A stretch of DNA of 64,000 nt from positions 26,026 to 90,025 of the forward strand of contig JBMSKF010000002.1 of the NCBI GenBank assembly GCA_049419605.1, read 5' to 3'. Source of the stretch: Bacilli bacterium (GTDB lineage: Bacteria > Bacillota_I > Bacilli_A > RFN20 > CAG-826). The notes under the pieces were generated by a model that had not been told where the DNA came from, made no database searches, and was given only the letters and a program-made list of their open reading frames with translations. The position numbers and the translations under genes were made by a program. How positions within the stretch are numbered: position 1 is the first letter of the stretch; each line of letters begins with the position of its first letter. Below are positions 1-64,000 of this stretch, piece by piece.

Positions 1-695
1 TTACCTACATTGGGTTTGCCAATAATTGCAACTTTAATTCCTTCTTTAATTAAACGACCTTTTTCGCCTTCGATAATCAACGTGTGAAGTTGTTGAAGAA
101 TGTCTGAACAATCGGTAATAATTTTTTCTTTACTTGCTTGTTCAATATCTTGATATTCGGGATAATCAATATTCACTTCAATCAATGACAAAATATCGGC
201 AATCCTTTGTCTAATTGGGTTGAGTTTTTCGCTTGTTTTTCCAGTCAACGATAATAATGATAAGCGTTTGGCTTCAATGGTTGTAGCCTGAATGACGTCG
301 TGAATTGCTTCTGCTTGAATCAGATCCATTTTTTGATTGAGAAAGGCGCGTGAAGAAAACTCACCTGGATTGGCGCTTCGGGCTCCTTTTGAAATTAAAA
401 CCTCGATCAATTGTTGGGCAATCAAAGGTGAACCATGAATAATTATTTCCAACAAATCTTCACCGGTGAAACTTTTGGGTTCAAAATATTGAATCACAAT
501 GGCTTGATCGATCATTTCCTTATCGTGAGTTATGGTACCTAAATGGACTCCTCTTTCCTTTTCACCGGTAAGGTCTTTAGAAAAAATACTAGAAAAAAGA
601 GCAAATGCTTGAGGACCAGAGAGGCGAATGATCGCTAAAGCACTTTTAGTTGGTGGAGTTGCTAATGCAACAATGGTATCCGTAAATAGGTTCAT
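1..695 (-). CDS. mnmE: tRNA modification GTPase MnmE (TrmE), N-terminal ~231 aa; the 3' part of the gene lies outside the window
   Basis: My own translation of the minus strand from the ATG (rc of 693-695) gives MNLFTDTIVALATPP... The window edge falls in the G1 P-loop 'GKPNVGK'. The gene sits in the canonical position next to jag. It is absent from the ORF track because no stop codon lies in the window. Confidence 0.85.
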   Translation of the reverse strand, partial: MNLFTDTIVALATPPTKSALAIIRLSGPQAFALFSSIFSKDLTGEKERGVHLGTITHDKEMIDQAIVIQYFEPKSFTGEDLLEIIIHGSPLIAQQLIEVLISKGARSANPGEFSSRAFLNQKMDLIQAEAIHDVIQATTIEAKRLSLLSLTGKTSEKLNPIRQRIADILSLIEVNIDYPEYQDIEQASKEKIITDCSDILQQLHTLIIEGEKGRLIKEGIKVAIIGKPNVG

Positions 696-723
696 GGATT
701 AAAAAAGCCCTTTCGGGCTATAT

Positions 724-1323
724 TTATGCGATATAACGAATGCAGATAGCGCGATGGGCTCCTTCGCCCACACTTTCTGTTTTAATGTTGGGCATGCCAG
801 TGAGTGCGTTATGCACCATGCGTCTTTCATCCGCGGGCATTGGATCAAGGGTGATGTCTTGTTTAGTACGAACGACATCTTTGGCGAGACGTTTTGCAAT
901 CGCCACTACTTTGTCATATTTTGCTTCTTTGTAATCGTTAATGTCTAATAAAATTCGAAAGCGCTTTTTAAATTTACTTGATGTAGCAAGTCGAACAAGT
1001 TCGTTTAATGCTTGTAGCGTAACACCATTTTTACCAATCAAGATAGGGTTTCGTGAGGTATCTAGAGTAATGTTTATAATGTCGTCTTTTAATTCTGTTT
1101 TGGTTTTGACTTCGATCCCAAACTGAGAAATCGCATTGATTAAATAAGCTTCCGCAAAGGCAACAGCATCAGAGACCTCATAAACTTCAACGACTAGTTT
1201 TCTAGAAAATAATCCGGTTTTTTCTTCAACAATTTTATATGATAAATCGTTGGCAGGAATGTTTAATTCTTTTTCTGCTTGAGCTAATGCGTCTTCCAAT
1301 GTTTTGGTGGTGTATGTTTTCAT
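724..1323 (-). CDS. jag: Jag/KhpB-type RNA-binding protein (KH + R3H domains)
   Basis: 199 aa with a C-terminal R3H-like 'LDPMPADERRMVHNAL'. Its ATG overlaps the yidC stop (ATGA). It follows the conserved rnpA-yidC-jag order. Confidence 0.85.
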   Translation of the reverse strand: MKTYTTKTLEDALAQAEKELNIPANDLSYKIVEEKTGLFSRKLVVEVYEVSDAVAFAEAYLINAISQFGIEVKTKTELKDDIINITLDTSRNPILIGKNGVTLQALNELVRLATSSKFKKRFRILLDINDYKEAKYDKVVAIAKRLAKDVVRTKQDITLDPMPADERRMVHNALTGMPNIKTESVGEGAHRAICIRYIA

Positions 1324-2651
1324 TTTTTACCTCCAATTAATTTGCGAGTTAATAACGTTTGGGCTAATGAAATCAAAGCACCAATAAACCAATAAATCCC
1401 CATAGCACTCGGTAAAGAAAAGCCCATCACAATAATCATAATAAACATCACATTACTAACCATGTTGGCTTGAGATTGAGATTGTTGCGCAGCGTTACTT
1501 TTCACCGTGTGGGCAACTTTCTTTTGTGCAGATTTTTGGAACCACATCGGTAATTTCATTGCGATAAATTGAGCGGCTGTCATTAATACAAAAATAACAG
1601 TGGCAGTCCACCAAGGTCCTTGGAACCAATTTGAGGTAATCACGCCACCTAAAGGGGAGGCGAGGTTTAATCCTAAAAAACTCCCGGTTGCAAGAACTGC
1701 AGAACCCGTCATCGCGCCCCAAACAGCAATAAAGACTGGAAATTGAACAAAGGCAATCAAGATTTGATTAAAAGGATTAACTCCGTGCTTTTGATAAATA
1801 GCCCATTGCTCTTGAGCCATTCTTTGTTTTTCATATTGATTGGTGTTCGCGTTGGGATATTTGTTTTGTAATTTAGCAATTTCAGGTTGGAGCAAACTCA
1901 TTTTTTGAGAGGCTAATGTTGATTTAAATGTGACTGCAATCATCAACCCCCTAACAATGACGGTTGTGACAAGAATCGCGAGAACTTGACTCAAGCCAGA
2001 AATATCAGAAACAAATAAATTGTTGAAAAATTCAACCAAGAAAGCAACTGGATATACAAACAGACCTTCAATTAATCCACGATTAAATGCTTCAGCCCAA
2101 GATTTTCCCTCAAATAAATATTCTCCATTAGGCCCATAACTACCAGTAGTCGTGGTGATGCATGATCGATATTGGGAAGCAAATTGATCAATGGTGGTTT
2201 TATATAAGTTTGTGAAATCTAAGTTAGGCGTTTCACTTAGAGGTAAATCGAGTTTAATTTCGTTAACCCATCGATTAAAATTACCCCATAAAACAGAGTT
2301 TGTTCCTAAAAATTTAACATAACCATAATTATTTAAAATGGCTTGTTGATCTAAGTTCGTTTCATTATTCGCAACTGCTGCTGCGGTTGCGGCTTCAAGA
2401 ACTTTGGCATCTAGTGCTAACCAGAATGCATCGGATGGTGTGTCAAACCCATTTGATTCAGCTTCATCTAATATGCCTTGTAATCCTGTATTGGGTACAA
2501 AGACATTAGGATCTTCGGAAGTATTGCCGCTTTCATAGGCATACATCACACGACTAATATCTTGTGGTGAACAAAAACTTGCGGTACATGAGGATAAAAT
2601 AAATAATCCTCCTAAGAAAACAATAAGTTTTTGTGGTTTGGTTAGTTTCAT
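1320..2651 (-). CDS. yidC: Membrane protein insertase YidC (lipoprotein type, long extracytoplasmic N-domain)
   Basis: 443 aa with lipobox 'LSSC'. The C-terminal half has the 5-TM YidC/Oxa1 core ('QKMSLLQPEIAKLQNKY', 'GVNP'). It is ATGA-coupled to rnpA. Confidence 0.9.
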   Translation of the reverse strand: MKLTKPQKLIVFLGGLFILSSCTASFCSPQDISRVMYAYESGNTSEDPNVFVPNTGLQGILDEAESNGFDTPSDAFWLALDAKVLEAATAAAVANNETNLDQQAILNNYGYVKFLGTNSVLWGNFNRWVNEIKLDLPLSETPNLDFTNLYKTTIDQFASQYRSCITTTTGSYGPNGEYLFEGKSWAEAFNRGLIEGLFVYPVAFLVEFFNNLFVSDISGLSQVLAILVTTVIVRGLMIAVTFKSTLASQKMSLLQPEIAKLQNKYPNANTNQYEKQRMAQEQWAIYQKHGVNPFNQILIAFVQFPVFIAVWGAMTGSAVLATGSFLGLNLASPLGGVITSNWFQGPWWTATVIFVLMTAAQFIAMKLPMWFQKSAQKKVAHTVKSNAAQQSQSQANMVSNVMFIMIIVMGFSLPSAMGIYWFIGALISLAQTLLTRKLIGGKK

Positions 2652-2986
2652 CCGTTTAACTTCCTCCGTAGATTTTTAATTAGATTGATTAAGTTGGCTT
2701 GATTGTTCTTAAACGTTTGAGCAAGATAAGGTGAACGAACCATCACGATATAATCAACAGGGTCTTGTAAATCTAGATTGGTCGATAACATCATTCTAAT
2801 TTGGCGGCGAATTTTATTTCTAACAACTGCATTTCCAACTTTTTTACCTACGGATAGTCCAACTCTGGTGTGTCCTAGAGATTGAGTAGAGCCATAGATA
2901 GTAAATTCCTGTGTTTTCAGAAATTTTTTTTGATTAAGAACCGTTTGAAAGTCAGCGTCCTTTAATAAACGATGACTCCGTTTCAC
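2648..2986 (-). CDS. rnpA: Ribonuclease P protein component
   Basis: 112 aa, basic, with an 'RVGLSVGKKVGNAVVRNKIRRQIR' RNR-type motif. It lies directly downstream of rpmH. Confidence 0.9.
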   Translation of the reverse strand: MKRSHRLLKDADFQTVLNQKKFLKTQEFTIYGSTQSLGHTRVGLSVGKKVGNAVVRNKIRRQIRMMLSTNLDLQDPVDYIVMVRSPYLAQTFKNNQANLINLIKNLRRKLNG

Positions 2987-3001
2987 AAAAGGTACCTTAA
3001 A

Positions 3002-3136
3002 TTAAGCAGAAAGTTTCTTTCTACCTTGTTGGCGGCGAGATTTTAATACTTTACGACCACCTTTAGTAGCCATTCTTTCACGAAATCCATGAATCGTTTG
3101 GCGACGTCTTTTGCTTGGTTGATATGTGCGTTTCAT
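3002..3136 (-). CDS. rpmH: 50S ribosomal protein L34
   Basis: My own translation gives [44 protein letters not shown] (44 aa), below the ORF-track size cutoff. A GGAGG Shine-Dalgarno lies upstream. Confidence 0.92.
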
Positions 3137-3175
3137 CCGAAAACCTCCAGGTCATACATTTTGTATGCGCATAAA

Positions 3176-3205
3176 ATTATAGTCACTAAGTAGTGAAATT
3201 GTCAA
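3176..3205 (-). promoter_or_regulatory. Putative sigma-70-type promoter of rpmH-rnpA-yidC-jag
   Basis: On the minus strand the sequence reads TTGACA (3205-3200), an 18-nt spacer, then TATAAT (3181-3176), about 40 nt upstream of the rpmH ATG. Confidence 0.5.
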
Positions 3206-3291
3206 AGCAAAACCACTTTTTTATTTATTGAGAATAAAGTGAATTTAAAAATATGGATTTAACAATTTATATTAATGATTGAATTTATAGC

Positions 3292-3408
3292 TTATCCACT
3301 CAAGAATATGTGGAAAAACTTATCCACATAGTTTTCCACATTGTCTGGTTGTGGATTTGGTGGAAAGTGGGACAAAATCGAGAATTTAACGATTGGGATT
3401 GTGGACAA
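3292..3408. promoter_or_regulatory. oriC DnaA-box cluster upstream of dnaA
   Basis: Six matches to TTATCCACA: TTATCCACT 3292-3300, TGTGGAAAA 3309-3317 (rc), TTATCCACA 3320-3328 (perfect), TTTTCCACA 3332-3340, TGTGGATTT 3350-3358 (rc) and TGTGGACAA 3400-3408 (rc). A very AT-rich stretch (about 3215-3290) flanks the cluster. Confidence 0.8.
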
Positions 3409-3469
3409 AAGATTTTTTACAATTTTTCGAGTGTTTTTTTACACAACGATTCACTATAATGTTGAACAT

Positions 3470-4834
3470 ATGGTTAACCCCACCTTATCTGAAATTGCAC
3501 AAATTTGGGATCGCGTTCTTGATCGACTTCAAGGTCGAATTAATGATCGTCATATCTTTGATTCATTTTTTAGCGATACATACATTCATGCACTTGAAAA
3601 TGATGAAATCAAGATTGTAGTTAATTCTGGATTAGCTGCAAATTTACTTTCAACGAAATATTTAGATGTGTTAAATATGACCGTGCTAGAAGTCACACAA
3701 ACGAATTTTAAATTATTATTCCTTCAAAAAGGCGATTTAGAAAAGAACGCAAAAAAAGCTGAAAAGAAACCGTCTTTTTTTGCCACTTCATTTGTGAATA
3801 GAAAGTACACCTTTGATAACTTTGTGGTTGGCACCTCAAATAGAGAAGCCCATCAAGCCGCAGTCCTCATCGCTTCAAGTCCGGGTAAGTTATTTAATTA
3901 CAATCCTCTATTTATCTATGGACAATCAGGGTTGGGGAAAACTCATTTATTACACTCTATTGGTAACTATATTCGAGAAAACGCACCATCATTAAAAGTG
4001 TTATATATCACAACGGATGATTTTGTAGATGAGTTTATTAAATATGTGAGCGGCGAAAAAGACTCAGATAACATGAAAGATTTTTTTAAATCCATTGATG
4101 TCTTAATGGTAGATGATGTTCAGTTTCTTGCAGAAAAAGTAAAAACTGAAGAAATGTTTTTCCACATCTTTAATCACTTAATTAATTCTGGAAAACAAAT
4201 TATTTTAACCAGTGATCGTCATCCAAGTGAAATTCGTGGTGTAGAATCGCGATTAGTGACCCGGTTTGGTTCTGGATTAACCATGAATATTACTGTACCC
4301 GATCTACCTACACGTGTAGCAATTCTTAAAAAGAAAATTGAAGCGAATGGTTTAGATATTACTTATTTTGATGAGGAAGTATTCCATTTCTTCGCGGAAC
4401 GATTCTCAAACAATGTAAGAGAACTTGAAGGGGCTTTAAACCGTTTAGTGTTTTATGTGATTAATATTAAACAAACGAAACACATCACGATGGATATTGC
4501 GATCGAATCAGTTCAACCACTAATTGGCTCAGTCAATCCATCATCTTTAACCGAAAATAGAATTATCAACACGGTTGCAGATTACTATAATTTAACCAAT
4601 CAACAACTTACGGGAAAAATTAGAACGAATCAAATTGCGATGGCAAGACATATTGCCATGTATCTCATTCGTCACCTTTTAGATGTCCCATTTTTAAAGA
4701 TTGGTGCTTTGTTTGGTGGTAAGGATCATTCAACAGTCATGAACGCTGTTAAAAAAGTGGAGAAATCGTTGAAAGTTGATGAAGCGATTGCAACGGCAAT
4801 TGATCAGTTACAAAAACGTTTAAAAAAATCGTAA
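3470..4834 (+). CDS. dnaA: Chromosomal replication initiator protein DnaA
   Basis: AAA+ Walker A 'GQSGLGKTHL', Walker B 'LMVDDVQF', and a C-terminal DnaA-box binding helix 'GGKDHSTVMNAVKKV'. I chose the ATG at 3470 rather than the TTG at 3341, which lies inside the DnaA-box cluster. Confidence 0.95.
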   Translation: MVNPTLSEIAQIWDRVLDRLQGRINDRHIFDSFFSDTYIHALENDEIKIVVNSGLAANLLSTKYLDVLNMTVLEVTQTNFKLLFLQKGDLEKNAKKAEKKPSFFATSFVNRKYTFDNFVVGTSNREAHQAAVLIASSPGKLFNYNPLFIYGQSGLGKTHLLHSIGNYIRENAPSLKVLYITTDDFVDEFIKYVSGEKDSDNMKDFFKSIDVLMVDDVQFLAEKVKTEEMFFHIFNHLINSGKQIILTSDRHPSEIRGVESRLVTRFGSGLTMNITVPDLPTRVAILKKKIEANGLDITYFDEEVFHFFAERFSNNVRELEGALNRLVFYVINIKQTKHITMDIAIESVQPLIGSVNPSSLTENRIINTVADYYNLTNQQLTGKIRTNQIAMARHIAMYLIRHLLDVPFLKIGALFGGKDHSTVMNAVKKVEKSLKVDEAIATAIDQLQKRLKKS

Positions 4835-4908
4835 GCATCGCATATATTTAGAAGTAAACTTTAAGATAAATATGGTAAAATATATTGGTAAAATAGGTGT
4901 GCTTCTAG

Positions 4909-4926
4909 TTATCCACAACATCCACA
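4909..4926. promoter_or_regulatory. Second DnaA-box pair in the dnaA-dnaN spacer
   Basis: TTATCCACA 4909-4917 (perfect) is immediately followed by ACATCCACA 4918-4926. It is preceded by an AT-rich segment (about 4835-4900) that could be the unwinding element. Confidence 0.7.
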
Positions 4927-4967
4927 CGCCTTATTATCATTATTAATCTTTAAGGAGATAAATAAAT

Positions 4968-6089
4968 ATGAGATTTACAGTCCTTCGTGAAGAACTACTT
5001 AAGGCAATTAATATTTCAAGTAAAGCTATTGCAGTTAAGACCCCTATTCCTGTGCTTAGTAATTTTAAATTAGTCGTGGATGATAAAGGATTAACGATTG
5101 TGAGTTCCAACAATGAATTATCAATCGTAACAAGAGTACCTTTTGCCAATAAAGGAAAAACTTTGTTAACCGATACCAGAAATGGTGGAACTTTGGTGAA
5201 TGCTAAATTATTTGGAGAAATTGCTCGTAAAGTCGAAGGCGCTCAATTAACGGTGGAATTATTCGATGACACCATTGTTAATGTGAGTGATGGTCGATCA
5301 ACGTATAAACTCAACTCCATTAAAGTGGAAGAATATCCAGAATTAGATTTGGATACAACGGGCGTTTCTTTAGAAATTGAAACCAAAGTTTTGAAAAAAG
5401 TCGTAGAACAAACCGCTTTTGCTGCTTCTACAAAAGAACAACGACCCATTATGACTGCGGTTAATTTAGAAGCTTCTGATGGTAAGTTGGTTGCAACTGC
5501 AACTGATTCTGCTCGATTATCAAGAAAACAAATTAATATCAACAAACCCGTTAAGTTTGTGAGTAATGTTCCCGCAAGGACATTGATTGAAGTTACCTCC
5601 ATGATGGAACACGAAGCCATGATTAATCTTTCTTTCACTGAAAAGAGAGCAACCTTTGAATTTGGAAACACACTCGTTATTTCTCGATTGATTGGTGGAG
5701 AATATCCCAACACCTCTAATATCATTCCTAAAACCTCCAATTATTATTTAGTGGCCAATGCAAAAGAACTATTGGCAGTCATGGAACGGGTTGCCTTATT
5801 ATCAGTGGAAAGAGAAAATGTTGTGAAGCTTACCATGAGCGAAACCGCGGTTGAAGTTTCTAGTAAATCTGCACAAATTGGATCTGCAAGTGAACCTTTA
5901 ACCAAATTTTCCTTCAATGGTGATCGTTTTGAAGTAAGTTTTAACGCCTTTTACCTCATGGAAGCCATTCGTGCTTTTGGGGCTGAAGATATCAAAATTG
6001 GATTTATTGGCGATATGAGACCATTTGTCTTGAAAAACGATAAAGATGACTCCCTCATCCAGTTAGCAACGCCAGTGCGCACGTATTAA
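4968..6089 (+). CDS. dnaN: DNA polymerase III beta sliding clamp
   Basis: 373 aa in the canonical position after dnaA. It has typical beta-clamp length and sequence character, with an AAGGAG Shine-Dalgarno upstream. Confidence 0.95.
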   Translation: MRFTVLREELLKAINISSKAIAVKTPIPVLSNFKLVVDDKGLTIVSSNNELSIVTRVPFANKGKTLLTDTRNGGTLVNAKLFGEIARKVEGAQLTVELFDDTIVNVSDGRSTYKLNSIKVEEYPELDLDTTGVSLEIETKVLKKVVEQTAFAASTKEQRPIMTAVNLEASDGKLVATATDSARLSRKQININKPVKFVSNVPARTLIEVTSMMEHEAMINLSFTEKRATFEFGNTLVISRLIGGEYPNTSNIIPKTSNYYLVANAKELLAVMERVALLSVERENVVKLTMSETAVEVSSKSAQIGSASEPLTKFSFNGDRFEVSFNAFYLMEAIRAFGAEDIKIGFIGDMRPFVLKNDKDDSLIQLATPVRTY

Positions 6090-6116
6090 CTATTTAAACG
6101 CATTTTAAGGGGGCTT

Positions 6117-6151
6117 TAGGGAATATATTATATTCCCTAATTTTCTTTTTT
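6117..6151 (+). terminator. Rho-independent terminator after dnaN
   Basis: The inverted repeat TAGGGAATATA/TATATTCCCTA (6117-6139) is followed by ATTTTCTTTTTT. Confidence 0.7.
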
Positions 6152-6176
6152 ATGGTAAAATTATAGAGGTTTAAAC

Positions 6177-6403
6177 ATGGAAAAAGAATCGACTCAATCG
6201 GAAATTGTCATTCATACCCCTTATATTCAATTAGGGCAATTAATGAAGATCGCTGGGTTGATTGAAACAGGGGGCCAAATTAAATCATTTTTAAGCCAAA
6301 ACCCAATCCAAGTTAACCAGCAACCGGAACAACGCCGGGGGCGTAAACTCTATCCTGGGGATCAAGTCATGGTGCAAAAACACCTGATTATTATCAAAGG
6401 TTT

Positions 6404-6407
<4 letters not shown>
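6177..6407 (+). CDS. yaaA: S4-domain RNA-binding protein (YaaA/RlbA-like)
   Basis: 76 aa with an S4-like 'IQLGQLMKIAGLIETGGQIKSFL...VNQQPEQRRGRKLYPGD'. It keeps the conserved Firmicutes position between dnaN and recF. Confidence 0.8.
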
Positions 6408-9453
<3,046 letters not shown>

Positions 9454-9464
9454 GGAGAAGGTGT

Positions 9465-12035
9465 ATGGCAGATAATAAAGATCCAAAAGTTGAGGGTGTG
9501 ATTCAAGAAGGCATCGAAGCTGGTTTAAAAGACGTCGATATTTCTAACGAAGTACGGACTGCATTTTTAGACTATTCGATGTCTGTTATTGTCTCGCGGG
9601 CTATCCCTGATGTGCGTGATGGTTTAAAGCCAGTGCATCGTCGGATTATTTTTGGCATGAATGAATTAGGGATGCAATCCGATAAACCCTATAAAAAATC
9701 AGCGCGTATCGTTGGGGATGTCATGGGTAAATTTCACCCTCACGGTGACCAAGCGATTTACTCAACCCTTGTTCGTTTAGCTCAACCTTTCTCGATGCGG
9801 TACACCCTTGTCGATGGTCATGGTAACTTCGGATCCGTCGATGGTGATGAAGCGGCAGCGATGCGTTATACCGAAGCCAGAATGGCAAAGATGGCCATGG
9901 AAATGGTCAAAGATATTGACGATGAAACCGTTGATTTTGTTGATAACTATGATGGGACAGAAAAAGAACCAGTTGTATTACCCTCTCGCTTTCCTAACCT
10001 CTTAGTCAATGGTGGTTCAGGAATTGCGGTTGGGATGGCGACCAATATGCCAACCCACAACTTAAGAGAAGTCGTGAGTGCCATTAAAGCTTATTCTAAA
10101 AATCCTGACATCGATGTTTTAGAATTGATGCAAGATCACATTCAAGGTCCTGATTTCCCTACAGGCGGAATCATTCTTGGTAAAGCAGGTATTCGCCAAG
10201 CCTATGAAACTGGAACCGGGTCGTTGGTGATTCGTTCCAAAGTCGATATTCAAGAATTTGAAAATGGAAAAAAACGAATTATCGTTAAGGAAATTCCTTA
10301 CCAAGTAAACAAAGCTTCCATGATTGAAACCATCGCTGATTTAGTGAGAAATAAAGTCATCGAAGGTATTACCGATATTCGTGACGAATCCAACAAAAAC
10401 GGAATTCGTGTCGTCATCGAAGTTCGTCGAGATATTATTCCAGAAGTCTTACTGAATCAACTCTATAAACATACCCAACTTCAAGTTAGTTTTGGCATTA
10501 TTAACCTTGCCCTTGTGAACGGTCAACCCAAAGTGCTATCACTGAAATCGATGATTCAACATTATCTCGATCATCAAATTGAAGTGGTAGAAAGAAGAAC
10601 ACGGTATCAATTAACTAAAGCTGAAGATCGCATTCATATCGTAAATGGTTATCTTATCGCTATCAACAATATTGATGCAATCGTTGATATTTTAAAGAAA
10701 TCCGCAAACATCGATGTAGCCAGAACCACATTAGCGCAAAAGTTTAGTCTTTCTGAAAAACAAACTAAAGAAATAGTCGACATGCCTTTACGACGATTAA
10801 CTGGTTTAGAAAAACAAAAACTAGAAGACGAAAAACTTCAATTAGAAAAGAATATTGCCTATTACAAACAATTACTTGGTAATCGCCAAATGGTTGTGGA
10901 TGTGATTCTGCAAGACTTGGATGTCATTGCCAATAAGTTTGGCGATGACCGCATGACGGAAATTTCAGATAACCTCTCTTCAATTGAAGACGAAGATCTC
11001 ATTCCGGAAACCAGTATTGTCATTACCATGACACAAAATGGTTATATTAAGCGACAATTACCCGAAGTATTCCGAACCCAAAATCGTGGTGGCCGAGGGG
11101 TTAAAGGTGCTGGTTTAAATGAAAACGATATTGTTTCCATTATTGTCAACGCCAGAACCCACACGGATATTTTATTTTTCTCCAACCTAGGAAAAGTTTA
11201 TCGCTTGCGCGGTTATCAAATTCCTGAATTTGCACGGACTGCAAAAGGTATTCCGGTTGTGAACTTATTGAGTTTGGAAAAACAAGAAACCATCAAATCG
11301 ATTATTTCTGTTGATGAATACACTGAAGGTCATTACCTATTCTTCATCACAGAAAAAGGTGTCGTTAAGCGCACAGAAATAAAAGAATTTGAATCGATTC
11401 GCCAAAACGGAAAAATTGCCATCTCACTCAGAGAGGGTGATATGTTACTTGATGTCAAACAAACCACCGGTAATCTATTGGTCAGTTTAGCCTCATCCAC
11501 TGGTAAGATGGTGACCTTCCCGGAAAGTGAAGTTCGCGATATGGGAAGAACTGCGGCAGGTGTTCGCGGTATGAAGTTAGCAGAAGGCGCCAAAGTCATC
11601 GGTGTATCCACCACTTCAGAGGGTAAATATATCCTTGTTGTAACGAACAAAGGTTTTGGAAAGATGACTGCCTTTGAAGAATATCGTCAAACCAAACGCG
11701 GAGCAAAAGGGGTTAATACCATTAAAGCTTCTGATAAAAATGGAAACCTTATCGCCTTAAAAGCTGCTAATGGTGATGAAGATTTATTAGTCGTCACCAA
11801 AGCAGGTGTCATCATCCGTATTTCCTTAACACAGGTCCGAGTGATCGCTCGTTCTACTCAAGGTGTGCGTTTAATTCGATTGGGTGAAAAAGAATTTGTT
11901 TCCTCAATTGCGATTGTTGAACCAAGTTTAGAAGAACCAACCGAAGAAGTTGAAACCGTAGAACTAGACAATCCTAACGAGCCAGAAACCCCAGACACAG
12001 ATGAAGGGGATGACGACGAAGAAGTGGAGGCTTAG
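9465..12035 (+). CDS. gyrA: DNA gyrase subunit A (with an acidic C-terminal tail)
   Basis: A QRDR-type 'HPHGDQAIYSTLVRLAQ' and the active-site region 'AAMRYTEARM'. The C-terminal beta-pinwheel repeats end in an E/D-rich tail. Confidence 0.97.
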   Translation: MADNKDPKVEGVIQEGIEAGLKDVDISNEVRTAFLDYSMSVIVSRAIPDVRDGLKPVHRRIIFGMNELGMQSDKPYKKSARIVGDVMGKFHPHGDQAIYSTLVRLAQPFSMRYTLVDGHGNFGSVDGDEAAAMRYTEARMAKMAMEMVKDIDDETVDFVDNYDGTEKEPVVLPSRFPNLLVNGGSGIAVGMATNMPTHNLREVVSAIKAYSKNPDIDVLELMQDHIQGPDFPTGGIILGKAGIRQAYETGTGSLVIRSKVDIQEFENGKKRIIVKEIPYQVNKASMIETIADLVRNKVIEGITDIRDESNKNGIRVVIEVRRDIIPEVLLNQLYKHTQLQVSFGIINLALVNGQPKVLSLKSMIQHYLDHQIEVVERRTRYQLTKAEDRIHIVNGYLIAINNIDAIVDILKKSANIDVARTTLAQKFSLSEKQTKEIVDMPLRRLTGLEKQKLEDEKLQLEKNIAYYKQLLGNRQMVVDVILQDLDVIANKFGDDRMTEISDNLSSIEDEDLIPETSIVITMTQNGYIKRQLPEVFRTQNRGGRGVKGAGLNENDIVSIIVNARTHTDILFFSNLGKVYRLRGYQIPEFARTAKGIPVVNLLSLEKQETIKSIISVDEYTEGHYLFFITEKGVVKRTEIKEFESIRQNGKIAISLREGDMLLDVKQTTGNLLVSLASSTGKMVTFPESEVRDMGRTAAGVRGMKLAEGAKVIGVSTTSEGKYILVVTNKGFGKMTAFEEYRQTKRGAKGVNTIKASDKNGNLIALKAANGDEDLLVVTKAGVIIRISLTQVRVIARSTQGVRLIRLGEKEFVSSIAIVEPSLEEPTEEVETVELDNPNEPETPDTDEGDDDEEVEA

Positions 12036-12038
12036 TTC

Positions 12039-13319
12039 ATGCTAGATCTCCAACTCATTAAAGATCACACCCAAAAAGTTGTATCTTTATTGGCAAAAAA
12101 AGGCTTCACCGTCAACTTTAATGATCTTCTTAAAGATGCTCAATTACGCAAACAATTGTTATTGGAAGTAGAACAAGTTAAAGCTGAAGCTAATAAACTT
12201 TCTGCATCAGTACCTGAAGCAAAAAAAGCAGGAAAAGATGTACAGGCAATTTTTTCACAAGTCAAAACACTTAATCAATCCATTCAAGGAAAAGAACAAG
12301 AACTAAAAGCGCTTGAAATTAAGATTGAAAACTTTTTATTAGAATTACCCAACCTACCAGATGAAGATCTCAAGGAAGGTGGTAAAGAAAACAACGAGGC
12401 TATTCGTGTTGTTGGAAGACAACCAACATTCGCTTTTAAACCAAAAGACCACGTTGAACTTGCAGAACAATTAGGAATTATTGATTATCAAAGAGCAGCG
12501 AAAATATCAGGTGCAGGTACTTGGATTTACCGTGGAGTGGGTGCCCAACTTGAGTGGGCTTTACTGAACTTTTTTATCAGTGAACATCTAAAAGATAGCT
12601 ATGAAATGGTGCTATTACCGCATTTATTGAATTATGAATCAGGTCTCACTGCTGGACAATTCCCAAAATTTAAAGATGACGTGTTTTGGTTAAAGAAAAC
12701 CGAACCAGAAAAATTTCTCTTACCGACTGCCGAAACTGGATTAGTGAATCTTCATCGCGATGAAATATTAGATGGATCTTTGTTGCCAAAAAAATATTTT
12801 GCCTATACCCCTTGCTACCGTTATGAAGCAGGTAGTTATCGCAGCGAAGAACGAGGGATGATTCGTGGATATCAATTTAACAAAGTTGAATTAGTGCAAT
12901 ACACTCGTGAAGAACAAAGCCCAGAAATGTTTTTGGAATTGGTTGCAAAAGCATCGTCTCTTGTAGAAAAACTTGGATTACACTTCCGGGTTTCCAAATT
13001 AGCGGCAGGAGATTGTTCTCATTCCATGGCAAGAACCTATGATATCGAAGTTTATATCCCTTCACTTAATATTTATAAAGAGGTCTCCTCAGTTTCTAAT
13101 GCACGTGATTATCAAGCAAGAAGAGGAAAGATTCGTTATAAAGATCCTCTGACACAAAAAACAAAGTTTGCTCACACGTTGAATGCATCTGCATTAGCCA
13201 CATCTCGCATTGTTCCTGCCATTTTAGAACAATATCAATTAGCGAACGGAGATGTAAAAGTTCCTGATGTTCTCGTTCCTTTTATGGGTGGATTAACCAT
13301 CATTGGCAAACAAAAATAA
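12039..13319 (+). CDS. serS: Seryl-tRNA synthetase
   Basis: An N-terminal coiled coil and class II motifs ('YTPCYRYEAGS', 'NASALATSR'). Confidence 0.95.
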   Translation: MLDLQLIKDHTQKVVSLLAKKGFTVNFNDLLKDAQLRKQLLLEVEQVKAEANKLSASVPEAKKAGKDVQAIFSQVKTLNQSIQGKEQELKALEIKIENFLLELPNLPDEDLKEGGKENNEAIRVVGRQPTFAFKPKDHVELAEQLGIIDYQRAAKISGAGTWIYRGVGAQLEWALLNFFISEHLKDSYEMVLLPHLLNYESGLTAGQFPKFKDDVFWLKKTEPEKFLLPTAETGLVNLHRDEILDGSLLPKKYFAYTPCYRYEAGSYRSEERGMIRGYQFNKVELVQYTREEQSPEMFLELVAKASSLVEKLGLHFRVSKLAAGDCSHSMARTYDIEVYIPSLNIYKEVSSVSNARDYQARRGKIRYKDPLTQKTKFAHTLNASALATSRIVPAILEQYQLANGDVKVPDVLVPFMGGLTIIGKQK

Positions 13320-13788
13320 ACGAAGTTCACAACCATTCAGTGATGAGCACTGGATGAAAGAAGCTTTAGCAGAAGCTAAGCTCGCTTTTGCACAAGACGA
13401 AGTTCCGGTTGGTGCAGTGGTTGTGTTTGAAAATAAAATTATTGGTAGAGGTCATAACCTCAAGGAACAACACCAAAAGGTGACCGCGCACGCAGAATTG
13501 ATTGCCATTCACCAAGCAAGTGCTTTCCTTCAATCTTGGCGCTTAAAAGGATGTACCCTTTATGTGACATTGGAGCCATGCATGATGTGCACAGGTGCGT
13601 TGATTCAAAGTCGAATTGATCGCATTGTGTACGCATTAAAAGATGAAAAAAGTGGTGCTATAGAATCACAACTTCAGATGAAAAAAATTCCCCGATTACA
13701 ACACAAACCAAACCTTACGTCATCCGTATTAAGTTTAGCATCGCAACAATTATTAAGGCAGTATTTTCAAAAAAAACGTCATGAATAA
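13303..13788 (+). CDS. tadA: tRNA-specific adenosine deaminase TadA
   Basis: CDA zinc motifs 'HAELIAI' and 'PCMMCTGAL'. The start could instead be the internal ATG at 13354. Confidence 0.9.
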   Translation: MANKNKRSSQPFSDEHWMKEALAEAKLAFAQDEVPVGAVVVFENKIIGRGHNLKEQHQKVTAHAELIAIHQASAFLQSWRLKGCTLYVTLEPCMMCTGALIQSRIDRIVYALKDEKSGAIESQLQMKKIPRLQHKPNLTSSVLSLASQQLLRQYFQKKRHE

Positions 13789-14815
13789 ATTAATCATTCT
13801 ACCCATTATTTTGGTTTCTTTATCCGGTTGTAATCGCAGCGTTTCATCCAGTCTTTTTTCTTCTTCCACAACCTCTATCCCAATTCCTAATGATGACTTT
13901 AATCCACTCATCAATGGAAGAACCATCTTAAAAGAAACTTTGATTCAAACGACTTATCATCAAGTTGCAGGTTCTGAACTTGCTCCTTTGCCGTTGTCAG
14001 AAATTAATTTTCCAAGAATCGATGGTGTTGTCACCGATTATGCGGTTGAAGATGCGGTTGAAGGGAATTTTTTAGATCAAAACATTCAATTTTCTGGTCA
14101 AAATCCCACCATCCCTTCTCAGTTATCTTCTTTAACCCATCAACAATTTATTGAAGATCAGGCGGCTTTTGTTGTTTTACAAGATTTACAAGTGAGCGAT
14201 GAGCGGTTTAATCAACTTCAATCTACGAAAAAACATCGTGATTTAAGTCATGTTTATTATGGTTCTGATTATTACTGGTTTAATCAATTCGTAGAACAAG
14301 AACAATTTACCATTACTCGCCACACCAATCATGTTTTGTATGGTCAATGGCAGAAAAACAAGATGTTTCAAACCGAAGTCAGTATAAACATCGATGTGGC
14401 TTATCAACTCTATGCTGACGCCTCTATGATTTATGAAATTACTGACGAAACTTATCCAAATGGATTCTTTGGTGCTCAAGATCAAAAATTTGAAACCATT
14501 CGCACAGAAGATAATTTAAAGATTGCTTTAACCTTAGGCCCCGTCACAACCTTCTTACAACAATGGTATCGATTTGAAAACAACCAAACCCCTTTGATGT
14601 TCCCTTTTCATGGCGATATTGCTCTTGCGAATCGTTCATTATCCATTACCAAACAAGGAGATTCACTTTACCAATTCAAACTACAAGTCTATCTCGGTAG
14701 CTCATTTGAATCTGCAGAAGAAAGTTATCAAATGACCAGCACACTTCGTGGTCACCAATGGGAACAAACTGAACAACACTATCAATTATGGCAACCAAGT
14801 CCTACCAATCCATAA
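13781..14815 (+). CDS. Lipoprotein of unknown function
   Basis: Signal peptide plus lipobox 'LSGC'. It overlaps the end of tadA by 8 nt. I recognise no family. Confidence 0.75.
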   Translation: MNKLIILPIILVSLSGCNRSVSSSLFSSSTTSIPIPNDDFNPLINGRTILKETLIQTTYHQVAGSELAPLPLSEINFPRIDGVVTDYAVEDAVEGNFLDQNIQFSGQNPTIPSQLSSLTHQQFIEDQAAFVVLQDLQVSDERFNQLQSTKKHRDLSHVYYGSDYYWFNQFVEQEQFTITRHTNHVLYGQWQKNKMFQTEVSINIDVAYQLYADASMIYEITDETYPNGFFGAQDQKFETIRTEDNLKIALTLGPVTTFLQQWYRFENNQTPLMFPFHGDIALANRSLSITKQGDSLYQFKLQVYLGSSFESAEESYQMTSTLRGHQWEQTEQHYQLWQPSPTNP

Positions 14816-14840
14816 TTTGAAAGTGATAAAATAGAAAAAA

Positions 14841-15941
14841 ATGAAAAAAGAAGAATTAACAACGTTGGCTGTGTATGCGGTGATGATTGCCATTGCCATC
14901 TTCGTTGGCGTAAACATTATTGCACCAGCATTTGTAAGACTTGGGATCACTGGTATTTCACAATATGGTTATGCAATCGTAACCATCTTCGGTGCATTTA
15001 TCATTAACGTCGTTGCCTTAGAATTAGGTCACATTCTGGGTGCTCTACTGGGTGGATATGCAATTAATACAGTCAATATATTAGGGTTGGGTTTTGTCAG
15101 AACCAAGGAAGGTTTCCGCATCAAACTTCAACCATATGAAGGTTTAACTGGTGAAACGACCGTCACACCTAAAGCAAAAAAAATTAAACCCCGTTTGTTT
15201 TTGTGGGGTGGATTGTTTGTTTATCTGATTGAAATCATCCTTGCATTAGTTGTTGCTTATGGCTTATTTAACGAGCTGCAATGGGGGCGTTATGCTGCTA
15301 TCGTTGTTGTTGCCGTCGGCGGCATGCTCATGATTTATAACTTTATGCCATTTAAATTAGACACAGTCACCGATGGGTATCGTTTAGCTACTTTAACAAC
15401 AACGCAAGGGAACGCTGCTTACGTTGAGTTACAACGTATTGAAAAAGCATATAAAGAAGGCAAAGATCCACAACCATTTCAAGTTGGAAAAGATCTCAAT
15501 AACTTAACCATTCAAATTTATTTTCACAAGATTTATCAAGCATTGGTCGATGAAGATTATGCCGGGGCGGCAAAAGATCTAAAGTTAGTTTCATCGTCTC
15601 CACGTCTTGGAGAAACCCTTCAACAAAAAATCTTTGTGCTTCAGACCTTCATTTATTTTATGGAAGCAAAACCAAAAGCTGCGAGTACGTATTACTACAA
15701 GCTTGATTCTAAACAACGAAAATATCTTAGTCATGATGCGAATATGATCACACTCACGACGTATCTATTTGTTGCTGGTTTGATTGAAGAATCTTATTCG
15801 GAAGCGAGTTATACGTTTGAACGCCAGCACGTTGCCATTAAAAAAATCCATGAATCAGGGCGCAAGGCTGCCGAATCAATCTTATTTAATCGTGTATTAA
15901 AGCTTGTAAAAAAGAAAAATCCTACTTGGCGGTTTTCTTAG
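14841..15941 (+). CDS. Polytopic membrane protein with a degenerate site-2-protease (M50)-like core and a C-terminal helical-repeat domain
   Basis: 'ALELGH' (15021-15032 encodes ELGH) sits where M50 peptidases carry HExxH. 'NFMPFKLDTVTDGYRL' resembles the NxxPxxxLDG motif. The soluble tail of about 170 aa is helical. Confidence 0.6.
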   Translation: MKKEELTTLAVYAVMIAIAIFVGVNIIAPAFVRLGITGISQYGYAIVTIFGAFIINVVALELGHILGALLGGYAINTVNILGLGFVRTKEGFRIKLQPYEGLTGETTVTPKAKKIKPRLFLWGGLFVYLIEIILALVVAYGLFNELQWGRYAAIVVVAVGGMLMIYNFMPFKLDTVTDGYRLATLTTTQGNAAYVELQRIEKAYKEGKDPQPFQVGKDLNNLTIQIYFHKIYQALVDEDYAGAAKDLKLVSSSPRLGETLQQKIFVLQTFIYFMEAKPKAASTYYYKLDSKQRKYLSHDANMITLTTYLFVAGLIEESYSEASYTFERQHVAIKKIHESGRKAAESILFNRVLKLVKKKNPTWRFS

Positions 15942-16335
15942 TACTTTGACTAAACTTACCTTCAACTTTTAGGCGTAATCTTTTAGTGAGTTCAAAAAAT
16001 TTAATCACCGCAAAAAGTAAGACTGCAATCATTAGGAAGTCGATTAAGGATTGAATAAACAAACCAAATTGTAGACGAATGGGAACTTCAACCCAACCGG
16101 AAGGTGGATTACTCAAACCTTGTTCAGATTCTACAGTTGCCACCCCTTCTTGTAGGGTGAGATACCACTGAGATAAATCAGTTTGGACTAACCAACCCAC
16201 TAATGGCATCAGTACATAATTGACAAGACTTGAAACGATCTTTTGAAATGCGGCCCCGAGCATGAAGGCAACCGCCAAATCAATCACATTTCCTTTAGAA
16301 ATGAAGGAAATAAATTCTTTTGTTAATTTTTTCAT
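15922..16335 (-). CDS. mscL: Large-conductance mechanosensitive channel MscL
   Basis: The N-terminus 'EFISFISKGNVIDLAVAFMLGAAFQKIV' is the MscL signature. It has 2 TM segments, and AAAGGAGA lies upstream. Confidence 0.9.
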   Translation of the reverse strand: MKKLTKEFISFISKGNVIDLAVAFMLGAAFQKIVSSLVNYVLMPLVGWLVQTDLSQWYLTLQEGVATVESEQGLSNPPSGWVEVPIRLQFGLFIQSLIDFLMIAVLLFAVIKFFELTKRLRLKVEGKFSQSTKKTAK

Positions 16336-16385
16336 TCTTAATCTCCTTTAATTATGATACTTTGTAAATAGGAGAACGCGCAAAT

Positions 16386-16694
16386 ATGTCCATTATTCAA
16401 AACCTCATTCCTTTTGTTATCCCCACCATTGCAATCTCAATGACACAGTTTCTTATTTATATGAATTTGGTTAAAAATCTGCAATGGAAAACCGTGATCT
16501 TCGGTAATTTAATTTTATTAGGTGTTGGTGTTTTGTTTTCCATCATTGGTTTGATTGTTGCCCAAGGCGAACCTGGAAGTTGGGCGGGTTTAGGATTCAT
16601 TATCCTGTTAATCATGTCATTGATTACTGCAGTTGTCTCAACTTTTATTTCTGTTGTGATGATGATGTTAAAAGCAAAACAAAAAGCTTCATAA
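16386..16694 (+). CDS. Small 3-TM membrane protein (paralog 1)
   Basis: 102 aa. It shares its architecture and a 'PGSW..L' loop with the next ORF. Confidence 0.65.
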   Translation: MSIIQNLIPFVIPTIAISMTQFLIYMNLVKNLQWKTVIFGNLILLGVGVLFSIIGLIVAQGEPGSWAGLGFIILLIMSLITAVVSTFISVVMMMLKAKQKAS

Positions 16695-16707
16695 AGGAGA
16701 ATTCATC

Positions 16708-17019
16708 ATGGAAGAATTGTTTGGTTTAGTTGTCGCGTTGGGACTATTTGGTGGTATTCAATTTCTTGTCTATCGGTTGTATACAAAAACAAAAAAAGTA
16801 GGTTTATCCATCTTACCTAATCTAGGTATTTTGGTCCTTGGATTAACTTTTGCAATCATTTTGATGGTTACCGCTTCACAAACCCCGGGTAGTTGGGGTG
16901 ACTTAATTGGCATTGTGATGATTATATATTCTGTGATTGGAAGTGGATTTTCTACACTGGTTTCGTTTTTGATGATCTATTTAATCAAACAAAGAAAAAA
17001 CCAACCTAAGAAAGAATAG
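16708..17019 (+). CDS. Small 3-TM membrane protein (paralog 2)
   Basis: 103 aa. 'SQTPGSWGDLIGIVMIIYSVIGSGFSTLVSFLM' aligns with 'QGEPGSWAGLGFIILLIMSLITAVVSTFISVVM' in paralog 1. Confidence 0.65.
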   Translation: MEELFGLVVALGLFGGIQFLVYRLYTKTKKVGLSILPNLGILVLGLTFAIILMVTASQTPGSWGDLIGIVMIIYSVIGSGFSTLVSFLMIYLIKQRKNQPKKE

Positions 17020-17036
17020 GTTGGTTTTGATTTCGT
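16999..17036. terminator. Bidirectional rho-independent terminator
   Basis: The stem AACCAACCTA/TAGGTTGGTT has an 8-nt loop, an A-run upstream and a T-rich tract downstream. It lies between convergent genes (16708-17019 on plus, pmbA on minus). Confidence 0.7.
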
Positions 17037-17045
17037 TAAACTGAA

Positions 17046-18371
17046 CTACTTACCAGCGATGGTAAGTTTTTTAATGTATAGACTTGGCACATCGTAGCCT
17101 GATGATAACAATTCATTATCACTGGCAACTTCTTTAACGTTCATAAACATATCCATTAAGTTACCGGCTACGGTGATTAAGGTTAAAGGTGTGCTACGTT
17201 TACCATTTTCAATCATGAATCCATTTGCTTGTAATGAGAAGTTACCTGAAGTTGGATTCAAACTAGCGTGGACACCCATGACTTCGGTAATGTAAACGCC
17301 ATCACCAATTTTGGCAAAGAGTTCTTCCAATGACTTACGTCCTGGTTTTAAGACGATGTTTTGGAAACCAACCCCAACTTTACCACCCGATCGATAACCA
17401 TTACCGGTCGTTTGAACGCCGTCCTTATGAGCGGTGTTTAAGTTATGGAAATACGTTTGTAAAACACCTTTTTTCACCACGGTTTTGTTATAGGTGGCAA
17501 CCCCTTCATCATCAAAATACGTAAAGAAAGCATTTTTCTTGAGAGGCATTTCCATGATGGTGACTTTTTTGCTCGCGACTGGTTGATTGAGTTTACCAAT
17601 CATCAACGAGGTTTTCTTTTGGACTTCATCTGCAGAAGCGTTATCTAAGTAAGCAGATAGTAAATCTGCAACGACTTCTTTATCTAAAACCGTTTTGTAA
17701 TCTTTTGATGGGCATTGTGTGCCACCAAATTTGATTAAAGCTTTACTAATAATTTTATTAACAAAAGTATCCACGTTAAAGGTGGTTAAATCGTTAGAGA
17801 AGTGGACATCGCCTTCACTCTTCCGTTCTTCGCCTTGAATCGCAAGAACACCAGCATAGTAATAATAGTAATTACTCTTTCGTTTAAGTTGTAAACCATA
17901 GGAGTTTAGTAACATCGCTTCTGATTCACGTTCTTGATAACTGCAAGCATTCACTTGAGCAATACGTGAATCTGCTGCTTTTAACTTACGTTCAATTTCA
18001 AATAAGTTTTGTTTTTTCACATCGATAGAGAGTTCTGCGATAGCGGGGTTGTATACTTTTTTCTTTTTATATTTTTCTGAACCCTTAAAGATAATGGCCA
18101 ATTCTTCCTTGGTAACGGTGCCAGCGTTCGTGATGATTTCGTTAATTAAGAATGCTGGGGTTTCCTTACTCATTTTTTCTGTGGAAGCATATCCAATTTT
18201 ACCTTTGTAAATACCGCGGGCATAAAGGGAAATATCTTCAGAAAGTTTATAACCTTCAATCTGCGCATTATATAATTTAAAACTTAATGACTTCGCTCTT
18301 GAGTAATAGAGTTCTAAAACTTCTACACCTTTTTCTTTTGCTAATGCAAAATAGGCATCAAATTTTGCCAT
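17046..18371 (-). CDS. pmbA: Metalloprotease PmbA/TldE
   Basis: PmbA_TldD family, paired with tldD. I chose the start 'MAKFDAYF' at 18371, which is preceded by GAGGAGGA. Confidence 0.88.
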   Translation of the reverse strand: MAKFDAYFALAKEKGVEVLELYYSRAKSLSFKLYNAQIEGYKLSEDISLYARGIYKGKIGYASTEKMSKETPAFLINEIITNAGTVTKEELAIIFKGSEKYKKKKVYNPAIAELSIDVKKQNLFEIERKLKAADSRIAQVNACSYQERESEAMLLNSYGLQLKRKSNYYYYYAGVLAIQGEERKSEGDVHFSNDLTTFNVDTFVNKIISKALIKFGGTQCPSKDYKTVLDKEVVADLLSAYLDNASADEVQKKTSLMIGKLNQPVASKKVTIMEMPLKKNAFFTYFDDEGVATYNKTVVKKGVLQTYFHNLNTAHKDGVQTTGNGYRSGGKVGVGFQNIVLKPGRKSLEELFAKIGDGVYITEVMGVHASLNPTSGNFSLQANGFMIENGKRSTPLTLITVAGNLMDMFMNVKEVASDNELLSSGYDVPSLYIKKLTIAGK

Positions 18372-18372
18372 G

Positions 18373-19770
18373 TTATTGTCCTCCTCGACGACCACCAACG
18401 GTGATTTCAGTCACACGAATGGTTGGTTGACCCACATCGGTTGGGATACTACCAGAGGCAGCACCACACATTCCTTGCGCTCTAGCTAAGTCATTAGCGA
18501 CCATGTCAATTTTCGCTAAGGTTTCATCACCTTTACCAACTAAAGCAGCCCCTTTAACAGGTTCTGCGATTTTGCCATCACGAATCATATAACCTTCTGA
18601 AACGGTGAAGTTGAATTCACCAGTAGCGGGATTCACAGATCCACCACCCATTTTCTTTGCATACAAACCATATTGAGTTGCAGCAATAATTTGTTCAACA
18701 GTATGAGGACCGTTTTCAATATAAGTGTTCGTCATTCTTGAAGTAGGTTCAAATTTATAGTTTTGTCTACGAGAGTGTCCATTTTGCTCAGCCTTCATGC
18801 GTCGACCATTGAATTGATCAATCATGAAACTATTTAAAACACCATCTTTGATTAGTTGAACTTTTTGTGCTGGGAAACCTTCATCATCGACGTTGGTAGA
18901 ACCCCAACCAAACGGAATGGTTCCGTCATCAACGGCATTGACGATTGGGTTTGCGACTTGTTTACCGAGTTTATCCCAGAAAACAGAAAGTTTCTTTGAG
19001 ACCGATGATGCTTCAAATGGGTGACCACATGCTTCGTGGAAAATAACCCCACCAAAACCATTACCGATGACGACTGGCATTTTACCAGAAGGACATTCTG
19101 CTGCACTGAGCAAGGAAATTGCACTTTTTGCAGTTTCAATTGCCATTTCTTTTAATTTAATTTTTGATGTAAAGAAATCAAAACCGTCACTTGCACCAGG
19201 GCCTTCGCCAAAGTTTTCAATTTTACCGTTTTCTGCGGCAACCGCGATCATATAAAGTCTTGTGCGACGACGTGTATCTTCAACATATCGACCTAATGTA
19301 TTAAAGATGGTCACATTTTTAACCATTTCATTAAGATACACATTCGTTCTGACGATACGCTTGTCATAGGCTGCCATGGTGTCATTCACTTCTTTAAGTA
19401 GATCAATTTTTTCTTTAACCGAAATCGTTTCCATCGGTTGAGTAGATAAATTGATAATTTCTTTCACTCTAACCTTTTCTAAAGGTGGTGGCGTTAAAAC
19501 GCGTTCACCTGAAAATGCTTTTGCAACATCTTGGGCTAGTTTAGTCAAACTCTTCTTGGATAAATCTGAGGTATACCCATAAGCACTTTGTAAACCCTTA
19601 AGAACTCGAATACCCACGCCATAACCATTGGTTGAAACTCTTTCTTCAACCTTCCCGTTTTCCATGGATAGATTAGAACTTACGGTGTCTTCTAGATAAA
19701 TTTCAGCAAAATCTGCTCCAAATGCGGTTGCTTCAAGTAGCAAAGCGCTCGCTAATTTCTTAGAAATCAT
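18373..19770 (-). CDS. tldD: Metalloprotease TldD
   Basis: The metal-binding motif 'HEACGHPFEA' is present. I chose the start 'MISKKLA' at 19770, which is preceded by GGAGGAAAC. Confidence 0.9.
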   Translation of the reverse strand: MISKKLASALLLEATAFGADFAEIYLEDTVSSNLSMENGKVEERVSTNGYGVGIRVLKGLQSAYGYTSDLSKKSLTKLAQDVAKAFSGERVLTPPPLEKVRVKEIINLSTQPMETISVKEKIDLLKEVNDTMAAYDKRIVRTNVYLNEMVKNVTIFNTLGRYVEDTRRRTRLYMIAVAAENGKIENFGEGPGASDGFDFFTSKIKLKEMAIETAKSAISLLSAAECPSGKMPVVIGNGFGGVIFHEACGHPFEASSVSKKLSVFWDKLGKQVANPIVNAVDDGTIPFGWGSTNVDDEGFPAQKVQLIKDGVLNSFMIDQFNGRRMKAEQNGHSRRQNYKFEPTSRMTNTYIENGPHTVEQIIAATQYGLYAKKMGGGSVNPATGEFNFTVSEGYMIRDGKIAEPVKGAALVGKGDETLAKIDMVANDLARAQGMCGAASGSIPTDVGQPTIRVTEITVGGRRGGQ

Positions 19771-19912
19771 ATGTTTCCTCCACAATAATAAAATCATTTT
19801 AACAAGTTTTTATCGAAGTGACTATTAATTTTTAGTTGATATGCACAAGACTTTACACAAACTTCACAGCATATCCTTAGCACTTTTAAAGTTATTATGC
19901 TTTAATAAATCT

Positions 19913-20037
19913 GCCTGGTACGAATGGTTGTTCATCACCATTCTCGTTCCTTGATCGGCTTATGATCCGCTCTCATTGAATGTGATACCAGCGCCACAAG
20001 TAAATTAATTTCTTGGTTTCCAAGAAATTTTTTATTT
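19913..20037 (+). ncRNA. Candidate small structured RNA or cis-regulatory leader (class not recognised)
   Basis: A putative promoter reads TTAGCA (19877-19882), 18 nt, then TGcTTTAAT (19898-19906). A closing helix pairs CTGGTA 19915-19920 with TACCAG 19986-19991. A 7-bp hairpin runs GAATGGT...ACCATTC (19922-19943). An intrinsic terminator follows at 20007-20037. There is no plus-strand ORF to terminate. Confidence 0.3.
20007..20037 (+). terminator. Rho-independent terminator with no upstream plus-strand CDS
   Basis: The stem AATTTCTTGG/CCAAGAAATT is 10 bp with a 3-nt loop, followed by TTTTATTT. Confidence 0.7.
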
Positions 20038-20099
20038 AGTTTGTTATATAGATATGGTTTAATCTAAATGAACATCTCATGATGTAAGGAGAAAAAACT

Positions 20100-20867
20100 A
20101 TGAAAATCAACAAAATGTTACCTTTATTTGCCACTTCGCTCGTCTTAGCGGGTTGTTTAGGACCTCAAACCTACTTTTCTGATGTCTTTAATACGATGAA
20201 CGATCTTTACTTTCCAACGTTAGACAATCAAAACCGTATCACGTCTAATTTTGAAGTAGAAGCGGTGCTATCAGTTGATGATAAAACCACGAATTATGCA
20301 ATTTACTTATTTGGCTCTGGAATAAAACTCGTTAGTGTGTCACCAGACACTAATGAAGGTGTTGAAACTACAAGAACTTTAACGATTGTATATGACTATG
20401 CCGAGGGAGGTTTGTTTGCCAAAAGAGAATTTGCCAACACCCCCAATCAAGTTGATAAAGTTTTTGATGCCTTTGATGAAGCATCATTTGATATGTTTGA
20501 TACTGCTGTAGATACTGCCAATTCAGTATTATCTGAAGAAACGAAATCGATCATTAATAACCAAGCAACTAATCTCATTATTGGTGGTCAACCTGAAACC
20601 CAAGATGTCAAAGTATACACCTTACCAGTTGGTAACTTTATTGACCTAGCTAGTTTTGAAAGCACAGTAGGTTTTGTACCTACGGATTTAGACGTGGTTG
20701 TGTCCTTTACTACTAGCACTAATGAAGGCGAAATTAGTATCAATGCCTCCGGCAACGACAAAGTCTATGAAGCCACTATTACCTTTAGAAACCCCGATGT
20801 GTTAATTCCTGCAGACTACCTCTTAAGTGACACCGAAAAAGCCACATACGAAGGGTTTGTAGCCTAA
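20100..20867 (+). CDS. Lipoprotein of unknown function
   Basis: Signal peptide plus lipobox 'LAGC', with an AAGGAGA Shine-Dalgarno. Confidence 0.75.
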   Translation: MKINKMLPLFATSLVLAGCLGPQTYFSDVFNTMNDLYFPTLDNQNRITSNFEVEAVLSVDDKTTNYAIYLFGSGIKLVSVSPDTNEGVETTRTLTIVYDYAEGGLFAKREFANTPNQVDKVFDAFDEASFDMFDTAVDTANSVLSEETKSIINNQATNLIIGGQPETQDVKVYTLPVGNFIDLASFESTVGFVPTDLDVVVSFTTSTNEGEISINASGNDKVYEATITFRNPDVLIPADYLLSDTEKATYEGFVA

Positions 20868-20877
20868 CAAAGAAATA

Positions 20878-20912
20878 AAAAAACCGGTTCTCAATAGATC
20901 CGGTTTTTTATT
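20878..20912. terminator. Bidirectional rho-independent terminator
   Basis: AAAAAACCGG (20878-20887) pairs with CCGGTTTTTT (20900-20909) around a 12-nt loop, between convergent genes. Confidence 0.75.
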
Positions 20913-20918
20913 TGCAAA

Positions 20919-21608
20919 TTATCGACGGATATCTTTAACAACCACCACGGGGTGGAGTTTGTTTTTTAGTTGAATTAAGCCAAAACCAATCGCACCAAAA
21001 ATGAACACCAATAAGACCACAATCCCAACGAAGACAAACAAGTTTCCATAGTTATTAGGGTTTACAAAACCATAATTAAAAGCTGGTTCACCATCTTTAA
21101 ACGTGAAGTTTAAACCAATGATTGTGTGAAAAATAAAGTATACAAAAGGATAGATCAATACGGTGATGGCGGTTTTGTTTTTGAGTTCACCATTTCCAGG
21201 AATCATTAAGAACACCATACTCATCAATACCGTGGATAGGTTGTGGTTGAGTAATTCTGAAAGGCTAGAGACTGGATTCCATTGTCCTTGAAGCACAGGA
21301 TTTAAGACAAAAAAGACGATTAAGAAAACGATAAGAGTATTCACTGTGATAATAATGACAACAATCTTCTTGGTTAGCCAATTCACAACACTTTCCCAAT
21401 TAAATACTTTACCCAAACCATACGTCACAGACCATGCGGCCACCATCACATTAGTTTGATACGTAAAGAGATACCAAAATCGCCACCAATCATCTGTTGG
21501 ATCGAGCAAGAAATCTGCTACAAATTTTTCAATTAAAACACCAGTTAACAATAAACCATAGGCGAGAATCACATAGGTAAGCCAATGTTGCTTGAGGGTT
21601 AATTTCAT
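20919..21608 (-). CDS. 6-TM integral membrane protein (possibly Pr6Pr / FAR-17a-AIG1-like)
   Basis: 229 aa and highly hydrophobic. 'FTYQTN' resembles that family's motif. The family call is tentative. Confidence 0.6.
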   Translation of the reverse strand: MKLTLKQHWLTYVILAYGLLLTGVLIEKFVADFLLDPTDDWWRFWYLFTYQTNVMVAAWSVTYGLGKVFNWESVVNWLTKKIVVIIITVNTLIVFLIVFFVLNPVLQGQWNPVSSLSELLNHNLSTVLMSMVFLMIPGNGELKNKTAITVLIYPFVYFIFHTIIGLNFTFKDGEPAFNYGFVNPNNYGNLFVFVGIVVLLVFIFGAIGFGLIQLKNKLHPVVVVKDIRR

Positions 21609-21675
21609 AAAACCCCTCCTTTTACTTCCATCATTATAAAACTTAACTATTTTTTTACAAACACGCTCTTTTTCG

Positions 21676-21704
21676 TTGCAACCTTCATAGAAGGATGTTA
21701 ATAT
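21676..21704 (+). promoter_or_regulatory. Putative promoter of rpmE
   Basis: TTGCAA (21676-21681), a 17-nt spacer, then TAATAT (21699-21704), about 55 nt upstream of the rpmE ATG. Confidence 0.55.
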
Positions 21705-21760
21705 TTCTAAGCACTTACTTTAAATCCAAAAGTGATTTAAGGCGGAAGGGAGCACATCCA

Positions 21761-21964
21761 ATGAAACAAGGCATTCACCCAAACTATAAGCAAGTTAAAG
21801 TCACTTGCATTAGCTGCGGTAACACCTTTGAAGCGGGATCGATTCTAGAAGAAGTTCGGGTTGACACGTGCGCAAACTGCCACCCATTCTTTACTGGTAA
21901 AGATCGCAACACCAAGATTGACGGTCGCGTTGATCGCTTCAACAAACGTTACGCTAAAAAGTAA
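21761..21964 (+). CDS. rpmE: 50S ribosomal protein L31 (zinc-binding type A)
   Basis: '[14 protein letters not shown]', with 'CISCGN' and '[10 protein letters not shown]' cysteine pairs. I chose the ATG at 21761, which follows a GGAAGGGAG Shine-Dalgarno. Confidence 0.92.
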
Positions 21965-21976
21965 ATCAAAGTATCA

Positions 21977-22010
21977 AAACCACTTTCTAAGAAGAGAGTG
22001 GTTTTTTTCT
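21977..22010 (+). terminator. Rho-independent terminator after rpmE
   Basis: AAACCACTTTC pairs with GAGAGTGGTTT (one G-U pair, 6-nt loop), followed by a T-run. Confidence 0.75.
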
Positions 22011-22024
22011 TTATAATAAGAATC

Positions 22025-23611
22025 ATGAAAACAAAATTCTATATCACTACTCCGATTTATTATCCTAGTGCAAAATTACACATTGGTCACGCATACTCAA
22101 CTGTGGTGACGGATGTCTTTGCCCGTTATAAACGTCTAGCAGGTGTTCCCACCTATTTTTTAACTGGCACGGATGAACATGGTCAAAAGATTCAAGAAAC
22201 TGCAGAAAAGAATCATAAAACTCCTCAACAATTTGTGGATGATGTTGTGGTCGGTATTAAAGACCTTTGGGCCAAGATGCATATTAGTTACGATGATTTT
22301 ATTCGCACGACAGAACCACGTCACGAAATTGTTGTTCAACAAATCTTTAGTCAATTGTTAAAGCAAGACGATATTTATCTTTCTAAGTACCAAGGCTGGT
22401 ACTGTACATTTTGTGAATCCTTTTGGACGGATACACAAATTGGTGAAGCGAAAGTTTGCCCAGATTGTAAACGAGCCGTTCATCCAGAAGCCGAAGATGC
22501 TTATTTCTTTAGAATGAGTAAGTATGCAGATCGCTTAATGGATTATTATCAAAAAAATCCTTTATTCATTACTCCAGAATCTCGTAAGAACGAAATGATT
22601 AATACGTTTATCAAACCAGGACTTGAAGATCTTTGTGTATCGCGAACCTCTTTTTCTTGGGGTGTTAAAGTAAAAGAAGATCCACGCCATGTGGTGTATG
22701 TTTGGTTAGATGCCCTGACGAATTACATTACCGCACTCGGTTATGGCAGTGCGAATCCATCCTTATATGAAAAGTTTTGGAAAGATCCACAATCCGAAGT
22801 CATTCATATTGTGGGTAGTGATATTACAAGATTCCACGTTATCTATTGGCCCATCTTTTTAATGGCGCTTGGTTTACGTTTACCCGATCGCGTTTTTGCC
22901 CATGGATTATTAATGATGAGAGATGCGAAAATGTCGAAATCTAAAGGAAACGTTATTGACCCTTTACCACTCATGGAAAAATATGGTGTTGATACCGTTC
23001 GTTATTATTTGGTGAGAGAAACTGTATTTGGTGGTGATGGTCAATTTAGTCCAGAGCAATTTGTGGAACGTGTTAACACGGATTTAGCAAATGATTTTGG
23101 TAATTTACTCAATAGAACCATTAACATGGTGAATAAATATTTCCAAGGTGTCGTTCCTGATTACGATGCACCTATTTCAGAATTTGATCGTCAATTGGCT
23201 TCTTTGACGAGTCAAACCATTGAAGATTATCAAACCTTGATGAATCAACTTTTGATTACGGAAGCCTATGCCAAAGTTAACCAATTGGTTGCCCGCGCGA
23301 ATAAGTATATTGACGAAACGCAACCCTGGAACTTAGCCAAAGATCCAAGTAAATTAAAATCTTTGCAAGTCGTGATGCATCAATTGATTTATTCGTTATA
23401 TGTGGCAGGCACGCTATACCAACCTATTTTGGTTACTACCTCGGATGCATTCTTTCTTCAACTTGGTGTAAAAGCAAAACCATCTATTCAATCAGCTTCT
23501 AACCCCAATGTGGTCAATGGATTAAAACTGAATCCACCAACCCCACTATTTCCAAGACTAGACCCTTTAATCGAAGTTCCTTTTATTCAATCCACGATTA
23601 TTAAAAAATAA
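22025..23611 (+). CDS. metG: Methionyl-tRNA synthetase (short form, no C-terminal tRNA-binding domain)
   Basis: The 'HIGH' motif appears as 'KLHIGHAYS' and 'KMSKS' as 'AKMSKSKGN'. A zinc knuckle reads 'CTFCESF...CPDC'. I chose the ATG at 22025. Confidence 0.95.
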   Translation: MKTKFYITTPIYYPSAKLHIGHAYSTVVTDVFARYKRLAGVPTYFLTGTDEHGQKIQETAEKNHKTPQQFVDDVVVGIKDLWAKMHISYDDFIRTTEPRHEIVVQQIFSQLLKQDDIYLSKYQGWYCTFCESFWTDTQIGEAKVCPDCKRAVHPEAEDAYFFRMSKYADRLMDYYQKNPLFITPESRKNEMINTFIKPGLEDLCVSRTSFSWGVKVKEDPRHVVYVWLDALTNYITALGYGSANPSLYEKFWKDPQSEVIHIVGSDITRFHVIYWPIFLMALGLRLPDRVFAHGLLMMRDAKMSKSKGNVIDPLPLMEKYGVDTVRYYLVRETVFGGDGQFSPEQFVERVNTDLANDFGNLLNRTINMVNKYFQGVVPDYDAPISEFDRQLASLTSQTIEDYQTLMNQLLITEAYAKVNQLVARANKYIDETQPWNLAKDPSKLKSLQVVMHQLIYSLYVAGTLYQPILVTTSDAFFLQLGVKAKPSIQSASNPNVVNGLKLNPPTPLFPRLDPLIEVPFIQSTIIKK

Positions 23612-25714
23612 CTAAGATTTGATTTTACTCTCTATATTACTTGTATCGATGATTGGCATCTCAATGGTGCGATTGTTTTTCTCATCAATGGTGTCTACCA
23701 CACTAAATGGTGTGTTTTGAATAATTTGATACAAGTGATCCATCGTGTGGAAGTAAGGATAAATTAAATCTGCATCCGAGAAACTAAATTCCAAGTCGTG
23801 CACTAATTTTTCGTGTAATTCAAATAAACCTTCAAAGGACGTTAAACGTGCATCTTTTTTGAGTTGATGATCCACATAATGCTTTGTCATCACCATTTCT
23901 TCAATGCTCATAGGAATGTAACCTTGGGTCATTTGATTCGCGGTCCAACGCAAGTGTTCTTGGCGAGCAAGCAAGTTACGAATTTTTTTCGCAACCGGTT
24001 TATATCGGTTAAGGTCTGCATCATTCTTGGCGCGGGGATGAACTTGATGGAATCGAGATTGTTCATCTTCATCATATCGTTTCATGAATTTATTTTCTGA
24101 TAAACCCTTGGGTTGTGGTGCTAAATCTAACCCCATTAAATTTAATTTAAAACGAAGACTGATAGCCTCATAGAGTAAGTTTTCTTTTTCTTGCGAAAGC
24201 AATGTATCAAAGGGTTTATTTGGATTGAGAGAAGCGTGTATGTTTTTTGCGATTTGAGTAAACACTGGATTGATAATTTGATTTAACGAATAACCATAAT
24301 CACCAAAACCAAACGCAATCACACTAGGGTGTTTAAATAATTGACTGGTTTGTTGATAGTCTCGATTGAGGATTTGTACAAAGATTTGAAACTTTTGTAA
24401 TCGTTTTTCGATTATCCAACTCAGAACTTGTTGAAGCACTCTGAGATTGGTGACATCGTCATCAAAGGCTACAACGAAGATTTGATAGTCATCATTTTTG
24501 GAAAGACTTGATGACACCACATCTAGATAACGACTATCTTGAAAAGTTGTGTTGATGGTTTTTGTTTCTGCAGAAAGCGGTGGCAATGGTAAATAGTCAC
24601 GTTTTTGGATGGAAGGAACTGCAAAGGTTTTGATCGTGCCACCATTGACTAACGGATCGCGGTATATGTGGTAAGTGATAGGAGGATTTGCATAGTTGGT
24701 AAATTCTTTTCCGAAGAATTTCGACGCTTTGGGTGGGAATTGATTGGTGACAAAGAGATGACGATAAATTTCTTCGTTGGTTTGACCAAATCCTAGTAAA
24801 TGATATTTAATGCTGACGTCTTCCAAAGTCGCTTTTTCAAAGTTAATCATCGTCTTTGGTAAATAAGAAGTTAATGGATACTCAAGAACAAGTTGCTGTG
24901 CAATTAATTGGTGGTAAGAGAAAAATCTAATTTTTTGTTTTTCCTGACTAAAAGATTCGTAAATAGGGAGATGTTGTTTATCTTGATATAACAGATAACT
25001 TTTTAATTTGCTGTTGGGGTTTTGTTGATAATATCGATTGAGCTTTTCCACCAACGCCATCACGTCTGTATCTTTGGTTAATAAACTGACCAGTGTGGTT
25101 TCTTGTTGTTTAGAGCCGATTAACGATTCTAGTTTTTGGCTAGACACATCGAAATTGGTAAAACCAGGTTTAAAAGCATACTTTGTATTGATTTCTTTGT
25201 TTGTTAATAATGCTTTAGGTAACGCCACATTAATGAGTTTTGTGTGGCGGTTTTTCTTAGCTTCCTTTTCAAATGACTTCAAGAGATAAGTTAATTTATC
25301 ATCATCCGCTAAAACTAAATAATGGGGTCGTTGTTGGATGAGAAAGAATCTCATTTTTAAAGCGAGATTATTAAAAAATACTGCAAAAATTAAAATATAT
25401 GTGTAGCCAAATCCGATGACATGGATTGCATAGGCTGACAAAAGAAAGAGTAAGTCGTTATTGATACGATTACTAATTTCAGTGGTACGAAAGATTCCCC
25501 TTAAGATTGCGGTCGTATTACCGAAAGCTTTAAGGACCAAATCCACCGTGTTTAATGTTTCTCCATTTCCAATTAATCCATAAGTGTAAAGGGCAACACC
25601 AAGGACAATCACACCTAAAAAGAAGTGAAATTTATATTTGGCGAGATCAAGATAGATCATCGCACCAATCAACCCCAATGTTCCAATAAATAACAATAAA
25701 GAAATAAAGTCCAT
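23612..25714 (-). CDS. Unknown membrane protein: N-terminal TM bundle, two Rossmann/RCK-like segments and a C-terminal RyR-like helical motif
   Basis: 700 aa from 'MDFISLL'. It has 3-4 N-terminal TM helices. 'LLGFGQTNEEIYRHL' is encoded at about 24769-24797. 'ARQEHLRWTANQMTQGY' is encoded at about 23915-23975. Its start overlaps the stop of the upstream ORF (TAATG). Confidence 0.7.
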   Translation of the reverse strand: MDFISLLLFIGTLGLIGAMIYLDLAKYKFHFFLGVIVLGVALYTYGLIGNGETLNTVDLVLKAFGNTTAILRGIFRTTEISNRINNDLLFLLSAYAIHVIGFGYTYILIFAVFFNNLALKMRFFLIQQRPHYLVLADDDKLTYLLKSFEKEAKKNRHTKLINVALPKALLTNKEINTKYAFKPGFTNFDVSSQKLESLIGSKQQETTLVSLLTKDTDVMALVEKLNRYYQQNPNSKLKSYLLYQDKQHLPIYESFSQEKQKIRFFSYHQLIAQQLVLEYPLTSYLPKTMINFEKATLEDVSIKYHLLGFGQTNEEIYRHLFVTNQFPPKASKFFGKEFTNYANPPITYHIYRDPLVNGGTIKTFAVPSIQKRDYLPLPPLSAETKTINTTFQDSRYLDVVSSSLSKNDDYQIFVVAFDDDVTNLRVLQQVLSWIIEKRLQKFQIFVQILNRDYQQTSQLFKHPSVIAFGFGDYGYSLNQIINPVFTQIAKNIHASLNPNKPFDTLLSQEKENLLYEAISLRFKLNLMGLDLAPQPKGLSENKFMKRYDEDEQSRFHQVHPRAKNDADLNRYKPVAKKIRNLLARQEHLRWTANQMTQGYIPMSIEEMVMTKHYVDHQLKKDARLTSFEGLFELHEKLVHDLEFSFSDADLIYPYFHTMDHLYQIIQNTPFSVVDTIDEKNNRTIEMPIIDTSNIESKIKS

Positions 25715-27021
25715 TATTGAATCCACCCCGCAATTTGGACACCCAAATATATTAATAAACCAGCAACAAGTAGAACCACCAATAACTTCCAGTGCGTAAA
25801 GATCCAACGAACAATCTTATAAATAAAGCCCGTTGCTCCAAAAATAAATTTGATAGGGGTTGCGATGACCTTACCCATGGTTTTAAGTAACATCATTAAA
25901 CGATGCCGAACTCTCGGTAATCTTGCTTTCTTATCTGATTCGTAAACCAAACTTAGAACTGGCACTGCGTAACGATGACCTTTTTCTTGATACGTTAAAT
26001 GATAAATCCTCACTTTGGATAAGGTTGTTTCTTCATAGTCATAATCTGTTCCGTTTGACCTTTGAAGCGTGGCTTGGCTATAGCGATAACCAAATTTAGG
26101 TCCAATAACAAGGACATAAGTAAAGTTATGGGTTTGTTTTTCTTTGAGTTTTACTTGATCATTAATTTTATAAATGGATTGATAACGGTATTGTTTGTAA
26201 GAGAAGAAGTTTTGGATTAAATTCCAATCTGATTTTTCACCCGTTTCAATTTTACGTGGCTCTTTTGCAATGGTTTCTTTTTTTTCTAGAGTAAACGTTT
26301 CCCCGTCTAAAGTAGGATCAACGTCAGTGGTATTGGTGACTTTTTTCGCTTGATAAACATACCGACTTTCTTGATAATTAACCTTCATTTCAACGATATC
26401 TTCAGGAACAAAATATTTTTTTTGTTTTGTGTCAAAAAGGTTAAAGGCAACATAATATAGTTTGGTTGCCTTTGCTTTTAAGGATGAAATATCGCGATAA
26501 AAAAAAGGTCGACCTAATAAATCTTCAACTTTGTTTTGGACTGTCGACATGTCAATTATGTCGTAAAGCAATTCACCTTCTAGTTGGGTTTGAAAATATT
26601 TTTTTGAATCATAATAATACTGATCGTTTAAGATTCCAAAGATATGCTCTTCTTTCACTGTTGATGTGGTTCTTTTTAACACATCATCAATAAATACATA
26701 TTCGGAAATATCAAGCTTACCCGGTTTAAACGGAGCAGGGATAACATATTTATGAACAAAACCTTCCTCGTCTTGTATTTGAACACCATAACGATGTTTA
26801 TTGATCACTATTTCTGTTAAATACTGACCACTTTGAGGTAAATAAAAAAAGATGACCAATTCTTTTTTGTTTTCAAATAAACCTAAGATCGTTGCATGGA
26901 TTAGTGAGGCTTTGGTGTCGCGATATTTTTTTAAATCTAAATTGATTAGCAAAGCATCTTCAATTAAAGGAGAGTAACGATCCAATTTAAATTTGTTGAG
27001 AAGGATAGTTTCGTCTTTCAT
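25714..27021 (-). CDS. Unknown tail-anchored protein (soluble ~370 aa plus a C-terminal TM helix)
   Basis: 435 aa ending in 'WKLLVVLLVAGLLIYLGVQIAGW'. I recognise no family. TATAAT lies 6 nt upstream of the ATG and there is no Shine-Dalgarno. Confidence 0.65.
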   Translation of the reverse strand: MKDETILLNKFKLDRYSPLIEDALLINLDLKKYRDTKASLIHATILGLFENKKELVIFFYLPQSGQYLTEIVINKHRYGVQIQDEEGFVHKYVIPAPFKPGKLDISEYVFIDDVLKRTTSTVKEEHIFGILNDQYYYDSKKYFQTQLEGELLYDIIDMSTVQNKVEDLLGRPFFYRDISSLKAKATKLYYVAFNLFDTKQKKYFVPEDIVEMKVNYQESRYVYQAKKVTNTTDVDPTLDGETFTLEKKETIAKEPRKIETGEKSDWNLIQNFFSYKQYRYQSIYKINDQVKLKEKQTHNFTYVLVIGPKFGYRYSQATLQRSNGTDYDYEETTLSKVRIYHLTYQEKGHRYAVPVLSLVYESDKKARLPRVRHRLMMLLKTMGKVIATPIKFIFGATGFIYKIVRWIFTHWKLLVVLLVAGLLIYLGVQIAGWIQ

Positions 27022-27118
27022 GCTTTTATTATACTCGATTCAATCTTGCAAAAATTCTTAATTATTGACAATTTAATTAAAAAAATAGACTACTCGTTAT
27101 AATGAATAAGAGGTGTTT

Positions 27119-27850
27119 ATGAAACTATATCAACATTCAAAAAACTTTATTGAGATTGCTTGGCAAGACCAACAACCAAGGCCATTCTTGCTTATTCTTC
27201 CTGGTGGTGGATATGAATACACCTCCTGGCGAGAAGCCCAACCCGTTGTAAATGCTTTTGCTAGCGAATCCTATCACACCGGAATCTATTATTACCGAGA
27301 AGAAAAACTCCTTCACCCACACACCCACATTGAAGCAAAAGAATTGATTGAACAATTAAGAAAAGATCCCCGAGTCAATAAAATTTATCTTGTTGGTTTT
27401 TCTGCAGGTGGACACTTTGCTGCAACCATCATGACTTATTATCCACACTTGGTGAATGCTGGGGTGCTAGCCTATGCGCCCATTACCTCCGACATTAAAT
27501 ACCGACATCTAGGATCTTTAATGAATTTATTGGGACCCGATATTACTAAAGAAAAAGCCGCTGAGGTTTCTTTAGATTTACACGTGACAAAGGAAACCCC
27601 ACCATGTTTTATTTTTCACACACAAGATGATGCGATAGTCCATGTTGAAAATGCTCTGATGTTTGCGGAAGCACTTAGAAAGAACAAAGTTCCGTTCGCC
27701 CTTCATGTTTACCCAGAAGGTTTACACGGCTTCTCAGTAGGAAGTGACGATGTTGCTTATAGCGAATACTCATTAGAAGAATTCCAGCAACGATTTGCTT
27801 ACATGAAAGAATGGGTTGAACTCGCAAAGAAGTTTTTACGTAGATATTAG
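27119..27850 (+). CDS. Alpha/beta hydrolase (esterase/lipase-type)
   Basis: Nucleophile elbow 'GFSAGGH', a late 'DD' and 'H' ('HTQDDAIV', 'EGLHGF'). I chose the ATG at 27119, which follows an AAGAGG Shine-Dalgarno. Confidence 0.8.
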   Translation: MKLYQHSKNFIEIAWQDQQPRPFLLILPGGGYEYTSWREAQPVVNAFASESYHTGIYYYREEKLLHPHTHIEAKELIEQLRKDPRVNKIYLVGFSAGGHFAATIMTYYPHLVNAGVLAYAPITSDIKYRHLGSLMNLLGPDITKEKAAEVSLDLHVTKETPPCFIFHTQDDAIVHVENALMFAEALRKNKVPFALHVYPEGLHGFSVGSDDVAYSEYSLEEFQQRFAYMKEWVELAKKFLRRY

Positions 27851-28266
27851 TCCTTAAACTTCACGCCGTTCGCATCACGATTGATCTCACCAGTGAAAAT
27901 TTGAATACCTTCAATAAAAGCCCATAACCAAGAAATAATCGGTCCGATAAACAAGATAGAACCCACCGTACTTAAAATTAACTGAATAATGCCGCGTTGT
28001 GTGTATCCTAAATAAAAATTATGTATACCTAACCCACCAACAAAGATAGCAAGCAAACCTGCAACTAGTTTTGATTTCGGTTCTTGCATCGGGTTTGGAT
28101 TAGGATTACTTTCAGTCGATTGTTGACGTTTAACATCCTTTTCATCCATCACTTCTGGTTGAATTGGTTTTTCTTTGTTTTGAAATGGATTGTTCATGTC
28201 CGCGCCACACCAACCACAAAACTTGGTTTTATCTTGGGTTTCTCTACCACATTTTGGACATTTCAT
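27847..28266 (-). CDS. Zinc-ribbon / TM2-domain membrane protein
   Basis: N-terminal 'CPKCG...CGWCG' and a C-terminal TM2 domain 'LLAIFVGGLGIHNFYLGYTQRGIIQLIL'. Confidence 0.8.
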   Translation of the reverse strand: MKCPKCGRETQDKTKFCGWCGADMNNPFQNKEKPIQPEVMDEKDVKRQQSTESNPNPNPMQEPKSKLVAGLLAIFVGGLGIHNFYLGYTQRGIIQLILSTVGSILFIGPIISWLWAFIEGIQIFTGEINRDANGVKFKD

Positions 28267-28301
28267 TCTAAGTACCTCTACACAAAGTATAATATGAATG
28301 C

Positions 28302-29045
28302 ATGCAAATCAAAGTGATGACTTTTAATCTCAGAATTGATGTACCTGTCGATGGACCTCATCAATGGCGATTTCGCATTACCTCAGTTCTTGCCATGATT
28401 GAAAAACATAACCCCGATATCTTAATGCTTCAAGAAACGACACCCGCCATGCTTGCAGATATCAAACAATTAGAAAATAAATACGGCTATTATTACATGG
28501 GTCGCAATCAAGATTTACAAGGTGAAGGTTGTCCGATTTATTACAAAAAACAAGACTATCGCATTAAAGCAGCTGATACCATTTGGTTAAGTCAAACTCC
28601 AAGAACCCCTGGATCAATGGATCCTGAAGAAGGTTTTCCAAGAATTGCATCAATGATCGTTTTGCAACACACCGATGGAAAACTATTACGTTTCTTGAAC
28701 ACCCATTTAGCTTATCGTTCTTCGAGAGCAAAAGATATCAATCTAAAAGTTTTATTTGATTTCATACAATCCTTTCCAGAAAGAATCCCAACCATTTTGG
28801 GTGGAGATTTTAATGAAGATGCAGCTAAAATTAAAAAGTATATGCCGCGCGATTTACAATTTGCACCGTCTTTAGATTTAGGTAATACATATCATGAATT
28901 CAAAGGTGGAAATGGTATTTCCCAAATTGATTACCTCCTTTATCAAGAAGGTTTACAATCGAAAGATGTGGTGGTTGATCGTAGTCAATTCTTTCAACAA
29001 TTACCATCTGACCATTATCCGGTCATAGGAGTCTTTACATTATGA
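28302..29045 (+). CDS. Endonuclease/exonuclease/phosphatase (EEP) family protein
   Basis: 'MTFNLR', 'LQE', 'GGDFN' and 'SDHYPV', the characteristic EEP motifs. Confidence 0.85.
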   Translation: MQIKVMTFNLRIDVPVDGPHQWRFRITSVLAMIEKHNPDILMLQETTPAMLADIKQLENKYGYYYMGRNQDLQGEGCPIYYKKQDYRIKAADTIWLSQTPRTPGSMDPEEGFPRIASMIVLQHTDGKLLRFLNTHLAYRSSRAKDINLKVLFDFIQSFPERIPTILGGDFNEDAAKIKKYMPRDLQFAPSLDLGNTYHEFKGGNGISQIDYLLYQEGLQSKDVVVDRSQFFQQLPSDHYPVIGVFTL

Positions 29046-30412
29046 ACTCAAGTCGTCACATCAAAGGCGTTTGTATCGACTATACCCATGATGGCAAGGG
29101 TGTTGTTAAACACGAAGGTTTACCAATCTTTGTCCCATATTTACTCATGGGAGAAGAAGCGGAAATTCTTATTACCAATAATCGTGGAAAGTATGCAGAA
29201 GGAAAAATTACCAAACGGTTAACCACGTCACCGCAACGTGTCACTCCACCTTGCCAATATTATGAAGTGTGTGGTGGATGCCAACTTCAACACCTTTCTT
29301 ATCAAGAACAACTAAAGATGAAAAAGATGAGGGTGGCAGAAGTCTTAAGGCGCATGGGTGATTATAACGGTAAAGTCGATGACATCATTCCTAGTGATAA
29401 ACCACTTCATTATCGCAACAAAGTTCAATTTCCTTTTGGTCATGATGAACGTGGCAACTTAATCGCCGGACTATATCAACAAGGTAGCCATCGCATTATT
29501 GACATTGATGAATGTTTAATTGAAAACACAGAAGCTGATCAAATCGTTCGCTTAGTCAAAAAACTTTGTATTGAACATCATATTGAAGCGTACGATCAAA
29601 AATATCGTAAAGGATTTATGCGACATGTGATGGTAAGAAAAGGGATTGTTACCAATCAACTGATGGTGGTGCTCGTCACCGGTAAAATAAATTTTCCCGA
29701 AAGAAAAATCTTTGTTGATGCGCTTTTAAAAGCTTTTCCCAATATTCGTACGATTGTGCAAAACATTAATCCTGAATTTACCGATGTGGTCTTGGGATAT
29801 CGTGAACATATTTTATTTGGAGATGGATTTATTGAAGACGAATTATCCGGGCTTAAATTTAAGATTGCTGCAAAATCCTTTTTCCAAGTCAATCCATTCC
29901 AAACCGAAAAACTTTATGCTCGAGCATTATCGATTGCAAATCTCACCCCAACGGATGTTGTGCTGGATGCATACTCTGGGGTTGGTACGATTACCTTATT
30001 AGCGGCAAAACAAGCCAAACATGTTACCGGTGTTGAGATTGTTAGAGACGCGGTGTTGAATGCTATTGAAAACGCTAAGTTAAATGAAATAAGAAATGTT
30101 TCGTTCATAGAGGCGGATGCTGCACCTTATCTTGTGGAGCGAGCTGCAAAAGGAAAGACCTATGATGTTTTATTTGTGGATCCACCTCGAAATGGTTGTG
30201 AAGAGGGGTTCCTTAGATCGGTGAAAGTTATTAAACCAAAACGATTTGTTTATATTTCGTGTGAGCCTTCTTCGCTTGCAAGAGATATCAAATATTTATC
30301 TGATACTTATGAAGTAAAGTATGTTCAGCCTGTTGATATGTTTTCGCAAACCTATCATGTTGAAACCGTCGTATTACTAACATTAAAAAATGAAATTTCA
30401 CAAACCTCATAA
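29042..30412 (+). CDS. rlmCD: 23S rRNA (uracil-C5)-methyltransferase, RlmCD/RumA family
   Basis: A TRAM N-domain, the Fe-S cluster cysteines 'CQYYEVCGGCQLQH', the SAM motif 'LDAYSGVGT' and the catalytic 'ISCEP'. Confidence 0.9.
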   Translation: MNSSRHIKGVCIDYTHDGKGVVKHEGLPIFVPYLLMGEEAEILITNNRGKYAEGKITKRLTTSPQRVTPPCQYYEVCGGCQLQHLSYQEQLKMKKMRVAEVLRRMGDYNGKVDDIIPSDKPLHYRNKVQFPFGHDERGNLIAGLYQQGSHRIIDIDECLIENTEADQIVRLVKKLCIEHHIEAYDQKYRKGFMRHVMVRKGIVTNQLMVVLVTGKINFPERKIFVDALLKAFPNIRTIVQNINPEFTDVVLGYREHILFGDGFIEDELSGLKFKIAAKSFFQVNPFQTEKLYARALSIANLTPTDVVLDAYSGVGTITLLAAKQAKHVTGVEIVRDAVLNAIENAKLNEIRNVSFIEADAAPYLVERAAKGKTYDVLFVDPPRNGCEEGFLRSVKVIKPKRFVYISCEPSSLARDIKYLSDTYEVKYVQPVDMFSQTYHVETVVLLTLKNEISQTS

Positions 30413-30926
30413 AATATTACTTAATTCCAGTCTAGCTTTTTTTACGTTTATTCTGGTTAGCCACTATGGTTTTTATGCAGTAACCGATGATATGTATTTA
30501 AATTATGAATTGCTCAATATTTTTCCTATCATTCATATGTTTTGGGGTCTTTGGTTTATTATTTTTTCCTTGTTTTTGATTTTTCAACTAAATAAAAGCA
30601 AATATTTTATTGTGCCCCTTGTTATCTTCTTTTCTCTTGCTAACCTTTTAGTAGGAATCCTTCGTCTTGATCGACACTACGAGGTTATAAGAAATGACAA
30701 TCACAAAATCTACGTTGAGCAATATCAGTTTTTGTGGGTAAGAACTTATTATTTTTACTATGAAGTGAATGCTCTATATTCCGTTTATATAAACTATATC
30801 AGTGAAGATGAAAGCGAATCGTCGTATGAACTTGTGGGTGACCAACTTATTTTACGTGAATTTAAAACCGAACCCTATGAACTCTTCGAAGAAAAAACTA
30901 TCGATTTGTTATCATTAGTAGGATGA
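30390..30926 (+). CDS. Membrane protein of unknown function
   Basis: 178 aa with 3 N-terminal TM helices and a soluble tail. It overlaps both neighbours. Confidence 0.6.
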   Translation: MKFHKPHKILLNSSLAFFTFILVSHYGFYAVTDDMYLNYELLNIFPIIHMFWGLWFIIFSLFLIFQLNKSKYFIVPLVIFFSLANLLVGILRLDRHYEVIRNDNHKIYVEQYQFLWVRTYYFYYEVNALYSVYINYISEDESESSYELVGDQLILREFKTEPYELFEEKTIDLLSLVG

Positions 30927-31438
30927 AACCAAAGAGAATTGTTGTTACACCATACAACCCACTATGGAAGTGGTCTTTTGTGTTGATTCGTAAACGATTA
31001 CAACGAGTTTTAGACACTTTTAATGAATCCATTCACCATGTTGGTAGCACTTCGGTTGAAGGACTTCCTGCAAAACCCATTATTGATATCGATGTAGAAA
31101 TTAAATCTTTCAATGGATTTGAAAAAGTTAAAGAAAAATTACAACGGCTTGGTTATCGGCATGTTGGCGATCAAGGAATTAAAGGACGAGAAGTGTTTAA
31201 ATTAAAAAGTTGGAGCCTTCTTCCTAAACATCATCTGTATGTTTGTGTGTCTGGATCATCTGAACTCAATAGACACATTGCATTCAGGAATTATTTAATC
31301 GCGAATCCCAAAACTAAAGAAGCCTATGGAAAACTCAAGATAGAAGCAGCAAAAAAGCATCCATATGACATGGATGCTTATTTAAAGATGAAGGGTGAAT
31401 TAATCAATAAAGTTTATCAGGAATTAGGGTTAGATTAA
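30923..31438 (+). CDS. GrpB-family protein (nucleotidyltransferase-fold, UPF0157)
   Basis: 'HHVGSTSVEGLPAKPIIDIDV' and 'FRNYLIANP...YGKLK' are typical of GrpB. Confidence 0.8.
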   Translation: MKPKRIVVTPYNPLWKWSFVLIRKRLQRVLDTFNESIHHVGSTSVEGLPAKPIIDIDVEIKSFNGFEKVKEKLQRLGYRHVGDQGIKGREVFKLKSWSLLPKHHLYVCVSGSSELNRHIAFRNYLIANPKTKEAYGKLKIEAAKKHPYDMDAYLKMKGELINKVYQELGLD

Positions 31439-32202
31439 GCTAAGATGATGCCGATAAAGACTAACCAGGCTAGGATGGATTTACCAAACAAACTTAACCA
31501 AACATAACTCTTTTCTCCGTAGACATAATCTTTCCATTTGCCAACGCGAGCATATTGTAAGATTTGGTTGAAAGCAAAGAGGTTAAAGACCAAGAAGTAG
31601 AAACTTAAACCTGGTAAGACGAACCAAGGTAAGACTGATAAATCACCAATGTTTAACATGTAGATGACGATGATTACCCAAGGGATTAAACCTGCAATCC
31701 AACCAATCCAGTGAGCAGTCCAATCTGTTTTGGTACGGCTAGGAGGATTCATTTTTTCCATCAAGAGACCCAGTAAGTTCATCACCGCGTTAATCCCAAA
31801 GACACTGAGTAAGCCTTCGATGGTAGTGACACCAAACATGATGGATAAGAGCACGATCATAATGGAAGAAGATAAAGCGTATTCATACCAACGTAAAGGA
31901 TTGATTCCTTTTTCAACATTGGCGACATATTGTTTCTTAAAAGGCACTGAGATTAAGAAGTGGAAAAGGGCGCTCAATAAGATGAAACTAGCGGCAAGAA
32001 TCGCCACTGGTATTTGAAATAACACATCTTCAAAAGAAAAGTACGGAATGGTTGAGTTTTGGATGAAAAACCTTCCCACGACATAAATTGAAGGTCTAAA
32101 GTCACGGAATAATGGAACCGTTAAGGCGAGGATTAACAAGGCAATCCCTTGGACAAGGTGAACCAAGCCCATCTTCAAATTGAAACTAATTAATTTATTC
32201 AT
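31435..32202 (-). CDS. Heliorhodopsin (inverted-topology 7-TM retinal protein)
   Basis: 255 aa with 7 TM helices. Motif-for-motif it resembles heliorhodopsin 48C12 as I recall that sequence: 'LSALFHF', 'RWYEYALSSS' (Glu107), 'FGINAVMNLLG', 'IAGLIPW', 'FNLFAFNQILQY', 'GKW' and 'LSLFGKSILAW'. Lys241 (codon 31480-31482) sits at the Schiff-base position. An AGGAG Shine-Dalgarno is present. Confidence 0.85.
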   Translation of the reverse strand: MNKLISFNLKMGLVHLVQGIALLILALTVPLFRDFRPSIYVVGRFFIQNSTIPYFSFEDVLFQIPVAILAASFILLSALFHFLISVPFKKQYVANVEKGINPLRWYEYALSSSIMIVLLSIMFGVTTIEGLLSVFGINAVMNLLGLLMEKMNPPSRTKTDWTAHWIGWIAGLIPWVIIVIYMLNIGDLSVLPWFVLPGLSFYFLVFNLFAFNQILQYARVGKWKDYVYGEKSYVWLSLFGKSILAWLVFIGIILA

Positions 32203-32273
32203 AGATTTCTCCTAAGAGCAATATATCACTCTTAGTTATTACCTAACTTAAAGATGCTTGCCGTGAAGAGAAA

Positions 32274-32516
32274 TTATTTCTTATTTGCTTTTATTTTCGA
32301 AGACTTCACTACAATCCATCCCTTTTCAATAAAGAGTTTCCATAAGGCCATGGAGTGGCCGCGACCAAGTTTGTATTCCTTAGCTAACCAATCAACAAAT
32401 TTACTTGCAGTAAGATCGGGCGTAAGAAGACCGTCTTTTGCAGCTTTGTTTTTAATAGCGTCTGTTGTGGTTTTGGTGATGGCCATGATGTTAGCGATAT
32501 AAGCTTGAAATGACAT
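32274..32516 (-). CDS. DUF4287-domain protein
   Basis: 80 aa. 'MSFQAYIANI...T', 'FVDWLAKEYKLGRGHSMALW' is the typical DUF4287 pattern. Confidence 0.75.
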   Translation of the reverse strand: MSFQAYIANIMAITKTTTDAIKNKAAKDGLLTPDLTASKFVDWLAKEYKLGRGHSMALWKLFIEKGWIVVKSSKIKANKK

Positions 32517-32526
32517 ATGATTTCCT

Positions 32527-33792
32527 CTATAAAGTATTTCCGAATGTTGCTACGACTTGATTTAAAAAAGATTCGTATTCATCTAAGAGAGCAAAATAAG
32601 CTTCACTTTCTGAAAAATTAAAATTGACATCAAAGTTATTACCTTGACCTGATCCAATCCTAGTAATGAGCGACGTGTTACGCATTGCTTCTATTAAACC
32701 TTCCAAGGTGACCCTTGAGGCATAATCATATCCATAACCCCATGTTCTTGATTCATCCTGGTAGTATGTTACACCAAATAAAATATTTGAAAGATTGGCT
32801 TCGGGGTTATTGAACAACGCTAGATAATGATAGGTCTCTTCGACTGGATTAAGAACTTTCATTTCAAAATCATGAACCGAATCATTGATCATCGTGATGT
32901 AAATATGATTATTTTCGTCTTGCATTAGATAACGTCTACCTACAACCAATTGATTTTCATAAATTTCATTAACATATGCTTCGGCATCTCGAAACAACCT
33001 TTGATCGTTTATAAAAATGGCATCTAAATCAAGATCAATGCGAATATCAATCACAACCTTTCCATATATTTCATATTGAAAGGTCGAAGAAGAAGTTTTA
33101 TAAATGACATATTTTGTTTCATTCACGATAAAGAGTTGTAAATTTTCTGTATTGATGTTGATTAGATTCAAATAATGTTGATTGTCGATGATGAGTTGGG
33201 TTGACTGGAGTATTTTTTGGATGTTGTTTCTCGTCTCAGCATATTGTTCGTTTAAAGCTGCATTTTCTGATTCTGCAACCACTTCTCTAACAAGATCAAC
33301 CACCCCATAATTTAATGGTGTGATGTACTCATTTAGTAATTCATAAACCTTATTTAATTCAATGTTGGTCATTAAACCACCTGCGATGTTTCTGGACTCT
33401 AGTTCGGTAATGATAGAGGGATCGTTAATCAAATAACAGTTAGTTTCACCATAACAAGCATCATTAATCAGGCCTGACCGCCCACCCAATAAAACGACAC
33501 CCACACTGACGGCCAATGCGACACTTGCACTGGCGGCGATAATTGGTTTTAAAGGTAATTTTTTCTGTTCAATTTTATCTAAGCTATCCTTGTCGTTAAA
33601 GTAATCTAAGGGCACCTCAAAATAAACACAAATGAGTTTGAGACTATTGATGTGAATCTGTCTTGTTCCCTTCTCCCAATTACTAATGGTGGTGTTGTTA
33701 ACAAAAATAGCTTTAGCTAACTCAGCTTGAGAAATACCTTTTTTAGTTCTTAATTGGCGAAGTTTTTCACCGATGATGTTTTGTTGATTCAT
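32527..33792 (-). CDS. Membrane-tethered XRE-family transcriptional regulator (HTH, TM helix, ~300-aa extracytoplasmic domain), paralog 1
   Basis: A Cro/C1 HTH 'LRQLRTKKGISQAELAKAIFVNNTTISNWEKGTR' and one TM helix 'IIAASASVALAVSVGVVLL'. The outside domain starts 'NDACYGETNCYLINDPSII'. Confidence 0.8.
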   Translation of the reverse strand: MNQQNIIGEKLRQLRTKKGISQAELAKAIFVNNTTISNWEKGTRQIHINSLKLICVYFEVPLDYFNDKDSLDKIEQKKLPLKPIIAASASVALAVSVGVVLLGGRSGLINDACYGETNCYLINDPSIITELESRNIAGGLMTNIELNKVYELLNEYITPLNYGVVDLVREVVAESENAALNEQYAETRNNIQKILQSTQLIIDNQHYLNLININTENLQLFIVNETKYVIYKTSSSTFQYEIYGKVVIDIRIDLDLDAIFINDQRLFRDAEAYVNEIYENQLVVGRRYLMQDENNHIYITMINDSVHDFEMKVLNPVEETYHYLALFNNPEANLSNILFGVTYYQDESRTWGYGYDYASRVTLEGLIEAMRNTSLITRIGSGQGNNFDVNFNFSESEAYFALLDEYESFLNQVVATFGNTL

Positions 33793-33820
33793 GTAACGTT
33801 AAACCTCTAGATCTTTGTAT

Positions 33821-35200
33821 TTAATAAACAATCGCATCTAGCGTAAAAGTATCGTCTAGTAAAAATTGGAAAATTTCCTCAAGTTCAAGATACGTATCGG
33901 CGACCGTTTGATCGATCAAGTCTGAATGGAAAATGGATTTATCTTTTGCCCAATCCAACCAATCTTGTAATGTGAAATCTTGACCCAACATTTCTTGATC
34001 GATCCGGTAAGAAATACCTCCTCCACTTATGGGGAGGACCAAACTTGTATAACCATAGTCATAAACATTTAAACTTAACGAGGGTAAGTAGGTTTCATAA
34101 CCACCATTAAAACCAGCCCCAATTGAATAGGTTCTCGTTGAATTGAAAGGATTGTGTTGGATTGAGAAGAAAGGAACCTCTAGCGCATAAATGGGGTGGT
34201 CTTTCATGTAATAATAAATTCCATTTTGAATTATATAAATTCCATCCTCCGTTTCAAAAAAGTTTACGGTAATCTTTGTTGATTCATTTTCATATAGAAA
34301 TGGACTGGTATTAAAGACATTTTCAAAAGGATAACTTTCAACAAAGTGATCATAGATGACTTTGGGTGAAAGATAACTTTTGTCACCAAAATAGATTGTG
34401 TTCAACTCCAATTGAATATTAAAAACATATTGTTGAGTGCTATAAATTTCATATTTAAATACATCGGTGGATATCTTATAAATAATATGTTTTTCCAAAT
34501 TAAACCCAGACCCCAAATAAAATAATTGATTACCCAAGGGGTTGCTTGTGTCTAAATTAAAGACAGAAAGATTGGGAAATGGACTAGGCTGATTTTCGTT
34601 ATAGAAGTCATTCACAAGATTCTCTAGATTTTGTCTTATTTGTTCTGTTTCGGGAGGGAAATTTAAATAATATTGTTTTGTATTGATTTCATTAAGTTTT
34701 GATTGATTAAATTGATGGTCTTTATTTCCAACAGTAAATGTTTCCAAGAAATATTTTAATCTTTCCATTTCCACATTGGTCATTTGACCACCGCTAATGT
34801 TTCTTGAAGATAATTCACTAACAATCGACGGATCATCGATTAAATAACAAACCAGTTCCCCATAACAAGCTTCGTTATTGATATTGGCTCTACCATTTAA
34901 GGCGACAACCGTTAAACTAACAAGCATCGCCACTCCAGCACTGCCTGCAAGTAAAGCTTTTAATGGGACTTTTCTCCAAGACTCTTTCTTTTCATCTGGC
35001 TCTAAAAAATAAGAAACCGGAACACCAAAGTAATCACTCAGAGCTTTAAGGTTATCGGTTTGAATCTTACGAGTTCCTTTTTCCCAATTACTAATGGTGG
35101 TGTTTTTAACAAAAATAGCGGCAGCCAATTCTGCCTGACTTACTTTTCTTTTCGTTCTAAGTAATCGGAGTCTTTCCCCGGGTTCGATCTTAACTCTCAT
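33821..35200 (-). CDS. Membrane-tethered XRE-family transcriptional regulator, paralog 2
   Basis: It has the same architecture: 'LRLLRTKRKVSQAELAAAIFVKNTTISNWEKGTR', a TM helix, then 'NNEACYGELVCYLIDDPSIV'. I chose the start 'MRVKIEPGE' at 35200. Confidence 0.8.
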   Translation of the reverse strand: MRVKIEPGERLRLLRTKRKVSQAELAAAIFVKNTTISNWEKGTRKIQTDNLKALSDYFGVPVSYFLEPDEKKESWRKVPLKALLAGSAGVAMLVSLTVVALNGRANINNEACYGELVCYLIDDPSIVSELSSRNISGGQMTNVEMERLKYFLETFTVGNKDHQFNQSKLNEINTKQYYLNFPPETEQIRQNLENLVNDFYNENQPSPFPNLSVFNLDTSNPLGNQLFYLGSGFNLEKHIIYKISTDVFKYEIYSTQQYVFNIQLELNTIYFGDKSYLSPKVIYDHFVESYPFENVFNTSPFLYENESTKITVNFFETEDGIYIIQNGIYYYMKDHPIYALEVPFFSIQHNPFNSTRTYSIGAGFNGGYETYLPSLSLNVYDYGYTSLVLPISGGGISYRIDQEMLGQDFTLQDWLDWAKDKSIFHSDLIDQTVADTYLELEEIFQFLLDDTFTLDAIVY

Positions 35201-35267
35201 TAGACCTATTATAATCGATTCATTACTTTCTATTTTATTAAATAACAACACTTGATATAGTGGTTTT

Positions 35268-35681
35268 ATGCCACTAGATGTAACCCATAACTCAATTGAT
35301 TCTTATATCAAAAATCTTCCAGAAAACAGAAGGACGGATGTACTTTGGCTTGTTGAGAAAATGGAAAAAATTTCCAAACGCAAACCAAAGCTTTGGGGGT
35401 CTATCATCGGGTTTGGTCGACTGTATTACCGTTATCCTACCGGAAATGATGGATATATGCCTATCATTGCACTTTCCAGTCGCAAACAAGCATTGACATT
35501 ATATTTATCATTTAATTTAGAAAAAGAAGTGGAATTAAAAAATTTAGGAACATACAAAATTGGGAAAAGTTGTCTTTATATTAAAAAACTATCAGACATC
35601 CATTTAAAAGTACTCTTAACAATCATTAAAAAAGCTTATCTTCAATCGCTTGCCTATGATTTTATAAAAGTAATCGAATAA
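35268..35681 (+). CDS. DUF1801 (YdhG-like) domain protein
   Basis: 137 aa. 'IDSYIKNLPENRR...LWGSIIGFG' and 'ALTLYLS' are typical of DUF1801. Confidence 0.7.
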   Translation: MPLDVTHNSIDSYIKNLPENRRTDVLWLVEKMEKISKRKPKLWGSIIGFGRLYYRYPTGNDGYMPIIALSSRKQALTLYLSFNLEKEVELKNLGTYKIGKSCLYIKKLSDIHLKVLLTIIKKAYLQSLAYDFIKVIE

Positions 35682-35684
35682 TTG

Positions 35685-37703
35685 TTAGACTCTTGTTTTG
35701 ATTTGCGAACGATAAATATTCGCATAGGTTCCGTTGTTCGCAATTAATTGCTTGTGGGTGCCTTCTTCAACCTTTAAACCATTTTCTAAGACAACAATTT
35801 TGTCAGCATTTTTAATGGTAGATAATCGATGGGCAATTACAATTAACGTTCTCCCTTTTCTTGCTTTTTCTAGTGCTTTTTGAATTCGCATTTCGGTTTC
35901 TGTGTCGATATTTGCAGTGGCCTCATCCATGATTAAAATAGCGGGATCGTGAACAATGGCCCTTGCAAAAGAAATGAGTTGTTTTTCCCCCACGCTTAAA
36001 TTGGATCCACCACGTGATACGGGTTGTTGAATACCCTTTTCCAATTTGTCTAAGAGGTGGTCGCCACCAATATTTCTTAAAACCTTTTCCGCCTCCTCAT
36101 CGGTTACAGAACTGATTCCGAAACGAATATTATCTGCAATCGTACCTTTAAACATGACTGGATCTTGAATGATGATGCCTATGTGAGAACGGAAAGTCCG
36201 TTTTGGATGAGTCGTGATATCAACACCATCGACATAAATCTTGCCCATATCACCCTCTTTAAAATCATAAAACCGTAAGAGTAAATTTGTCAGGGTTGAT
36301 TTACCTGAACCTGTATGACCAACTAAACCGATCATTTGACCCGCGTCAATTTTTAAAGTGATGCCTTTAATAATGGGGTGACCTTTTTCATAAGAAAACC
36401 AAACATTATCGAATAAGATGTCGCCACGATATCTAGGAATGGTTGTTAAAGCGTTGTCTTCTTGTTCTCCATCAATAACCCTAAATATTCTTTCGCTTTT
36501 TACTAAGGAATGTTGGAGGTTTCCAATTTCTCTAAATAATGTGCCCACTGGTTCAATTAATCGAGACAAGTAATCGTTGTAAGCGTAAATAATACCAGCA
36601 CTGATAACGACACCACTGATGGACAAATAACCATAGCCAAAAAAGATAACGATAAAAGCAGTAACTAATGCCCCCACCAAGCGGATCATGTTCCAACCAA
36701 TGGAGAGATGTAAATGTTGTTCTTTCAGGATTTCTTTTTGGGTATCCAATGAAAGTTGATCAAACTTTTGTTCAATTGATTTTCTAAAGTTAAAGATTTG
36801 GAGGATAGAAATACCGTTAATAATTTCATTAAGCTGAGCAGTAATCATCGACGAGTTTTCATTAACTTTGACGGCGAGTTTGTTGAGTTTTTTCACAAAG
36901 AATCGCAACCAAACATAGACAACAGGAAAGAATATAAAAGTTAAGAACGCAAGAGTTGCGTTTAAATAAAACATTCCCACGTAGGCGAAGATAACAGCCA
37001 ACGAAGCATTTACTAACAAGTTCATAATCGTAGAAAATAAACCCATCATTCCACCTACATCACTGATAACGCGATTGGCAATCTTACCAGAAGGTTCACT
37101 TTCAAAATAAGACATCGGCATGCGTTGTAAAGACCTTACGGCATCTTTTCTTGCATCGCGAACCATGTTCACTGTGATCATCCCAGTACTAATGCGTTGG
37201 ATATATGTAAATAAAATTTGTAAAAGTAATCGTACAAACAATAATGCTATCAACCAAATCAATGGTTCAACGCTCGGTTGATAGAACGCGAACACTTCAT
37301 CGCGCGTTAAAGGTGTGACGTCATAAGTGAACGTTTGGTTGTCCGGTGTGAGAATAGTTAATTGGTTTCCATCCAATATTTTTTGGCCAATGACCACGAC
37401 ATCTTCAGAAAAATAATAACGAGTCCCTATCACAACAATTGACACTCCGTGATTGGTGATCGTTTCTTGTTGAAAGAATCGATTATTGTATTCAACAGCA
37501 TCAGTTGTTTCGGTTGTTTCATACCAGGGTTTTTCGATTCCTACTAAGTAATCATCTATGATAGTTTTTACAATTAAAGGCGCGACTAATCCAAGCAATT
37601 GAACAACCAACATCGCGGATATGGTTAAAGTTAACAACCCTTTGTAAGGAATAATGTAACGCCAAACTTTTTTAATGGTTTTGAACATATCTTTAATCCT
37701 CAA
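35685..37703 (-). CDS. ABC exporter, fused permease/ATPase subunit (with a large extracytoplasmic loop insert)
   Basis: Walker A 'GHTGSGKST', signature 'LSVGEKQ' and Walker B 'ILIMDEATA'. An insert of about 100 aa lies between TM1 and TM2. Confidence 0.9.
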   Translation of the reverse strand: MRIKDMFKTIKKVWRYIIPYKGLLTLTISAMLVVQLLGLVAPLIVKTIIDDYLVGIEKPWYETTETTDAVEYNNRFFQQETITNHGVSIVVIGTRYYFSEDVVVIGQKILDGNQLTILTPDNQTFTYDVTPLTRDEVFAFYQPSVEPLIWLIALLFVRLLLQILFTYIQRISTGMITVNMVRDARKDAVRSLQRMPMSYFESEPSGKIANRVISDVGGMMGLFSTIMNLLVNASLAVIFAYVGMFYLNATLAFLTFIFFPVVYVWLRFFVKKLNKLAVKVNENSSMITAQLNEIINGISILQIFNFRKSIEQKFDQLSLDTQKEILKEQHLHLSIGWNMIRLVGALVTAFIVIFFGYGYLSISGVVISAGIIYAYNDYLSRLIEPVGTLFREIGNLQHSLVKSERIFRVIDGEQEDNALTTIPRYRGDILFDNVWFSYEKGHPIIKGITLKIDAGQMIGLVGHTGSGKSTLTNLLLRFYDFKEGDMGKIYVDGVDITTHPKRTFRSHIGIIIQDPVMFKGTIADNIRFGISSVTDEEAEKVLRNIGGDHLLDKLEKGIQQPVSRGGSNLSVGEKQLISFARAIVHDPAILIMDEATANIDTETEMRIQKALEKARKGRTLIVIAHRLSTIKNADKIVVLENGLKVEEGTHKQLIANNGTYANIYRSQIKTRV

Positions 37704-39432
37704 GACCTGTCAGTTGAGTAATATATTGTCGCTTATACCAACCATCTTCTCGAATCAATGAGTCATGGGTGCCGCGTTGACTAATTTCACCTTGCTCCAA
37801 AACAAGAATAAAGTCTGCTTCTTGAATTGCGGAAAAACGGTGAGTCACAATAATATTAGTTTTCCCTTTTCTTAAATCTTTAAGGTGTTGCACAATCGTT
37901 CGTTCTGTTTTCATGTCAACCGCACTCAACGAATCATCGAGAATCAAGATTTGTGGATCTTTAATTAACGCCCTAGCAATCGATAATCGTTGCTTTTGTC
38001 CACCAGAAAGATTAACGCCGGTCTCACCCATCATGGTTTGCAAACCCGATTGTAAATAAGGTAAATCCTTTTCAAAGTCAGCCATTTTGACAGCACTTTT
38101 CACAACTTCATCGGAAGCATTAGGCTTCCCAATCTTGATGTTTTCTTCAACGGGTAATTTAAAAAGAATATGGGATTGAGGAACGTAGCCTACTAATTGT
38201 CTTATGTCTTCAATTTTAAATCTTTCGATGGGTGTGTTATCAATTAAAACAGATCCTTTTGATACATTAAATTCACGAAGTAATTGGCGAATTAAGGTTG
38301 ACTTGCCCGCTCCAGTTGGACCCACAATGCCTATCGTTTGTCCTTTTTGAATACTAAAAGAAATATTTTTAATTACGGGTTGTTTATCAAACGGATATTG
38401 AAAGGTGACACCTTTAAAATCTATTGTTTGAAAGTCGATAATGGTTTGAGAAGTAGAACTATCATGGACAATCGGTTGATGGTTCATGACTTCTTCCATC
38501 CGATCAATGGCAATCGTCGCTTGATTGAGTTGAGCAAAAATACCCGAGATTGAAATAAACGGACCAAATAACATCCCAATATAAGTCACAAAAGTAATTA
38601 ATCCACCTAACGACATCATTTGTTGAATAATGAAATATGTGCCAAAGGCAAAGGCGAGTGTATAAGCAATCCCATAAATCACTTCAAATAAAGGGTTAAA
38701 CCAGTTTTCAAATTTTACAATATAACGCCAGGACTCAATGTCATTGGTAATTTCTTGATGTTGCTTTTTAAGATCGATATCTTCCTGAACATAGGCGCGT
38801 ATAGCTTTTTGTCCTTCAACAGACTCCAACATTTTTTCCGTAAACGCAGCGTATATATCTCGGTGTTTTTTAAAGTATTGTCTTTTGCCTTCACGAACTA
38901 AATTAAGAATCGTTAACCCAATTGGCATGATGATGACTGAGATTAAAGTAAGTTGCCAACTGATGGTCACCATCATCAATGTTAATGTGATGATTATAAA
39001 TCCAATGTTAAAAACCAACCCTTCCAACAAACCTGTTGCCGATTGAATAATGGAATCTAAATCACCGGTTACTCGAGAAATTAAATCACCCTTCTGATAT
39101 TTTTCATAAAAACTAGAATCCATGTTAAATAAATGACCCAAGTATTTTTTTCGCATTGTGTGGGCGAGCTGTTGTGATTTTTTTACTGTCGTGAAGTTAT
39201 ATAAATAACTGAGTCCATACCGTATCACTGGAAAAGCAATTAGTGCACCACCTAAAAATAATAATGATTGATAAGTTAATCCACCTGAGATGATCGTGTC
39301 GATGGATAAACCAAGTAACCAACCTGGAATCAAGGCAAATAAAGCAATACTGATCAGTAAGACAAACATTAAAACATAAGTCTTCCATTCTTGTTTAACG
39401 TACCAACCAATATGTTTCAATAACTTGCCCAT
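37693..39432 (-). CDS. ABC exporter, fused permease/ATPase subunit (heterodimer partner)
   Basis: Walker A 'GPTGAGKST', signature 'LSGGQKQR' and Walker B 'ILILDDSLS'. It overlaps its partner by 11 nt. I chose the ATG at 39432; the ORF track starts at the TTG at 39441. Confidence 0.9.
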   Translation of the reverse strand: MGKLLKHIGWYVKQEWKTYVLMFVLLISIALFALIPGWLLGLSIDTIISGGLTYQSLLFLGGALIAFPVIRYGLSYLYNFTTVKKSQQLAHTMRKKYLGHLFNMDSSFYEKYQKGDLISRVTGDLDSIIQSATGLLEGLVFNIGFIIITLTLMMVTISWQLTLISVIIMPIGLTILNLVREGKRQYFKKHRDIYAAFTEKMLESVEGQKAIRAYVQEDIDLKKQHQEITNDIESWRYIVKFENWFNPLFEVIYGIAYTLAFAFGTYFIIQQMMSLGGLITFVTYIGMLFGPFISISGIFAQLNQATIAIDRMEEVMNHQPIVHDSSTSQTIIDFQTIDFKGVTFQYPFDKQPVIKNISFSIQKGQTIGIVGPTGAGKSTLIRQLLREFNVSKGSVLIDNTPIERFKIEDIRQLVGYVPQSHILFKLPVEENIKIGKPNASDEVVKSAVKMADFEKDLPYLQSGLQTMMGETGVNLSGGQKQRLSIARALIKDPQILILDDSLSAVDMKTERTIVQHLKDLRKGKTNIIVTHRFSAIQEADFILVLEQGEISQRGTHDSLIREDGWYKRQYITQLTGLED

Positions 39433-39537
39433 AATCTTCAATTTTCCAATAGCATTATACGCTTATTAATCATCGATTGTTTTGCTTTCAATACAAGGAA
39501 ATTTTCAAGTTCTCGGACGAGCGATGGGTGGTAAAAT

Positions 39538-39810
39538 ATGAATATGGCGATCATTAAATCCAAAGCGTCAAAAACCGACGAAAATAATCTCGTAACCAAA
39601 TATCACGCGAATGGAAAAACCATTTGGTCAAAGGGTAAAATCATCGATGGTTTACCGGAAGGTTATTGGCAGTGGTTTCGTATTGATCAAACCATCAAAC
39701 GTTCAGGATATTTTCTTAAAGGTGAGCCGGTAGGCGAATGGATCACCTATGATTTAAAAGGTAAACCATATAAAATAACGAAGAAGGAAAAACCGTATGG
39801 AAAAAAATAA
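39538..39810 (+). CDS. MORN-repeat (YwqK-like) small protein
   Basis: 'GLPEGYWQWFRIDQTIKRSGYFLKGEPVGEWITYD' contains MORN-variant repeats. The true start may be the second ATG at 39544. Confidence 0.65.
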   Translation: MNMAIIKSKASKTDENNLVTKYHANGKTIWSKGKIIDGLPEGYWQWFRIDQTIKRSGYFLKGEPVGEWITYDLKGKPYKITKKEKPYGKK

Positions 39811-40354
39811 AACATTAACCAAAGAAGAACTATTCAAAGTACTAGAAGAGCGATTTGAATCAAACCCTCATCGACACCGAGGTGTTACTTGGAAACATGT
39901 CCAAGATCGCTTAAAAGGCCAATCAAAAAAGATTGACACACTTTTACAAATGGAACTAACAGATGGAGAACCAGACGTCTTCTCTAGAGACGCCAAATCA
40001 GGGGTTATTACCTTTGTTGATTTTGCCCTACAAAGCCCCAAAGGAAGAAGAAGTGTTTGTTATGATCAAGCTGCATGGGATGATCGTAAAGAATTTAAGC
40101 CAAAAAACGGTAACGCCCAATCACTTGCTAAATTAATGGGTGCAACGCTTTTAACAGAAGAACAATATTTACAATTACAAACGATTCAAGATGTCGATAC
40201 CACAACCTCATCTTGGTTACTTACCCCTAAAGATGTTCGAGAAAAAGGTGGTGCGTTATTTGGTGATAAACGCTTTGGTAGAGCTTTTATTTTTCACAAC
40301 GGAGCAGATTCTTACTACGCAGATCGTGGCTTTAGAGTTGCTGTAGAAATATAG
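39797..40354 (+). CDS. DUF4256-like protein
   Basis: 185 aa and soluble. The family call is from memory of the 'PDVF...FVDF..QSP.GRRS.CYD' pattern and is tentative. Confidence 0.55.
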   Translation: MEKNKTLTKEELFKVLEERFESNPHRHRGVTWKHVQDRLKGQSKKIDTLLQMELTDGEPDVFSRDAKSGVITFVDFALQSPKGRRSVCYDQAAWDDRKEFKPKNGNAQSLAKLMGATLLTEEQYLQLQTIQDVDTTTSSWLLTPKDVREKGGALFGDKRFGRAFIFHNGADSYYADRGFRVAVEI

Positions 40355-40360
40355 AAAAAG

Positions 40361-40400
40361 AAAAAGGATTTGCAATCATGATTTAGCAAATCCTTTTTTA
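40361..40400. terminator. Bidirectional rho-independent terminator
   Basis: The 13-bp stem AAAAAGGATTTGC/GCAAATCCTTTTT has a 12-nt loop and lies between convergent genes. Confidence 0.8.
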
Positions 40401-40408
40401 TTTAAGAT

Positions 40409-41062
40409 TTATTTAACGTCGTAAGCGTCTTTGAAGAATAAGGCTCTTGCTGTTTGGTGCCAAGCACTTACCCAAATAGCTAAAATCCCAAATGTGAATA
40501 AGGATAATAAATACCAACCTAAGTAGCCTAAATCAAGCATGAATAATTGCATTTTTTTGCCATCCATCAGTTGTCTTGATTTTGTAATCGCGTCAACGGG
40601 TCCTAAATTTTTTTCATTCACAAGCAAGTAAGACGCCATCGCATAACTATAGGCTTTAATGATTCCAGGAATGATAAATAATAAAGTCCATAACCCAAGG
40701 AATAAACCACTAATTACACTCAACAAAGGAGCATTGACTGGTTGTTCTTTAACACCCGCAGTTAGGATGGGTTCAAATTCTGGATTTTCATTTTTTGCAA
40801 CACCGATAAACATTTTGGTGAAGCTATAGGTTACATATCCACCAAGGGCGACTGCGATTAAATTAAACAATTGAGCTAAAGCAGGATTACCCGGATCAAT
40901 CACATTAAATGTTCCCTCTTCGAGAACAGGAGCAAAGCTAGATCCAATCCCGGTTACAACACCAAGAATTGAGGAAAAAATTAATCCGATTAGGAAAATA
41001 TTGAGTATTTTTCCTTTTGCTAATGAACGACCTTCGCGACGATATTCACTATTTTTTTTCAT
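40409..41062 (-). CDS. DUF975-like integral membrane protein
   Basis: 217 aa with 4-5 TM helices and an N-terminus 'YRREGRSLAKGKILNIFLIGLIF' as in DUF975 proteins. The call is tentative. Confidence 0.6.
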   Translation of the reverse strand: MKKNSEYRREGRSLAKGKILNIFLIGLIFSSILGVVTGIGSSFAPVLEEGTFNVIDPGNPALAQLFNLIAVALGGYVTYSFTKMFIGVAKNENPEFEPILTAGVKEQPVNAPLLSVISGLFLGLWTLLFIIPGIIKAYSYAMASYLLVNEKNLGPVDAITKSRQLMDGKKMQLFMLDLGYLGWYLLSLFTFGILAIWVSAWHQTARALFFKDAYDVK

Positions 41063-41113
41063 AATGACCTCTTTCTAATATTTAAAATAACACAGAATGA
41101 AATTGTTACAACA

Positions 41114-41545
41114 TTATTCTAAAGTTAATTTAAATTTTTCTAATTGTTTCTTTGCATCATTGCTTATACTTTGTGATTTTTTGGTTTGGTGACTGACTTG
41201 CACGACAATCGTTTCAGAGGTTGCGACTAGTTTTTCATTTTGATATAAACATGCTCCAATCACCAACGAACTATCTCCAATTCTTATAATTCCGGTTCCA
41301 ATATCAACTTTACCCGGCCAGTGAATCTCGTTTAATAGATCGATGGTTACTTTTGCTACAACAAACGAACAATTCTCTGAAAGAATACCTTGGTCTTCTC
41401 CATACAATAATTCAACCCGTCCTGTTTCAAAATAGGTGCCAAAGACAGCGTTATTAATATGACCTTGGCGATCAGTGTCTCGATAACGAATTTTATCGAA
41501 CGTGATTGAAGGAAAATCTTTTAACATCAATTCTTTTAATCTCAT
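41114..41545 (-). CDS. Acyl-CoA thioesterase (hotdog fold, 4HBT/YbgC-like)
   Basis: 'RYRDTDRQGHINNAVFGTYFETGRVELL' is the 4HBT catalytic region. Confidence 0.8.
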   Translation of the reverse strand: MRLKELMLKDFPSITFDKIRYRDTDRQGHINNAVFGTYFETGRVELLYGEDQGILSENCSFVVAKVTIDLLNEIHWPGKVDIGTGIIRIGDSSLVIGACLYQNEKLVATSETIVVQVSHQTKKSQSISNDAKKQLEKFKLTLE

Positions 41546-41619
41546 AAGCTTACCTCTACTTAAGCATAAACGATTTCTAAAACGATAGAATAGGATATGA
41601 TATTATTCGAGGACAATTT

Positions 41620-42015
41620 ATGAAAACTGATAACGTAAAACTAGAATTCTCTAATACATTTGTTGGATCAATGTCATCGCCAAGTGGACGGGTCGTCTTG
41701 GGTCAACAACCCGATGGAATGGCACCTTATCACTTACTTTATGGTGCTGTTGGTTCATGCTTTTATTCTACTTTTTTAAGTGTTGCCAATAAGAAACGTC
41801 TTACATTTAAAGATGCTTCTCTTGAAGTGAGTGGTGTAAAACGCGACACAATTCCTGCTACCTTGGAATATTTAAAAATTGAATTGACGATTCGTGGCGG
41901 TTCTAATGAGGACCAACTTAAAGAATCTGCAGAATTAGGTGCAAAATATTGCTCAATTCACGAAACGATTAGTAAGGTTGCTAAAATAGATTTAGTCGTA
42001 AAGTTTGAATCTTAA
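41620..42015 (+). CDS. OsmC-family peroxiredoxin-like protein
   Basis: Two conserved cysteines in 'GAVGSCFYSTF' and 'KYCSIHETI'. Confidence 0.8.
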   Translation: MKTDNVKLEFSNTFVGSMSSPSGRVVLGQQPDGMAPYHLLYGAVGSCFYSTFLSVANKKRLTFKDASLEVSGVKRDTIPATLEYLKIELTIRGGSNEDQLKESAELGAKYCSIHETISKVAKIDLVVKFES

Positions 42016-43346
42016 TGGATTTACCCAAGTTATTTATCCAACGCGTTGAAAAACAAATAGGGAATGAACAAATTCCCTTTTTTCTTCATGCGATGAAACA
42101 ACCCCCCATCGAATCCATTCGCATTCAAAAACCCCTATCTCAACTAACCAAACTTCACTTACATGATCCGATTCCGTGGCACTCACAAGGTTATTATGTA
42201 GCACCTTCAACCCTACACGGTCATCATCCTTATCACCACGCTGGAGCATTTTATTTCCAAGAAGCTTCCGCGATGGCAGTCATCCCCATGCTTGATATTC
42301 AACCCAAAGATGTCGTTTTAGACATGGCTGCAGCACCTGGCAGTAAATCAACAGATATTGCGAGTCGATTAGGCCCACAAGGATTTCTGATTGCCAACGA
42401 TATTGATGGAAGAAGAGCACAAACTTTAATGTATAACGTTGAAAGACTTGGATTAAATCAAGTGATTGTCACACATCATGACCCCCATCATCTACCAACA
42501 TTATTTCCAAACTTTTTTGACAAAATTCTTGTGGATGCTCCTTGTAGTGGTGAGGGAATGTTTCGTAAAGATCCTAACGCAATGGAGTCTTGGTCGGTTG
42601 AACACGTAGAAACTTGTGCAACTCGGCAACAATATCTTCTTGAAGAAGCGGTTAAATTACTCAAACCTGGAGGCCGAATCGTCTATTCAACCTGCACTTT
42701 TTCTCCAGAAGAAAATGAAAAACTAATTGAAGCATTTCTTATTCAACATCATGACTTTAAGTTAATACACCACCCATTACAACAACACTTCGATGCACGT
42801 TCAACCTTGGGAATTGGTGTGAAATTATGGCCACACCTTGTGAAAGGTGAAGGTCATTATATTGCGATTTTACAACACCAAGGCGAACACGTTAACTCAT
42901 TAAAATTTACACACCGGATGAGAAACCCTATGCCACCTGCTTGGAAACGGTTCGCAGAAGAAACGCTGATGAATCCATCAATAGAACCCAACTTTGTTTA
43001 CGAAGAAAGATTATTTCAAATTCCCACATCTTATCAATATCATGCAGCCCTTCACACATTAAGAGCAGGTGTATATTTCGGTGATATAGAAAAGAACATC
43101 TTTTATCCCTCGCATCATTTGGCCCATACATTGCGACCTGAAGATGTAAAACAACACCTCAATCTAACACTTGAAGATCCTCGCTTACCTCAATATTTAC
43201 AAGGTGAAGAAATCCATGCTGATATAGAAAAAGGATGGGTGTTAATCTCTGTGGATGGTTTTTCACTTGGATGGGGAAAAGCTTCACAAGGTAGAATCAA
43301 GAACCATTATCCGAAAGCACTCCGATTAGCGAATACTCGAAAATAA
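42015..43346 (+). CDS. rRNA cytosine-C5 methyltransferase, RsmF/RsmB (NOL1/NOP2/Sun) family
   Basis: 'DMAAAPGSKST', 'DAPCSGEGMFRKDP' and 'YSTCTFSPEENE'. Confidence 0.88.
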   Translation: MDLPKLFIQRVEKQIGNEQIPFFLHAMKQPPIESIRIQKPLSQLTKLHLHDPIPWHSQGYYVAPSTLHGHHPYHHAGAFYFQEASAMAVIPMLDIQPKDVVLDMAAAPGSKSTDIASRLGPQGFLIANDIDGRRAQTLMYNVERLGLNQVIVTHHDPHHLPTLFPNFFDKILVDAPCSGEGMFRKDPNAMESWSVEHVETCATRQQYLLEEAVKLLKPGGRIVYSTCTFSPEENEKLIEAFLIQHHDFKLIHHPLQQHFDARSTLGIGVKLWPHLVKGEGHYIAILQHQGEHVNSLKFTHRMRNPMPPAWKRFAEETLMNPSIEPNFVYEERLFQIPTSYQYHAALHTLRAGVYFGDIEKNIFYPSHHLAHTLRPEDVKQHLNLTLEDPRLPQYLQGEEIHADIEKGWVLISVDGFSLGWGKASQGRIKNHYPKALRLANTRK

Positions 43347-44753
43347 CGATAAATAAAGTTGACTAGCATGTCCCCAATCGTGATTGGATTGATAAGCATT
43401 TAATTGTAGTTTCTTCAGTAGAGGTTTTTGTTCAAATATCTCCATTGCTTGCTGCATCGCCCATCCTAAAGAATCACCGGTGTAATGTAAAAAACTAAAA
43501 CCCGTTGCTTGGTCCCCGTGGACTGCATAACCTTTTACCGTATCCACTAAACCACCCGTTTCTCTTACCAAGGGTAACGTGCCATAACGCATTGCAATCA
43601 TCTGGGAAATACCACATGGTTCAAAGAGTGATGGCATTAAAAAGAAATCGCTACTTGCATAGATTTGGTGGGCAATAGGATTGTTATAACCTAAAATCAC
43701 GCGTACAGCCTTAGGATATTTAGACTCAAAAGCTTTTAAACGATGTTCTAATTCCATCTCACCTGCACCTAAAAAAATAAATTTTGCACCTCGATGAACG
43801 AAGTGGTCTAAATTATCTAAGATAAGATGAATTCCTTTTTGAAATGTTAGTCGACTAACCAAACCAAACAATGGATATTGAGGGTGTTCTAAATCAAACA
43901 TCTTAAATAAATGCTCTTTGTTTTTATCTTTGTTAAGTTGTAGAGTTTGCGGTTGAATGGGGTTAAACAAATGCGGATCCTGAATAGGGTGCCATTCATC
44001 CGTATCAATTCCGTTGAGAATGCCAACGAATTTATCGCGATATAAATGTAAAATCGAATCGAGACCAAAACTACCTTCCCTGGTTAATAGTTCTTTTGCG
44101 TGAGTAGGTGAAACCGTGGTAATTCGATCTGCATAGACTAAACCCGCTTTTAAAGTTGAAGCTTGGTCTTGAAACCGTAACGTCCCATTTTCATATAATT
44201 GTTGACTAAGGCCGTAAAAATCTTCAATGAGATTAGGTGAAAATTCACCATGGAAAGCAGGACTATGGATGGTCATAACAAATTTCATGTTTTGATAAAA
44301 GCGATTACCTTTATCTAGTTCTCGAATTAAAACAGGTAACATTCCGGTCGGCCAATCATGAAGATGAACTACATCAGCTTGAAAGCCTACGACAGGCATC
44401 ATGTGGCGAACTGCATGTACAAAAGCTGCCCAACGTTCGTGTTCATCGGGATAACCATATACACCATCGCGATCAAAATAATATGAGGCATCTGTAAAGT
44501 AATAGGTAATGCCATCAATGTTGGTAGTGAGTAAACTTACTGTGTGTTTTCTCCAAGAAAGAAAAACATCAATGTGTCCTATAAATTGAATCGGATATTT
44601 AGTTTGATATCGTAAACTTTTATAAAAGGGTATGACGATCGCGACCTCTTGCCCCTTTTTAACAAAAGCTTTCGCAAGACTATAAACCACATCACCCAAT
44701 CCACCAACCTTGATTAACGGGTTGGCTTCAGAAGCGACCATTAAAATCTTCAT
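43326..44753 (-). CDS. glgA: Glycogen synthase (ADP-glucose type)
   Basis: N-terminal 'MKILMVASEANPLIKVGGLGDVV' and the late 'PSLFEPCGISQM' motif. Confidence 0.93.
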   Translation of the reverse strand: MKILMVASEANPLIKVGGLGDVVYSLAKAFVKKGQEVAIVIPFYKSLRYQTKYPIQFIGHIDVFLSWRKHTVSLLTTNIDGITYYFTDASYYFDRDGVYGYPDEHERWAAFVHAVRHMMPVVGFQADVVHLHDWPTGMLPVLIRELDKGNRFYQNMKFVMTIHSPAFHGEFSPNLIEDFYGLSQQLYENGTLRFQDQASTLKAGLVYADRITTVSPTHAKELLTREGSFGLDSILHLYRDKFVGILNGIDTDEWHPIQDPHLFNPIQPQTLQLNKDKNKEHLFKMFDLEHPQYPLFGLVSRLTFQKGIHLILDNLDHFVHRGAKFIFLGAGEMELEHRLKAFESKYPKAVRVILGYNNPIAHQIYASSDFFLMPSLFEPCGISQMIAMRYGTLPLVRETGGLVDTVKGYAVHGDQATGFSFLHYTGDSLGWAMQQAMEIFEQKPLLKKLQLNAYQSNHDWGHASQLYLSLFSSIR

Positions 44754-45865
44754 TAAAGTTTTTCTCCCTGTTTAATATAAAGAACGGAATCTTTACCTGC
44801 AAGAAGTTTTGTTTTTTCTACCTTCACGTATTTATCAACAATGGCTTGTTGAATGATGACATCTTTGCCAACTTTGGTATCCGTAAAAATAATGGCATTT
44901 TCAATACGGGATCCTTCTTCAATGACAACATTTCGAGAAATAATAGAATTGATGACGGTCCCATTTATTTTTGCACCGTTGGCAATCATACTATTTTTGA
45001 CAATCGCGTTTGCCCCATAGCTGGCTGGAGGTGTGTTATTAGATACGGTGTAAATAGGCCAATCTTCAAGGAATACCTTGTTGCGAAATTCAAAGTCCAG
45101 AAATTCCATTGAGTTTTCAAAGTAAGCATCTAGACTATCAAATGCTCTCAAATAACCATTTAATTTATATGTACCAAACGTTAAACCGTCTTGAACCAAC
45201 AAATATCGAATCAACTCTTTGATACCAAACGTTGCCGAGACTTGAGGTCCAAGTTCTAACAACCGCATCAAATAATCTTTTGAAAAAATAAAGGTATCAA
45301 GACTGATATCAATTTCATCTTTTGTACCTTGATTTTGAATCAGACTATTTACCCGACCATCTTTTAAAGTCAGCACATCGGAGTATAAAAATTGTTTCTT
45401 CCCTTTTTTAGTTCTGGTATAAATCATAGTTAGGTTTTCTTTATTCTCTAAATGTTGTTGGATGGCAGGACGAAAATCCATGGTATAAAGCAGATCACTT
45501 GGGGCTATGACAATCACATCAGGGCGATGGTCTAGAATCAACCAATCATTCGCCTTTAAGTTATTTAAATCATGATTATATAAAGGATTTAAGGAATGTT
45601 TTTCATTATAAAGAACTTGTTCAAAACCAAGTTTAGTGTTGTTGTTAAAAACATTGGTGGAACCTAAATGTTTCATAATAGAACGAGGCTGAGTCTCAAT
45701 TAAGATCCCTACTTTGTCAATGCCGGAATTTGAAAAATTGGATAATGTAAAATCCATTAATGCATATCGACCTAAAAAACTCGTTGATCCTAACGGGCGA
45801 TTTTCAGTTAAAGGTCCTAAACTCTTATTCCCATGAAGATTGCAAAAACCCATGATTTTCGCCAT
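44753..45865 (-). CDS. glgD: Glucose-1-phosphate adenylyltransferase regulatory subunit GlgD
   Basis: A GlgC paralog lacking the 'GGxGxRL' loop, with a C-terminal left-handed beta-helix. It follows the Firmicutes glgC-glgD-glgA order. Confidence 0.85.
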   Translation of the reverse strand: MAKIMGFCNLHGNKSLGPLTENRPLGSTSFLGRYALMDFTLSNFSNSGIDKVGILIETQPRSIMKHLGSTNVFNNNTKLGFEQVLYNEKHSLNPLYNHDLNNLKANDWLILDHRPDVIVIAPSDLLYTMDFRPAIQQHLENKENLTMIYTRTKKGKKQFLYSDVLTLKDGRVNSLIQNQGTKDEIDISLDTFIFSKDYLMRLLELGPQVSATFGIKELIRYLLVQDGLTFGTYKLNGYLRAFDSLDAYFENSMEFLDFEFRNKVFLEDWPIYTVSNNTPPASYGANAIVKNSMIANGAKINGTVINSIISRNVVIEEGSRIENAIIFTDTKVGKDVIIQQAIVDKYVKVEKTKLLAGKDSVLYIKQGEKL

Positions 45866-45867
45866 AA

Positions 45868-46974
45868 CTATTTATTTACCAACGCAATGTTGGCACCTCC
45901 ATTCACCGAGGTTTCTACTTTAATTTTGGGTGAAACAATAACACGCTTTAAGACACATCCACTTTTAATGATGGCGCCAGGCATGATGACAGAATCAATG
46001 ACACTTGCCCCTTCTTCGATGAGGACATCGTGGAAGATAACGCTATGATCAACCGAACCAAAAATAACTGCACCTTGGTTAATAAGCGCGTTTTTGATTT
46101 TTGCTTTTTCGCCTAAATATTGAGGTAGACTCCTTGTATCTTCGGTAAAAAGTTTCAAATCATCATTTTGTAATAAACTTTTTGCTTCTTCACGATCAAG
46201 CAAATCCATGTTTGCTTCCCATAGAGATTCAATCGTTCCAACATCTCGCCAATAACCTTCAAAAGGAAAGGCAAGTATTTTTCTTTTTTGCTTTAGTAAT
46301 GATGGGATAATATTTTTTCCAAAATCATGTTCTGATGTCTCATCTTTTGCATCATTCATTAAGGCTAGCCGTAATTCTTTATAGTTAAAAATATATATAC
46401 CCATCGATGCAAGTGTAGATTTAGGTTGAGTTGGTTTTTCATCAAATTGAGTCACGAAATTATCCTTATCAACTGACATAATGCCAAAACGCGAAGCTTC
46501 CTTTTTATCAACATTAATAACCGCAACCGTTAAATCAGCATGACTTTTTTTGTGTGCATCTAACATGGTTTGGTAATTCATTCTATAAATATGATCTCCC
46601 GAAAGAATGAGCACATAACTCGGTTTGAGATTATCTAAGAAATCAATGTTTTGATAAATTGCATCTGCAGTCCCTTTATACCAAACGTTACCTTCTTCGG
46701 TTTGTCTAGGTGGTAATGTTGCGGTTAATGAATGGATTCCATTAAGACCCCATTTTTCACCATTACCTATATAGGTATTTAACAAAATCGATTCATATTG
46801 AGTAAGAACACCAACGGTATCGATGCCACTGTTGGCGCAATTGGAAAGAGGAAAATCAATAATGCGATATTTACCCCCAAAGCTAACAGCAGGTTTTGCA
46901 ATCTTTTTTGTTAGGGTTTCAAGGCGCGTCCCTTTACCACCCGCTAACAACATGGCTACTAATTCTTTTTCCAA
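45868..46974 (-). CDS. glgC: Glucose-1-phosphate adenylyltransferase
   Basis: 'LAGGKGTRLETLTKKIAKPAV' and 'GTADAIYQN'. Confidence 0.93.
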   Translation of the reverse strand: MEKELVAMLLAGGKGTRLETLTKKIAKPAVSFGGKYRIIDFPLSNCANSGIDTVGVLTQYESILLNTYIGNGEKWGLNGIHSLTATLPPRQTEEGNVWYKGTADAIYQNIDFLDNLKPSYVLILSGDHIYRMNYQTMLDAHKKSHADLTVAVINVDKKEASRFGIMSVDKDNFVTQFDEKPTQPKSTLASMGIYIFNYKELRLALMNDAKDETSEHDFGKNIIPSLLKQKRKILAFPFEGYWRDVGTIESLWEANMDLLDREEAKSLLQNDDLKLFTEDTRSLPQYLGEKAKIKNALINQGAVIFGSVDHSVIFHDVLIEEGASVIDSVIMPGAIIKSGCVLKRVIVSPKIKVETSVNGGANIALVNK

Positions 46975-47055
46975 AGAATCTCACCTCATTCTTTAACGTT
47001 ATTTTACCACGAAGGTGAAAAGTTAAATCGCCCCATCCGTGATAAGATAAAAACA

Positions 47056-48114
47056 ATGAAAATTAAACCGTTTTTTTTGGTTTCAATTATCTGTGTATTT
47101 GGGATGACCTCATTACTTTTTTCGCCTTTTTTATTTCGGTTAATTGAGGTTCGTGTAGGTACACCAGAAGTTTTATTAACTGCCGCAGAGAGAAATGCAC
47201 TTAATCTACACACGTGGCCAGATGGGAATATTGGCATCATTAAGAACGATGAAACCTATACTTTTTATGGAACCAATGGTGGTTTATTATCCAAAACTTC
47301 AGGAACTATTGGCAACCCAACCAATCAAGTTTTTTATACAAATCGCACAATTCAAGGCCTAAAAGAAAACTACAATTATGCCGGTGGTGGACCGGTGTTT
47401 AAAGCGGGTGAATATTTGTTTATGTTTTATCATGCTGAATATCATCCGAATCAGAACTTCCAACAATTTTATAGCACTATTGGTATTGCATACTCTTCTG
47501 ATGAAGGTGAAACGTTTTACGACTTAGGAAAGATTATTCAAACTCGCTATGTTTTAAATGAAGACGATCCCGTCGCGGTTGAAATGACGGGGGCTCCATT
47601 TTTCATCCAGGATGATTATATTTTTGTTTTTTTCCGTGATACCATCACCACTTTTCAACAAAATAATTTAGCGGTCGCTAGATGTTCAATCACCAATTTA
47701 CTTCTTGCCATTACCCAAAATGAAACGCCAAACTTTTCCAAATATTTTCAAGGAAGTTTTACTGAACCCGGGCTTAGAGGTAAATCATCAGCTCTAGAAT
47801 TTTTAAATGGAAACATTCGTTGGTTTGATGTTGGTTTCGATAGCAAAAAAAATCAATATGTACTTGTTTTTGTAGATGATACTATCATTGGTCAAAATCT
47901 GTATTTGATGTTTTCCCAAGACCTATTTCATTGGGGTCCTAGAATTAATCTTACGTTTCGGTCTGGTGAAATATTTTATCCCACATTAATTGGGCAAGAA
48001 CATAACCCCAAATATTCCAATGGGTCGTGGTGGATTTATTATACGTATTCAGCGTTAGGTTCTTGGTCAAGGTGGCAAGATGCAAACTTAGAAAGATTGG
48101 AAATCACCCTATGA
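47056..48114 (+). CDS. Signal-anchored protein with an Asp-box (BNR), probable beta-propeller / glycosidase-like fold
   Basis: An N-terminal TM helix and an Asp-box 'SSDEGETF' (SxDxGxTF). The fold and function are not established. Confidence 0.6.
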   Translation: MKIKPFFLVSIICVFGMTSLLFSPFLFRLIEVRVGTPEVLLTAAERNALNLHTWPDGNIGIIKNDETYTFYGTNGGLLSKTSGTIGNPTNQVFYTNRTIQGLKENYNYAGGGPVFKAGEYLFMFYHAEYHPNQNFQQFYSTIGIAYSSDEGETFYDLGKIIQTRYVLNEDDPVAVEMTGAPFFIQDDYIFVFFRDTITTFQQNNLAVARCSITNLLLAITQNETPNFSKYFQGSFTEPGLRGKSSALEFLNGNIRWFDVGFDSKKNQYVLVFVDDTIIGQNLYLMFSQDLFHWGPRINLTFRSGEIFYPTLIGQEHNPKYSNGSWWIYYTYSALGSWSRWQDANLERLEITL

Positions 48115-49469
48115 AATTAAAGCAATTACAACAAGCTTTATATTTGAGCAAAACCTCTAGTCTTGATTTGTATCAAGAAAGTGTTCGTCTCCACCAACAA
48201 CATAAGGATAAAAATGCAATCGGTGCCATTTCCCCCTTGGCAAAAAACCAAGCAAAGCAAGCAGATTTGGAGAGAAAAAAAGGAAATTCAAAAGGTTTAA
48301 TTCAAGGAATTCCAATCCTTATCAAAGATAACATTATGTATGCAGACGGTACCCCAACAACTGCCAATAGTTTTGCACTTAAAGATTTTATTCCTCAAAA
48401 GAGTGCACCAATTGTTGATGCTTTATTGTCTGCTGGTGCAGTAATTCTTGGCAAAGCTAATCTATCTGAATTTGCATACTTTATGGGTGATGAAAAAATG
48501 CCCTCTGGGTATGGATCGATGTACGGCCAAGTGAAACATCCTGTGGATGAAACCATCGACCCTTATGGTTCAAGTACGGGCAGTGCGGTCGCCGTGGCAC
48601 TTGGGATTGTTCCCGTTGCCATTGGCACAGAAACCAATGGTTCATTGATGGCACCAGCTTTTCAATGCCAAATTGTATCGTTCAAACCAACATTAGGTAT
48701 GGTTTCTCAAACTGGCATTATTCCAATCGCTCCTTCTCAGGATACGGCAGGACCAATGGCAACTTCTGTCTATGATTGTGCGGCCGTCATGGATGTCATT
48801 GCCTTTCAAGATCCTCGTGATGCAAAAACGATGACTATCCAAAGACCGCTTAGTTTTGTTGAAAGCCTTGCCCTTCCCCTCAATAAAAAAAGAATTGCTC
48901 ACGTATATTTTTCTAACCAACCTTACGATGAACATGAACGTCATGTACTCGAGCACAGTAAGAAAAATTGGTTATCAATGGGACACGAGGTCATTGATAT
49001 GACAATTCACTTACCACCTCTAGATAACTATCCAACCTTATTGAGAGAATTTAAAGTTTCACTCAATCAATTTTTAAAAACCTATCATCTTCCGAAAGTA
49101 CCTCAATCATTACATGACATTATTCAATTCAACAATCAACATCCCGAAAGGTGCTTAAAATATGGTCAATCAACATTGCTTGCAAGTGAGCAAATGCCTG
49201 ACCAACTTGACGTTACTTACCAAAACTTATTTCAAAACCTGCAAAATGAGGCACGCCAATTCCAAGACATGCTTGTTCAACACAATTTAGATGCATTGAT
49301 TACACCAACTTGGTTAGGTTTTGCACCTATATATGGAAACCCTTCATTATGTTTACCCATGGGTTATGTTAATAAAAAACCAACAGGGTTAGTTTTGGTT
49401 GGAAAACTTGGTCACGATCAAGAACTACTACAATTAGGGCATGCTTATTTTAATAAAAGTATTATCTAG
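48111..49469 (+). CDS. Amidase-signature family amidase
   Basis: 'GIPILIKDN' (Lys) and 'GSSTGSAVAVA' (Ser-Ser). The ATG at 48111 overlaps the upstream stop (ATGA). Confidence 0.85.
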   Translation: MKLKQLQQALYLSKTSSLDLYQESVRLHQQHKDKNAIGAISPLAKNQAKQADLERKKGNSKGLIQGIPILIKDNIMYADGTPTTANSFALKDFIPQKSAPIVDALLSAGAVILGKANLSEFAYFMGDEKMPSGYGSMYGQVKHPVDETIDPYGSSTGSAVAVALGIVPVAIGTETNGSLMAPAFQCQIVSFKPTLGMVSQTGIIPIAPSQDTAGPMATSVYDCAAVMDVIAFQDPRDAKTMTIQRPLSFVESLALPLNKKRIAHVYFSNQPYDEHERHVLEHSKKNWLSMGHEVIDMTIHLPPLDNYPTLLREFKVSLNQFLKTYHLPKVPQSLHDIIQFNNQHPERCLKYGQSTLLASEQMPDQLDVTYQNLFQNLQNEARQFQDMLVQHNLDALITPTWLGFAPIYGNPSLCLPMGYVNKKPTGLVLVGKLGHDQELLQLGHAYFNKSII

Positions 49470-49502
49470 GTGTTTTAATGTAAATTATCATAAAATTAAC
49501 TT

Positions 49503-50549
49503 ATGAATGATTTAAAAAACCTTACTACCCCTATTCCCACTCGTTGGGTTGGTCCTCTCCATTTTGCCAATGTATCCACCCTTGGCAATCGGCAAACGAT
49601 AAGCCCAACTCAAGTTCCCTTAGCAACTTTAGAAACGACTTTGTTTTTTTCAGTTGCAAGAGGAAGTAAAGCAATCACTGCTGCTGGTGGAGTTAATTCC
49701 ACTCTTCTTAGTGACTCGATGACGAGATCCATTACATTAGAAACAAAAGACGCTGCAGAAGCTTCCGCACTTGGGCAATTTGTCAAAACCAATCTTTCCA
49801 AACTTCAACGTGACATTGTTATGAATGTTAGTCGTTATGCCCAATTACAAACAATTGATGTTTATCAAGTTGCCAACTTAGTTTACCTAAGAATTGCAAT
49901 CTTTTCTGATAATGCCAGCGGTCATAATATGGTGACTTTAGTTGCGGATGCAATTGGCGATTATGTTTTAAATGAATTTAAAAACGCTAAGTATGTCTCG
50001 GTTTCGGGCAATATGTGTGTAGATAAGAAAGTAAGTGTCATCAATGGTTTAAAGGGTCGAGGCAAGCATGTGATTTCCGAAATTACAATTCCGCGACATG
50101 TTGTAGAAGACGTTTTAAAAACAACACCAGAAAAAATTGTTGATCTTAATATTAAGAAAAACCTTTTGGGTTCAATCATGGCAGGATCTGTCCATAGTGC
50201 AAACGCTCATTATGCAAATATGCTTTTAGCAATCTATCTTGCAACAGGTCAAGACGCAGCAAATATCGTCGAAGGTTCACAAGGTATTACTTATGCTGAA
50301 GTTAGAGATAATCAATTATATTTTTCAACGACCATTCCTAATATTATTGTAGGAACTGTTGGCAACGGAAAGAATGAAGTTCATTTTCAAGAAAGATTAG
50401 AAACCATGGGGTGTAAGGGTCCTTCTTCAGGCCAAACATTAGCTCATTTAGTGGGAGCAACGGTGTTAGCAGGAGAACTTTCTCTGCTTGCAGCATTAAC
50501 CAATCCTCACGAACTGATGAAAGCACACACGAGCATAGAAAGAAAATAG
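49503..50549 (+). CDS. HMG-CoA reductase, short class-I-type
   Basis: 348 aa. 'ATLETTLFFSVARGSKA', 'DNASGHNM', 'SGNMCVDKKVSVINGLKGRGKHV', 'GQDAANIVEGSQGIT' and 'GTVGNGK' parallel the class I motifs TTEGCLVAS, DAMGMN, SGNxCxDKK, GQDxAQxVESS and GTVGGGT. Confidence 0.8.
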   Translation: MNDLKNLTTPIPTRWVGPLHFANVSTLGNRQTISPTQVPLATLETTLFFSVARGSKAITAAGGVNSTLLSDSMTRSITLETKDAAEASALGQFVKTNLSKLQRDIVMNVSRYAQLQTIDVYQVANLVYLRIAIFSDNASGHNMVTLVADAIGDYVLNEFKNAKYVSVSGNMCVDKKVSVINGLKGRGKHVISEITIPRHVVEDVLKTTPEKIVDLNIKKNLLGSIMAGSVHSANAHYANMLLAIYLATGQDAANIVEGSQGITYAEVRDNQLYFSTTIPNIIVGTVGNGKNEVHFQERLETMGCKGPSSGQTLAHLVGATVLAGELSLLAALTNPHELMKAHTSIERK

Positions 50550-50554
50550 GAAAG

Positions 50555-51670
50555 ATGAAAGTTGGCATCGATTTAATTAACTTCTATACACCACAAGTGT
50601 ATTTAGACTTAGCTGAGTTAGCTTCCGTCCGCCAAGTTCCTGTAGAAAAATATACGGTGGGAATCGGTCAAGAAAAAATGTCTTTAATTGATCCGTTTGA
50701 AGACATCGTCACCATGGCAGCAGAAGCTGCCTACGACATTGTCAAAGGTCGTGAACAAGATATAGGATTGGTTTTATTTGCTACTGAATCTGGTGTTGAT
50801 TATTCAAAATCGGCAGGCGTTTATTTACATGCTTTGCTTCAATTAAATCATAATTGTCGTGTATTGGAAGTGAAGCAAGCGTGTTTTGCTGCGACTGGGG
50901 CGTTGTTGCTTGCCAAGGATTATGTTGCGTTACATCCTGATAAATTAGCACTTGTCATCGCCAGCGATGTTGCTTGGTATGGCTTGAATACACCTGGAGA
51001 AGTCACCCAAGGTGCAGGCGCAGTTGCGATGTTGGTGAGTGTGAATCCTCGTCTCGCTGTGATTGAAGAAGGAAAAGCGATTGTAGAAAACAGTAAGGAT
51101 TTTTATAGACCCTCTTACAATGAGGTTCCCATTGTAGACGGTAAATTATCTATTCGCAGTTATAAAGAATTACTCAAACAAGTAAAACCTGAAAAACCAC
51201 TCAAATTCGTTTGTTTTCATATGCCGTTTGCTACCATGAGCGATAAAGCAAGCGAGGTCTTAACGTTACCTTTGACCCCAGAAGTTTTGCTAGCTACAAA
51301 AGCATTCAATAAAGAAGTTGGCAATATTTATAATGGGTCTTTATACCTTTCATTGATTTCGTTATTAACAACCTATCCTGAATCTTTGATAAACCAAACG
51401 ATTGGTATGTTTTCTTATGGCTCAGGAGCGACTGGAGAAACCTTCTATTTAACCATGCAACCCCAATATGAAAAAATCATCGATAAAAATGCGTTTTTAA
51501 GTTTAGTTCAACAAAGAAGAAAGGCTGATTTTTCAACTTATGAAAGGTTAATGTCGGGCTATGAACATCGTGAAAAAAGTTTAAATTTCACCACCACCAT
51601 TCCTAATTCAAAACACCGATTTGTTTTAACTGCGATTGTGAATGGTCATCGAGAATATTTAAAACGATAA
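50555..51670 (+). CDS. mvaS: HMG-CoA synthase
   Basis: 'MKVGIDLINFYTP', the catalytic Cys in 'VKQACFAATGAL' and a late 'NGSLY'. Confidence 0.9.
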   Translation: MKVGIDLINFYTPQVYLDLAELASVRQVPVEKYTVGIGQEKMSLIDPFEDIVTMAAEAAYDIVKGREQDIGLVLFATESGVDYSKSAGVYLHALLQLNHNCRVLEVKQACFAATGALLLAKDYVALHPDKLALVIASDVAWYGLNTPGEVTQGAGAVAMLVSVNPRLAVIEEGKAIVENSKDFYRPSYNEVPIVDGKLSIRSYKELLKQVKPEKPLKFVCFHMPFATMSDKASEVLTLPLTPEVLLATKAFNKEVGNIYNGSLYLSLISLLTTYPESLINQTIGMFSYGSGATGETFYLTMQPQYEKIIDKNAFLSLVQQRRKADFSTYERLMSGYEHREKSLNFTTTIPNSKHRFVLTAIVNGHREYLKR

Positions 51671-51671
51671 T

Positions 51672-52490
51672 TTACTTCAATAAATTCTTCATTGCCTTGG
51701 CAATCATGTTCGTGGCAAATTTAGGAAATAATCGACTTAATTTATCTAACAGTTTAGCATCGTTACCTACCACAAGACGATAGCGATCTTGTTTTACGCC
51801 TAGGTTAACAATCATCCCCGCAGCTTTTTCAGGACTCAATGTTTTTTGAGATTTTGCCATTTTTTCTGCTTCAGCTTTTGACATATTCATATCCACACCC
51901 GAATTTGTTGTAATATTCGTTCCAATTGCTCCTGGAAATACCACGGTTACTCGGACTGATGTATCCTTTAATTCAGCATAAAGCGCCTCGGTTAACAATT
52001 TCACTGCCGCTTTTGACGCCCCATAGACCGCTTGACCCGGGACTGGTGTGAAGCCTCCCATACTGGAGATGTTGACTAAATTAGCTTCTGGTCTTTGGAT
52101 GAGTTTGGGTAGAAAAGCACGACACATATTTAAAGTTCCATAAAAATTGATGCGCATAACACGATCAATATCTTTATTTTGTAAATGCATTACTTTGACA
52201 AACGGTTGAATAATACCAGCATTATTGATTAATCCATCAATTGGCCCGAGACCCTTTTCAATAAGGTCTGGCATTGCTAAAACTTTTTCATCATGGGTTA
52301 TATCGAGAATATAGGTTCTAAGATTCTTATTATTAGGTTTGGCAACGCGTTCCGTTTCTTTTAGAAAAGCTTCGGAAATATCTAAGGCTGCCACTTTTGC
52401 TCCTTGACGAAGTAACTCAAGTGTTAAAGCCCGTCCTACTCCATTACCTGCTCCGGTGATGACAAAAACCTTACCATTTAAATTTTTCAT
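51672..52490 (-). CDS. Short-chain dehydrogenase/reductase (SDR)
   Basis: 'VITGAGNGVGRA' (TGxxxGxG), 'NNAG' and 'YGASKAA' (YxxxK). Confidence 0.88.
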   Translation of the reverse strand: MKNLNGKVFVITGAGNGVGRALTLELLRQGAKVAALDISEAFLKETERVAKPNNKNLRTYILDITHDEKVLAMPDLIEKGLGPIDGLINNAGIIQPFVKVMHLQNKDIDRVMRINFYGTLNMCRAFLPKLIQRPEANLVNISSMGGFTPVPGQAVYGASKAAVKLLTEALYAELKDTSVRVTVVFPGAIGTNITTNSGVDMNMSKAEAEKMAKSQKTLSPEKAAGMIVNLGVKQDRYRLVVGNDAKLLDKLSRLFPKFATNMIAKAMKNLLK

Positions 52491-52560
52491 AAAAGTCTCC
52501 TTAATTTCATTATAATCATCTCTTTTTGATATGAGTTAAAACTTGTTATAATAATCGCAA

Positions 52561-53214
52561 ATGAAATACGCTATTTATGATTTTGATGGAACTTTATTAC
52601 AGGCACAAACTGTACCTTTTATTTTGCAACATTGGGAAGAAAGAAAACTCTCACCTCAACTATTCAAAAAAATAAAAACCAAAATATATTTCCGATATAT
52701 TTTGCTTAAGTTAAAAGTATTTGGCATTAATAAAGATGAATTTCGTTACTGGGCAATGGCCCAAGTCGGCGAACTTTTTGGATCAATATCCATTGAAGAA
52801 TTAAGTGTTTTTTTGGATTCCTTATTCGAAAAATCGAAACAAAAACTCCATAAAAAAGTAGTCAAACAAATCCAAAAGGATAAGCAAGAGGGTCACACTA
52901 CAGTCCTAGTATCGGGCAACTTTGATGTCTTTTTGGAGCGGTATCGTCACCTTGGTTTTGATCATATCCTTGGTACATCTTTGTTTAATCAAGATGGGAA
53001 AGTTGAAAAGAATCTCAAGATCCTTTCTGCGGATTTAAAAGTTCCTTCATTAATGAAATACTTTAAGACGATTCTTTGGGATAAAACCAAAGCATACTCG
53101 GATTCATTTGCCGACATCGAACTTCTTTCTAAAGTTAAAGAGGCTATTTGTGTGACACCAGATAAAAAATTACTCAAACATGCCCAAGCGAATCAGTGGC
53201 GCGTTATTCTTTAG
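52561..53214 (+). CDS. HAD-superfamily hydrolase (subfamily IB-like)
   Basis: Motif I 'IYDFDGTLL', 'VSGN' and a late 'YSDSFADIELL'. Confidence 0.8.
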   Translation: MKYAIYDFDGTLLQAQTVPFILQHWEERKLSPQLFKKIKTKIYFRYILLKLKVFGINKDEFRYWAMAQVGELFGSISIEELSVFLDSLFEKSKQKLHKKVVKQIQKDKQEGHTTVLVSGNFDVFLERYRHLGFDHILGTSLFNQDGKVEKNLKILSADLKVPSLMKYFKTILWDKTKAYSDSFADIELLSKVKEAICVTPDKKLLKHAQANQWRVIL

Positions 53215-53551
53215 TTTGTCGTAATAAACCAATTATCAATAAAGTGATTGCAGCAATTAAGAAATAGATTTCACCTTTAAAACTTGCTAAGGCTATTTCA
53301 TATATTCCTTTTAGTATTAATTGCACAACAAGCGTTGATAAACCTAGTCTATATAAGGTCCAACCAAGTGAAGGAAGATTATTTTTTCTCAACCAGATTT
53401 CCAATGTACTTCCAAGTAACGGGATTGAAAAAACACCAACCATCCAAAGATTAAACACACCTGGAACAAAGCTTAAATAGACATAAGAAAAAACACCAAG
53501 GAAAGCACTCGCCATAAGATATCCAATGATTATCTTTAATTTATAATTCAT
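53204..53551 (-). CDS. Small 4-TM membrane protein, last gene of the glyco-module
   Basis: Hydrophobic, 115 aa from 'MNYKLKII'. It overlaps the upstream gene's end by 11 nt. Confidence 0.55.
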   Translation of the reverse strand: MNYKLKIIIGYLMASAFLGVFSYVYLSFVPGVFNLWMVGVFSIPLLGSTLEIWLRKNNLPSLGWTLYRLGLSTLVVQLILKGIYEIALASFKGEIYFLIAAITLLIIGLLRQTKE

Positions 53552-54464
53552 AACCCACATAGACGATATCGCTGATGGATCGTTCTGAAATCGTAGAACC
53601 ACTATTCACAGGTTTGTTGATAATTCTACCGTTAAACCACATAGTTGCAGAACCACCACCATCTAAGTTATATGCAAAAGTAGCATTGTATTCAACAAAG
53701 ATAGAGGCTAACTCATATACAGATAAACCAGCACTTTCGTCTGTTCTACCATCAGAGACAACAAACATAAATTGATGTTGAGAAATTTGGCCAATCGCCG
53801 TTCTTGGGTTACTTGAAAGTTCATTAGGTACTTTCGTTGATGGTGTAACTACCAATTCACTATCGTTAATTAAGACGGGGCCAAATGACCAAACTTGCCA
53901 AGGTTGCATTTGATTTAAAGTCTGCAAACTGGTTTCCGCTTCTGCAAAGGTACTCATCACGCCATTATCGTTTAATATGATTGCATCATCAGATTCTTGC
54001 GGTCTAGGAGTAATCCGATATGCAATGCCATTTCGGACTACAAAACCTATATCTCTAAACCCATAATAGTCTCCATTGACTGCAAAAATGGCATTTTTAC
54101 GATTCGCAATGACTGAGGTTTTCTCTTTGTAATTTTTACCATATGTGTCGTATCCAAACGCTGATTTAATGAAACGATGGTTATGGGTTGTGACAACGGC
54201 AACATAAACTTGCGTTTCATAACGTCTAATGACGTTGATTTGTAAATTGATTTGTGAATCAACATAACCAAATTCAGTAAAGGTAGGAACGATACTTGTT
54301 GTTTGAGAAGAAGTTGAATTTGGTTGGACTGAAGAATCTAAGATATTCGATCCACTTGTACCACCTACTCGAAAAACAAATGTATCAAGAAGCGAATAAC
54401 TACTTGAGATGGTTAGTCCGGTCATATAAAGAATGGTCAGGAGTTGGAGTGATTTTTTTCTCAT
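53541..54464 (-). CDS. Phosphodiester glycosidase family protein (DUF2233/NAGPA-like), signal-anchored
   Basis: 'AVNGDYYGFRDIGFVVRNG', 'NPRTAIGQ', 'FVVSDGR' and 'AYNLDGGGSATM'. Confidence 0.8.
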   Translation of the reverse strand: MRKKSLQLLTILYMTGLTISSSYSLLDTFVFRVGGTSGSNILDSSVQPNSTSSQTTSIVPTFTEFGYVDSQINLQINVIRRYETQVYVAVVTTHNHRFIKSAFGYDTYGKNYKEKTSVIANRKNAIFAVNGDYYGFRDIGFVVRNGIAYRITPRPQESDDAIILNDNGVMSTFAEAETSLQTLNQMQPWQVWSFGPVLINDSELVVTPSTKVPNELSSNPRTAIGQISQHQFMFVVSDGRTDESAGLSVYELASIFVEYNATFAYNLDGGGSATMWFNGRIINKPVNSGSTISERSISDIVYVGYEL

Positions 54465-55501
54465 TTTTTAAATATATATTTCTTTTGGACCCGATAGGAA
54501 ATGATAAACAAAATTGAATCTACCAATATTTTTGCAAATTGATGCGAGAGTAAATTAAACGATGTAATCGCATCTGTAAAGAATGCGGACAAGGCCATGA
54601 TTAATAAAAAGAGAACAAGATACTGAATGCTTGATTTAACAAATCGTACATCCGATTCAAAGGTATAAAAACGGTTCACCCCATAATTAAAGATTCCAGA
54701 TAAGACTCTTGCAAACAACACTGCTAGTATAATTCTCCAACTTCCTTCAATTAGTTCGTAAAAGAAAAGAAATAGTGCATAGTCAATTAAAAAACTTAAT
54801 AGGCCAACGAAAATAAATCGAACAAAAGATTTTAATAATATTTGATAAATGAGGATGGAATCTTTCCAAGGATTAAAGGAACTGATTGCTCCTTCTTGGT
54901 TATAAATGGTTTTCACTGGCACTTGAACCATGTTTACACCTTGTAAGGCGATTAATTTCAGCATTGCCATTTCGTAATCATATCGATTTTGTGGAATTAA
55001 AATTAGTTTTTGTAATAACCACTTAGGGATGGCACGAAGACCATTTTGAGTGTCCATGATGGTTTGTTTTGTCACCCATGAAAAAACTTTACGAGTGATC
55101 AAATTGCCTAAGCGATTTCTTAACGGTGTTTTATTATCAAATAATCTTGTACCAATATAAAATGAGTCGCTTTCTTGATCAATCAAGTGAATCATTTTGA
55201 GAATATCTTCATAGGGGTGTTGACCATCAGCGTCTGCTGTGACAACGCCATATACAGTGTCTAATTTTTTAAGTACGTACTTGAATGCTGTTTTTAAAGC
55301 AGCCCCTTTACCTAGATTCTTTGAATGGTGAAGTAACGTAATACCCGTCAGTTTTTTAAATATATCTTGGTCTTGATTTCCGTCATCAACAACAATAATT
55401 GGACCGAAAAAAGTTTTTTGTAATCGTTGAATCAAGACCACAAGATTTTGATTGGGTCTATAGGCAGGAATGATGAGTGCAACTGCATGATCAGAATTCA
55501 T
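54461..55501 (-). CDS. Family 2 glycosyltransferase fused to a GtrA-like 4-TM domain
   Basis: N-terminal 'LIIPAYRPN...VVDDG...ADADGQH' and a C-terminal GtrA-type 'FIFVGLLSFLIDYALF...NYGVNRFYTF'. Confidence 0.85.
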   Translation of the reverse strand: MNSDHAVALIIPAYRPNQNLVVLIQRLQKTFFGPIIVVDDGNQDQDIFKKLTGITLLHHSKNLGKGAALKTAFKYVLKKLDTVYGVVTADADGQHPYEDILKMIHLIDQESDSFYIGTRLFDNKTPLRNRLGNLITRKVFSWVTKQTIMDTQNGLRAIPKWLLQKLILIPQNRYDYEMAMLKLIALQGVNMVQVPVKTIYNQEGAISSFNPWKDSILIYQILLKSFVRFIFVGLLSFLIDYALFLFFYELIEGSWRIILAVLFARVLSGIFNYGVNRFYTFESDVRFVKSSIQYLVLFLLIMALSAFFTDAITSFNLLSHQFAKILVDSILFIISYRVQKKYIFKK

Positions 55502-56781
55502 TAATGTTTTAATTTCTTTTTCAACAATTGTTGCAACGTTGGGAATGGAAATTGTTGAGCAACAACGACGATAATGCCGGCAACTAAACCTGCCGTAAAT
55601 CCATTGTTATATAAATCAAAACCACCTTGTAAAGCCAATGCTTGAGGTAAAACCAAAAGATGAATAAAACCCGCCAACACACCATAAAATAATCCGAATT
55701 TACCACTCACTGGTGCAAGTGCCGTCACAAACAATAGTGCAATACTAGGTTCTGGTAAAGTTAAACTAAAACCTTCCACAAATGAGGCGAGCATTAAACC
55801 AAAGATGACGGGGTAACTATTAAGAATATGTTTTCCATAAGCTCCAAACGCCATAAAAGTGAATGTTCCAGCCACAATTGGCCCAGATAACGGAATGTTA
55901 TTCAGCCCAAGTATCACTAAACTAAATAAGCCAATACTGCCAACATTTAACAATGTGGCAGCCAAACCAAAATCTTTATAAAAATCTGAGGGTAAGTTAC
56001 CTGGGCTTTTGATTAATCGCAACCATGGTCTATATGCTTGACGATGAATTAAGAACGATGAACCAACCAAAAAAACTGAGATTGAAGCGATCAACCAGAA
56101 TAAAGTATCGTGAAAAGCAAACGTGAGGGTAGTAGGAACAGAAATCTCGATTTGTAATGCTTTTAACGTTGCTGTAAATACCATGGCGATAAAACCTAAA
56201 CCAAAACCGGTGTTATATAAGTTATAACCCTGATGAAATTTACCAACAATTGAAACGACCATCGGAGTTAACCAACCCGCCAACACACCACCTAATATTC
56301 CTAAAGGGATGCTAATCCATAAACTCAATGAAGGAATACCAAACATTAAAAAACTTGTCACAGGTGCAATGCCACTACTAAATAGAAATGTTCCTGTGTA
56401 TTGGCTAATTTTCGTTCTAGATAATTTTGTATATAGCCAAAAACCCAACCAAACAGGAATGATATTCAGTAAATTTTTCCCAAAAAAAGCAAAAGCAAAA
56501 ATCGTGAGAACACCCGCAAACGCTACACCAGAAAATTTCACCTTGAATTGATGGAGTAATAAAATCGTCACAGCACTTACTATCCAAACGTTGACTAAAG
56601 TAGAGTGGAAACCACCAATGGCAAGATAATCTGTAATCAATAATGAAGGATGAAGGTAAATAGAAACTAGACCATTCCACATTGGCATAAACGGCCCAGA
56701 TAATAACAAAATAATCAAACCAATGACGAAGAAACCAAGTAAGAATTTAAAGGGGATTTTAATTTCAGGAAACATCATCAT
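55501..56781 (-). CDS. Polytopic (>=10 TM) membrane protein, family not recognised; first gene of the glyco-module
   Basis: 426 aa, almost entirely hydrophobic. Its stop overlaps the GT2 start (TAATG). Confidence 0.65.
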   Translation of the reverse strand: MMMFPEIKIPFKFLLGFFVIGLIILLLSGPFMPMWNGLVSIYLHPSLLITDYLAIGGFHSTLVNVWIVSAVTILLLHQFKVKFSGVAFAGVLTIFAFAFFGKNLLNIIPVWLGFWLYTKLSRTKISQYTGTFLFSSGIAPVTSFLMFGIPSLSLWISIPLGILGGVLAGWLTPMVVSIVGKFHQGYNLYNTGFGLGFIAMVFTATLKALQIEISVPTTLTFAFHDTLFWLIASISVFLVGSSFLIHRQAYRPWLRLIKSPGNLPSDFYKDFGLAATLLNVGSIGLFSLVILGLNNIPLSGPIVAGTFTFMAFGAYGKHILNSYPVIFGLMLASFVEGFSLTLPEPSIALLFVTALAPVSGKFGLFYGVLAGFIHLLVLPQALALQGGFDLYNNGFTAGLVAGIIVVVAQQFPFPTLQQLLKKKLKH

Positions 56782-56824
56782 TATTATATTTTATTCCTCA
56801 CCTTAAACAAGTAAAATAGTGGTT

Positions 56825-57406
56825 ATGTTAAAAGAACAAATTGCAGCGTATGAACCTTACAATGAACAGGAAGCTTTTGATAAAAAAGCCATCCTTGCTT
56901 TTATCGATCGAAATCCCGATTATCTTCTTCGCTCCAATCTTATAGCGCATTTTACGGTTTCTACGATTGTTGTGAATCCAAGTATGGATAAAGTGTTATT
57001 TGCCCATCACAACATATATCAATCATGGGGTTGGTTAGGTGGACACAACGATGGAGATGAAGATATGCTCCATGTTGCGATGAAAGAAACAGAAGAAGAA
57101 TCGGGATTAAAAAAAATTAAACCCTTTTCAAAGGATATTTTTATGTTGGATACCATCTATGTTCCCAACCATATCAAGCATGGTAAACATGTTTCTGATC
57201 ATTTACACCTCAACGCGACTTATTTGGTAATTGCAGATGAAACGGAAACACCTGTAGTGAATATAGAAGAAAATTCGGGTGTGAAATGGTTTTTAATTTC
57301 GGAAGTGCTAAACATTGTGCACGAACCTAGAATGATTCCAATTTATCAAAAGGCATTTGAAAAGATTAAATTAATTAAAAATCTTAATATGAAAACGTCG
57401 CTTTAA
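56825..57406 (+). CDS. NUDIX hydrolase
   Basis: Nudix box 'GGHNDGDEDMLHVAMKETEEESGL'. I chose the ATG at 56825. Confidence 0.85.
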   Translation: MLKEQIAAYEPYNEQEAFDKKAILAFIDRNPDYLLRSNLIAHFTVSTIVVNPSMDKVLFAHHNIYQSWGWLGGHNDGDEDMLHVAMKETEEESGLKKIKPFSKDIFMLDTIYVPNHIKHGKHVSDHLHLNATYLVIADETETPVVNIEENSGVKWFLISEVLNIVHEPRMIPIYQKAFEKIKLIKNLNMKTSL

Positions 57407-58549
57407 CCATAAAACTAAGAATAGATTAACTGTATTTGCAATCACAATCACTCCATAAATTGGCCAAGTTGTATTTGTTAAATCTAGAATAGCCCCTGAA
57501 AATAGAGTTCCTAGAATTGCTGCCACTCCATATGCGGTAAATAATTTACCATAAAGTGATGAAAAAAGTTCTTTTGGAAAGATGGTCTTTATTGAAAGAG
57601 GCATCAACGCCATCCAATTGCCTAACCCAAACCAGAACGCTCCAAAGCTAATTGCGTATAACGTTTCGTTAGTGCCACCATTAAATAGAGAAATAAAACC
57701 ACTCAAAATTAGTGAAATTAAACTTAAAAAAGCCACTTTAAAAAAACCAAATCGATCTACAAGTCCTCCAAAGAATGGTCGAGAAACACCGTTCAATAAT
57801 GAGAAAATTGATATCGCCACCGTTACAAAGGTTGGGTCAAACTGATAATTCGTCACCCCAATTGGAAAACTTAATCCAACAATGGTTAAACCAGATAAAA
57901 GGGATAAAACATAAACAACATATAAAGATTGAAAGGATTTATGATCATAGGTTGTGATTGTTTTTTTAACTTGATGGTGGTGATTAATTTCCACGGGTAT
58001 TGTTTGAAATAAGGGCCATATGCATACCAAGAATACACCCAACGAAATCCAACCTAAAAGCATCATCGTATATTGAATTGTATTGGTTGCAAGCAACGTT
58101 GCAATGATGGGGGTCATCACCGTGTTAGACAAGCCAAAACCCATCAATACTAAACCCGAATATAAACCAATTCGTTTATCAAATAATCGTTGCACAAGAT
58201 AGATGGGAACTCCATAAAGTAATCCAACACCACTCCCAAGGAAAATACCGTATGTCAAAATAAGGACATAAAAATTACTTGCAAGACTTGATAACCAAAA
58301 ACCACATACGAATAACACCACACCGAGAATGACAATTTGTTTTCGATATTGATTTATCCATTTACCAGCAATCAACATCGTGACCGCATAACTCACCAAC
58401 GACGTCATATAAGGTAAGCCACTCAAGCTAGAACTAATCTGATAAGTGGATTCTGCTTCCACGCGAAAAACACCCCAAGCATAGACACTACCTAATAAAA
58501 GCATTAATAGGATCGATTGTATTAAGAAGTAGAAACGAGAAAATTTCAT
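57371..58549 (-). CDS. MFS transporter (oxalate/formate antiporter-like family)
   Basis: 12 TM helices. The N-terminal 'GSVYAWGVF' is typical of the OFA family. Confidence 0.8.
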   Translation of the reverse strand: MKFSRFYFLIQSILLMLLLGSVYAWGVFRVEAESTYQISSSLSGLPYMTSLVSYAVTMLIAGKWINQYRKQIVILGVVLFVCGFWLSSLASNFYVLILTYGIFLGSGVGLLYGVPIYLVQRLFDKRIGLYSGLVLMGFGLSNTVMTPIIATLLATNTIQYTMMLLGWISLGVFLVCIWPLFQTIPVEINHHHQVKKTITTYDHKSFQSLYVVYVLSLLSGLTIVGLSFPIGVTNYQFDPTFVTVAISIFSLLNGVSRPFFGGLVDRFGFFKVAFLSLISLILSGFISLFNGGTNETLYAISFGAFWFGLGNWMALMPLSIKTIFPKELFSSLYGKLFTAYGVAAILGTLFSGAILDLTNTTWPIYGVIVIANTVNLFLVLWLKRRFHIKIFN

Positions 58550-58614
58550 ATATCGACTATTGTATCGATAGCAAAAAGGATGTCAAATTAAATTTAATGA
58601 ATTTTATAGAATGA

Positions 58615-60144
58615 TTAAATTTTATAGATTTTGCTAAATTTTTCTTCTAAATAATCGCAATAATAGGATGGATTTAAATCTTCACCTGTTACTTTTTTGA
58701 GAAGGGCAAAAGGCGGATAAAGTTTCCCATAAGCATAGACATGTTTAGAAAACCATTCACGAATAGGTAATAGGTTTTTGCTCTTAATGGTTTTTTCCAA
58801 CGATAAATCCTTTTCCATGGTCTTGAGTAATTGAATGGAAATGGCATTTCCGAGTGCGTAAGAAGGGAAATAGCCAAAAGCACCACCAGACCAATGAACA
58901 TCTTGTAAGCATCCTGTACGATTGTTTTTAGGTTGAATACCGAGATAACTTTGGTAAAGTTCATTCCAAGCTTGCGGTAAATCTTTTACTTTCAATGAAC
59001 CTTCAATCAATCGCTTTTCTAGCTCATATCGAACCATGATGTGCAGGCTATACGTTAATTCATCAGATTCTGTACGAATGAGAGACGCCTTTGCAACGTT
59101 GATTGCTTGGTAATATTCTTCAATGGTTACATCTTTAAATTGGTCTTTAAATTGTTTTTTTAATTCAGGAAAAACTAGTTTTGTAAACGCATAAGATCGA
59201 CCCAAAACATTTTCATAAAACCTAGATTGAGACTCATGGATTGACATTGCTGCACCACGACCCAGGATAGTTCCTTTTACTTTAGGTCCGATGTTTTGTT
59301 CATAGATTCCATGACCACCTTCGTGAGCAGTGGAATAAATATTTGAGATGAAATTATCTTCATAAATATGGGTTGTGACTCTGACATCATTTGGAGTAAT
59401 CTCACTACTAAAAGGGTGAACAGATTCTGCAAGCACACCCGCGTTTAAGTCATACCCAATTAGCGTTAATAAAGATTTGGCATATGATAATTGTTCGTGT
59501 TTTGGAAATTTACGTGACATGAAATCTGTGCGAATTTTAACCTTTGATTGTTGAATTTTTTTAAGTAAAGGAACAATTCTTGCTTTCAAGGTTGCAAAGA
59601 ATGCATCAAGTTTTTCAATCGTATTGCCTTCTTCATAGTCATCCAATAATTGATTATAGAGTGGACCGGGAACGGTTTTCGTTAAGGTTGTAAATTTTCT
59701 AACATAAAACAGAATCTTTTCTAAATAAGGAGCATATGCATCAAAATCATCATTAGATTTTGCTTTTTCCCACGCCACTTGTGCTTTTGATAAGAGTACA
59801 GCATAATCCTGATAATCTTTCGGATCTATTTTTTTGAGTTGATCTATTTTTTTGCGTTCTAAGAAAACAATTCTTTTCATTTCTGGCGTCAGCTCTTGCT
59901 CGCGAGATTTTAAATCGGTGATGAGTTGATCATAAGCAGGATCGTTTTGATGTTTAAAATCCTCTAAGGCCCAAAACCCCATCGCTTCAGAACGTTCTTT
60001 TACTGCCCCGTCATTTTTAGGGGCAATGGTTTGCGCATCAAAACTAGCGACATTCATAATGTAATCAAAAGCTTTCGTTTTTTCGTAATGTTTGTCGAAT
60101 TGGGCTAAAAGCGTTTTTAAGTCTTTTTCTGTGGATGTTGCCAT
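58615..60144 (-). CDS. Carboxypeptidase, M32 family (Taq-type)
   Basis: 'HEGGHGIYEQ' (HExxH), 'HESQSRFYEN' and 'IRTESDELTY'. Confidence 0.9.
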   Translation of the reverse strand: MATSTEKDLKTLLAQFDKHYEKTKAFDYIMNVASFDAQTIAPKNDGAVKERSEAMGFWALEDFKHQNDPAYDQLITDLKSREQELTPEMKRIVFLERKKIDQLKKIDPKDYQDYAVLLSKAQVAWEKAKSNDDFDAYAPYLEKILFYVRKFTTLTKTVPGPLYNQLLDDYEEGNTIEKLDAFFATLKARIVPLLKKIQQSKVKIRTDFMSRKFPKHEQLSYAKSLLTLIGYDLNAGVLAESVHPFSSEITPNDVRVTTHIYEDNFISNIYSTAHEGGHGIYEQNIGPKVKGTILGRGAAMSIHESQSRFYENVLGRSYAFTKLVFPELKKQFKDQFKDVTIEEYYQAINVAKASLIRTESDELTYSLHIMVRYELEKRLIEGSLKVKDLPQAWNELYQSYLGIQPKNNRTGCLQDVHWSGGAFGYFPSYALGNAISIQLLKTMEKDLSLEKTIKSKNLLPIREWFSKHVYAYGKLYPPFALLKKVTGEDLNPSYYCDYLEEKFSKIYKI

Positions 60145-60201
60145 AATTTATTTCCTTATTGAGATTCATTTTAAACCTTTATAATAAATTTGTAATTAAA
60201 A

Positions 60202-60543
60202 ATGAAAAACTCAAGTCCCATCCCAACTTATATCAAAGAATTTAGTTCGGATTTAAAATCCCGGTTAGAAAAGGTTTATCGCATCATAAAGTCACAAATT
60301 CCGGAAGCAACAGAAACTTTCGCATATCAAATGCCTACGTTTAAAAAAAAGAAGAATTTGATTCATTTTGCGGGATATCAACACCATATTGGCATTTATC
60401 CTGGACCCAAAGGAATTGTCTATATCAAGTCCATTATGCCAAATGCAATCACAAGTAAAGGAACTTGGAAGTTGATGCATACCGATCCTATTCCTGAAAA
60501 AGAGTTACTTCAACTTTGTCGATGGATTGAAGACCAACCATGA
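60202..60543 (+). CDS. DUF1801 (YdhG-like) domain protein, second copy
   Basis: 'IPEATETFAYQMPTF' and 'LIHFAGYQHHIGIYPG'. It is ATGA-coupled to chrA. Confidence 0.7.
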   Translation: MKNSSPIPTYIKEFSSDLKSRLEKVYRIIKSQIPEATETFAYQMPTFKKKKNLIHFAGYQHHIGIYPGPKGIVYIKSIMPNAITSKGTWKLMHTDPIPEKELLQLCRWIEDQP

Positions 60544-61718
60544 AAAAGAGTCTAATATTTTTATTAGATGTCTTGATGTGTTCGTTGAGTAGTTTTGGTG
60601 GCCCTGAAGCTCATTATGGTGTGTTTTCTCAAATCCTTGTACAAAAGAAAAAATATTTATCTGAAGAAACTTTAGCTGAATTTATTGGTGTTTTTGCATT
60701 TGTACCAGGACCTAGTAGCACTCAAACTATCACTGCAATTGGTTATTTAGTGGGTGGCCCTTTGCTTGCATTCTTTACTTTTATTGTTTGGGCATTACCC
60801 GCTTTAATTATCATGACTTTGGTTGGATTATTTTTTAATTTATTTAATCAATCCATTATTCTCATTGAATTATTAGAAGTACTACCCTCAATCGCGATAG
60901 GCTTCATCGTTTATGCAGGCTGGTCTCTTAGTAAAAGAATCATGAAAAAAAACTATTATTGGTTGTTTTATGGATTCAGTTTTCTTGCAGGTTTTTTACT
61001 CATTCCTATTTCTTTTTTTGCCGTCCCCATCATTTTATTTGCTTCTGGTTTTTTCCTTCTAGTATTTGAGAAACCTGTTTCTGAAGGTAAGAAACCTAAC
61101 ATCAAACCCAGATGGAATATTTTAATATTCATCGTTTTAATTGCGGTGGGTCTTGAATTGGTCAACGTTTGGATTTCAGAGCCTCTTTTCAATCTAATAA
61201 ATTCTTTTTTTAGGTATGGATACTCTGTGATTGGAGGTGGACAAATTGTGATTCCTTTAATGATTCAAGATTTAGTTACTTCACAATCACTAATTACATT
61301 AGAAACTTTTTTATCAGGGTATGCCATCGATCAAGCAATTCCGGGACCCTTATTTAGTTTTGCAGCGTTTGTAGGAACGCAATCTTTACATAGTTCATTC
61401 TTACCATGGTTAGGAGGGTTTATCTCTGGTCTAACCATCTTTATTCCGGGCATCCTTCTTGTATATTTTGTGGTACCTATTTGGAAATCCCTTCGAGAAT
61501 TCAATTGGTTAAAAACCGTCCTTAAAGGGATTACCATTGCCGCAGCAAGTTTAATTGTTTTAACAGCAGTGACACAAATCACCACGTTATCCTTTACATG
61601 GTTTTCAATTGGTTTGGTAGGTTTGACATTTGCGTTATTACAAATTAAAAAAATACCGACACCTCTGCTTGTTGGATGCTTGATGTTATTAGGTGTCTTC
61701 GTTCAGTCCATTATCTGA
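60540..61718 (+). CDS. chrA: Chromate transporter (CHR family, two-domain)
   Basis: 'SFGGPEAHYGVF' and the second-half 'IGGGQIVIPLM', with 10-12 TM helices. Confidence 0.85.
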   Translation: MKKSLIFLLDVLMCSLSSFGGPEAHYGVFSQILVQKKKYLSEETLAEFIGVFAFVPGPSSTQTITAIGYLVGGPLLAFFTFIVWALPALIIMTLVGLFFNLFNQSIILIELLEVLPSIAIGFIVYAGWSLSKRIMKKNYYWLFYGFSFLAGFLLIPISFFAVPIILFASGFFLLVFEKPVSEGKKPNIKPRWNILIFIVLIAVGLELVNVWISEPLFNLINSFFRYGYSVIGGGQIVIPLMIQDLVTSQSLITLETFLSGYAIDQAIPGPLFSFAAFVGTQSLHSSFLPWLGGFISGLTIFIPGILLVYFVVPIWKSLREFNWLKTVLKGITIAAASLIVLTAVTQITTLSFTWFSIGLVGLTFALLQIKKIPTPLLVGCLMLLGVFVQSII

Positions 61719-62485
61719 ATGGTTAAACCTGCAATATCATTTTTAATTTGACGGGATAATTGGTTAACTTGGAACGCAATGAGCCCAGTGGTATGGGGAT
61801 TCTTTTTTGGGATTTGTTGACCCTTCCATGTATTTAAGCCAAGGTGATGATGATAACCACCCGTTGATAAAAAGGCAGCACTATCGCCATAATATTGCAT
61901 CAATTCATATCCTAAATGTTCTTGATAATATTGGACAGCCTCATTTAAATTGCCAACATGTAAGTGAAGGTGACCAACTATCGTATCAACAGAAAAACCA
62001 CTCCATGGTTTTGCTAATGATAAAACTTCTTGATAACGCATCATGTCTGTCACCATTGCTAACTTTTTATTTTCATAAGGCCAAAGCATGGAAGGTCGAT
62101 CAGCATAAATCTCAATTCCGTTTCCTTCAGGGTCTGCTAAATAAATAGCCTCAGAAACACCATGATCGGATAAACCTTGTAATGGGATTTTTAATGCAAT
62201 TAAATGTTTTAACACACTCCCTAATTCTGCTCGGGTTGGGACTAAGTAAGCAACGTGGTATAACCCTTGAGTTGTTTTTGTTTCAATTGCATAAGTTTGA
62301 TCGTGCTTAAGAATCAATAAAGGCGTTGTAATGCCAAGAGTGGTTTCATTAGTTGTTTGCGATAAAACCCGCATACCCAACACAGTATAAAAATCCACCA
62401 TCTTTTTGGGATCGTGGACATTCAAAGTGATATTCGAAATATAAGCTAGTGGGGATTGATGATATTTACTCATGAAGGATTTCAT
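61703..62485 (-). CDS. VOC-family (glyoxalase / ring-cleaving dioxygenase-like) two-domain protein
   Basis: Two tandem VOC modules ('ISNITLNVHDP', 'GLYHVAY' and 'IVGHLHLHVGN', 'HHHLGLN'). Confidence 0.8.
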   Translation of the reverse strand: MKSFMSKYHQSPLAYISNITLNVHDPKKMVDFYTVLGMRVLSQTTNETTLGITTPLLILKHDQTYAIETKTTQGLYHVAYLVPTRAELGSVLKHLIALKIPLQGLSDHGVSEAIYLADPEGNGIEIYADRPSMLWPYENKKLAMVTDMMRYQEVLSLAKPWSGFSVDTIVGHLHLHVGNLNEAVQYYQEHLGYELMQYYGDSAAFLSTGGYHHHLGLNTWKGQQIPKKNPHTTGLIAFQVNQLSRQIKNDIAGLTIQIMD

Positions 62486-64000
62486 TCCGCAATTTTAAAT
62501 ACAATGAAGTTTTTTCATATGACATTTGTGCTTCTCGATAATCATAACCAAATGCACCTTTTGAAACGATGATGTTTGGGGGCATTTGCACGCGCTTAAA
62601 ATAAGCGCGATTCCAAAGGTTCAATACCCATTCGATATCATCAATAAAAATCTTTGGTTGGTCCAATCCGTAATGCGTGATGAGTTGTTTGATTGCCTGT
62701 GGAAAAGTCTTGAGTTGATACATTTTCAAGATACGTTCTGGTGCAAGGGATGGAAAGCTGAGTAATTCGTGAATTAACCAATCGTGATATCCCCACTTCA
62801 TCGGATCCACTTGATTGGTCTTAAGTTCCGCGCTGGGTTTAAATTGATACTGAGGCACATCGTTGATAATGTTTGCAATTAGATTAGAAGGAATAATGGG
62901 ATGTTGATGGTGCTCATTAAGCCATAATGCTAAGGTGTTGATTTGCATTTTGGTTAGATCACCTAACGGAGCAAGTGCACCAATGGTGTCACCATAAAGT
63001 GTGGTATAACCTAAAGCAATTTCAATTTTATTGCCGTTGTTTAATACAACACCTTTCTTTTCAGCAGCAAGATTCATTAAAATACTACCTCTTACCCTGG
63101 CTTGAATATTTTCTTTAGTCAGTAAATCTGCATGAGGTTGAAGTTCGCTGAATGCATCCACTACTTTTTGAATTGGAATTTCTTCAAAATGGATTCCTAA
63201 ATTTTTTGCGACTTCTCTAGCGTTTTGTTTAGATTGTTCAGAGTTATAAGGGGTTGGTAATGAGTAAGCATAGACGCGATCTTTACCAATCACTTCGGTT
63301 AATAATGCAGTGGAAACTGCACTATCAATACCTCCAGATAAACCCACAATCCAAGGCACTTTCTTTTGAAAGAGTTGCTCATCAAAATACTCTATGCCTT
63401 TTTTTAACATCGTATAAAGTTTTTTAGGATTGTCTTTGATAGCATGTTTATCGTGTAGATTTGCGATCAATAATTCTGGTTCTGCAGCATCGTTTGCAAG
63501 TAAAGTGAGTTCACCTTGTTCGTTGTAAACCATAGATCCACCTTCAAACAAGACGACATTCTTACCGTTATTATCAGCACCAACTTTATTGACAAAAATA
63601 AAAGGAACTTTAGCGTGTTTCTTAATTTGTTGCTGTCTAGATTTTTCTTTATCTAATGTCCAAGGGGAAGCAGAAATATTAATTAATAAATCAACGCCTT
63701 GCTTTAAATATTCTGTGGATGGTGAAAAACCATAAGCTGCATCCCACATATCCTCACAAACTTCTAAACCAAAGCGAATCGTTTCTCCTTGGTATTGGAC
63801 GACGAGTGGATCTAAAAAAGATTTTACTTTTAGATTTAATTTTTCTTCAAACTCACGACCAGGTAAGAAATAGCGTTGATCATCAAACATCCGATAGTTT
63901 GGAAATAGTCGTTTAGGGTAGACACCTGGAAAAACACCGTTACTTCGTTTTAAATACTCACCGTTATAGGCCACCAATGCGGCGTTTAATTTGGCTAACC
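62466..64000 (-). CDS. nadE: Glutamine-dependent NAD+ synthetase; the N-terminus lies outside the window
   Basis: A CN-hydrolase part followed by the PP-loop 'GLSGGIDSAV'. The reading frame stays open to the window edge upstream of the TTG at 63977. Confidence 0.9.
   Translation of the reverse strand, partial: LAKLNAALVAYNGEYLKRSNGVFPGVYPKRLFPNYRMFDDQRYFLPGREFEEKLNLKVKSFLDPLVVQYQGETIRFGLEVCEDMWDAAYGFSPSTEYLKQGVDLLINISASPWTLDKEKSRQQQIKKHAKVPFIFVNKVGADNNGKNVVLFEGGSMVYNEQGELTLLANDAAEPELLIANLHDKHAIKDNPKKLYTMLKKGIEYFDEQLFQKKVPWIVGLSGGIDSAVSTALLTEVIGKDRVYAYSLPTPYNSEQSKQNAREVAKNLGIHFEEIPIQKVVDAFSELQPHADLLTKENIQARVRGSILMNLAAEKKGVVLNNGNKIEIALGYTTLYGDTIGALAPLGDLTKMQINTLALWLNEHHQHPIIPSNLIANIINDVPQYQFKPSAELKTNQVDPMKWGYHDWLIHELLSFPSLAPERILKMYQLKTFPQAIKQLITHYGLDQPKIFIDDIEWVLNLWNRAYFKRVQMPPNIIVSKGAFGYDYREAQMSYEKTSLYLKLRNEILHE

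What the first reader, a model, noticed from the sequence alone, without database searches (positions are those of the whole stretch)
23612..27021. Translationally coupled pair of unknown membrane proteins (tail-anchored 435 aa plus 700 aa TM/Rossmann-like/RyR-like)
The stop of 25714-27021 and the start of 23612-25714 share one nucleotide (TAATG at 25712-25716). The first protein is soluble with a single C-terminal TM helix and matches nothing I recognise. The second has 3-4 N-terminal TM helices followed by two alpha/beta segments. One of these carries a glycine-rich turn, 'LLGFGQTNEEIYRHL', that is TrkA-N/RCK-like. A C-terminal 'ARQEHLRWTANQMTQGY...KKDARLTSFEGL' resembles the bacterial RyR-domain signature (xEHxxW...GW/Y). 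The pair has a TATAAT 6 nt before its ATG and no Shine-Dalgarno. It abuts the metG stop with zero spacing. By eye it is much more AT-rich than the core genes: hand counts give 15/60 G+C for 26401-26460 versus 28/60 for 7801-7860 in gyrB. That is two lines only, not a statistic. It could be a ligand-gated channel or regulator, or an accessory or defence-type module.
Basis: partly seen in the sequence, partly recalled or inferred. Interest (0 to 1): 0.6.

Follow-up and report, generated by a model that had tools for sequence, protein, structure and literature searches.

The report
Coupled membrane pair: RCK/RyR-like protein plus orphan
Two overlapping genes kept by one genus of tiny, apparently wall-less freshwater bacteria encode a channel-like membrane protein with a degenerate ryanodine-receptor-type nucleotide-sensing domain and a membrane-anchored partner with no relatives elsewhere; distant relatives of the first gene often sit beside immune-signalling (TIR) genes.

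Summary
Genes A (25714-27021, 435 aa) and B (23612-25714, 700 aa) share one base (TAATG). Both are intact, under strong purifying selection, and adjacent in 16 of 17 other genomes of the genus, always beside metG. Their base composition is ordinary, so they are not a foreign island.

B matches no Pfam, NCBIfam or PADLOC model. A profile search nevertheless places it in a large unannotated family (651 clusters) of about 700-aa proteins. The predicted architecture is three N-terminal membrane helices, two Rossmann-like domains whose model matches the tandem-RCK gating rings of CASTOR/DMI1/Slo channels, and a C-terminal divergent RyR (Repeat12-type) domain (hhalign probability 85-97%).

In this genus the RyR pocket is remodelled: the family's near-invariant His621 is Asp and Asp654 is aromatic. 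TIR genes are absent.

A is a beta-rich, tail-anchored protein found only in this genus, with no confident fold match.

Most likely the pair forms a lineage-specific regulated membrane complex, possibly a channel. That function is inferred, not shown.

Distant B homologues in gut Bacillota have a TIR gene within 6 kb in 13 of 80 loci and a TraG gene in 11 of 80. This hints that the wider family senses TIR-made signals.

The parts
27028..27033 (-). TATAAT box 6 nt upstream of the ATG of gene A. This is the arrangement expected for a leaderless mRNA.
   Evidence: Sequence read. AGTATAAT-N6-ATG is conserved in 14 of 16 loci of the genus.
25714..27021 (-). Gene A: a 435-aa beta-rich cytoplasmic protein anchored by a C-terminal membrane helix, found only in this genus.
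   Evidence: ORF. About 77 homologues at 40-98% identity, then a sharp cut-off with nothing more distant. Found in 16 of 17 other genus genomes and in none of 200 other genomes of the order. AF2 model pLDDT 81. No PDB fold match. dN/dS about 0.02-0.1.
25720..25791 (-). C-terminal membrane anchor of A (residues 411-434), preceded by a long basic amphipathic helix (371-409).
   Evidence: Hydropathy peak of 2.65 at residues 413-431. Helices 371-409 and 411-434 in the model. W411 is invariant and K412 nearly so.
25712..25716 (-). TAATG stop/start overlap between A and B.
   Evidence: An overlap of 1, 4 or 10 nt is kept in 14 of the 16 loci examined.
23612..25714 (-). Gene B: a 700-aa membrane protein, a divergent member of an unannotated family built as 3 TM helices, two Rossmann-like domains and an RyR-like domain.
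   Evidence: A profile search finds 651 clusters with E<=1e-3. hhalign of the genus profile against the main family profile gives probability 100% and E 7e-57 over 658 columns. dN/dS about 0.04.
25337..25714 (-). Membrane domain of B (residues 1-126): TM1, TM2, a short external helix, and a long TM3 that runs straight into the first Rossmann strand.
   Evidence: Residues 55-123 are the best-conserved stretch of the protein in the genus (mean column conservation 0.85; 30 of 69 positions invariant). There is no TVGYG-type filter.
24815..25336 (-). Rossmann-like domain 1 (residues 127-300).
   Evidence: Alternating beta-alpha pattern in the model. hhalign against domain 2 gives probability 68% and E 5e-5. 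hhalign against TrkA_N gives probability 30% and E 5e-4.
24215..24814 (-). Rossmann-like domain 2 (residues 301-500), with the Gly-rich loop GFGQTN (nt 24776-24793) and an acidic residue at the end of strand 2.
   Evidence: In the wide family G308 is present in 124/124, F309 in 117/124, G310 in 117/124 and N313 in 100/124 sequences. Asp at the end of strand 2 is present in 100/124 of the wide family, and Asp or Glu in 23/27 of the genus.
23720..23983 (-). Divergent RyR (Repeat12-type) domain core (residues 578-665), including EHLRW at nt 23945-23959.
   Evidence: hhalign of the family's C-terminal domain against RyR-domain alignments gives probability 85-97% and E 6e-6 to 3e-11. One target set is a Pfam-confirmed RyR domain (E 2e-10). 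Pfam RyR itself does not hit B.

Best explanation
A and B form a two-gene operon, probably read from a leaderless mRNA and translated as a coupled pair. As a pair it is confined to one genus of small-genome (about 1 Mb), apparently wall-less freshwater Bacilli.

B is a diverged member of a large unannotated protein family. It has three membrane helices. The third helix continues directly into two Rossmann-like domains arranged like the tandem-RCK gating ring of CASTOR/DMI1/Slo channels. A C-terminal RyR (Repeat12-type) domain follows. In phage proteins and animal RyRs, that domain type binds adenine or ADP-ribose nucleotides.

The most likely mechanism is as follows. B oligomerises in the membrane, by analogy as a tetramer. 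Its cytoplasmic ring couples binding of a small ligand to a change in the membrane domain, most plausibly opening an ion path lined by the highly conserved TM3. Rossmann domain 2 still carries a Gly-rich loop and an acidic residue at the end of strand 2, so it is the likeliest ligand site.

A sits on the same (cytoplasmic) face of the membrane, held by its tail anchor. It would serve as a lineage-specific accessory or input subunit.

In this genus the ancestral RyR nucleotide pocket has been remodelled. It probably no longer reads the ancestral ligand.

Shown here: gene structure, coupling, co-conservation, purifying selection, family membership and domain architecture. Inferred: oligomeric state, pore, ligand and the A-B contact.
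For: - Coupling and a conserved promoter-at-start arrangement.
- A and B are both present in 16 of 17 other genus genomes. The one genome lacking them is only 70% complete.
- Synteny with metG/rpmE is kept at 42-46% identity.
- dN/dS is about 0.04 for both genes. Codon usage is ordinary.
- The AF2 model of B has pLDDT 80.8 and pTM 0.76.
- In the Foldseek PDB search, the six best hits are CASTOR/DMI1 gating rings (E 1.6e-7 to 2.3e-6, probability 1.0). Next come Slo1/Slo2.2/Slo3 channels, aligned over 650-820 columns.
- The two Rossmann-like domains are related to each other (hhalign probability 68%, E 5e-5).
- The Gly-rich loop and the acidic residue at the end of strand 2 are conserved.
- The TM3 region is the most conserved part of B within the genus.
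- RyR-domain homology by hhalign. A paralogue family with the same Rossmann2-RyR order matches at probability 98% and E 8e-14.
- RyR domains bind gcADPR, ADPR or ATP through His-x-x-Trp, a second His and an Asp (PMC13232231, PMC13251945).
- A is tail-anchored with no signal peptide. Its basic juxtamembrane helix places its body in the cytoplasm, alongside B's ring.
Against: - B has no K+ channel signature. The membrane helices are poorly conserved across the wide family, so they may be only an anchor.
- Pfam TrkA_N, Ion_trans_2 and RyR do not hit B.
- hhalign against TrkA_N is weak (probability 30-44%).
- Foldseek TM-scores are modest (0.3-0.44). I could not inspect the superposition.
- The RyR pocket residues His621 and Asp654 are replaced in all 27 genus sequences. 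His587 and Trp590 decay in deep-branching species.
- No experiment or complex model supports an A-B contact.
- A's model quality varies between the five runs (pLDDT 64-81).
Confidence: 0.45

Rival explanations
1. The pair is an anti-virus (abortive-infection type) module. B would be the membrane effector, descended from TIR-signal-sensing relatives. A would be a lineage-specific sensor, possibly of virus origin.
For: - Distant B homologues have a Pfam-confirmed TIR gene within 6 kb in 13 of 80 loci, directly adjacent on the same strand in about six.
- TIR adjacency is scattered over the family tree, needing 11 changes for 13 loci.
- 11 of 80 loci lie beside a TraG/VirD4 gene.
- The family is patchy within the window's own order (20 of 200 genomes).
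- RyR domains bind TIR-made gcADPR (PMC13232231, PMC13251945).
- A's only fold lead is ORF1 of Acholeplasma phage L2, a virus of wall-less hosts (E 1.7e-4).
Against: - No TIR gene was found in this genome or in 16 of the 17 other genus genomes.
- No PADLOC model hits A or B.
- The pair is near-universal in the genus, at a fixed site between housekeeping genes, with ordinary composition and strong purifying selection. Defence genes are usually patchy and sit in variable islands.
- The signal-binding residues are lost.
- The L2 match has a TM-score of 0.24 and no sequence support.
Confidence: 0.2
2. B is not a channel. It would be a membrane-tethered nucleotide-binding sensor or enzyme, for example a glycosidase-type RyR domain as in phage RyDEP or a Rossmann-based activity. 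A would be its adaptor or substrate.
For: - The membrane helices are weakly conserved across the family and lack a pore signature.
- RyDEP shows that an RyR domain can be catalytic, using a His/Asp dyad (PMC13232231). The window protein keeps His587 and Trp590.
- Rossmann domain 2 has dinucleotide-binding hallmarks.
Against: - Fold matches are specifically to channel gating rings, not to enzymes.
- Within the genus, TM3 is the most conserved segment. A mere anchor would not be expected to behave this way.
- His587 is Gln in 5 of 27 genus sequences, and the family's Asp654 is lost. This argues against conserved catalysis.
Confidence: 0.2
3. The pair is recently acquired foreign DNA (a mobile island), as the AT-richness suggested.
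For: Gene A's G+C content is at the 5th percentile of long ORFs. Relatives of B travel on conjugative elements elsewhere.
Against: - GC3 and codon usage are typical.
- The neighbours are the same across the whole genus, down to 42% protein identity.
- The genus forms a single clade on a long stem in the family tree.
- No integrase, repeats or tRNA were seen flanking the pair among the ORFs of the region.
Confidence: 0.03

Closest known systems
CASTOR/POLLUX/DMI1 and Slo (BK, Slo2.2, Slo3) cation channels, whose pore is followed by a tandem RCK1-RCK2 gating ring
   Same: A membrane helix runs directly into two consecutive Rossmann-type domains. These are the best Foldseek matches (E 1.6e-7 to 1e-3, probability 1.0). 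The two domains are related to each other.
   Different: B has no pore helix or selectivity-filter signature, and no Pfam Ion_trans_2, TrkA_N or Castor_Poll_mid hit. It has only three membrane helices. It carries an extra C-terminal RyR-like domain. Identity to these channels is 8-12%.
RyR / Repeat12 domain (Pfam PF02026), including the phage proteins RyDEP and RyR Tad that cleave or sequester gcADPR
   Same: The motif order is shared: E-H-x-R-W, then G-[WFY], then K..H.x[LI]..[FY].xL, then an acidic helix. hhalign gives probability 85-97%. The wide family keeps the His-x-x-Trp pair and the second His almost invariantly. These are the residues the preprints identify as ligand contacts (PMC13232231, PMC13251945).
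   Different: B scores below Pfam's threshold. It has an insertion of about 10-15 residues between the second His and the acidic motif. The domain is fused to a membrane/Rossmann body rather than standing alone. In the window's genus His621 is Asp and Asp654 is aromatic.
Thoeris-type TIR signalling defence systems (a TIR synthase plus a signal-sensing effector, some of them membrane proteins)
   Same: In 13 of 80 loci, distant B homologues have a TIR gene within 6 kb. Their RyR-like domain belongs to a fold shown to bind TIR products.
   Different: No known Thoeris effector model matches (PADLOC). I know of no described Thoeris type with an RyR sensor, and the two preprints found describe only phage RyR proteins. 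The window's genome has no TIR gene.
KtrA/TrkA cytoplasmic RCK regulators
   Same: The fold type is Rossmann/RCK. The genome has its own canonical TrkA_N protein elsewhere (contig C4, 96 bits).
   Different: B is membrane-integral and is not detected by the TrkA_N model. No KtrB/TrkH-type partner lies adjacent.
ORF1 (591 aa) of Acholeplasma phage L2, of unknown function
   Same: It is the only fold match for A with E<1e-3 (BFVD, E 1.7e-4, probability 1.0). Both proteins are beta-rich with C-terminal hydrophobic helices. The phage's host is wall-less, as this organism seems to be.
   Different: TM-score is only 0.24/0.18. hhalign finds nothing beyond the membrane helix (probability 0.4%). tblastn of A against 50,697 phage records finds nothing.

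Membership tests
RCK / TrkA_N domain (PF02254) | Match to the Pfam TrkA_N model above the gathering score | tested here: not met
   No Pfam hit for B at E<=1. The whole-genome scan with PF02254 finds other loci but not B. One of 66 family members reaches E 0.006, below the cut-off.
RCK / TrkA_N domain (PF02254) | Profile-profile similarity to genuine TrkA_N sequences | tested here: inconclusive
   hhalign of domain 1 gives probability 30% and E 5e-4, with strands 1, 2 and 4 in register. Domain 2 gives probability 44% and E 2e-4. The control (C-terminal domain) gives E 0.31.
RCK / TrkA_N domain (PF02254) | Tandem Rossmann folds arranged like a gating ring; Gly-rich loop after strand 1; acidic residue at the end of strand 2 | tested here: met
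   Foldseek hits to CASTOR/DMI1/Slo rings. GFGxxN and the strand-2 Asp are conserved in domain 2.
Tetrameric cation channel pore (2TM/P, Ion_trans_2) | Pore helix plus a selectivity-filter motif (T-x-G-Y/F-G or a relative) between two membrane helices | tested here: not met
   No Pfam Ion_trans_2 hit. GFGYTY in TM3 is genus-specific, modelled as helix, and absent from the wide family.
Tetrameric cation channel pore (2TM/P, Ion_trans_2) | Tetramer with a central conduction path | not testable with these tools
RyR / Repeat12 domain (PF02026) | Match to the Pfam RyR model above the gathering score | tested here: not met
   No hit for B. One of 66 family members reaches E 0.049. A profile search of PDB sequences finds no RyR entry.
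RyR / Repeat12 domain (PF02026) | Profile-profile homology to confirmed RyR domains | tested here: met
   hhalign gives probability 85% (E 6e-6) against a set whose member scores Pfam RyR E 2e-10. It gives probability 97% (E 3e-11 and 6e-11) against the paralogue set and the combined set.
RyR / Repeat12 domain (PF02026) | Ligand-contact residues: His-x-x-Trp, a second His, and Asp (as in RyDEP H75/W78/H100/D117 and RyR Tad H129/W132/H154/D171) | tested here: inconclusive
   The wide family has H587 in 118/124, W590 in 123/124, H621 in 121/124 and D654 in 121/124 sequences. The window protein keeps H587 and W590 but has D621 and Y654. The genus has D621 in 27/27, and H587 and W590 are variable. 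Which Asp is equivalent is uncertain because of an insertion.
Thoeris-like TIR signalling system | A TIR-domain gene in the same locus or genome | tested here: not met
   PF13676 was not found in G000 or in 16 of the 17 other genus genomes. It is met only for distant homologues, in 13 of 80 loci.
Known anti-phage defence systems (PADLOC-DB) | Match to any defence-protein model | tested here: not met
   No family at E<=1 for A or B. None for a mainstream B homologue either.
Tail-anchored membrane protein | A single membrane helix within about 30 residues of the C-terminus and no N-terminal signal sequence | tested here: met
   The only hydrophobic segment of A is at residues 413-431 of 435. The model shows helix 411-434. 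The N-terminus is hydrophilic.

The most novel reading that the evidence does not exclude
The unannotated family (3 TM helices, two Rossmann-like domains, RyR-like domain) would be a new class of cellular RyR-domain receptor. Its members would read TIR-made ADP-ribose signals and act on the membrane, making a new Thoeris-like defence type carried on conjugative elements in gut Bacillota. The window's pair would be a domesticated descendant. On this reading, the genus lost the TIR partner, rebuilt the nucleotide pocket and recruited a brand-new tail-anchored protein (A) as its input. That would make it a bacterial parallel to the RyR Repeat12 domain sitting on an ion channel.
Probability: 0.15. 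Interest if true: 0.8.

Novelty: new variant of a known kind. Interest (0 to 1): 0.55.

Why it matters
Three things would matter if this holds.

First, a family of several hundred clusters joins a channel-type gating ring to an RyR Repeat12-type domain, and it has no Pfam, NCBIfam or PADLOC model. Two 2026 preprints showed that phage RyR domains bind or cleave TIR-made gcADPR. A cellular, membrane-bound RyR-domain family that repeatedly neighbours TIR genes would be the matching receptor side of that story. It would also be a prokaryotic example of an RyR domain attached to a channel-like body.

Second, the window's genus shows what happens when such a module becomes a fixed chromosomal gene. 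The ligand pocket decays, and a gene with no relatives elsewhere becomes its obligate, translationally coupled partner.

Third, for a wall-less bacterium with a 1 Mb genome living in fresh water, two large conserved membrane genes are likely to be physiologically important. Ion or osmotic homeostasis is an obvious candidate, though this is only an inference.

Tried and rejected
- Pfam, NCBIfam, PADLOC and PHROGs scans of A and B gave nothing usable. The only hits were four sub-threshold PHROG matches of unknown function for A.
- Profile searches of PDB sequences with the A, B and RyR-like-domain alignments gave only chance-level hits.
- A Pfam scan of 66 distant B homologues found no recurrent domain. 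A first attempt with 126 sequences exceeded the size limit.
- A search for PF02026 (RyR) in 249 genomes of the phylum, meant to supply comparison sequences, found none. I used neighbour genes with Pfam-confirmed RyR domains instead.
- The search for related loci with a 47-sequence alignment failed because no stretch was conserved enough. It succeeded with a tighter 14-sequence alignment.
- The A profile found no relative next to 80 distant B homologues, in 200 genomes of the order, or in the 5.8-billion-protein set.
- tblastn of A against the phage records found no match.
- hhalign of A against phage L2 ORF1 showed no homology beyond the membrane helix, so I treat the BFVD fold hit as a lead only.
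- An Rfam scan of 23000-27600 found nothing.
- The promoter scan did not list the TATAAT upstream of A because no -35 box fits.
- Reading GFGYTY in TM3 as a K+-type filter was rejected. It is modelled as helix and is absent from the wide family.


Full report
OBSERVATION

On the minus strand, an ORF of 435 aa (gene A, 25714-27021) is followed by one of 700 aa (gene B, 23612-25714). The junction reads caaTAATGgac, so the stop of A and the start of B share base 25714. The ORF listing extends B to a TTG 31 codons upstream. All 27 aligned homologues nevertheless start at the ATG, so 700 aa is the real product.

Upstream of A lies TATAAT (27033-27028), then six bases, then the ATG, with no Shine-Dalgarno sequence. 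metG ends at 23611 and B ends at 23612, so the two genes converge with zero spacing. No Rfam family matches the region.

COMPOSITION

The genome is 37.2% G+C. Long ORFs average 37.4 +/- 2.5%. A is 33.3% (5th percentile) and B is 35.5% (20th percentile). Third-position G+C (36th and 85th percentile) and codon-usage distance (66th and 71st percentile among ORFs of similar length) are ordinary. A's low G+C therefore reflects its Lys/Asn/Tyr/Ile-rich protein, not foreign origin.

CONSERVATION OF THE PAIR

Each protein has about 70-77 close relatives (40-100% identity), all hypothetical proteins from lake metagenomes or 'Bacillota bacterium' MAGs.
- In the genome collection, B is found in 16 of 17 other genomes of the same genus and in none of 24 genomes of other genera when searched as a single sequence.
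- A is found in the same 16 of 17 genomes. The genome lacking both is 70% complete.
- The A profile finds nothing in 200 other genomes of the order. It finds nothing further in 5.8 billion proteins: scores fall from 451 bits straight to nothing.
- In relatives as distant as 42-46% identity, the pair still lies beside metG and rpmE, with the same hydrolase and tRNA-methyltransferase genes nearby.
- The stop/start overlap is kept in 14 of the 16 loci examined, as 1, 4 or 10 nt. Two loci have a 3-nt gap.
- AGTATAAT-N6-ATG before A is kept in 14 of 16 loci. The two deepest-branching loci have a normal GAGGGG or AAGGGA leader.
- About 40 of 815 long ORFs in this genome share the TATAAT-N5-7-ATG pattern, so leaderless-type starts are a minority class here and not unique to A.
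- dN/dS is about 0.04 for B and 0.02-0.1 for A. Synonymous sites are near saturation, so these values are rough.

Together these results show a vertically inherited, selected, co-translated pair, not a mobile island.

WHAT B IS

Pfam, NCBIfam, PADLOC and PHROGs give nothing for B. An exhaustive profile search of 1.84 billion representative proteins found 651 proteins with E<=1e-3, of which 147 have E<=1e-30. Most are 650-750 aa and match end to end. The genus profile aligns with the mainstream family profile over 658 columns (hhalign probability 100%, E 7e-57). These relatives have no Pfam coverage either.

The AF2 model (pLDDT 80.8, pTM 0.76) shows the following layout:
- helices 3-21 and 28-48, a short helix 56-71, and a long helix 88-126 that runs into strand 131-136;
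- two alternating beta/alpha domains, at about residues 127-300 and 301-500;
- a helical C-terminal domain, residues 507-676.

By charge distribution the N-terminus is outside and everything after TM3 is cytoplasmic. This is an inference from the positive-inside rule.

Foldseek against the PDB returns the CASTOR and DMI1 gating rings as its six best hits (E 1.6e-7 to 2.3e-6, probability 1.0, TM-score 0.42-0.44 on the target). Then come Slo2.2, Slo1 and Slo3, many aligned over 650-820 columns. The two Rossmann-like domains resemble each other (hhalign probability 68%, E 5e-5). They resemble genuine TrkA_N sequences only weakly (probability 30-44%), against a control of E 0.31.

In the wide family G308 is invariant and F309, G310 and N313 are nearly so. 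The acidic residue at the end of strand 2 is also kept. That combination is the classical dinucleotide-binding pattern, which I take from established knowledge of Rossmann folds.

B has no K+ filter. GFGYTY in TM3 is specific to the genus, modelled as helix, and missing from the wide family. Within the genus, however, residues 55-123 (the loop plus TM3) are the most conserved part of the protein: 30 of 69 positions are invariant.

THE RyR-LIKE DOMAIN

The wide-family consensus at the C-terminus reads LAxQEHxRWNAY..G..P...K....R.H.NLTTFEGL...DVIxYDYQxMD. Pfam RyR does not reach threshold on any family member. It does hit genes that neighbour distant B homologues:
- a protein of about 790 aa at E 2e-10, above the cut-off;
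- a paralogue group of 790-1040 aa with three N-terminal membrane helices, at E 5e-5 to 3e-4.

hhalign of the B-family C-terminal alignment against these RyR domains gives probability 85% (E 6e-6) and 97% (E 3e-11 and 6e-11) over the EHxRW...H.cL.pY.xL core. The 3TM paralogue group aligns with the family from Rossmann domain 2 through the RyR core (probability 98%, E 8e-14). I conclude that B ends in a divergent RyR/Repeat12 domain.

Two 2026 preprints show what this fold does. Phage RyDEP cleaves 2'/3'cADPR using H75/D117, with W78 stacking on adenine and H100 on the phosphates. Phage RyR Tad sequesters gcADPR through H129/W132, H154 and K170/D171. The same residues bind ATP and dantrolene in human RyR3 (PMC13232231; PMC13251945).

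In the B family the corresponding positions are almost invariant: H587 in 118/124, W590 in 123/124, H621 in 121/124 and D654 in 121/124 sequences. In the window's genus, H621 is Asp in 27/27 and D654 is Phe, Tyr or Leu. H587 becomes Gln and W590 becomes Phe, Gln or Arg in the deeper species. The pocket has therefore been rebuilt or abandoned in this lineage, although the window protein itself keeps H587 and W590.

CONTEXT OF THE WIDE FAMILY

A scan of one genome per species found at least 266 species with a mainstream homologue. Most are uncultured gut Clostridia and Christensenellales, plus some 'Bacilli' MAGs. In the window's own order the family is patchy: 20 of 200 other genomes and 14 of 52 genera.

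None of the 80 best loci has an A-like gene, and the neighbours vary. Three themes recur:
- a 306-aa gene plus a TraG/VirD4 coupling-protein gene next to B in 11 loci, often with the 3TM-RyR paralogue on the other side;
- tandem copies of the family;
- TIR-domain genes, all above Pfam's TIR_2 cut-off, within 6 kb in 13 loci and abutting B on the same strand in about six, for example L071, L078 and L081.

On a FastTree of 106 family members the TIR-neighbour label is scattered, needing 11 changes for 13 loci. The association therefore does not come from one clade. The genus forms a single clade with 100% support on a long stem.

No TIR gene was found in this genome or in 16 of the 17 other genus genomes.

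WHAT A IS

The AF2 model (pLDDT 81.3 for the best of five models, range 64-81) shows the following:
- a short helical N-terminus;
- a beta-rich body with strands up to 23 residues long (residues 44-361);
- a basic helix, 371-409;
- a membrane helix, 411-434.

There is no signal peptide, so the body should be cytoplasmic and lie on the same side as B's ring.

No PDB chain matches (best E 6.5e-3, probability 0.25, TM-score 0.12). In BFVD one hit stands out: ORF1 (591 aa) of Acholeplasma phage L2, with E 1.7e-4, probability 1.0 and TM-score 0.24. hhalign shows no sequence relationship beyond the membrane helix, and tblastn against phage genomes finds nothing. I keep this as an unconfirmed lead.

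The lead gains some colour from the organism itself. At 92.6% completeness, the genome has no penicillin-binding transpeptidase and only one Mur-ligase-type hit, so the cell looks wall-less, like the hosts of L2.

INTERPRETATION

The best-supported reading (about 45%) is a lineage-specific membrane complex. B would be a channel-like or signalling protein whose cytoplasmic RCK-type ring regulates its membrane domain. A would be a tail-anchored accessory subunit made in fixed proportion through translational coupling.

Rival readings:
- a defence module descended from TIR-linked relatives (about 20%);
- a membrane-tethered sensor or enzyme without a pore (about 20%);
- recent foreign DNA (about 3%).

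The most novel reading not excluded is that the wide family is the cellular, membrane-bound RyR-domain receptor for TIR signals, and that this genus domesticated it.

LIMITS

- I could not inspect the model coordinates.
- The 80 loci are the best-scoring subset of at least 266.
- MAG binning may mislabel some hosts.

Noticed in passing
whole genome G000 (window = contig C2:26026-90025): The organism looks wall-less. No PF00905 transpeptidase was found, and the only Mur_ligase_M hit is a single 414-aa ORF, probably FolC, at 92.6% completeness. A wall-less cell with a 1 Mb genome in fresh water would face osmotic problems.
   Followed up: partly
L071:212-3381, L078:5989-9489, L081:5986-9146, L069:4727-8229, L040:1253-4754, L086:210-5947 (gut Bacillota MAG loci): Distant homologues of gene B abut Pfam-confirmed TIR-domain genes. 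In all, 13 of 80 loci have a TIR gene within 6 kb. RyR domains were recently shown to bind TIR-made gcADPR, so this may be an undescribed Thoeris-like system.
   Followed up: partly
L011, L012, L016, L017, L019, L020, L025, L033, L038, L041, L067: In 11 of 80 loci the B homologue lies beside a 306-aa gene and a TraG/VirD4-type coupling-protein gene. In five of them a 790-970-aa paralogue with three membrane helices and a C-terminal near-threshold RyR domain directly follows B. This looks like cargo of conjugative elements.
   Followed up: partly
L052:3585-5969, L054:5038-7302, L061:3601-5934, L066:6037-8106: A second neighbour family of about 690-790 aa has no membrane helix. It carries a Pfam-confirmed RyR domain near residues 500-600 and is otherwise unannotated.
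   Followed up: no
window 27021-27033 and genome-wide: About 40 of 815 long ORFs in this genome have TATAAT 5-7 nt before an in-frame ATG, against 386 with a Shine-Dalgarno-like motif. Leaderless-type starts may be a regular minority class in this lineage. Within the genus, gene A switched from a Shine-Dalgarno leader (two deep-branching species) to the leaderless pattern.
   Followed up: partly
window 23656-23714 (+ strand): Two terminator-like hairpins for the plus strand lie inside the 3' end of gene B, just past the metG stop. With zero spacing between the convergent genes, metG's terminator would have to be embedded in B's coding sequence.
   Followed up: no
G000 contig C4:47323-47670: The genome has its own canonical KtrA/TrkA-type RCK protein (TrkA_N, 96 bits, 248-aa frame). 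B is therefore an addition to the standard K+ uptake regulator, not a replacement for it.
   Followed up: no
window 27847-28266 (-): A 139-aa protein with an N-terminal zinc-ribbon-like CxxC...CxxC motif, a Pro/Asn-rich linker and C-terminal membrane helices sits two genes upstream of A on the same strand. It was not examined.
   Followed up: no

Follow-up and report, generated by a model that had tools for sequence, protein, structure and literature searches.

The open reading frame at positions 31435..32202 on the minus strand of the 64-kb stretch of DNA analysed here (the window) is a genuine and intact heliorhodopsin (HeR) gene of an uncultured freshwater Bacilli bacterium. The account that we consider likely as a whole is that this gene, maintained by selection, codes for a retinal-binding, non-pumping light sensor, is expressed from its own promoter and has no conserved partner. 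A further reading, put forward tentatively from the aligned sequences, is that in the freshwater-Bacilli clade formed by relatives at least 53% identical, the TM5-TM6 fenestration may be plugged by Trp168, with a membrane-embedded His164 alongside.

Identification of the heliorhodopsin gene

The gene runs from ATG to TAA and codes for 255 amino acids. An initial annotation of the window had called it a heliorhodopsin gene, and the profile-HMM match, the alignment of key residues and the prediction of a cytoplasmic N-terminus all agree with that call. The protein matched Pfam PF18761 with 262.6 bits (E 3.7e-78, profile positions 2-241 of 242, cut-off 26.7 bits) and the NCBIfam equivalog NF038020 'HeR' with 259.6 bits (cut-off 100), and it matched the solved HeRs 6is6 and 6su3 with E-values of about 1e-45. 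Scores of this strength against Pfam, NCBIfam and the PDB exclude a chance match. The six motifs quoted in the initial annotation are all found in the translation, LSALFHF at residues 76-82, RWYEYALSSS at 104-113, FGINA at 135-139, IAGLIPW at 169-175, GKW at 221-223 and LSLFGKSILAW at 236-246. The conserved histidine of LSALFHF is also present, with the correction that it is residue 81 and aligns with His80 of 48C12.

As Firmicutes (including Tenericutes) are published HeR hosts and the GenBank entry for the identical protein already reads "heliorhodopsin HeR [Bacilli bacterium]", the gene is not categorically new. The source record (GCA_049418305.1) and the relatives are labelled Bacilli or Bacillota, a GyrB search gave no named relative with more than about 70% identity, and Acholeplasmatales or Izemoplasmataceae labels occur only among HeR relatives that are further away (62-65% identity). 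These labels do not establish the Mollicutes-like or small-genome host of the initial annotation. No dedicated study came up in a literature search for HeR combined with Acholeplasma, Izemoplasma or Tenericutes.

The retinal Schiff-base lysine in TM7, Lys241 (codon AAA, 31480..31482, minus strand), aligns with K241 of 48C12 and K238 of TaHeR, and the Schiff-base counterion in TM3, Glu107 (codon GAA, 31882..31884, minus strand), aligns with E107 and E108 of the same proteins, so that both residues stand where they had been annotated. Lys241 is invariant in the 137 aligned HeRs (116/116 close and 21/21 distant), and Glu107 is likewise invariant in the aligned HeRs. His15 and His81 occupy the columns homologous to the conserved histidine pair H23 and H80 of 48C12. 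The residues matching 48C12 are, in query numbering, H15, S77, H81, N101, W105, E107, Y108, S112, N138, M141, P174, W175, F206, N207, Q213, S237, K241 and W246; in 48C12 numbering, those kept here include H23, H80, S76, N101, W105, Y108, S112, N138, M141, F206, N207, A210, Q213, S237 and W246, beside E107 and K241, which carry the same numbers in both proteins.

The AF2 model (pLDDT 80) has seven TM helices and a beta-hairpin in the AB loop (strands 38-42 and 56-60). In Foldseek comparisons, it superimposed on 6is6 and 6su3 with TM scores of 0.84-0.85 (E about 1e-14), against TM scores of about 0.6 and E-values above 1e-4 for type-1 rhodopsins. TaHeR from the Thermoplasmatales archaeon SG8-52-1 (6IS6) is the best match (E 7.6e-46, TM 0.84) and has the same counterion and lysine. 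The freshwater actinobacterial 48C12 (PDB 6SU3, 6UH3, 9LJJ) is 39-41% identical over its full length in the Foldseek alignment, with a TM score of 0.84-0.85, but the DE loop of the query is 2 residues longer and its AB-loop sequence is different. Lysines and arginines number 12 in the N-terminus and the BC, DE and FG loops versus 3 in the AB, CD and EF loops and the C-terminus, and by this positive-inside count the N-terminus is predicted to be cytoplasmic, which is the inverted topology expected by the initial annotation. The dN/dS ratios of 0.05-0.16 across the clade (10 unsaturated comparisons) are low and indicate that the gene is kept by purifying selection.

Clade-specific substitutions at the lateral fenestration

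Two residues of the protein are specific for the clade. His164 (codon CAC, 31711..31713, minus strand) lies at the position of F162 of 48C12, one of the two opposing fenestration aromatics, and Trp168 (codon TGG, 31699..31701, minus strand), a bulky residue lining the lateral fenestration, lies at that of C166. The alignment around Trp168 is gapless, with the query block 'HWIGWIAGLIPW' lying on 'FWFGCIAGIVPW'. The Trp168 column contains W in 112 of the 116 close homologues and in none of the 21 distant loci; Trp at 48C12 position 166 was found in all relatives at least 53% identical and in 3 of 141 family representatives. The His164 column contains H in 100/116 close homologues and, in every distant HeR, F or Y, and the single H among 142 representatives belongs to a fragment. 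The new observation is thus the Trp at position 166 throughout the clade, together with the His at position 162 in most of its members.

According to the fenestration rule of Kornilov et al. 2025 (bioRxiv 10.1101/2025.11.27.691015), positions 162 and 206 are aromatic, positions 166 and 210 are non-bulky and position 169 is Gly. F206, A210 and G171 of the query conform to this motif, whereas H164 and W168 depart from it at positions 162 and 166. Since the published sequence rule is broken at these two positions, the fenestration would be expected to be shut, and His164 and Trp168 of the clade probably narrow or close it, as judged from the aligned residues. The HeRs lacking the CBS, about 8.7% of HeRs and mainly viral subfamily 2 (Kornilov et al. 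2025), resemble the query in that it also breaks the published fenestration/carotenoid-binding sequence rule, but the query is a bacterial protein of 48C12 type rather than a viral one. The combination of Trp-166 and His-162 is not mentioned in the Kornilov et al. 2025 preprint. The wide fenestration of TaHeR, lined by Y164, C168 and A200, has been proposed as the entry for exogenous retinal (PMC9385722); the query, unlike TaHeR, has His, Trp and Phe at these positions, which makes that retinal route doubtful.

Putative expression signals and neighbouring genes

A Shine-Dalgarno-like AGGAGA (32208..32213, minus strand) is located 5 nt before the ATG, and its AGGAG core is kept in the aligned upstream regions. 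It is preceded by an extended -10-like motif, TGATATATT (TGnTAnnnT; 32220..32228, minus strand), matched by consensus only. The TGnTAnnnT pattern was found 25-42 nt before the HeR ATG in 18/18 related loci, whatever the upstream gene, and we infer that the motif is the gene's own promoter, from which HeR appears to be transcribed alone. A point against this putative promoter is that, in the source genome, it would leave a leader of only about 10 nt, which is unusually short. A terminator-like hairpin with an 11-bp stem and a T-run (31355..31379, minus strand), also a consensus match only, is located 56 nt past the stop codon, within the terminal part of the convergent GrpB gene. Two candidate regulatory sites were rejected. 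An inverted repeat, CTAAGAG-N10-CTCTTAG, overlaps the region of the -10 motif and the ribosome-binding site as a possible operator, but no loci other than the window and L013 have it, and in the other relatives it is non-complementary. An 'AAGCAT' about 50 nt upstream is limited to some of the lineages (about 12 of 18 loci, including many that are closely related), and where it lies varies with the alignment. Scans of the window for Rfam families and tRNA genes were negative.

The genes around HeR are variable. The convergent GrpB-family gene (30923..31438, plus strand; Pfam PF04229, 161.9 bits) overlaps the 3' end of HeR by 4 nt with its own 3' end and is absent beside HeR in several relatives. 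An 80-amino-acid DUF4287 gene (32274..32516, minus strand; Pfam PF14117), 71 nt upstream of HeR, is its neighbour only among relatives with 83% identity or more; it is missing in L018, L020-22 and L008-11 and fragmented in L004 and L006. Further upstream, two genes on the minus strand (32527-33792 and 33821-35251) code for paralogous XRE-type HTH proteins, in which a Pfam HTH_3 domain is followed by a large region without Pfam match. The block between HeR and the ABC transporter genes described below, which includes this HTH pair, differs in size and is smaller or absent in relatives. The DUF4287 protein and the two HTH membrane proteins were considered as partners of HeR and rejected, as the adjacency is confined to relatives at least 83% identical, divergence is faster than that of HeR (54% vs 83%), and L004 and L006 have only fragments of the genes, while L018 lacks them. 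None of the related loci compared revealed a conserved operon partner, so that the partner of HeR cannot be read from the locus.

Isoprenoid and carotenoid genes

According to the initial annotation, no carotenoid or carotenoid-cleavage genes are visible in the window. This is correct for the window itself, in which no ORF of at least 110 amino acids matched a crt, blh or CCD family, but the same contig carries carotenoid genes just past the window edge, namely a C30-type crtQ, a crtO and a crtI-family gene, 36.5 kb from HeR. They belong to the acyclic C30 type, and a premature stop interrupts the desaturase gene in the source MAG. No blh, CCD or lycopene cyclase gene was found in the 64-kb window and 10 kb beyond it (about 75 kb of contig). 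The HMG-CoA reductase (49503-50549, plus strand; Pfam PF00368, 282 bits) and HMG-CoA synthase genes (50555-51670, plus strand; Pfam PF01154 and PF08540; NCBIfam TIGR01835, 351 bits), annotated at about 17 kb from HeR, are indeed 17.3 kb away and represent a mevalonate-pathway isoprenoid supply. The absence of blh beside HeR genes is a published puzzle of the whole family (bioRxiv 10.1101/2021.02.16.431466). The TaHeR host, similarly, has been proposed to be without retinal-synthesis genes, and here none was found in about 75 kb of one contig.

Proposed function and alternative explanations

The initial annotation considered heliorhodopsins to have no generally accepted function, a statement that is partly outdated, as partners or activities have been established for individual HeRs, which regulate a glutamine synthetase (PMC9529153), a photolyase (PMC9769723) or an ABC exporter (PMC11109279). 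A viral HeR is reported to transport protons (PMC9448325), and transport has been reported for the viral subfamily only (bioRxiv 10.1101/2025.11.27.691015). The characterised HeRs show non-pumping sensor behaviour and partner regulation (PMC11109279, PMC9529153, PMC9769723). In the protein described here, Lys241 most likely carries all-trans-retinal in a protonated Schiff-base linkage whose only counterion is Glu107, and His15 and His81 would belong to the hydrogen-bond network, as suggested by the conserved residues. By analogy with closely similar characterised prokaryotic HeRs, the protein most likely does not pump ions. It is probably a slow-cycling light sensor, whose positively charged cytoplasmic loops would relay a conformational signal to a second protein. 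Such a sensor or regulator role would be an extrapolation from a small number of HeRs with no more than about 40% identity.

A specific version of partner regulation would be that HeR is a light-dependent regulator of a neighbouring ABC exporter, as OcHeR is for OmrDE of Ornithinimicrobium cerasi (PMC11109279), an explanation that we regard as unlikely. The window contains a pair of genes (37693-39441 and 35685-37703, minus strand) for a heterodimeric multidrug exporter of the BmrC/BmrD (YheI/YheH) type, whose best PDB matches are Bacillus subtilis YheH (459 bits) and YheI (451 bits). It belongs to the same transporter class as OmrDE, HeR is again near a heterodimeric type-IV pair, and the cytoplasmic FG loop of HeR retains positive charges. 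In 6 related lineages, the distance between the pair and HeR is between 79 nt and 4.4 kb; among these are L018 (79 nt upstream, same strand), the window, L013, L019 and L047 (2.3-3.5 kb upstream) and the rearranged L010 (2.7 kb downstream). However, the O. cerasi genes form one operon, whereas here the exporter is 3.5 kb away and in a separate operon; an opposite-strand gene and two to three others lie between them, and HeR has its own promoter-like motif, separate from that of the pair. Even in L018, a hairpin and T-run separate ABC1 from HeR. The exporter pair is absent near HeR in other lineages (L004-L009, L011, L020-22, L048-50) and in about 50 non-clade loci, and this patchy proximity points to inherited local synteny within one genus-level group. 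The linkage is thus confined to one sub-lineage, unlike the OcHeR-OmrDE case, and the BmrCD-type exporter is the best local candidate for a partner, yet a weak one, suggested by analogy.

Other explanations depend on the pigment and its surroundings. HeR might be a 'two-antenna' harvester recruiting an exogenous xanthophyll through the lateral fenestration (Kornilov et al. 2025), as the carotenoid-binding motif is present in 91.3% of HeRs in that study and the motif residues G171, F206, N207 and A210 are present in the query. We consider this improbable, since position 162 is His and not Phe, Tyr or Trp, position 166 is a bulky Trp instead of a small residue, and position 203 is also bulky (Phe203), as in 48C12, where Phe203 tightens the opening; the hypothesis itself is built on docking and not on measured energy transfer. 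The lack of blh, CCD and cyclase genes in about 75 kb of contig and the interrupted acyclic C30 pathway could also indicate an apo-opsin without chromophore, with a light-independent role or on its way to loss. Yet no variation is seen in Lys241 or anywhere else in the retinal pocket, the clade dN/dS is low, environmental retinal may be taken up, and HeR genomes are commonly without blh although their proteins form pigments when given retinal (bioRxiv 10.1101/2021.02.16.431466), all of which makes an apo-opsin slightly less probable still. A role in light-dependent fatty-acid or lipid remodelling has been proposed for HeRs of Firmicutes and Chloroflexi (bioRxiv 10.1101/2021.02.16.431466), drawn from DegV, DUF2177 and DUF1295 neighbours and from fenestration-bound lipids; with none of these three genes in the window or the clade loci inspected, and with the proposed lipid site altered by Trp168, we regard it as very unlikely here. 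Least likely of all is light-gated proton transport of the kind known from the viral V2HeR3: apart from the viral precedent (PMC9448325), to which reports of transport are restricted, the query groups with the non-transporting prokaryotic HeRs, being 38-41% identical to 48C12 and TaHeR, and combines their fold (TM 0.84-0.85) with their intact residue set.

Implications for the heliorhodopsin family

The locus is another example of HeR genes travelling alone, with variable neighbours and without blh, so that neither their partner nor their chromophore source can be read from the gene context. The practical value of the finding is in the His164/Trp168 pair, which bears on whether retinal loading, lipid binding or carotenoid binding requires the fenestration, questions that have so far been argued mostly from structures and docking. 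Three ideas about HeRs are built on the fenestration, namely the capture of exogenous retinal, the binding of lipids and a carotenoid antenna of exogenous origin. [quoted passage not shown] The clade would then offer a ready-made negative control for each of these hypotheses.

Identification and conservation of the heliorhodopsin

An uninterrupted ORF of 255 codons, from ATG to TAA on the minus strand (31435-32202), encodes the heliorhodopsin (HeR) that the initial annotation had recognized from sequence alone. Every motif quoted there was found in place in the translated ORF, as were Glu at residue 107 and Lys at residue 241 (codon AAA at 31480-31482); the conserved His of LSALFHF is also present, its position being corrected to residue 81, equivalent to His80 of the actinobacterial HeR 48C12. 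The protein spans the whole Pfam profile PF18761 (262.6 bits, E 3.7e-78), scores 259.6 bits against a cut-off of 100 on the NCBIfam equivalog 'heliorhodopsin HeR', and hits every solved heliorhodopsin in a sequence search of the PDB (E about 1e-45). Judged from these sequence comparisons, chance is excluded as the source of the match. The HeR is of a known kind and already annotated in public databases: the identical GenBank protein, MFZ9138856.1 ('MAG: heliorhodopsin HeR [Bacilli bacterium]'), is encoded on contig JBMSIX010000001.1 of GCA_049418305.1, positions 2075-66074 of which correspond to the window.

Besides the protein itself, the alignment comprised 48C12, the archaeal TaHeR, 116 close homologues and, taken from genome records, 21 distant HeRs. 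Glu107 and Lys241 fall on the corresponding 48C12 residues, as do His15, Ser77, His81, Asn101, Trp105, Tyr108, Ser112, Asn138, Met141, Pro174, Trp175, Phe206, Asn207, Gln213, Ser237 and Trp246, and almost all of these 18 columns are invariant. About 20 of 150 HeR-family representatives are without Lys at the K241 column, and P0327 (378 aa), for example, shows Ala in this column and Gly in that of residue 107; the representatives without this Lys are possibly HeR homologues devoid of the lysine, or else artefacts of the alignment. The AlphaFold2 model (mean pLDDT 80) contains seven helices and the HeR-typical AB-loop beta-hairpin, with TM scores of 0.84-0.85 against TaHeR and 48C12 compared to about 0.6 against type-1 rhodopsins. 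HMM scores, aligned residues and fold thus bear out the identification. The loops carry 12 Lys and Arg residues on the N-terminal side versus 3 on the other, which predicts the inverted topology with the N-terminus inside that had been anticipated. Compared pairwise with ten relatives for which dS is unsaturated, the gene has dN/dS values of 0.05-0.16, indicating strong purifying selection. By analogy, the protein is most likely a light sensor that binds retinal, does not pump ions and acts on a partner protein.

Host of the window

The window is 93% coding, uses the standard genetic code and opens with the replication-origin gene set (1-12035), in which (rpmH)-rnpA-yidC-jag and dnaA-dnaN-(S4-like)-recF-gyrB-gyrA occupy opposite strands. 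For dnaA, the mechanical ORF with its TTG start has 497 aa, compared to 467 aa for the gene as called. Two adjacent large minus-strand ORFs without Pfam match (23612-25807 and 25714-27021, about 700 and 435 aa) are conserved beside metG in the relatives L004, L005 and L007. The nearest genomes were recovered as MAGs from fresh water, namely Lake Mendota, Lake Tanganyika, the La Plata river and US rivers; they bear Bacilli, Bacillota or Bacillales labels, or, in two ENA records, the label 'Staphylococcus epidermidis'. Three related freshwater loci, L017 (CAMCVC010000067.1, ENA), L021 (CAMBSI010000019.1, ENA) and L020, were deposited as 'Staphylococcus epidermidis' or 'uncultured Staphylococcus sp.'; their HeR genes are 82-84% identical to those of MAGs labelled 'Bacilli bacterium', and the Staphylococcus names therefore appear to be mislabels. 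In a GyrB search, relatives down to 68% identity were labelled 'Bacilli bacterium' at most, and the Acholeplasmatales and Izemoplasmataceae labels on HeR relatives at 62-65% identity do not place the host. The window contains no gene from which a cell wall, or the lack of one, could be read, and the Mollicutes-like or small-genome host proposed in the initial annotation is accordingly a tentative reading. A mevalonate pathway together with carotenoid genes is compatible both with Staphylococcus/Bacillus-like Bacilli and with Acholeplasma.

Chromophore supply

As the initial annotation had noted, the window is devoid of carotenoid and carotenoid-cleavage genes, none of its ORFs of 110 aa or more matching crt, blh or CCD families; HMG-CoA reductase and synthase lie at 49503-51670. 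When the contig was followed 10 kb beyond the right edge, three carotenoid-type genes were found outside the 64-kb window, about 36.5 kb from the HeR gene (18219-21179 of the extension L129, equivalent to window positions of about 68758-71718). They code for a CrtQ-like GT2 (361 aa), whose homologues are named 4,4'-diaponeurosporenoate glycosyltransferase by JGI, a CrtO acyltransferase (162 aa, PF18927) and, in convergent orientation, a crtI-family desaturase (TIGR02734, 239 bits against a cut-off of 238). The desaturase gene of this MAG contains an in-frame TAG (SNRG*IYG) that removes the C-terminal FAD motif, and the corresponding sequence of a 97%-identical relative (L130) is SNRGSIYG; the stop could mean that the gene is a pseudogene, could be particular to the strain or could stem from faulty assembly. 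All three genes are intact in a more distant relative, where they are not accompanied by crtM, a cyclase or blh. By the established staphyloxanthin pathway, genes of this kind produce acyclic C30 glycolipid carotenoids, which have no beta-ionone ring and cannot yield retinal. A HeR gene without nearby blh follows the published pattern, as blh rarely accompanies HeRs in general (bioRxiv 10.1101/2021.02.16.431466).

Transcription signals and neighbouring genes

A TGnTAnnnT extended -10-like motif, followed by AGGAG, precedes the HeR ATG by 25-42 nt in 18/18 aligned loci, whatever the upstream gene. In the related locus L018, a hairpin with a T-run separates the preceding ABC gene from the HeR gene, and in the window a terminator-like hairpin lies 56 nt beyond the HeR stop (31355-31379). 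Because of these three features we infer from sequence that the HeR gene is probably a self-contained, monocistronic unit, in agreement with a published survey in which roughly 61% of helR genes stand 'alone' (PMC11109279). This sole terminator-like hairpin sits within the coding sequence of the convergent GrpB gene, whose 3' end overlaps that of the HeR gene by 4 nt (31435-31438).

Upstream, the minus-strand order is a BmrC-like and BmrD-like ABC pair (39441-35685), two tandem XRE-HTH paralogues (33821-35251 and 32527-33792), a DUF4287 gene (32274-32516) and, after a 71-nt gap, the HeR gene; a DUF1801 gene on the plus strand (35268-35681) lies between the ABC pair and the paralogues. With a second DUF1801 copy at 60202-60543 (plus strand), three small DUF-family proteins are encoded within 30 kb, two of them beside the HeR locus. 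The paralogues each consist of an N-terminal XRE-type HTH and more than 300 aa without Pfam match, and diverge fast, at 42-83% identity between genomes whose HeRs share 83-93%. In L004 and L006, where the HTH and DUF4287 genes are fragmented and the HeR gene is intact, the paralogues are cut to 104 aa.

The ABC pair has its closest PDB matches in B. subtilis YheH (BmrD, 459 bits) and YheI (BmrC, 451 bits), the same transporter class as the one bound and light-stimulated by the HeR of Ornithinimicrobium cerasi (Cho et al., PMC11109279). The HeR might by analogy regulate this nearby exporter: the pair precedes the HeR gene by 79 nt in L018 (2175-5922) and by 2.3-3.5 kb in the window, L013, L019 and L047, and follows it at 2.7 kb in L010, where the locus is rearranged. 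However, it is absent near HeR in the remaining loci of the clade (HeRs at least 53% identical to the query) and in about 50 non-clade loci, and local synteny inherited in one genus-level group explains the pattern at least as well as functional coupling would, so that we regard such regulation as improbable. The stretch between the pair and HeR varies from 79 nt to 3.5 kb and contains, depending on the relative, DUF1801, one or two HTH genes and DUF4287. Only near relatives keep the gene order of the window. Where HeR identity falls to 65-83%, the flanking genes bear no relation to those of the window (glyoxalase, YCII, DJ-1, acyltransferase, a phosphonate-type ABC importer, gdpP-rplI-dnaB).

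A sequence variant at the retinal fenestration

Solved HeRs have a lateral opening near retinal, the fenestration, through which exogenous retinal has been proposed to enter (PMC9385722); it has also been put forward as a lipid site (bioRxiv 10.1101/2021.02.16.431466) and as a carotenoid-antenna site (bioRxiv 10.1101/2025.11.27.691015). The antenna site, reported in 91.3% of HeRs, follows a rule that, in 48C12 numbering, calls for aromatic residues at 162 and 206, Gly at 169, and residues at 166 and 210 that are not bulky (bioRxiv 10.1101/2025.11.27.691015). The query block HWIGWIAGLIPW aligns without gaps to FWFGCIAGIVPW of 48C12 and YIIGCIAGFVPW of TaHeR, and position 162 is thus His164 and position 166 Trp168; Gly171, Phe206, Asn207 and Ala210 are retained.

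Trp at 166 was found in all 112 homologues at least 53% identical to the query and is replaced by Ser in four homologues of 49-52% identity; it is absent from every scored HeR locus at most 50% identical (21 genome loci aligned, about 50 in all) and occurs in only 3 of the 141 sequences that represent the family after clustering at 50% identity. Of the 112 homologues, 100 have His at 162, a residue shared by only one family representative, a fragment. Since basal clade members combine Tyr or Phe at 162 with Trp at 166, the Trp arose before the His. Phe203, which in 48C12 is one of the residues already tightening the fenestration, is invariant in the aligned homologues. By the published sequence rule the clade would be without a fenestration, its own residues putatively occluding the opening. 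No mention of a His/Trp fenestration variant was found among the papers searched. The variant, specific to this clade, is of modest interest and can be tested.

Follow-up and report, generated by a model that had tools for sequence, protein, structure and literature searches.

A heliorhodopsin gene next to membrane-anchored XRE regulators in freshwater Bacilli: most likely a facultative neighbour

Does a heliorhodopsin (HeR) gene at the end of a string that also encodes membrane-anchored transcription regulators supply those regulators with a light signal, or is it simply their neighbour? The question is raised by a locus in the window, by which we mean the whole 64,000-nucleotide stretch of DNA that was analysed. 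Here HeR follows two XRE-type regulator genes (XRE-TM2 and XRE-TM1) and a DUF4287 gene (Table 1). An earlier note had described the four as head-to-tail genes with no intrinsic terminator between them and had proposed a photosensory module with light signalling by intramembrane contact. In such a module, light-activated HeR would touch an XRE-TM protein at its TM helix or in the adjoining juxtamembrane part and alter its DNA binding. If true, this would be a one-step route from light to transcription. The arrangement itself was borne out by the ORF coordinates, with gaps of 28, 10 and 71 nt from XRE-TM2 to HeR. The XRE-TM2 ORF spans 33821..35251, with the real start at the ATG at 35200, on which homologues and the public gene call agree. 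No terminator-like site was found in the three gaps, again as described; the sole strong one lies about 56 nt past the HeR stop codon, within the 3' end of the convergent GrpB gene. Spacing and ribosome-binding sites of the string fit a polycistronic mRNA.

Table 1. Positions of the genes and predicted elements around HeR in the window.
Feature	Positions	Strand	Description
XRE-TM2	33821..35200	-	459 aa; first gene of the string
XRE-TM1	32527..33792	-	421 aa
DUF4287 gene	32274..32516	-	80 aa; start 10 nt past the XRE-TM1 stop
HeR gene	31435..32202	-	255 aa; last gene of the string
DUF1801 gene	35268..35681	+	137 aa; divergent from XRE-TM2
BmrCD/YheIH-like heterodimeric ABC exporter pair	35685..39441	-	582 aa + 672 aa; upstream, on the HeR strand
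Intrinsic-terminator-like hairpin	31355..31379	-	11-bp stem, then T-run; ends the string
Extended -10 promoter-like motif of HeR, TGATATATT	32220..32228	-	consensus TGnTATAnT
Divergent control region, 67 nt	35201..35267	.	back-to-back -10 boxes

The rhodopsin is a bona fide HeR. It matched Pfam PF18761 (E = 3.7e-78) and the NCBIfam HeR equivalog (259.6 bits, cutoff 100), and in alignments to the solved HeRs 6IS6 and 6SU3 (E about 1e-45) the Schiff-base lysine, the counterion glutamate and both histidines are kept. The DUF4287 protein, which is soluble and has no hydrophobic segment, scored 37.6 bits against PF14117 (cutoff 27), and the DUF1801 protein scored 27.5 bits against PF08818 (cutoff 27.2).

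Both regulators showed the architecture first attributed to them, a Cro/C1 HTH, a single TM helix and an external domain of about 300 aa. HTH_3 was matched with E = 6.4e-13 in XRE-TM1 and 4.8e-13 in XRE-TM2, the HTH fold resembles C.BclI and SinR, and a single hydrophobic helix spans about residues 79-103 of each protein. Four lysines or arginines precede the helix and one follows it, and cysteines occur only after it (C113/C119 in XRE-TM1, C112/C118 in XRE-TM2); we infer that the HTH is cytoplasmic and the C-x5-C domain extracytoplasmic, with a probable disulfide between the two cysteines. The two-cysteine block is invariant among 29 family members, and the paralogues share 42% identity in roughly their first 265 residues and diverge beyond. 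The TM helix is conserved as well (S88, A92, V95 and S96 are invariant), and its small-residue motif is likely used for homodimerisation. That HeR and XRE-TM are both membrane proteins and that the helix is conserved would suit signalling within the membrane, but the same motif is identical in regulators not linked to HeR.

With its 300 aa, the external domain suggests that something other than HeR provides the input. Its model was of high quality (pLDDT 91.1, pTM 0.86). The Foldseek comparison that had been proposed for it gave no match in the PDB (best E = 0.22) or in BFVD, and no Pfam family was found, so that no known ligand-binding family was identified in these collections. An exhaustive profile search recovered relatives in 57 representative clusters, about 40 of which are proteins of 300-390 aa that carry a lipobox cysteine near residues 20-27 and, after it, the same C-x5-C block. 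The XRE-TM1 domain is 48% identical to lipoprotein P0034 over 302 aa (253 bits), and the nearest match of the XRE-TM2 domain is lipoprotein P0044 (46% over 323 aa, 277 bits); against other XRE-TM subtypes the window domains scored about 110 bits, below the lipoprotein scores. Judged by these similarities, it is for the most part a domain of surface lipoproteins, and swaps have brought it into the regulators several times.

A comparison of HeR neighbourhoods, also suggested in the earlier note, showed that the regulators recur next to HeR. The XRE-TM family is small, and all its members come from a single clade of freshwater Bacilli MAGs. In 7 of the 11 species representatives of this clade, and with 16 of the 20 distinct HeR sequences recovered, an XRE-TM gene is found upstream of HeR on the same strand. 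Every XRE-TM gene with downstream sequence in the HeR clade precedes HeR. This adjacency, a point in favour of light signalling, outlasts paralogue duplication or loss and changes in DUF4287, which is missing in L051, L053 and L078 and relocated behind HeR, beside a second DUF1801, in L004, L049, L050 and L052; where DUF4287 was lost or moved, XRE-TM adjoins HeR directly. DUF1801 adjoins the first XRE-TM gene at every HeR-clade locus with upstream sequence, is missing in L014 and in HeR-less XRE-TM loci, and is gained and lost with the cassette. The entire neighbourhood is syntenic across the clade, flanks included. In a clade this narrow, with syntenic flanks, the conservation of cassette and HeR does not constitute independent evidence and may be plain inheritance; selection may have maintained the adjacency to some degree.

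HeR and the cassette also occur apart. Four of the 11 species (L014, L016, L017 and L018) keep an HeR that is 82-87% identical without the cassette. In L014, HeR comes directly after the ABC pair and is only 3% diverged from that of the XRE-bearing L051, while in L016-L018 it lies at another chromosomal site. In L058 the regulator is cut to 92 aa, with the HTH left, beside an identical HeR, and in L056 a 26-aa remnant of XRE-TM1 was found. Conversely, at three divergent XRE-TM loci (P0024, P0020 and P0036), which sit between OsmC or DUF975 and DUF4256, no HeR was found within 1.5-7.6 kb of flanking sequence, nor DUF1801 or DUF4287 in the flanks examined. The position of XRE-TM relative to the conserved flanks DUF975/DUF4256 differs between HeR-bearing and HeR-less lineages, which indicates a single move of XRE-TM, either to the side of HeR or away from it. 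Absence of the linkage in relatives had been named as grounds for giving up the light-signalling proposal; the linkage is kept in the 7 species and absent from the other 4, and no XRE-TM-type neighbour was present at 22 more distant loci with HeRs 34-49% identical. The proteins differ in their conservation too. HeR identity across the clade is 82-93%, compared to 39-58% for XRE-TM in the same genomes, and a highly conserved HeR beside fast-diverging, sensor-swapping regulators argues against a dedicated pair.

HeR also carries a promoter-like element. The extended -10 motif is followed by the RBS AGGAG (32213..32209) and the ATG (32202). Of 21 distinct sequences upstream of HeR, 19 have TGnTATAnT at a distance of 16-21 nt from the ATG, among them those of the four cassette-less loci, where the upstream genes differ completely. 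The consensus and its pattern of conservation point to a promoter of HeR's own. Since this motif lies in the 71-nt gap, the lack of a terminator does not imply a single transcript only. In the divergent control region, a minus-strand box TATAAT (35213..35208) lies 7 nt ahead of the XRE-TM2 ATG and a plus-strand box TGaTATAGT (35253..35261) lies 6 nt ahead of the DUF1801 ATG, a spacing that suggests that both mRNAs are probably leaderless. Both boxes keep their position in 12 distinct loci, 6-10 nt from the two start codons (24 nt in L048), and the inverted repeats between them are lineage-specific.

These elements bear on the alternative that survives best, in which HeR is a regulated target. 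XRE-TM would respond to an external cue by adjusting HeR expression, without protein-protein signalling, either by read-through from an autoregulated XRE promoter or by action at the HeR promoter. The terminator-free gaps, the tight spacing and the ribosome-binding sites are consistent with this. So is L078, in which the HeR promoter motif is missing and only 89 nt separate XRE-TM from HeR, so that HeR there may rely on read-through. A 7-bp inverted repeat (CTAAGAG-N10-CTCTTAG) flanks the HeR -10 box in the window and in L007/L009. However, the repeat is not kept in other lineages, the HeR promoter motif is unchanged at loci that have no regulator, and, apart from a -35-like TTGCAA, the XRE control region shares no sequence with the region upstream of HeR. 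We regard HeR as an unlikely target of these regulators.

A second alternative would make the ABC exporter the partner of HeR, as in OcHeR-OmrDE, and the XRE-TM/DUF1801/DUF4287 cassette an unrelated insertion. The exporter lies just upstream on the HeR strand, among solved structures its closest match is B. subtilis YheI (8T1P chain C, E = 6.5e-134), and like OmrD/OmrE it combines a degenerate Walker B site ('ILILDDS', E to D, in the 582-aa subunit) with a canonical one ('ILIMDEA', in the 672-aa subunit). In L014 the pair stops 72 nt before HeR, and the ten groups of HeR neighbours in the literature include ABC transporters encoded upstream of helR (PMC11109279). Yet a terminator-like hairpin lies between pair and HeR in L014, 3.5 kb and one opposite-strand gene intervene in the window, and the pair is missing from L004-type loci, which keep XRE-TM and HeR, and from the HeR sites of L016-L018. 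We regard this partnership as rather improbable.

The reading we favour, with somewhat better than even confidence, is that ordinary transmembrane one-component regulators lie beside an autonomously promoted HeR, which is most likely a facultative neighbour of XRE-TM and not an obligatory signalling partner. A variable, lineage-restricted cassette (the divergent DUF1801, one or two XRE-TM genes and DUF4287) would thus be placed between the BmrCD-like exporter and the HeR gene. For promoter activity, regulon and signal we infer the following. The XRE-TM proteins, as predicted single-pass regulators with a cytoplasmic HTH and an extracytoplasmic sensor domain, most likely respond to a cue from outside the cell or at its surface. 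Their targets would be their own operon (XRE-TM2, XRE-TM1 and DUF4287), which is probably leaderless, and the DUF1801 promoter that lies back to back with it. Read-through transcription may extend to HeR downstream, yet HeR would have its own extended -10 promoter. A dedicated light-signalling pair of HeR and XRE-TM, possible but unproven, is decidedly doubtful and the least probable of these readings: adjacency recurs in the clade, HeRs are documented as regulating neighbour-encoded proteins (PMC9529153, PMC9769723, PMC11109279) and a type-1 rhodopsin is reported to bind an HTH regulator (PMC11217422), but the two genes each occur apart and HeR has its own promoter-like motif.

The class of transmembrane transcription regulators is widespread, with the single-pass form the commonest (56%; PMC10269533). 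Like ToxR, TcpP, CadC and BcrR, the XRE-TM proteins are single polypeptides that cross the membrane, with a DNA-binding domain on the cytoplasmic side and a further portion on the other. ToxR and CadC have an OmpR-type winged helix, whereas XRE-TM has a Cro/C1 domain (HTH_3). BcrR reportedly has an XRE-type HTH, but it crosses the membrane with four TM helices and lacks a large external domain, compared to one helix and a lipoprotein-type domain of about 300 aa in XRE-TM. Among photoreceptors, SRI and SRII are encoded in one operon with their membrane partners HtrI and HtrII, to which they signal via TM helix contact. The window resembles these pairs in having a photoreceptor near a membrane-embedded candidate partner; the Htr proteins have two TM helices, HAMP domains and a methyl-accepting signalling domain feeding CheA, and nothing alike is found in the window genes.

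Published HeR neighbour groups comprise GS, NAD+ synthetase, photolyase, a MerR regulator, TerC, ABCT, SDR, alpha/beta hydrolase, DUF2177 and DUF2238 (PMC11109279). They are likewise guilt-by-association candidates and include one class of transcription regulator (MerR), but XRE-TM, DUF4287 and DUF1801 are not among them. Bulzu et al. 2021 contains no occurrence of XRE, HTH or DUF4287, in keeping with the initial remark that no HeR partner of this type had been described. For OcHeR-OmrDE, binding to the ABC exporter and light-enhanced transport were shown experimentally (PMC11109279). The window resembles it in that a non-pumping HeR lies downstream, on the same strand, of a half-transporter pair with one degenerate ATP site, and exporter and HeR are directly adjacent in the relative L014; it differs in the divergent DUF1801 and three more genes in between, and in that several relatives have no ABC pair. 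The closest precedent for light signalling by HeR and XRE-TM is Gloeobacter rhodopsin with GvTcR, in which the rhodopsin is reported to bind an HTH regulator and to make gene expression light-dependent; no mention of a membrane anchor in GvTcR was found in that report (PMC11217422). The Gloeobacter protein is a type-1 proton pump that reportedly makes contact via charged residues, whereas the window encodes an HeR and regulators that are membrane-anchored and carry large external domains.

The locus is best explained by two ordinary transmembrane one-component regulators, carrying a swappable lipoprotein-type sensor, that stand beside a heliorhodopsin gene (HeR). The head-to-tail string described in the earlier note was recovered by ORF calling, with four minus-strand ORFs separated by gaps of 28, 10 and 71 nt; homologues and the public gene call agree on an ATG as the true start of the first regulator gene, XRE-TM2, giving a protein of 459 aa (coordinates are collected in the table). 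A terminator scan of the three gaps found no terminator-like sites, as had been claimed, and placed a strong hairpin after the HeR stop codon, within the convergent GrpB gene. HeR and GrpB share 4 nt where their stop codons meet, and the HeR-strand hairpin sits within GrpB, at the 3' end of its coding sequence.

Coordinates of features at the heliorhodopsin locus (window) and at compared loci
Feature	Locus	Coordinates	Strand
Four-ORF string, XRE-TM2 to HeR	window	31435-35251	minus
XRE-TM2 start codon (ATG)	window	35200	minus
External domain of XRE-TM2	window	33821-34897	
External domain of XRE-TM1	window	32527-33480	
Heterodimeric ABC exporter pair, BmrCD/YheIH-like, upstream of cassette	window	35685-39441	minus
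DUF1801/XRE-TM2 intergenic region	window	35201-35267	
Inverted repeat around HeR -10 box	window	32212-32235	
HeR/GrpB stop codon overlap	window	31435-31438	
Terminator-like hairpin	window	31355-31379	HeR strand
Relocated DUF4287 and second DUF1801	L004	10392-11101	
ABC exporter pair	L014	6175-9928	
XRE-HTH protein of ~195 aa	L014	12928-13524	opposite to HeR
XRE-HTH protein of ~195 aa	L078	5467-6054	opposite to HeR
XRE HTH protein with two TM helices	L022	10900-11550	convergent with HeR
XRE-TM1 remnant	L056	7885-7962	
Truncated regulator	L058	5762-6037	

The last gene of the string matched the heliorhodopsin family of Pfam (PF18761) at 262.6 bits (cutoff 26.7, E 3.7e-78) and the NCBIfam equivalog NF038020 at 259.6 bits (cutoff 100), and solved heliorhodopsins aligned to its product at E values of about 1e-45. 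In the alignment to TaHeR (6IS6) the Schiff-base Lys in TM7, the counterion Glu in TM3 and both conserved His residues are present ('SLFGKSILAW' vs 'SLVAKSALAW'; 'RWYEYALSS' vs 'RWFEYSISA'; 'GLVHLVQ' and 'ALFHFLI'). By family profile and by these retinal-site residues the gene is a heliorhodopsin, as the earlier note had it; an inverted topology, retinal binding, a long photocycle and lack of pumping are predicted. The 80-aa product of the third gene was likewise correctly named, matching DUF4287 (PF14117) at 37.6 bits (cutoff 27) over profile positions 1-56 of 60; no solved structural relative of it was found.

Both regulators have the layout attributed to them, a Cro/C1-type HTH, a single TM helix and a two-Cys external domain of about 300 aa. 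The HTH matches HTH_3 (49 bits, cutoff 23, E about 5e-13), and in Foldseek its fold matches C.BclI, C.AhdI and SinR with an rmsd of about 1.5 Å over 60 residues. One Kyte-Doolittle peak lies C-terminal to the HTH in each protein (about residues 79-103), with four Lys or Arg before the helix and one after it. The conserved Cys pair, C113/C119 or C112/C118, is confined to the region after the helix and opens the tail of roughly 300 aa. This is the architecture of a transmembrane one-component regulator, with the HTH predicted to be cytoplasmic. A defence-system reading was rejected, the PADLOC matches (models HTH, RmrA and CapH) being limited to the HTH segment at about residues 2-80; PADLOC gave no matches for DUF4287, DUF1801, GrpB or the 178-aa protein. 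The XRE-TM family, which is new in detail, comprises 28 clusters among 5.8 billion proteins. Its TM motif, S-A-x-x-A-L-x-V-S-x-G-V, is also present in the relatives P0020, P0021, P0024 and P0025, of which P0020 and P0024 are confirmed to be unlinked to HeR, so that the motif is a feature of the family and not a signature of contact with HeR.

The full-length model of XRE-TM1 had a pLDDT of 57 and was poor past residue 280, and its structure-search matches were mostly to the HTH, so the search was redone with a model of the external domain only of P0010, a typical member. In this model (pLDDT 91.1, pTM 0.86) a short disulfide-bearing head is predicted, together with a helical bundle and two beta-sheets; Foldseek gave no significant match to it in the PDB or BFVD (best PDB E 0.22). 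A profile search of the PDB matched only the HTH, and Pfam returned nothing on the lipoprotein homologues save for one long member with a Listeria-Bacteroides repeat. The earlier note had left room for a well-known ligand-binding family here, and comparison with the PDB, BFVD and Pfam gave no match to such a family or to any other.

When 1.84 billion representatives were searched exhaustively with a profile, 57 clusters carrying the domain came out. About 40 of these are proteins of roughly 300-390 aa with a lipobox Cys near residue 20-27, one of them from Candidatus Xianfuyuplasma coldseepsis, and the block after the lipobox ('C-K-G-D-P-x-C-Y-E-I-I-D...E-L..R-G-I.G-G.M-T-N.E') is the same as in the regulators. 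Judged by these homologues, the external domain is mainly a domain of putative surface lipoproteins. The window domains share 48% identity with lipoprotein P0034 over 302 aa (253 bits) and 46% with lipoprotein P0044 over 323 aa (277 bits), compared to about 110 bits with other XRE-TM subtypes, and among proteins P0029-P0080 every XRE-TM external-domain subtype is closer to a lipoprotein than to another XRE-TM. That the nearest relatives are lipoproteins and not other XRE-TMs implies several exchanges of the sensor domain with lipoprotein genes, through all of which the HTH, TM helix and Cys block were kept. In the search for a cognate lipoprotein in the same genome, XRE-TMs alone came up when the word index was queried with the external domain of XRE-TM1, and no further copy of the domain was found within the 64-kb window; the contig of P0034 is 1.3 kb long. 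Independently of HeR, these results define a previously unannotated C-x5-C extracytoplasmic domain, with a confident model and no structural match, that in Izemoplasma-like Bacilli occurs both on surface lipoproteins and on transmembrane XRE regulators.

The HeR family was described in 2018 and its function has been unclear since; we know of experimental support for few partner types (glutamine synthetase, photolyase and a heterodimeric ABC exporter). Were a membrane-anchored transcription factor added to them, HeR would for the first time be tied directly to gene expression. The HeR side of the linkage was examined by a scan that took a single genome for each GTDB species. In 11 species, all freshwater Bacilli or Bacillota MAGs, it gave a complete HeR with 82-93% identity, beyond which identity falls to 49% or less (Clostridia, Actinomycetota and others). 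When window proteins were mapped onto the loci, the neighbourhood looked for since the earlier note did recur, seven of the 11 species having XRE-TM upstream of HeR, but it was lacking in the other four, and no member of the XRE-TM family was found near any of 22 distant HeR loci. At locus L014 DUF1801, XRE-TM and DUF4287 are all missing, and at L016, L017 and L018 the cassette formed by these genes is absent and HeR lies elsewhere in the chromosome, with a DHH-type protein, rplI and dnaB downstream of it. Clustering of HeR placed the cassette-less L014 beside the XRE-bearing L051, 3% apart.

Viewed from the regulators, each true XRE-TM member with downstream sequence in the metagenome scan has HeR after it. 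The cassette itself is variable, with two regulators at some loci and one at others. XRE-TM1 is reduced to a 26-aa remnant adjoining an intact HeR in L056, and in L058 a regulator of which only the first 92 residues, the HTH, remain stands beside an intact HeR that is identical to those of L008 and L046, both of which have intact regulators. DUF4287 is missing in L051, L053 and L078 and in L004-type loci has been relocated behind HeR, adjoining a second DUF1801. There the two genes are head-to-head, 41 nt apart, in L004 as in L005, L006, L049, L050 and L052; the renewed pairing after relocation suggests a functional unit independent of HeR. The more divergent regulators P0024, P0020 and P0036 are located between OsmC or DUF975 and DUF4256, and their flanks of 1.5-7.6 kb contain no HeR, DUF1801 or DUF4287. 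Synteny of the genes flanking the cassette (OsmC, 4HBT, DUF975, DUF4256 ... GrpB) extends over all these loci, so common descent by itself would be expected to keep the genes adjacent within the clade. Nothing in the region varies more than the cassette, and in the same genomes HeR is 82-93% identical whereas the regulators are 39-58% identical. Loci that have HeR but lack the cassette, carry a truncated regulator or have XRE-TM with no HeR close by can serve as natural "knock-outs".

Two other XRE proteins were seen near HeR. In L014, L015, L045 and L078 an XRE-HTH protein of about 195 aa with C-terminal TM segments, distinct from XRE-TM, is paired with a membrane protein of roughly 316 aa on the opposite strand, 2-3 kb downstream of HeR; the window is without this pair. 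The sole HTH-plus-TM neighbour among the 22 distant HeR loci is in L022 (a Proteiniclasticum sp. MAG), where HeR is 46% identical to that of the window and a convergent XRE HTH protein with two TM helices lies 139 nt from the HeR stop. This neighbour and the XRE-TM family are unrelated, and given the abundance of XRE proteins in Bacillota we treat it as background. A generic HTH-plus-TM partner of distant HeRs was rejected on this showing (1/22, convergent, two TM helices).

Three putative promoters were located. The pattern TGnTATAnT occurs 16-21 nt ahead of the HeR ATG, just 5' of an AGGAG RBS, in 19 of 21 distinct sequences, and it is kept in L014, L016, L017 and L018 though the sequence further upstream is unrelated. 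Such a distribution would suit an extended -10 promoter that moves together with HeR; the promoter scan did not pick the motif up because it has no good -35 box. DUF1801 and XRE-TM2 are separated by 67 nt that contain two conserved back-to-back -10 boxes, 6 nt (DUF1801) and 7 nt (XRE-TM2) from the start codons, and both genes lack a Shine-Dalgarno sequence; boxes this close to the starts suggest that both are translated from leaderless mRNAs. XRE-TM1 and DUF4287 have their own RBS near the preceding stop codons, a spacing that would fit a shared transcript of XRE-TM2, XRE-TM1 and DUF4287, with possible read-through to HeR.

Such read-through would suit a weaker reading, that the regulators tune HeR expression. 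Apart from a -35-like hexamer, the XRE control region had no sequence in common with the region upstream of HeR. The longest shared k-mers were no better than shuffles except in L015, where an 11-mer (1 of 300) consists of a palindromic -35-like TTGCAA with A/T flanks and was rejected as evidence of a shared operator. A perfect 7-bp inverted repeat, CTAAGAG-N10-CTCTTAG, surrounds the HeR -10 box and overlaps the RBS; it is confined to the window and the L007/L009 lineage, was rejected as a conserved element, and may be a lineage-specific operator or chance. The inverted repeats between the two -10 boxes also differ by lineage (e.g. a 10-bp perfect repeat in L048), and no operator or signal for XRE-TM was identified. 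HeR itself appears to be an autonomous transcription unit.

Also weaker is the reading that HeR works with the neighbouring ABC exporter, a competing partner candidate at the same locus. The exporter pair matches 8T1P (E 6.5e-134) and has one degenerate (ILILDDS) and one canonical (ILIMDEA) Walker B site. Another HeR has been shown to bind a heterodimeric exporter of this kind, OmrDE, and to enhance its activity in light (Cho et al. 2024, PMC11109279). In L014 the pair directly precedes HeR, ending 72 nt before it. This adjacency is seen only in L014; in the window the pair lies 3.5 kb from HeR with an opposite-strand gene between.

That HeR signals to the XRE-TM regulators is weaker as well. 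Of the photosensory module proposed in the earlier note, with intramembrane contact as the route, the same-strand adjacency is real and recurs, but each gene also occurs without the other beside it, the linkage is limited to a single clade with syntenic flanks, and HeR has a promoter-like motif of its own; the comparison lowers the odds of this reading. A type-1 rhodopsin is reported to bind an HTH regulator (PMC11217422). We consider it improbable that HeR is a light-sensing co-receptor for the XRE-TMs, joining light through TM contact to a surface cue through the swappable lipoprotein-type domain. If it were, a rhodopsin would for the first time be seen to act directly on a membrane-bound transcription factor, and the facultative linkage would reflect loss of the light input in some lineages.

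The earlier statement that no XRE-type partner of HeR has been described agrees with the literature: the ten HeR neighbour groups of Cho et al. 2024 (PMC11109279) include MerR regulators and ABC transporters and are without XRE, and Bulzu et al. 2021 mention neither XRE, HTH nor DUF4287. Transmembrane transcription regulators are a recognised and widespread class, most of them single-pass (PMC10269533). Sensors of the BcrR type have four TM helices after the XRE HTH and no large external domain, whereas the XRE-TMs have one helix and roughly 300 aa outside, and membership of that type was rejected. RodZ combines HTH_25, one TM helix and RodZ_C (DUF4115); it was rejected as well, as the XRE-TMs gave no HTH_25 or DUF4115 match at E ≤ 0.01 and their external domain belongs to another, unannotated family. 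The exporter of the window, heterodimeric with one degenerate site, may belong to the published OmrDE-type class of HeR partners; in that class the pair lies immediately upstream of helR in one operon, and in the window the cassette lies between the pair and HeR.
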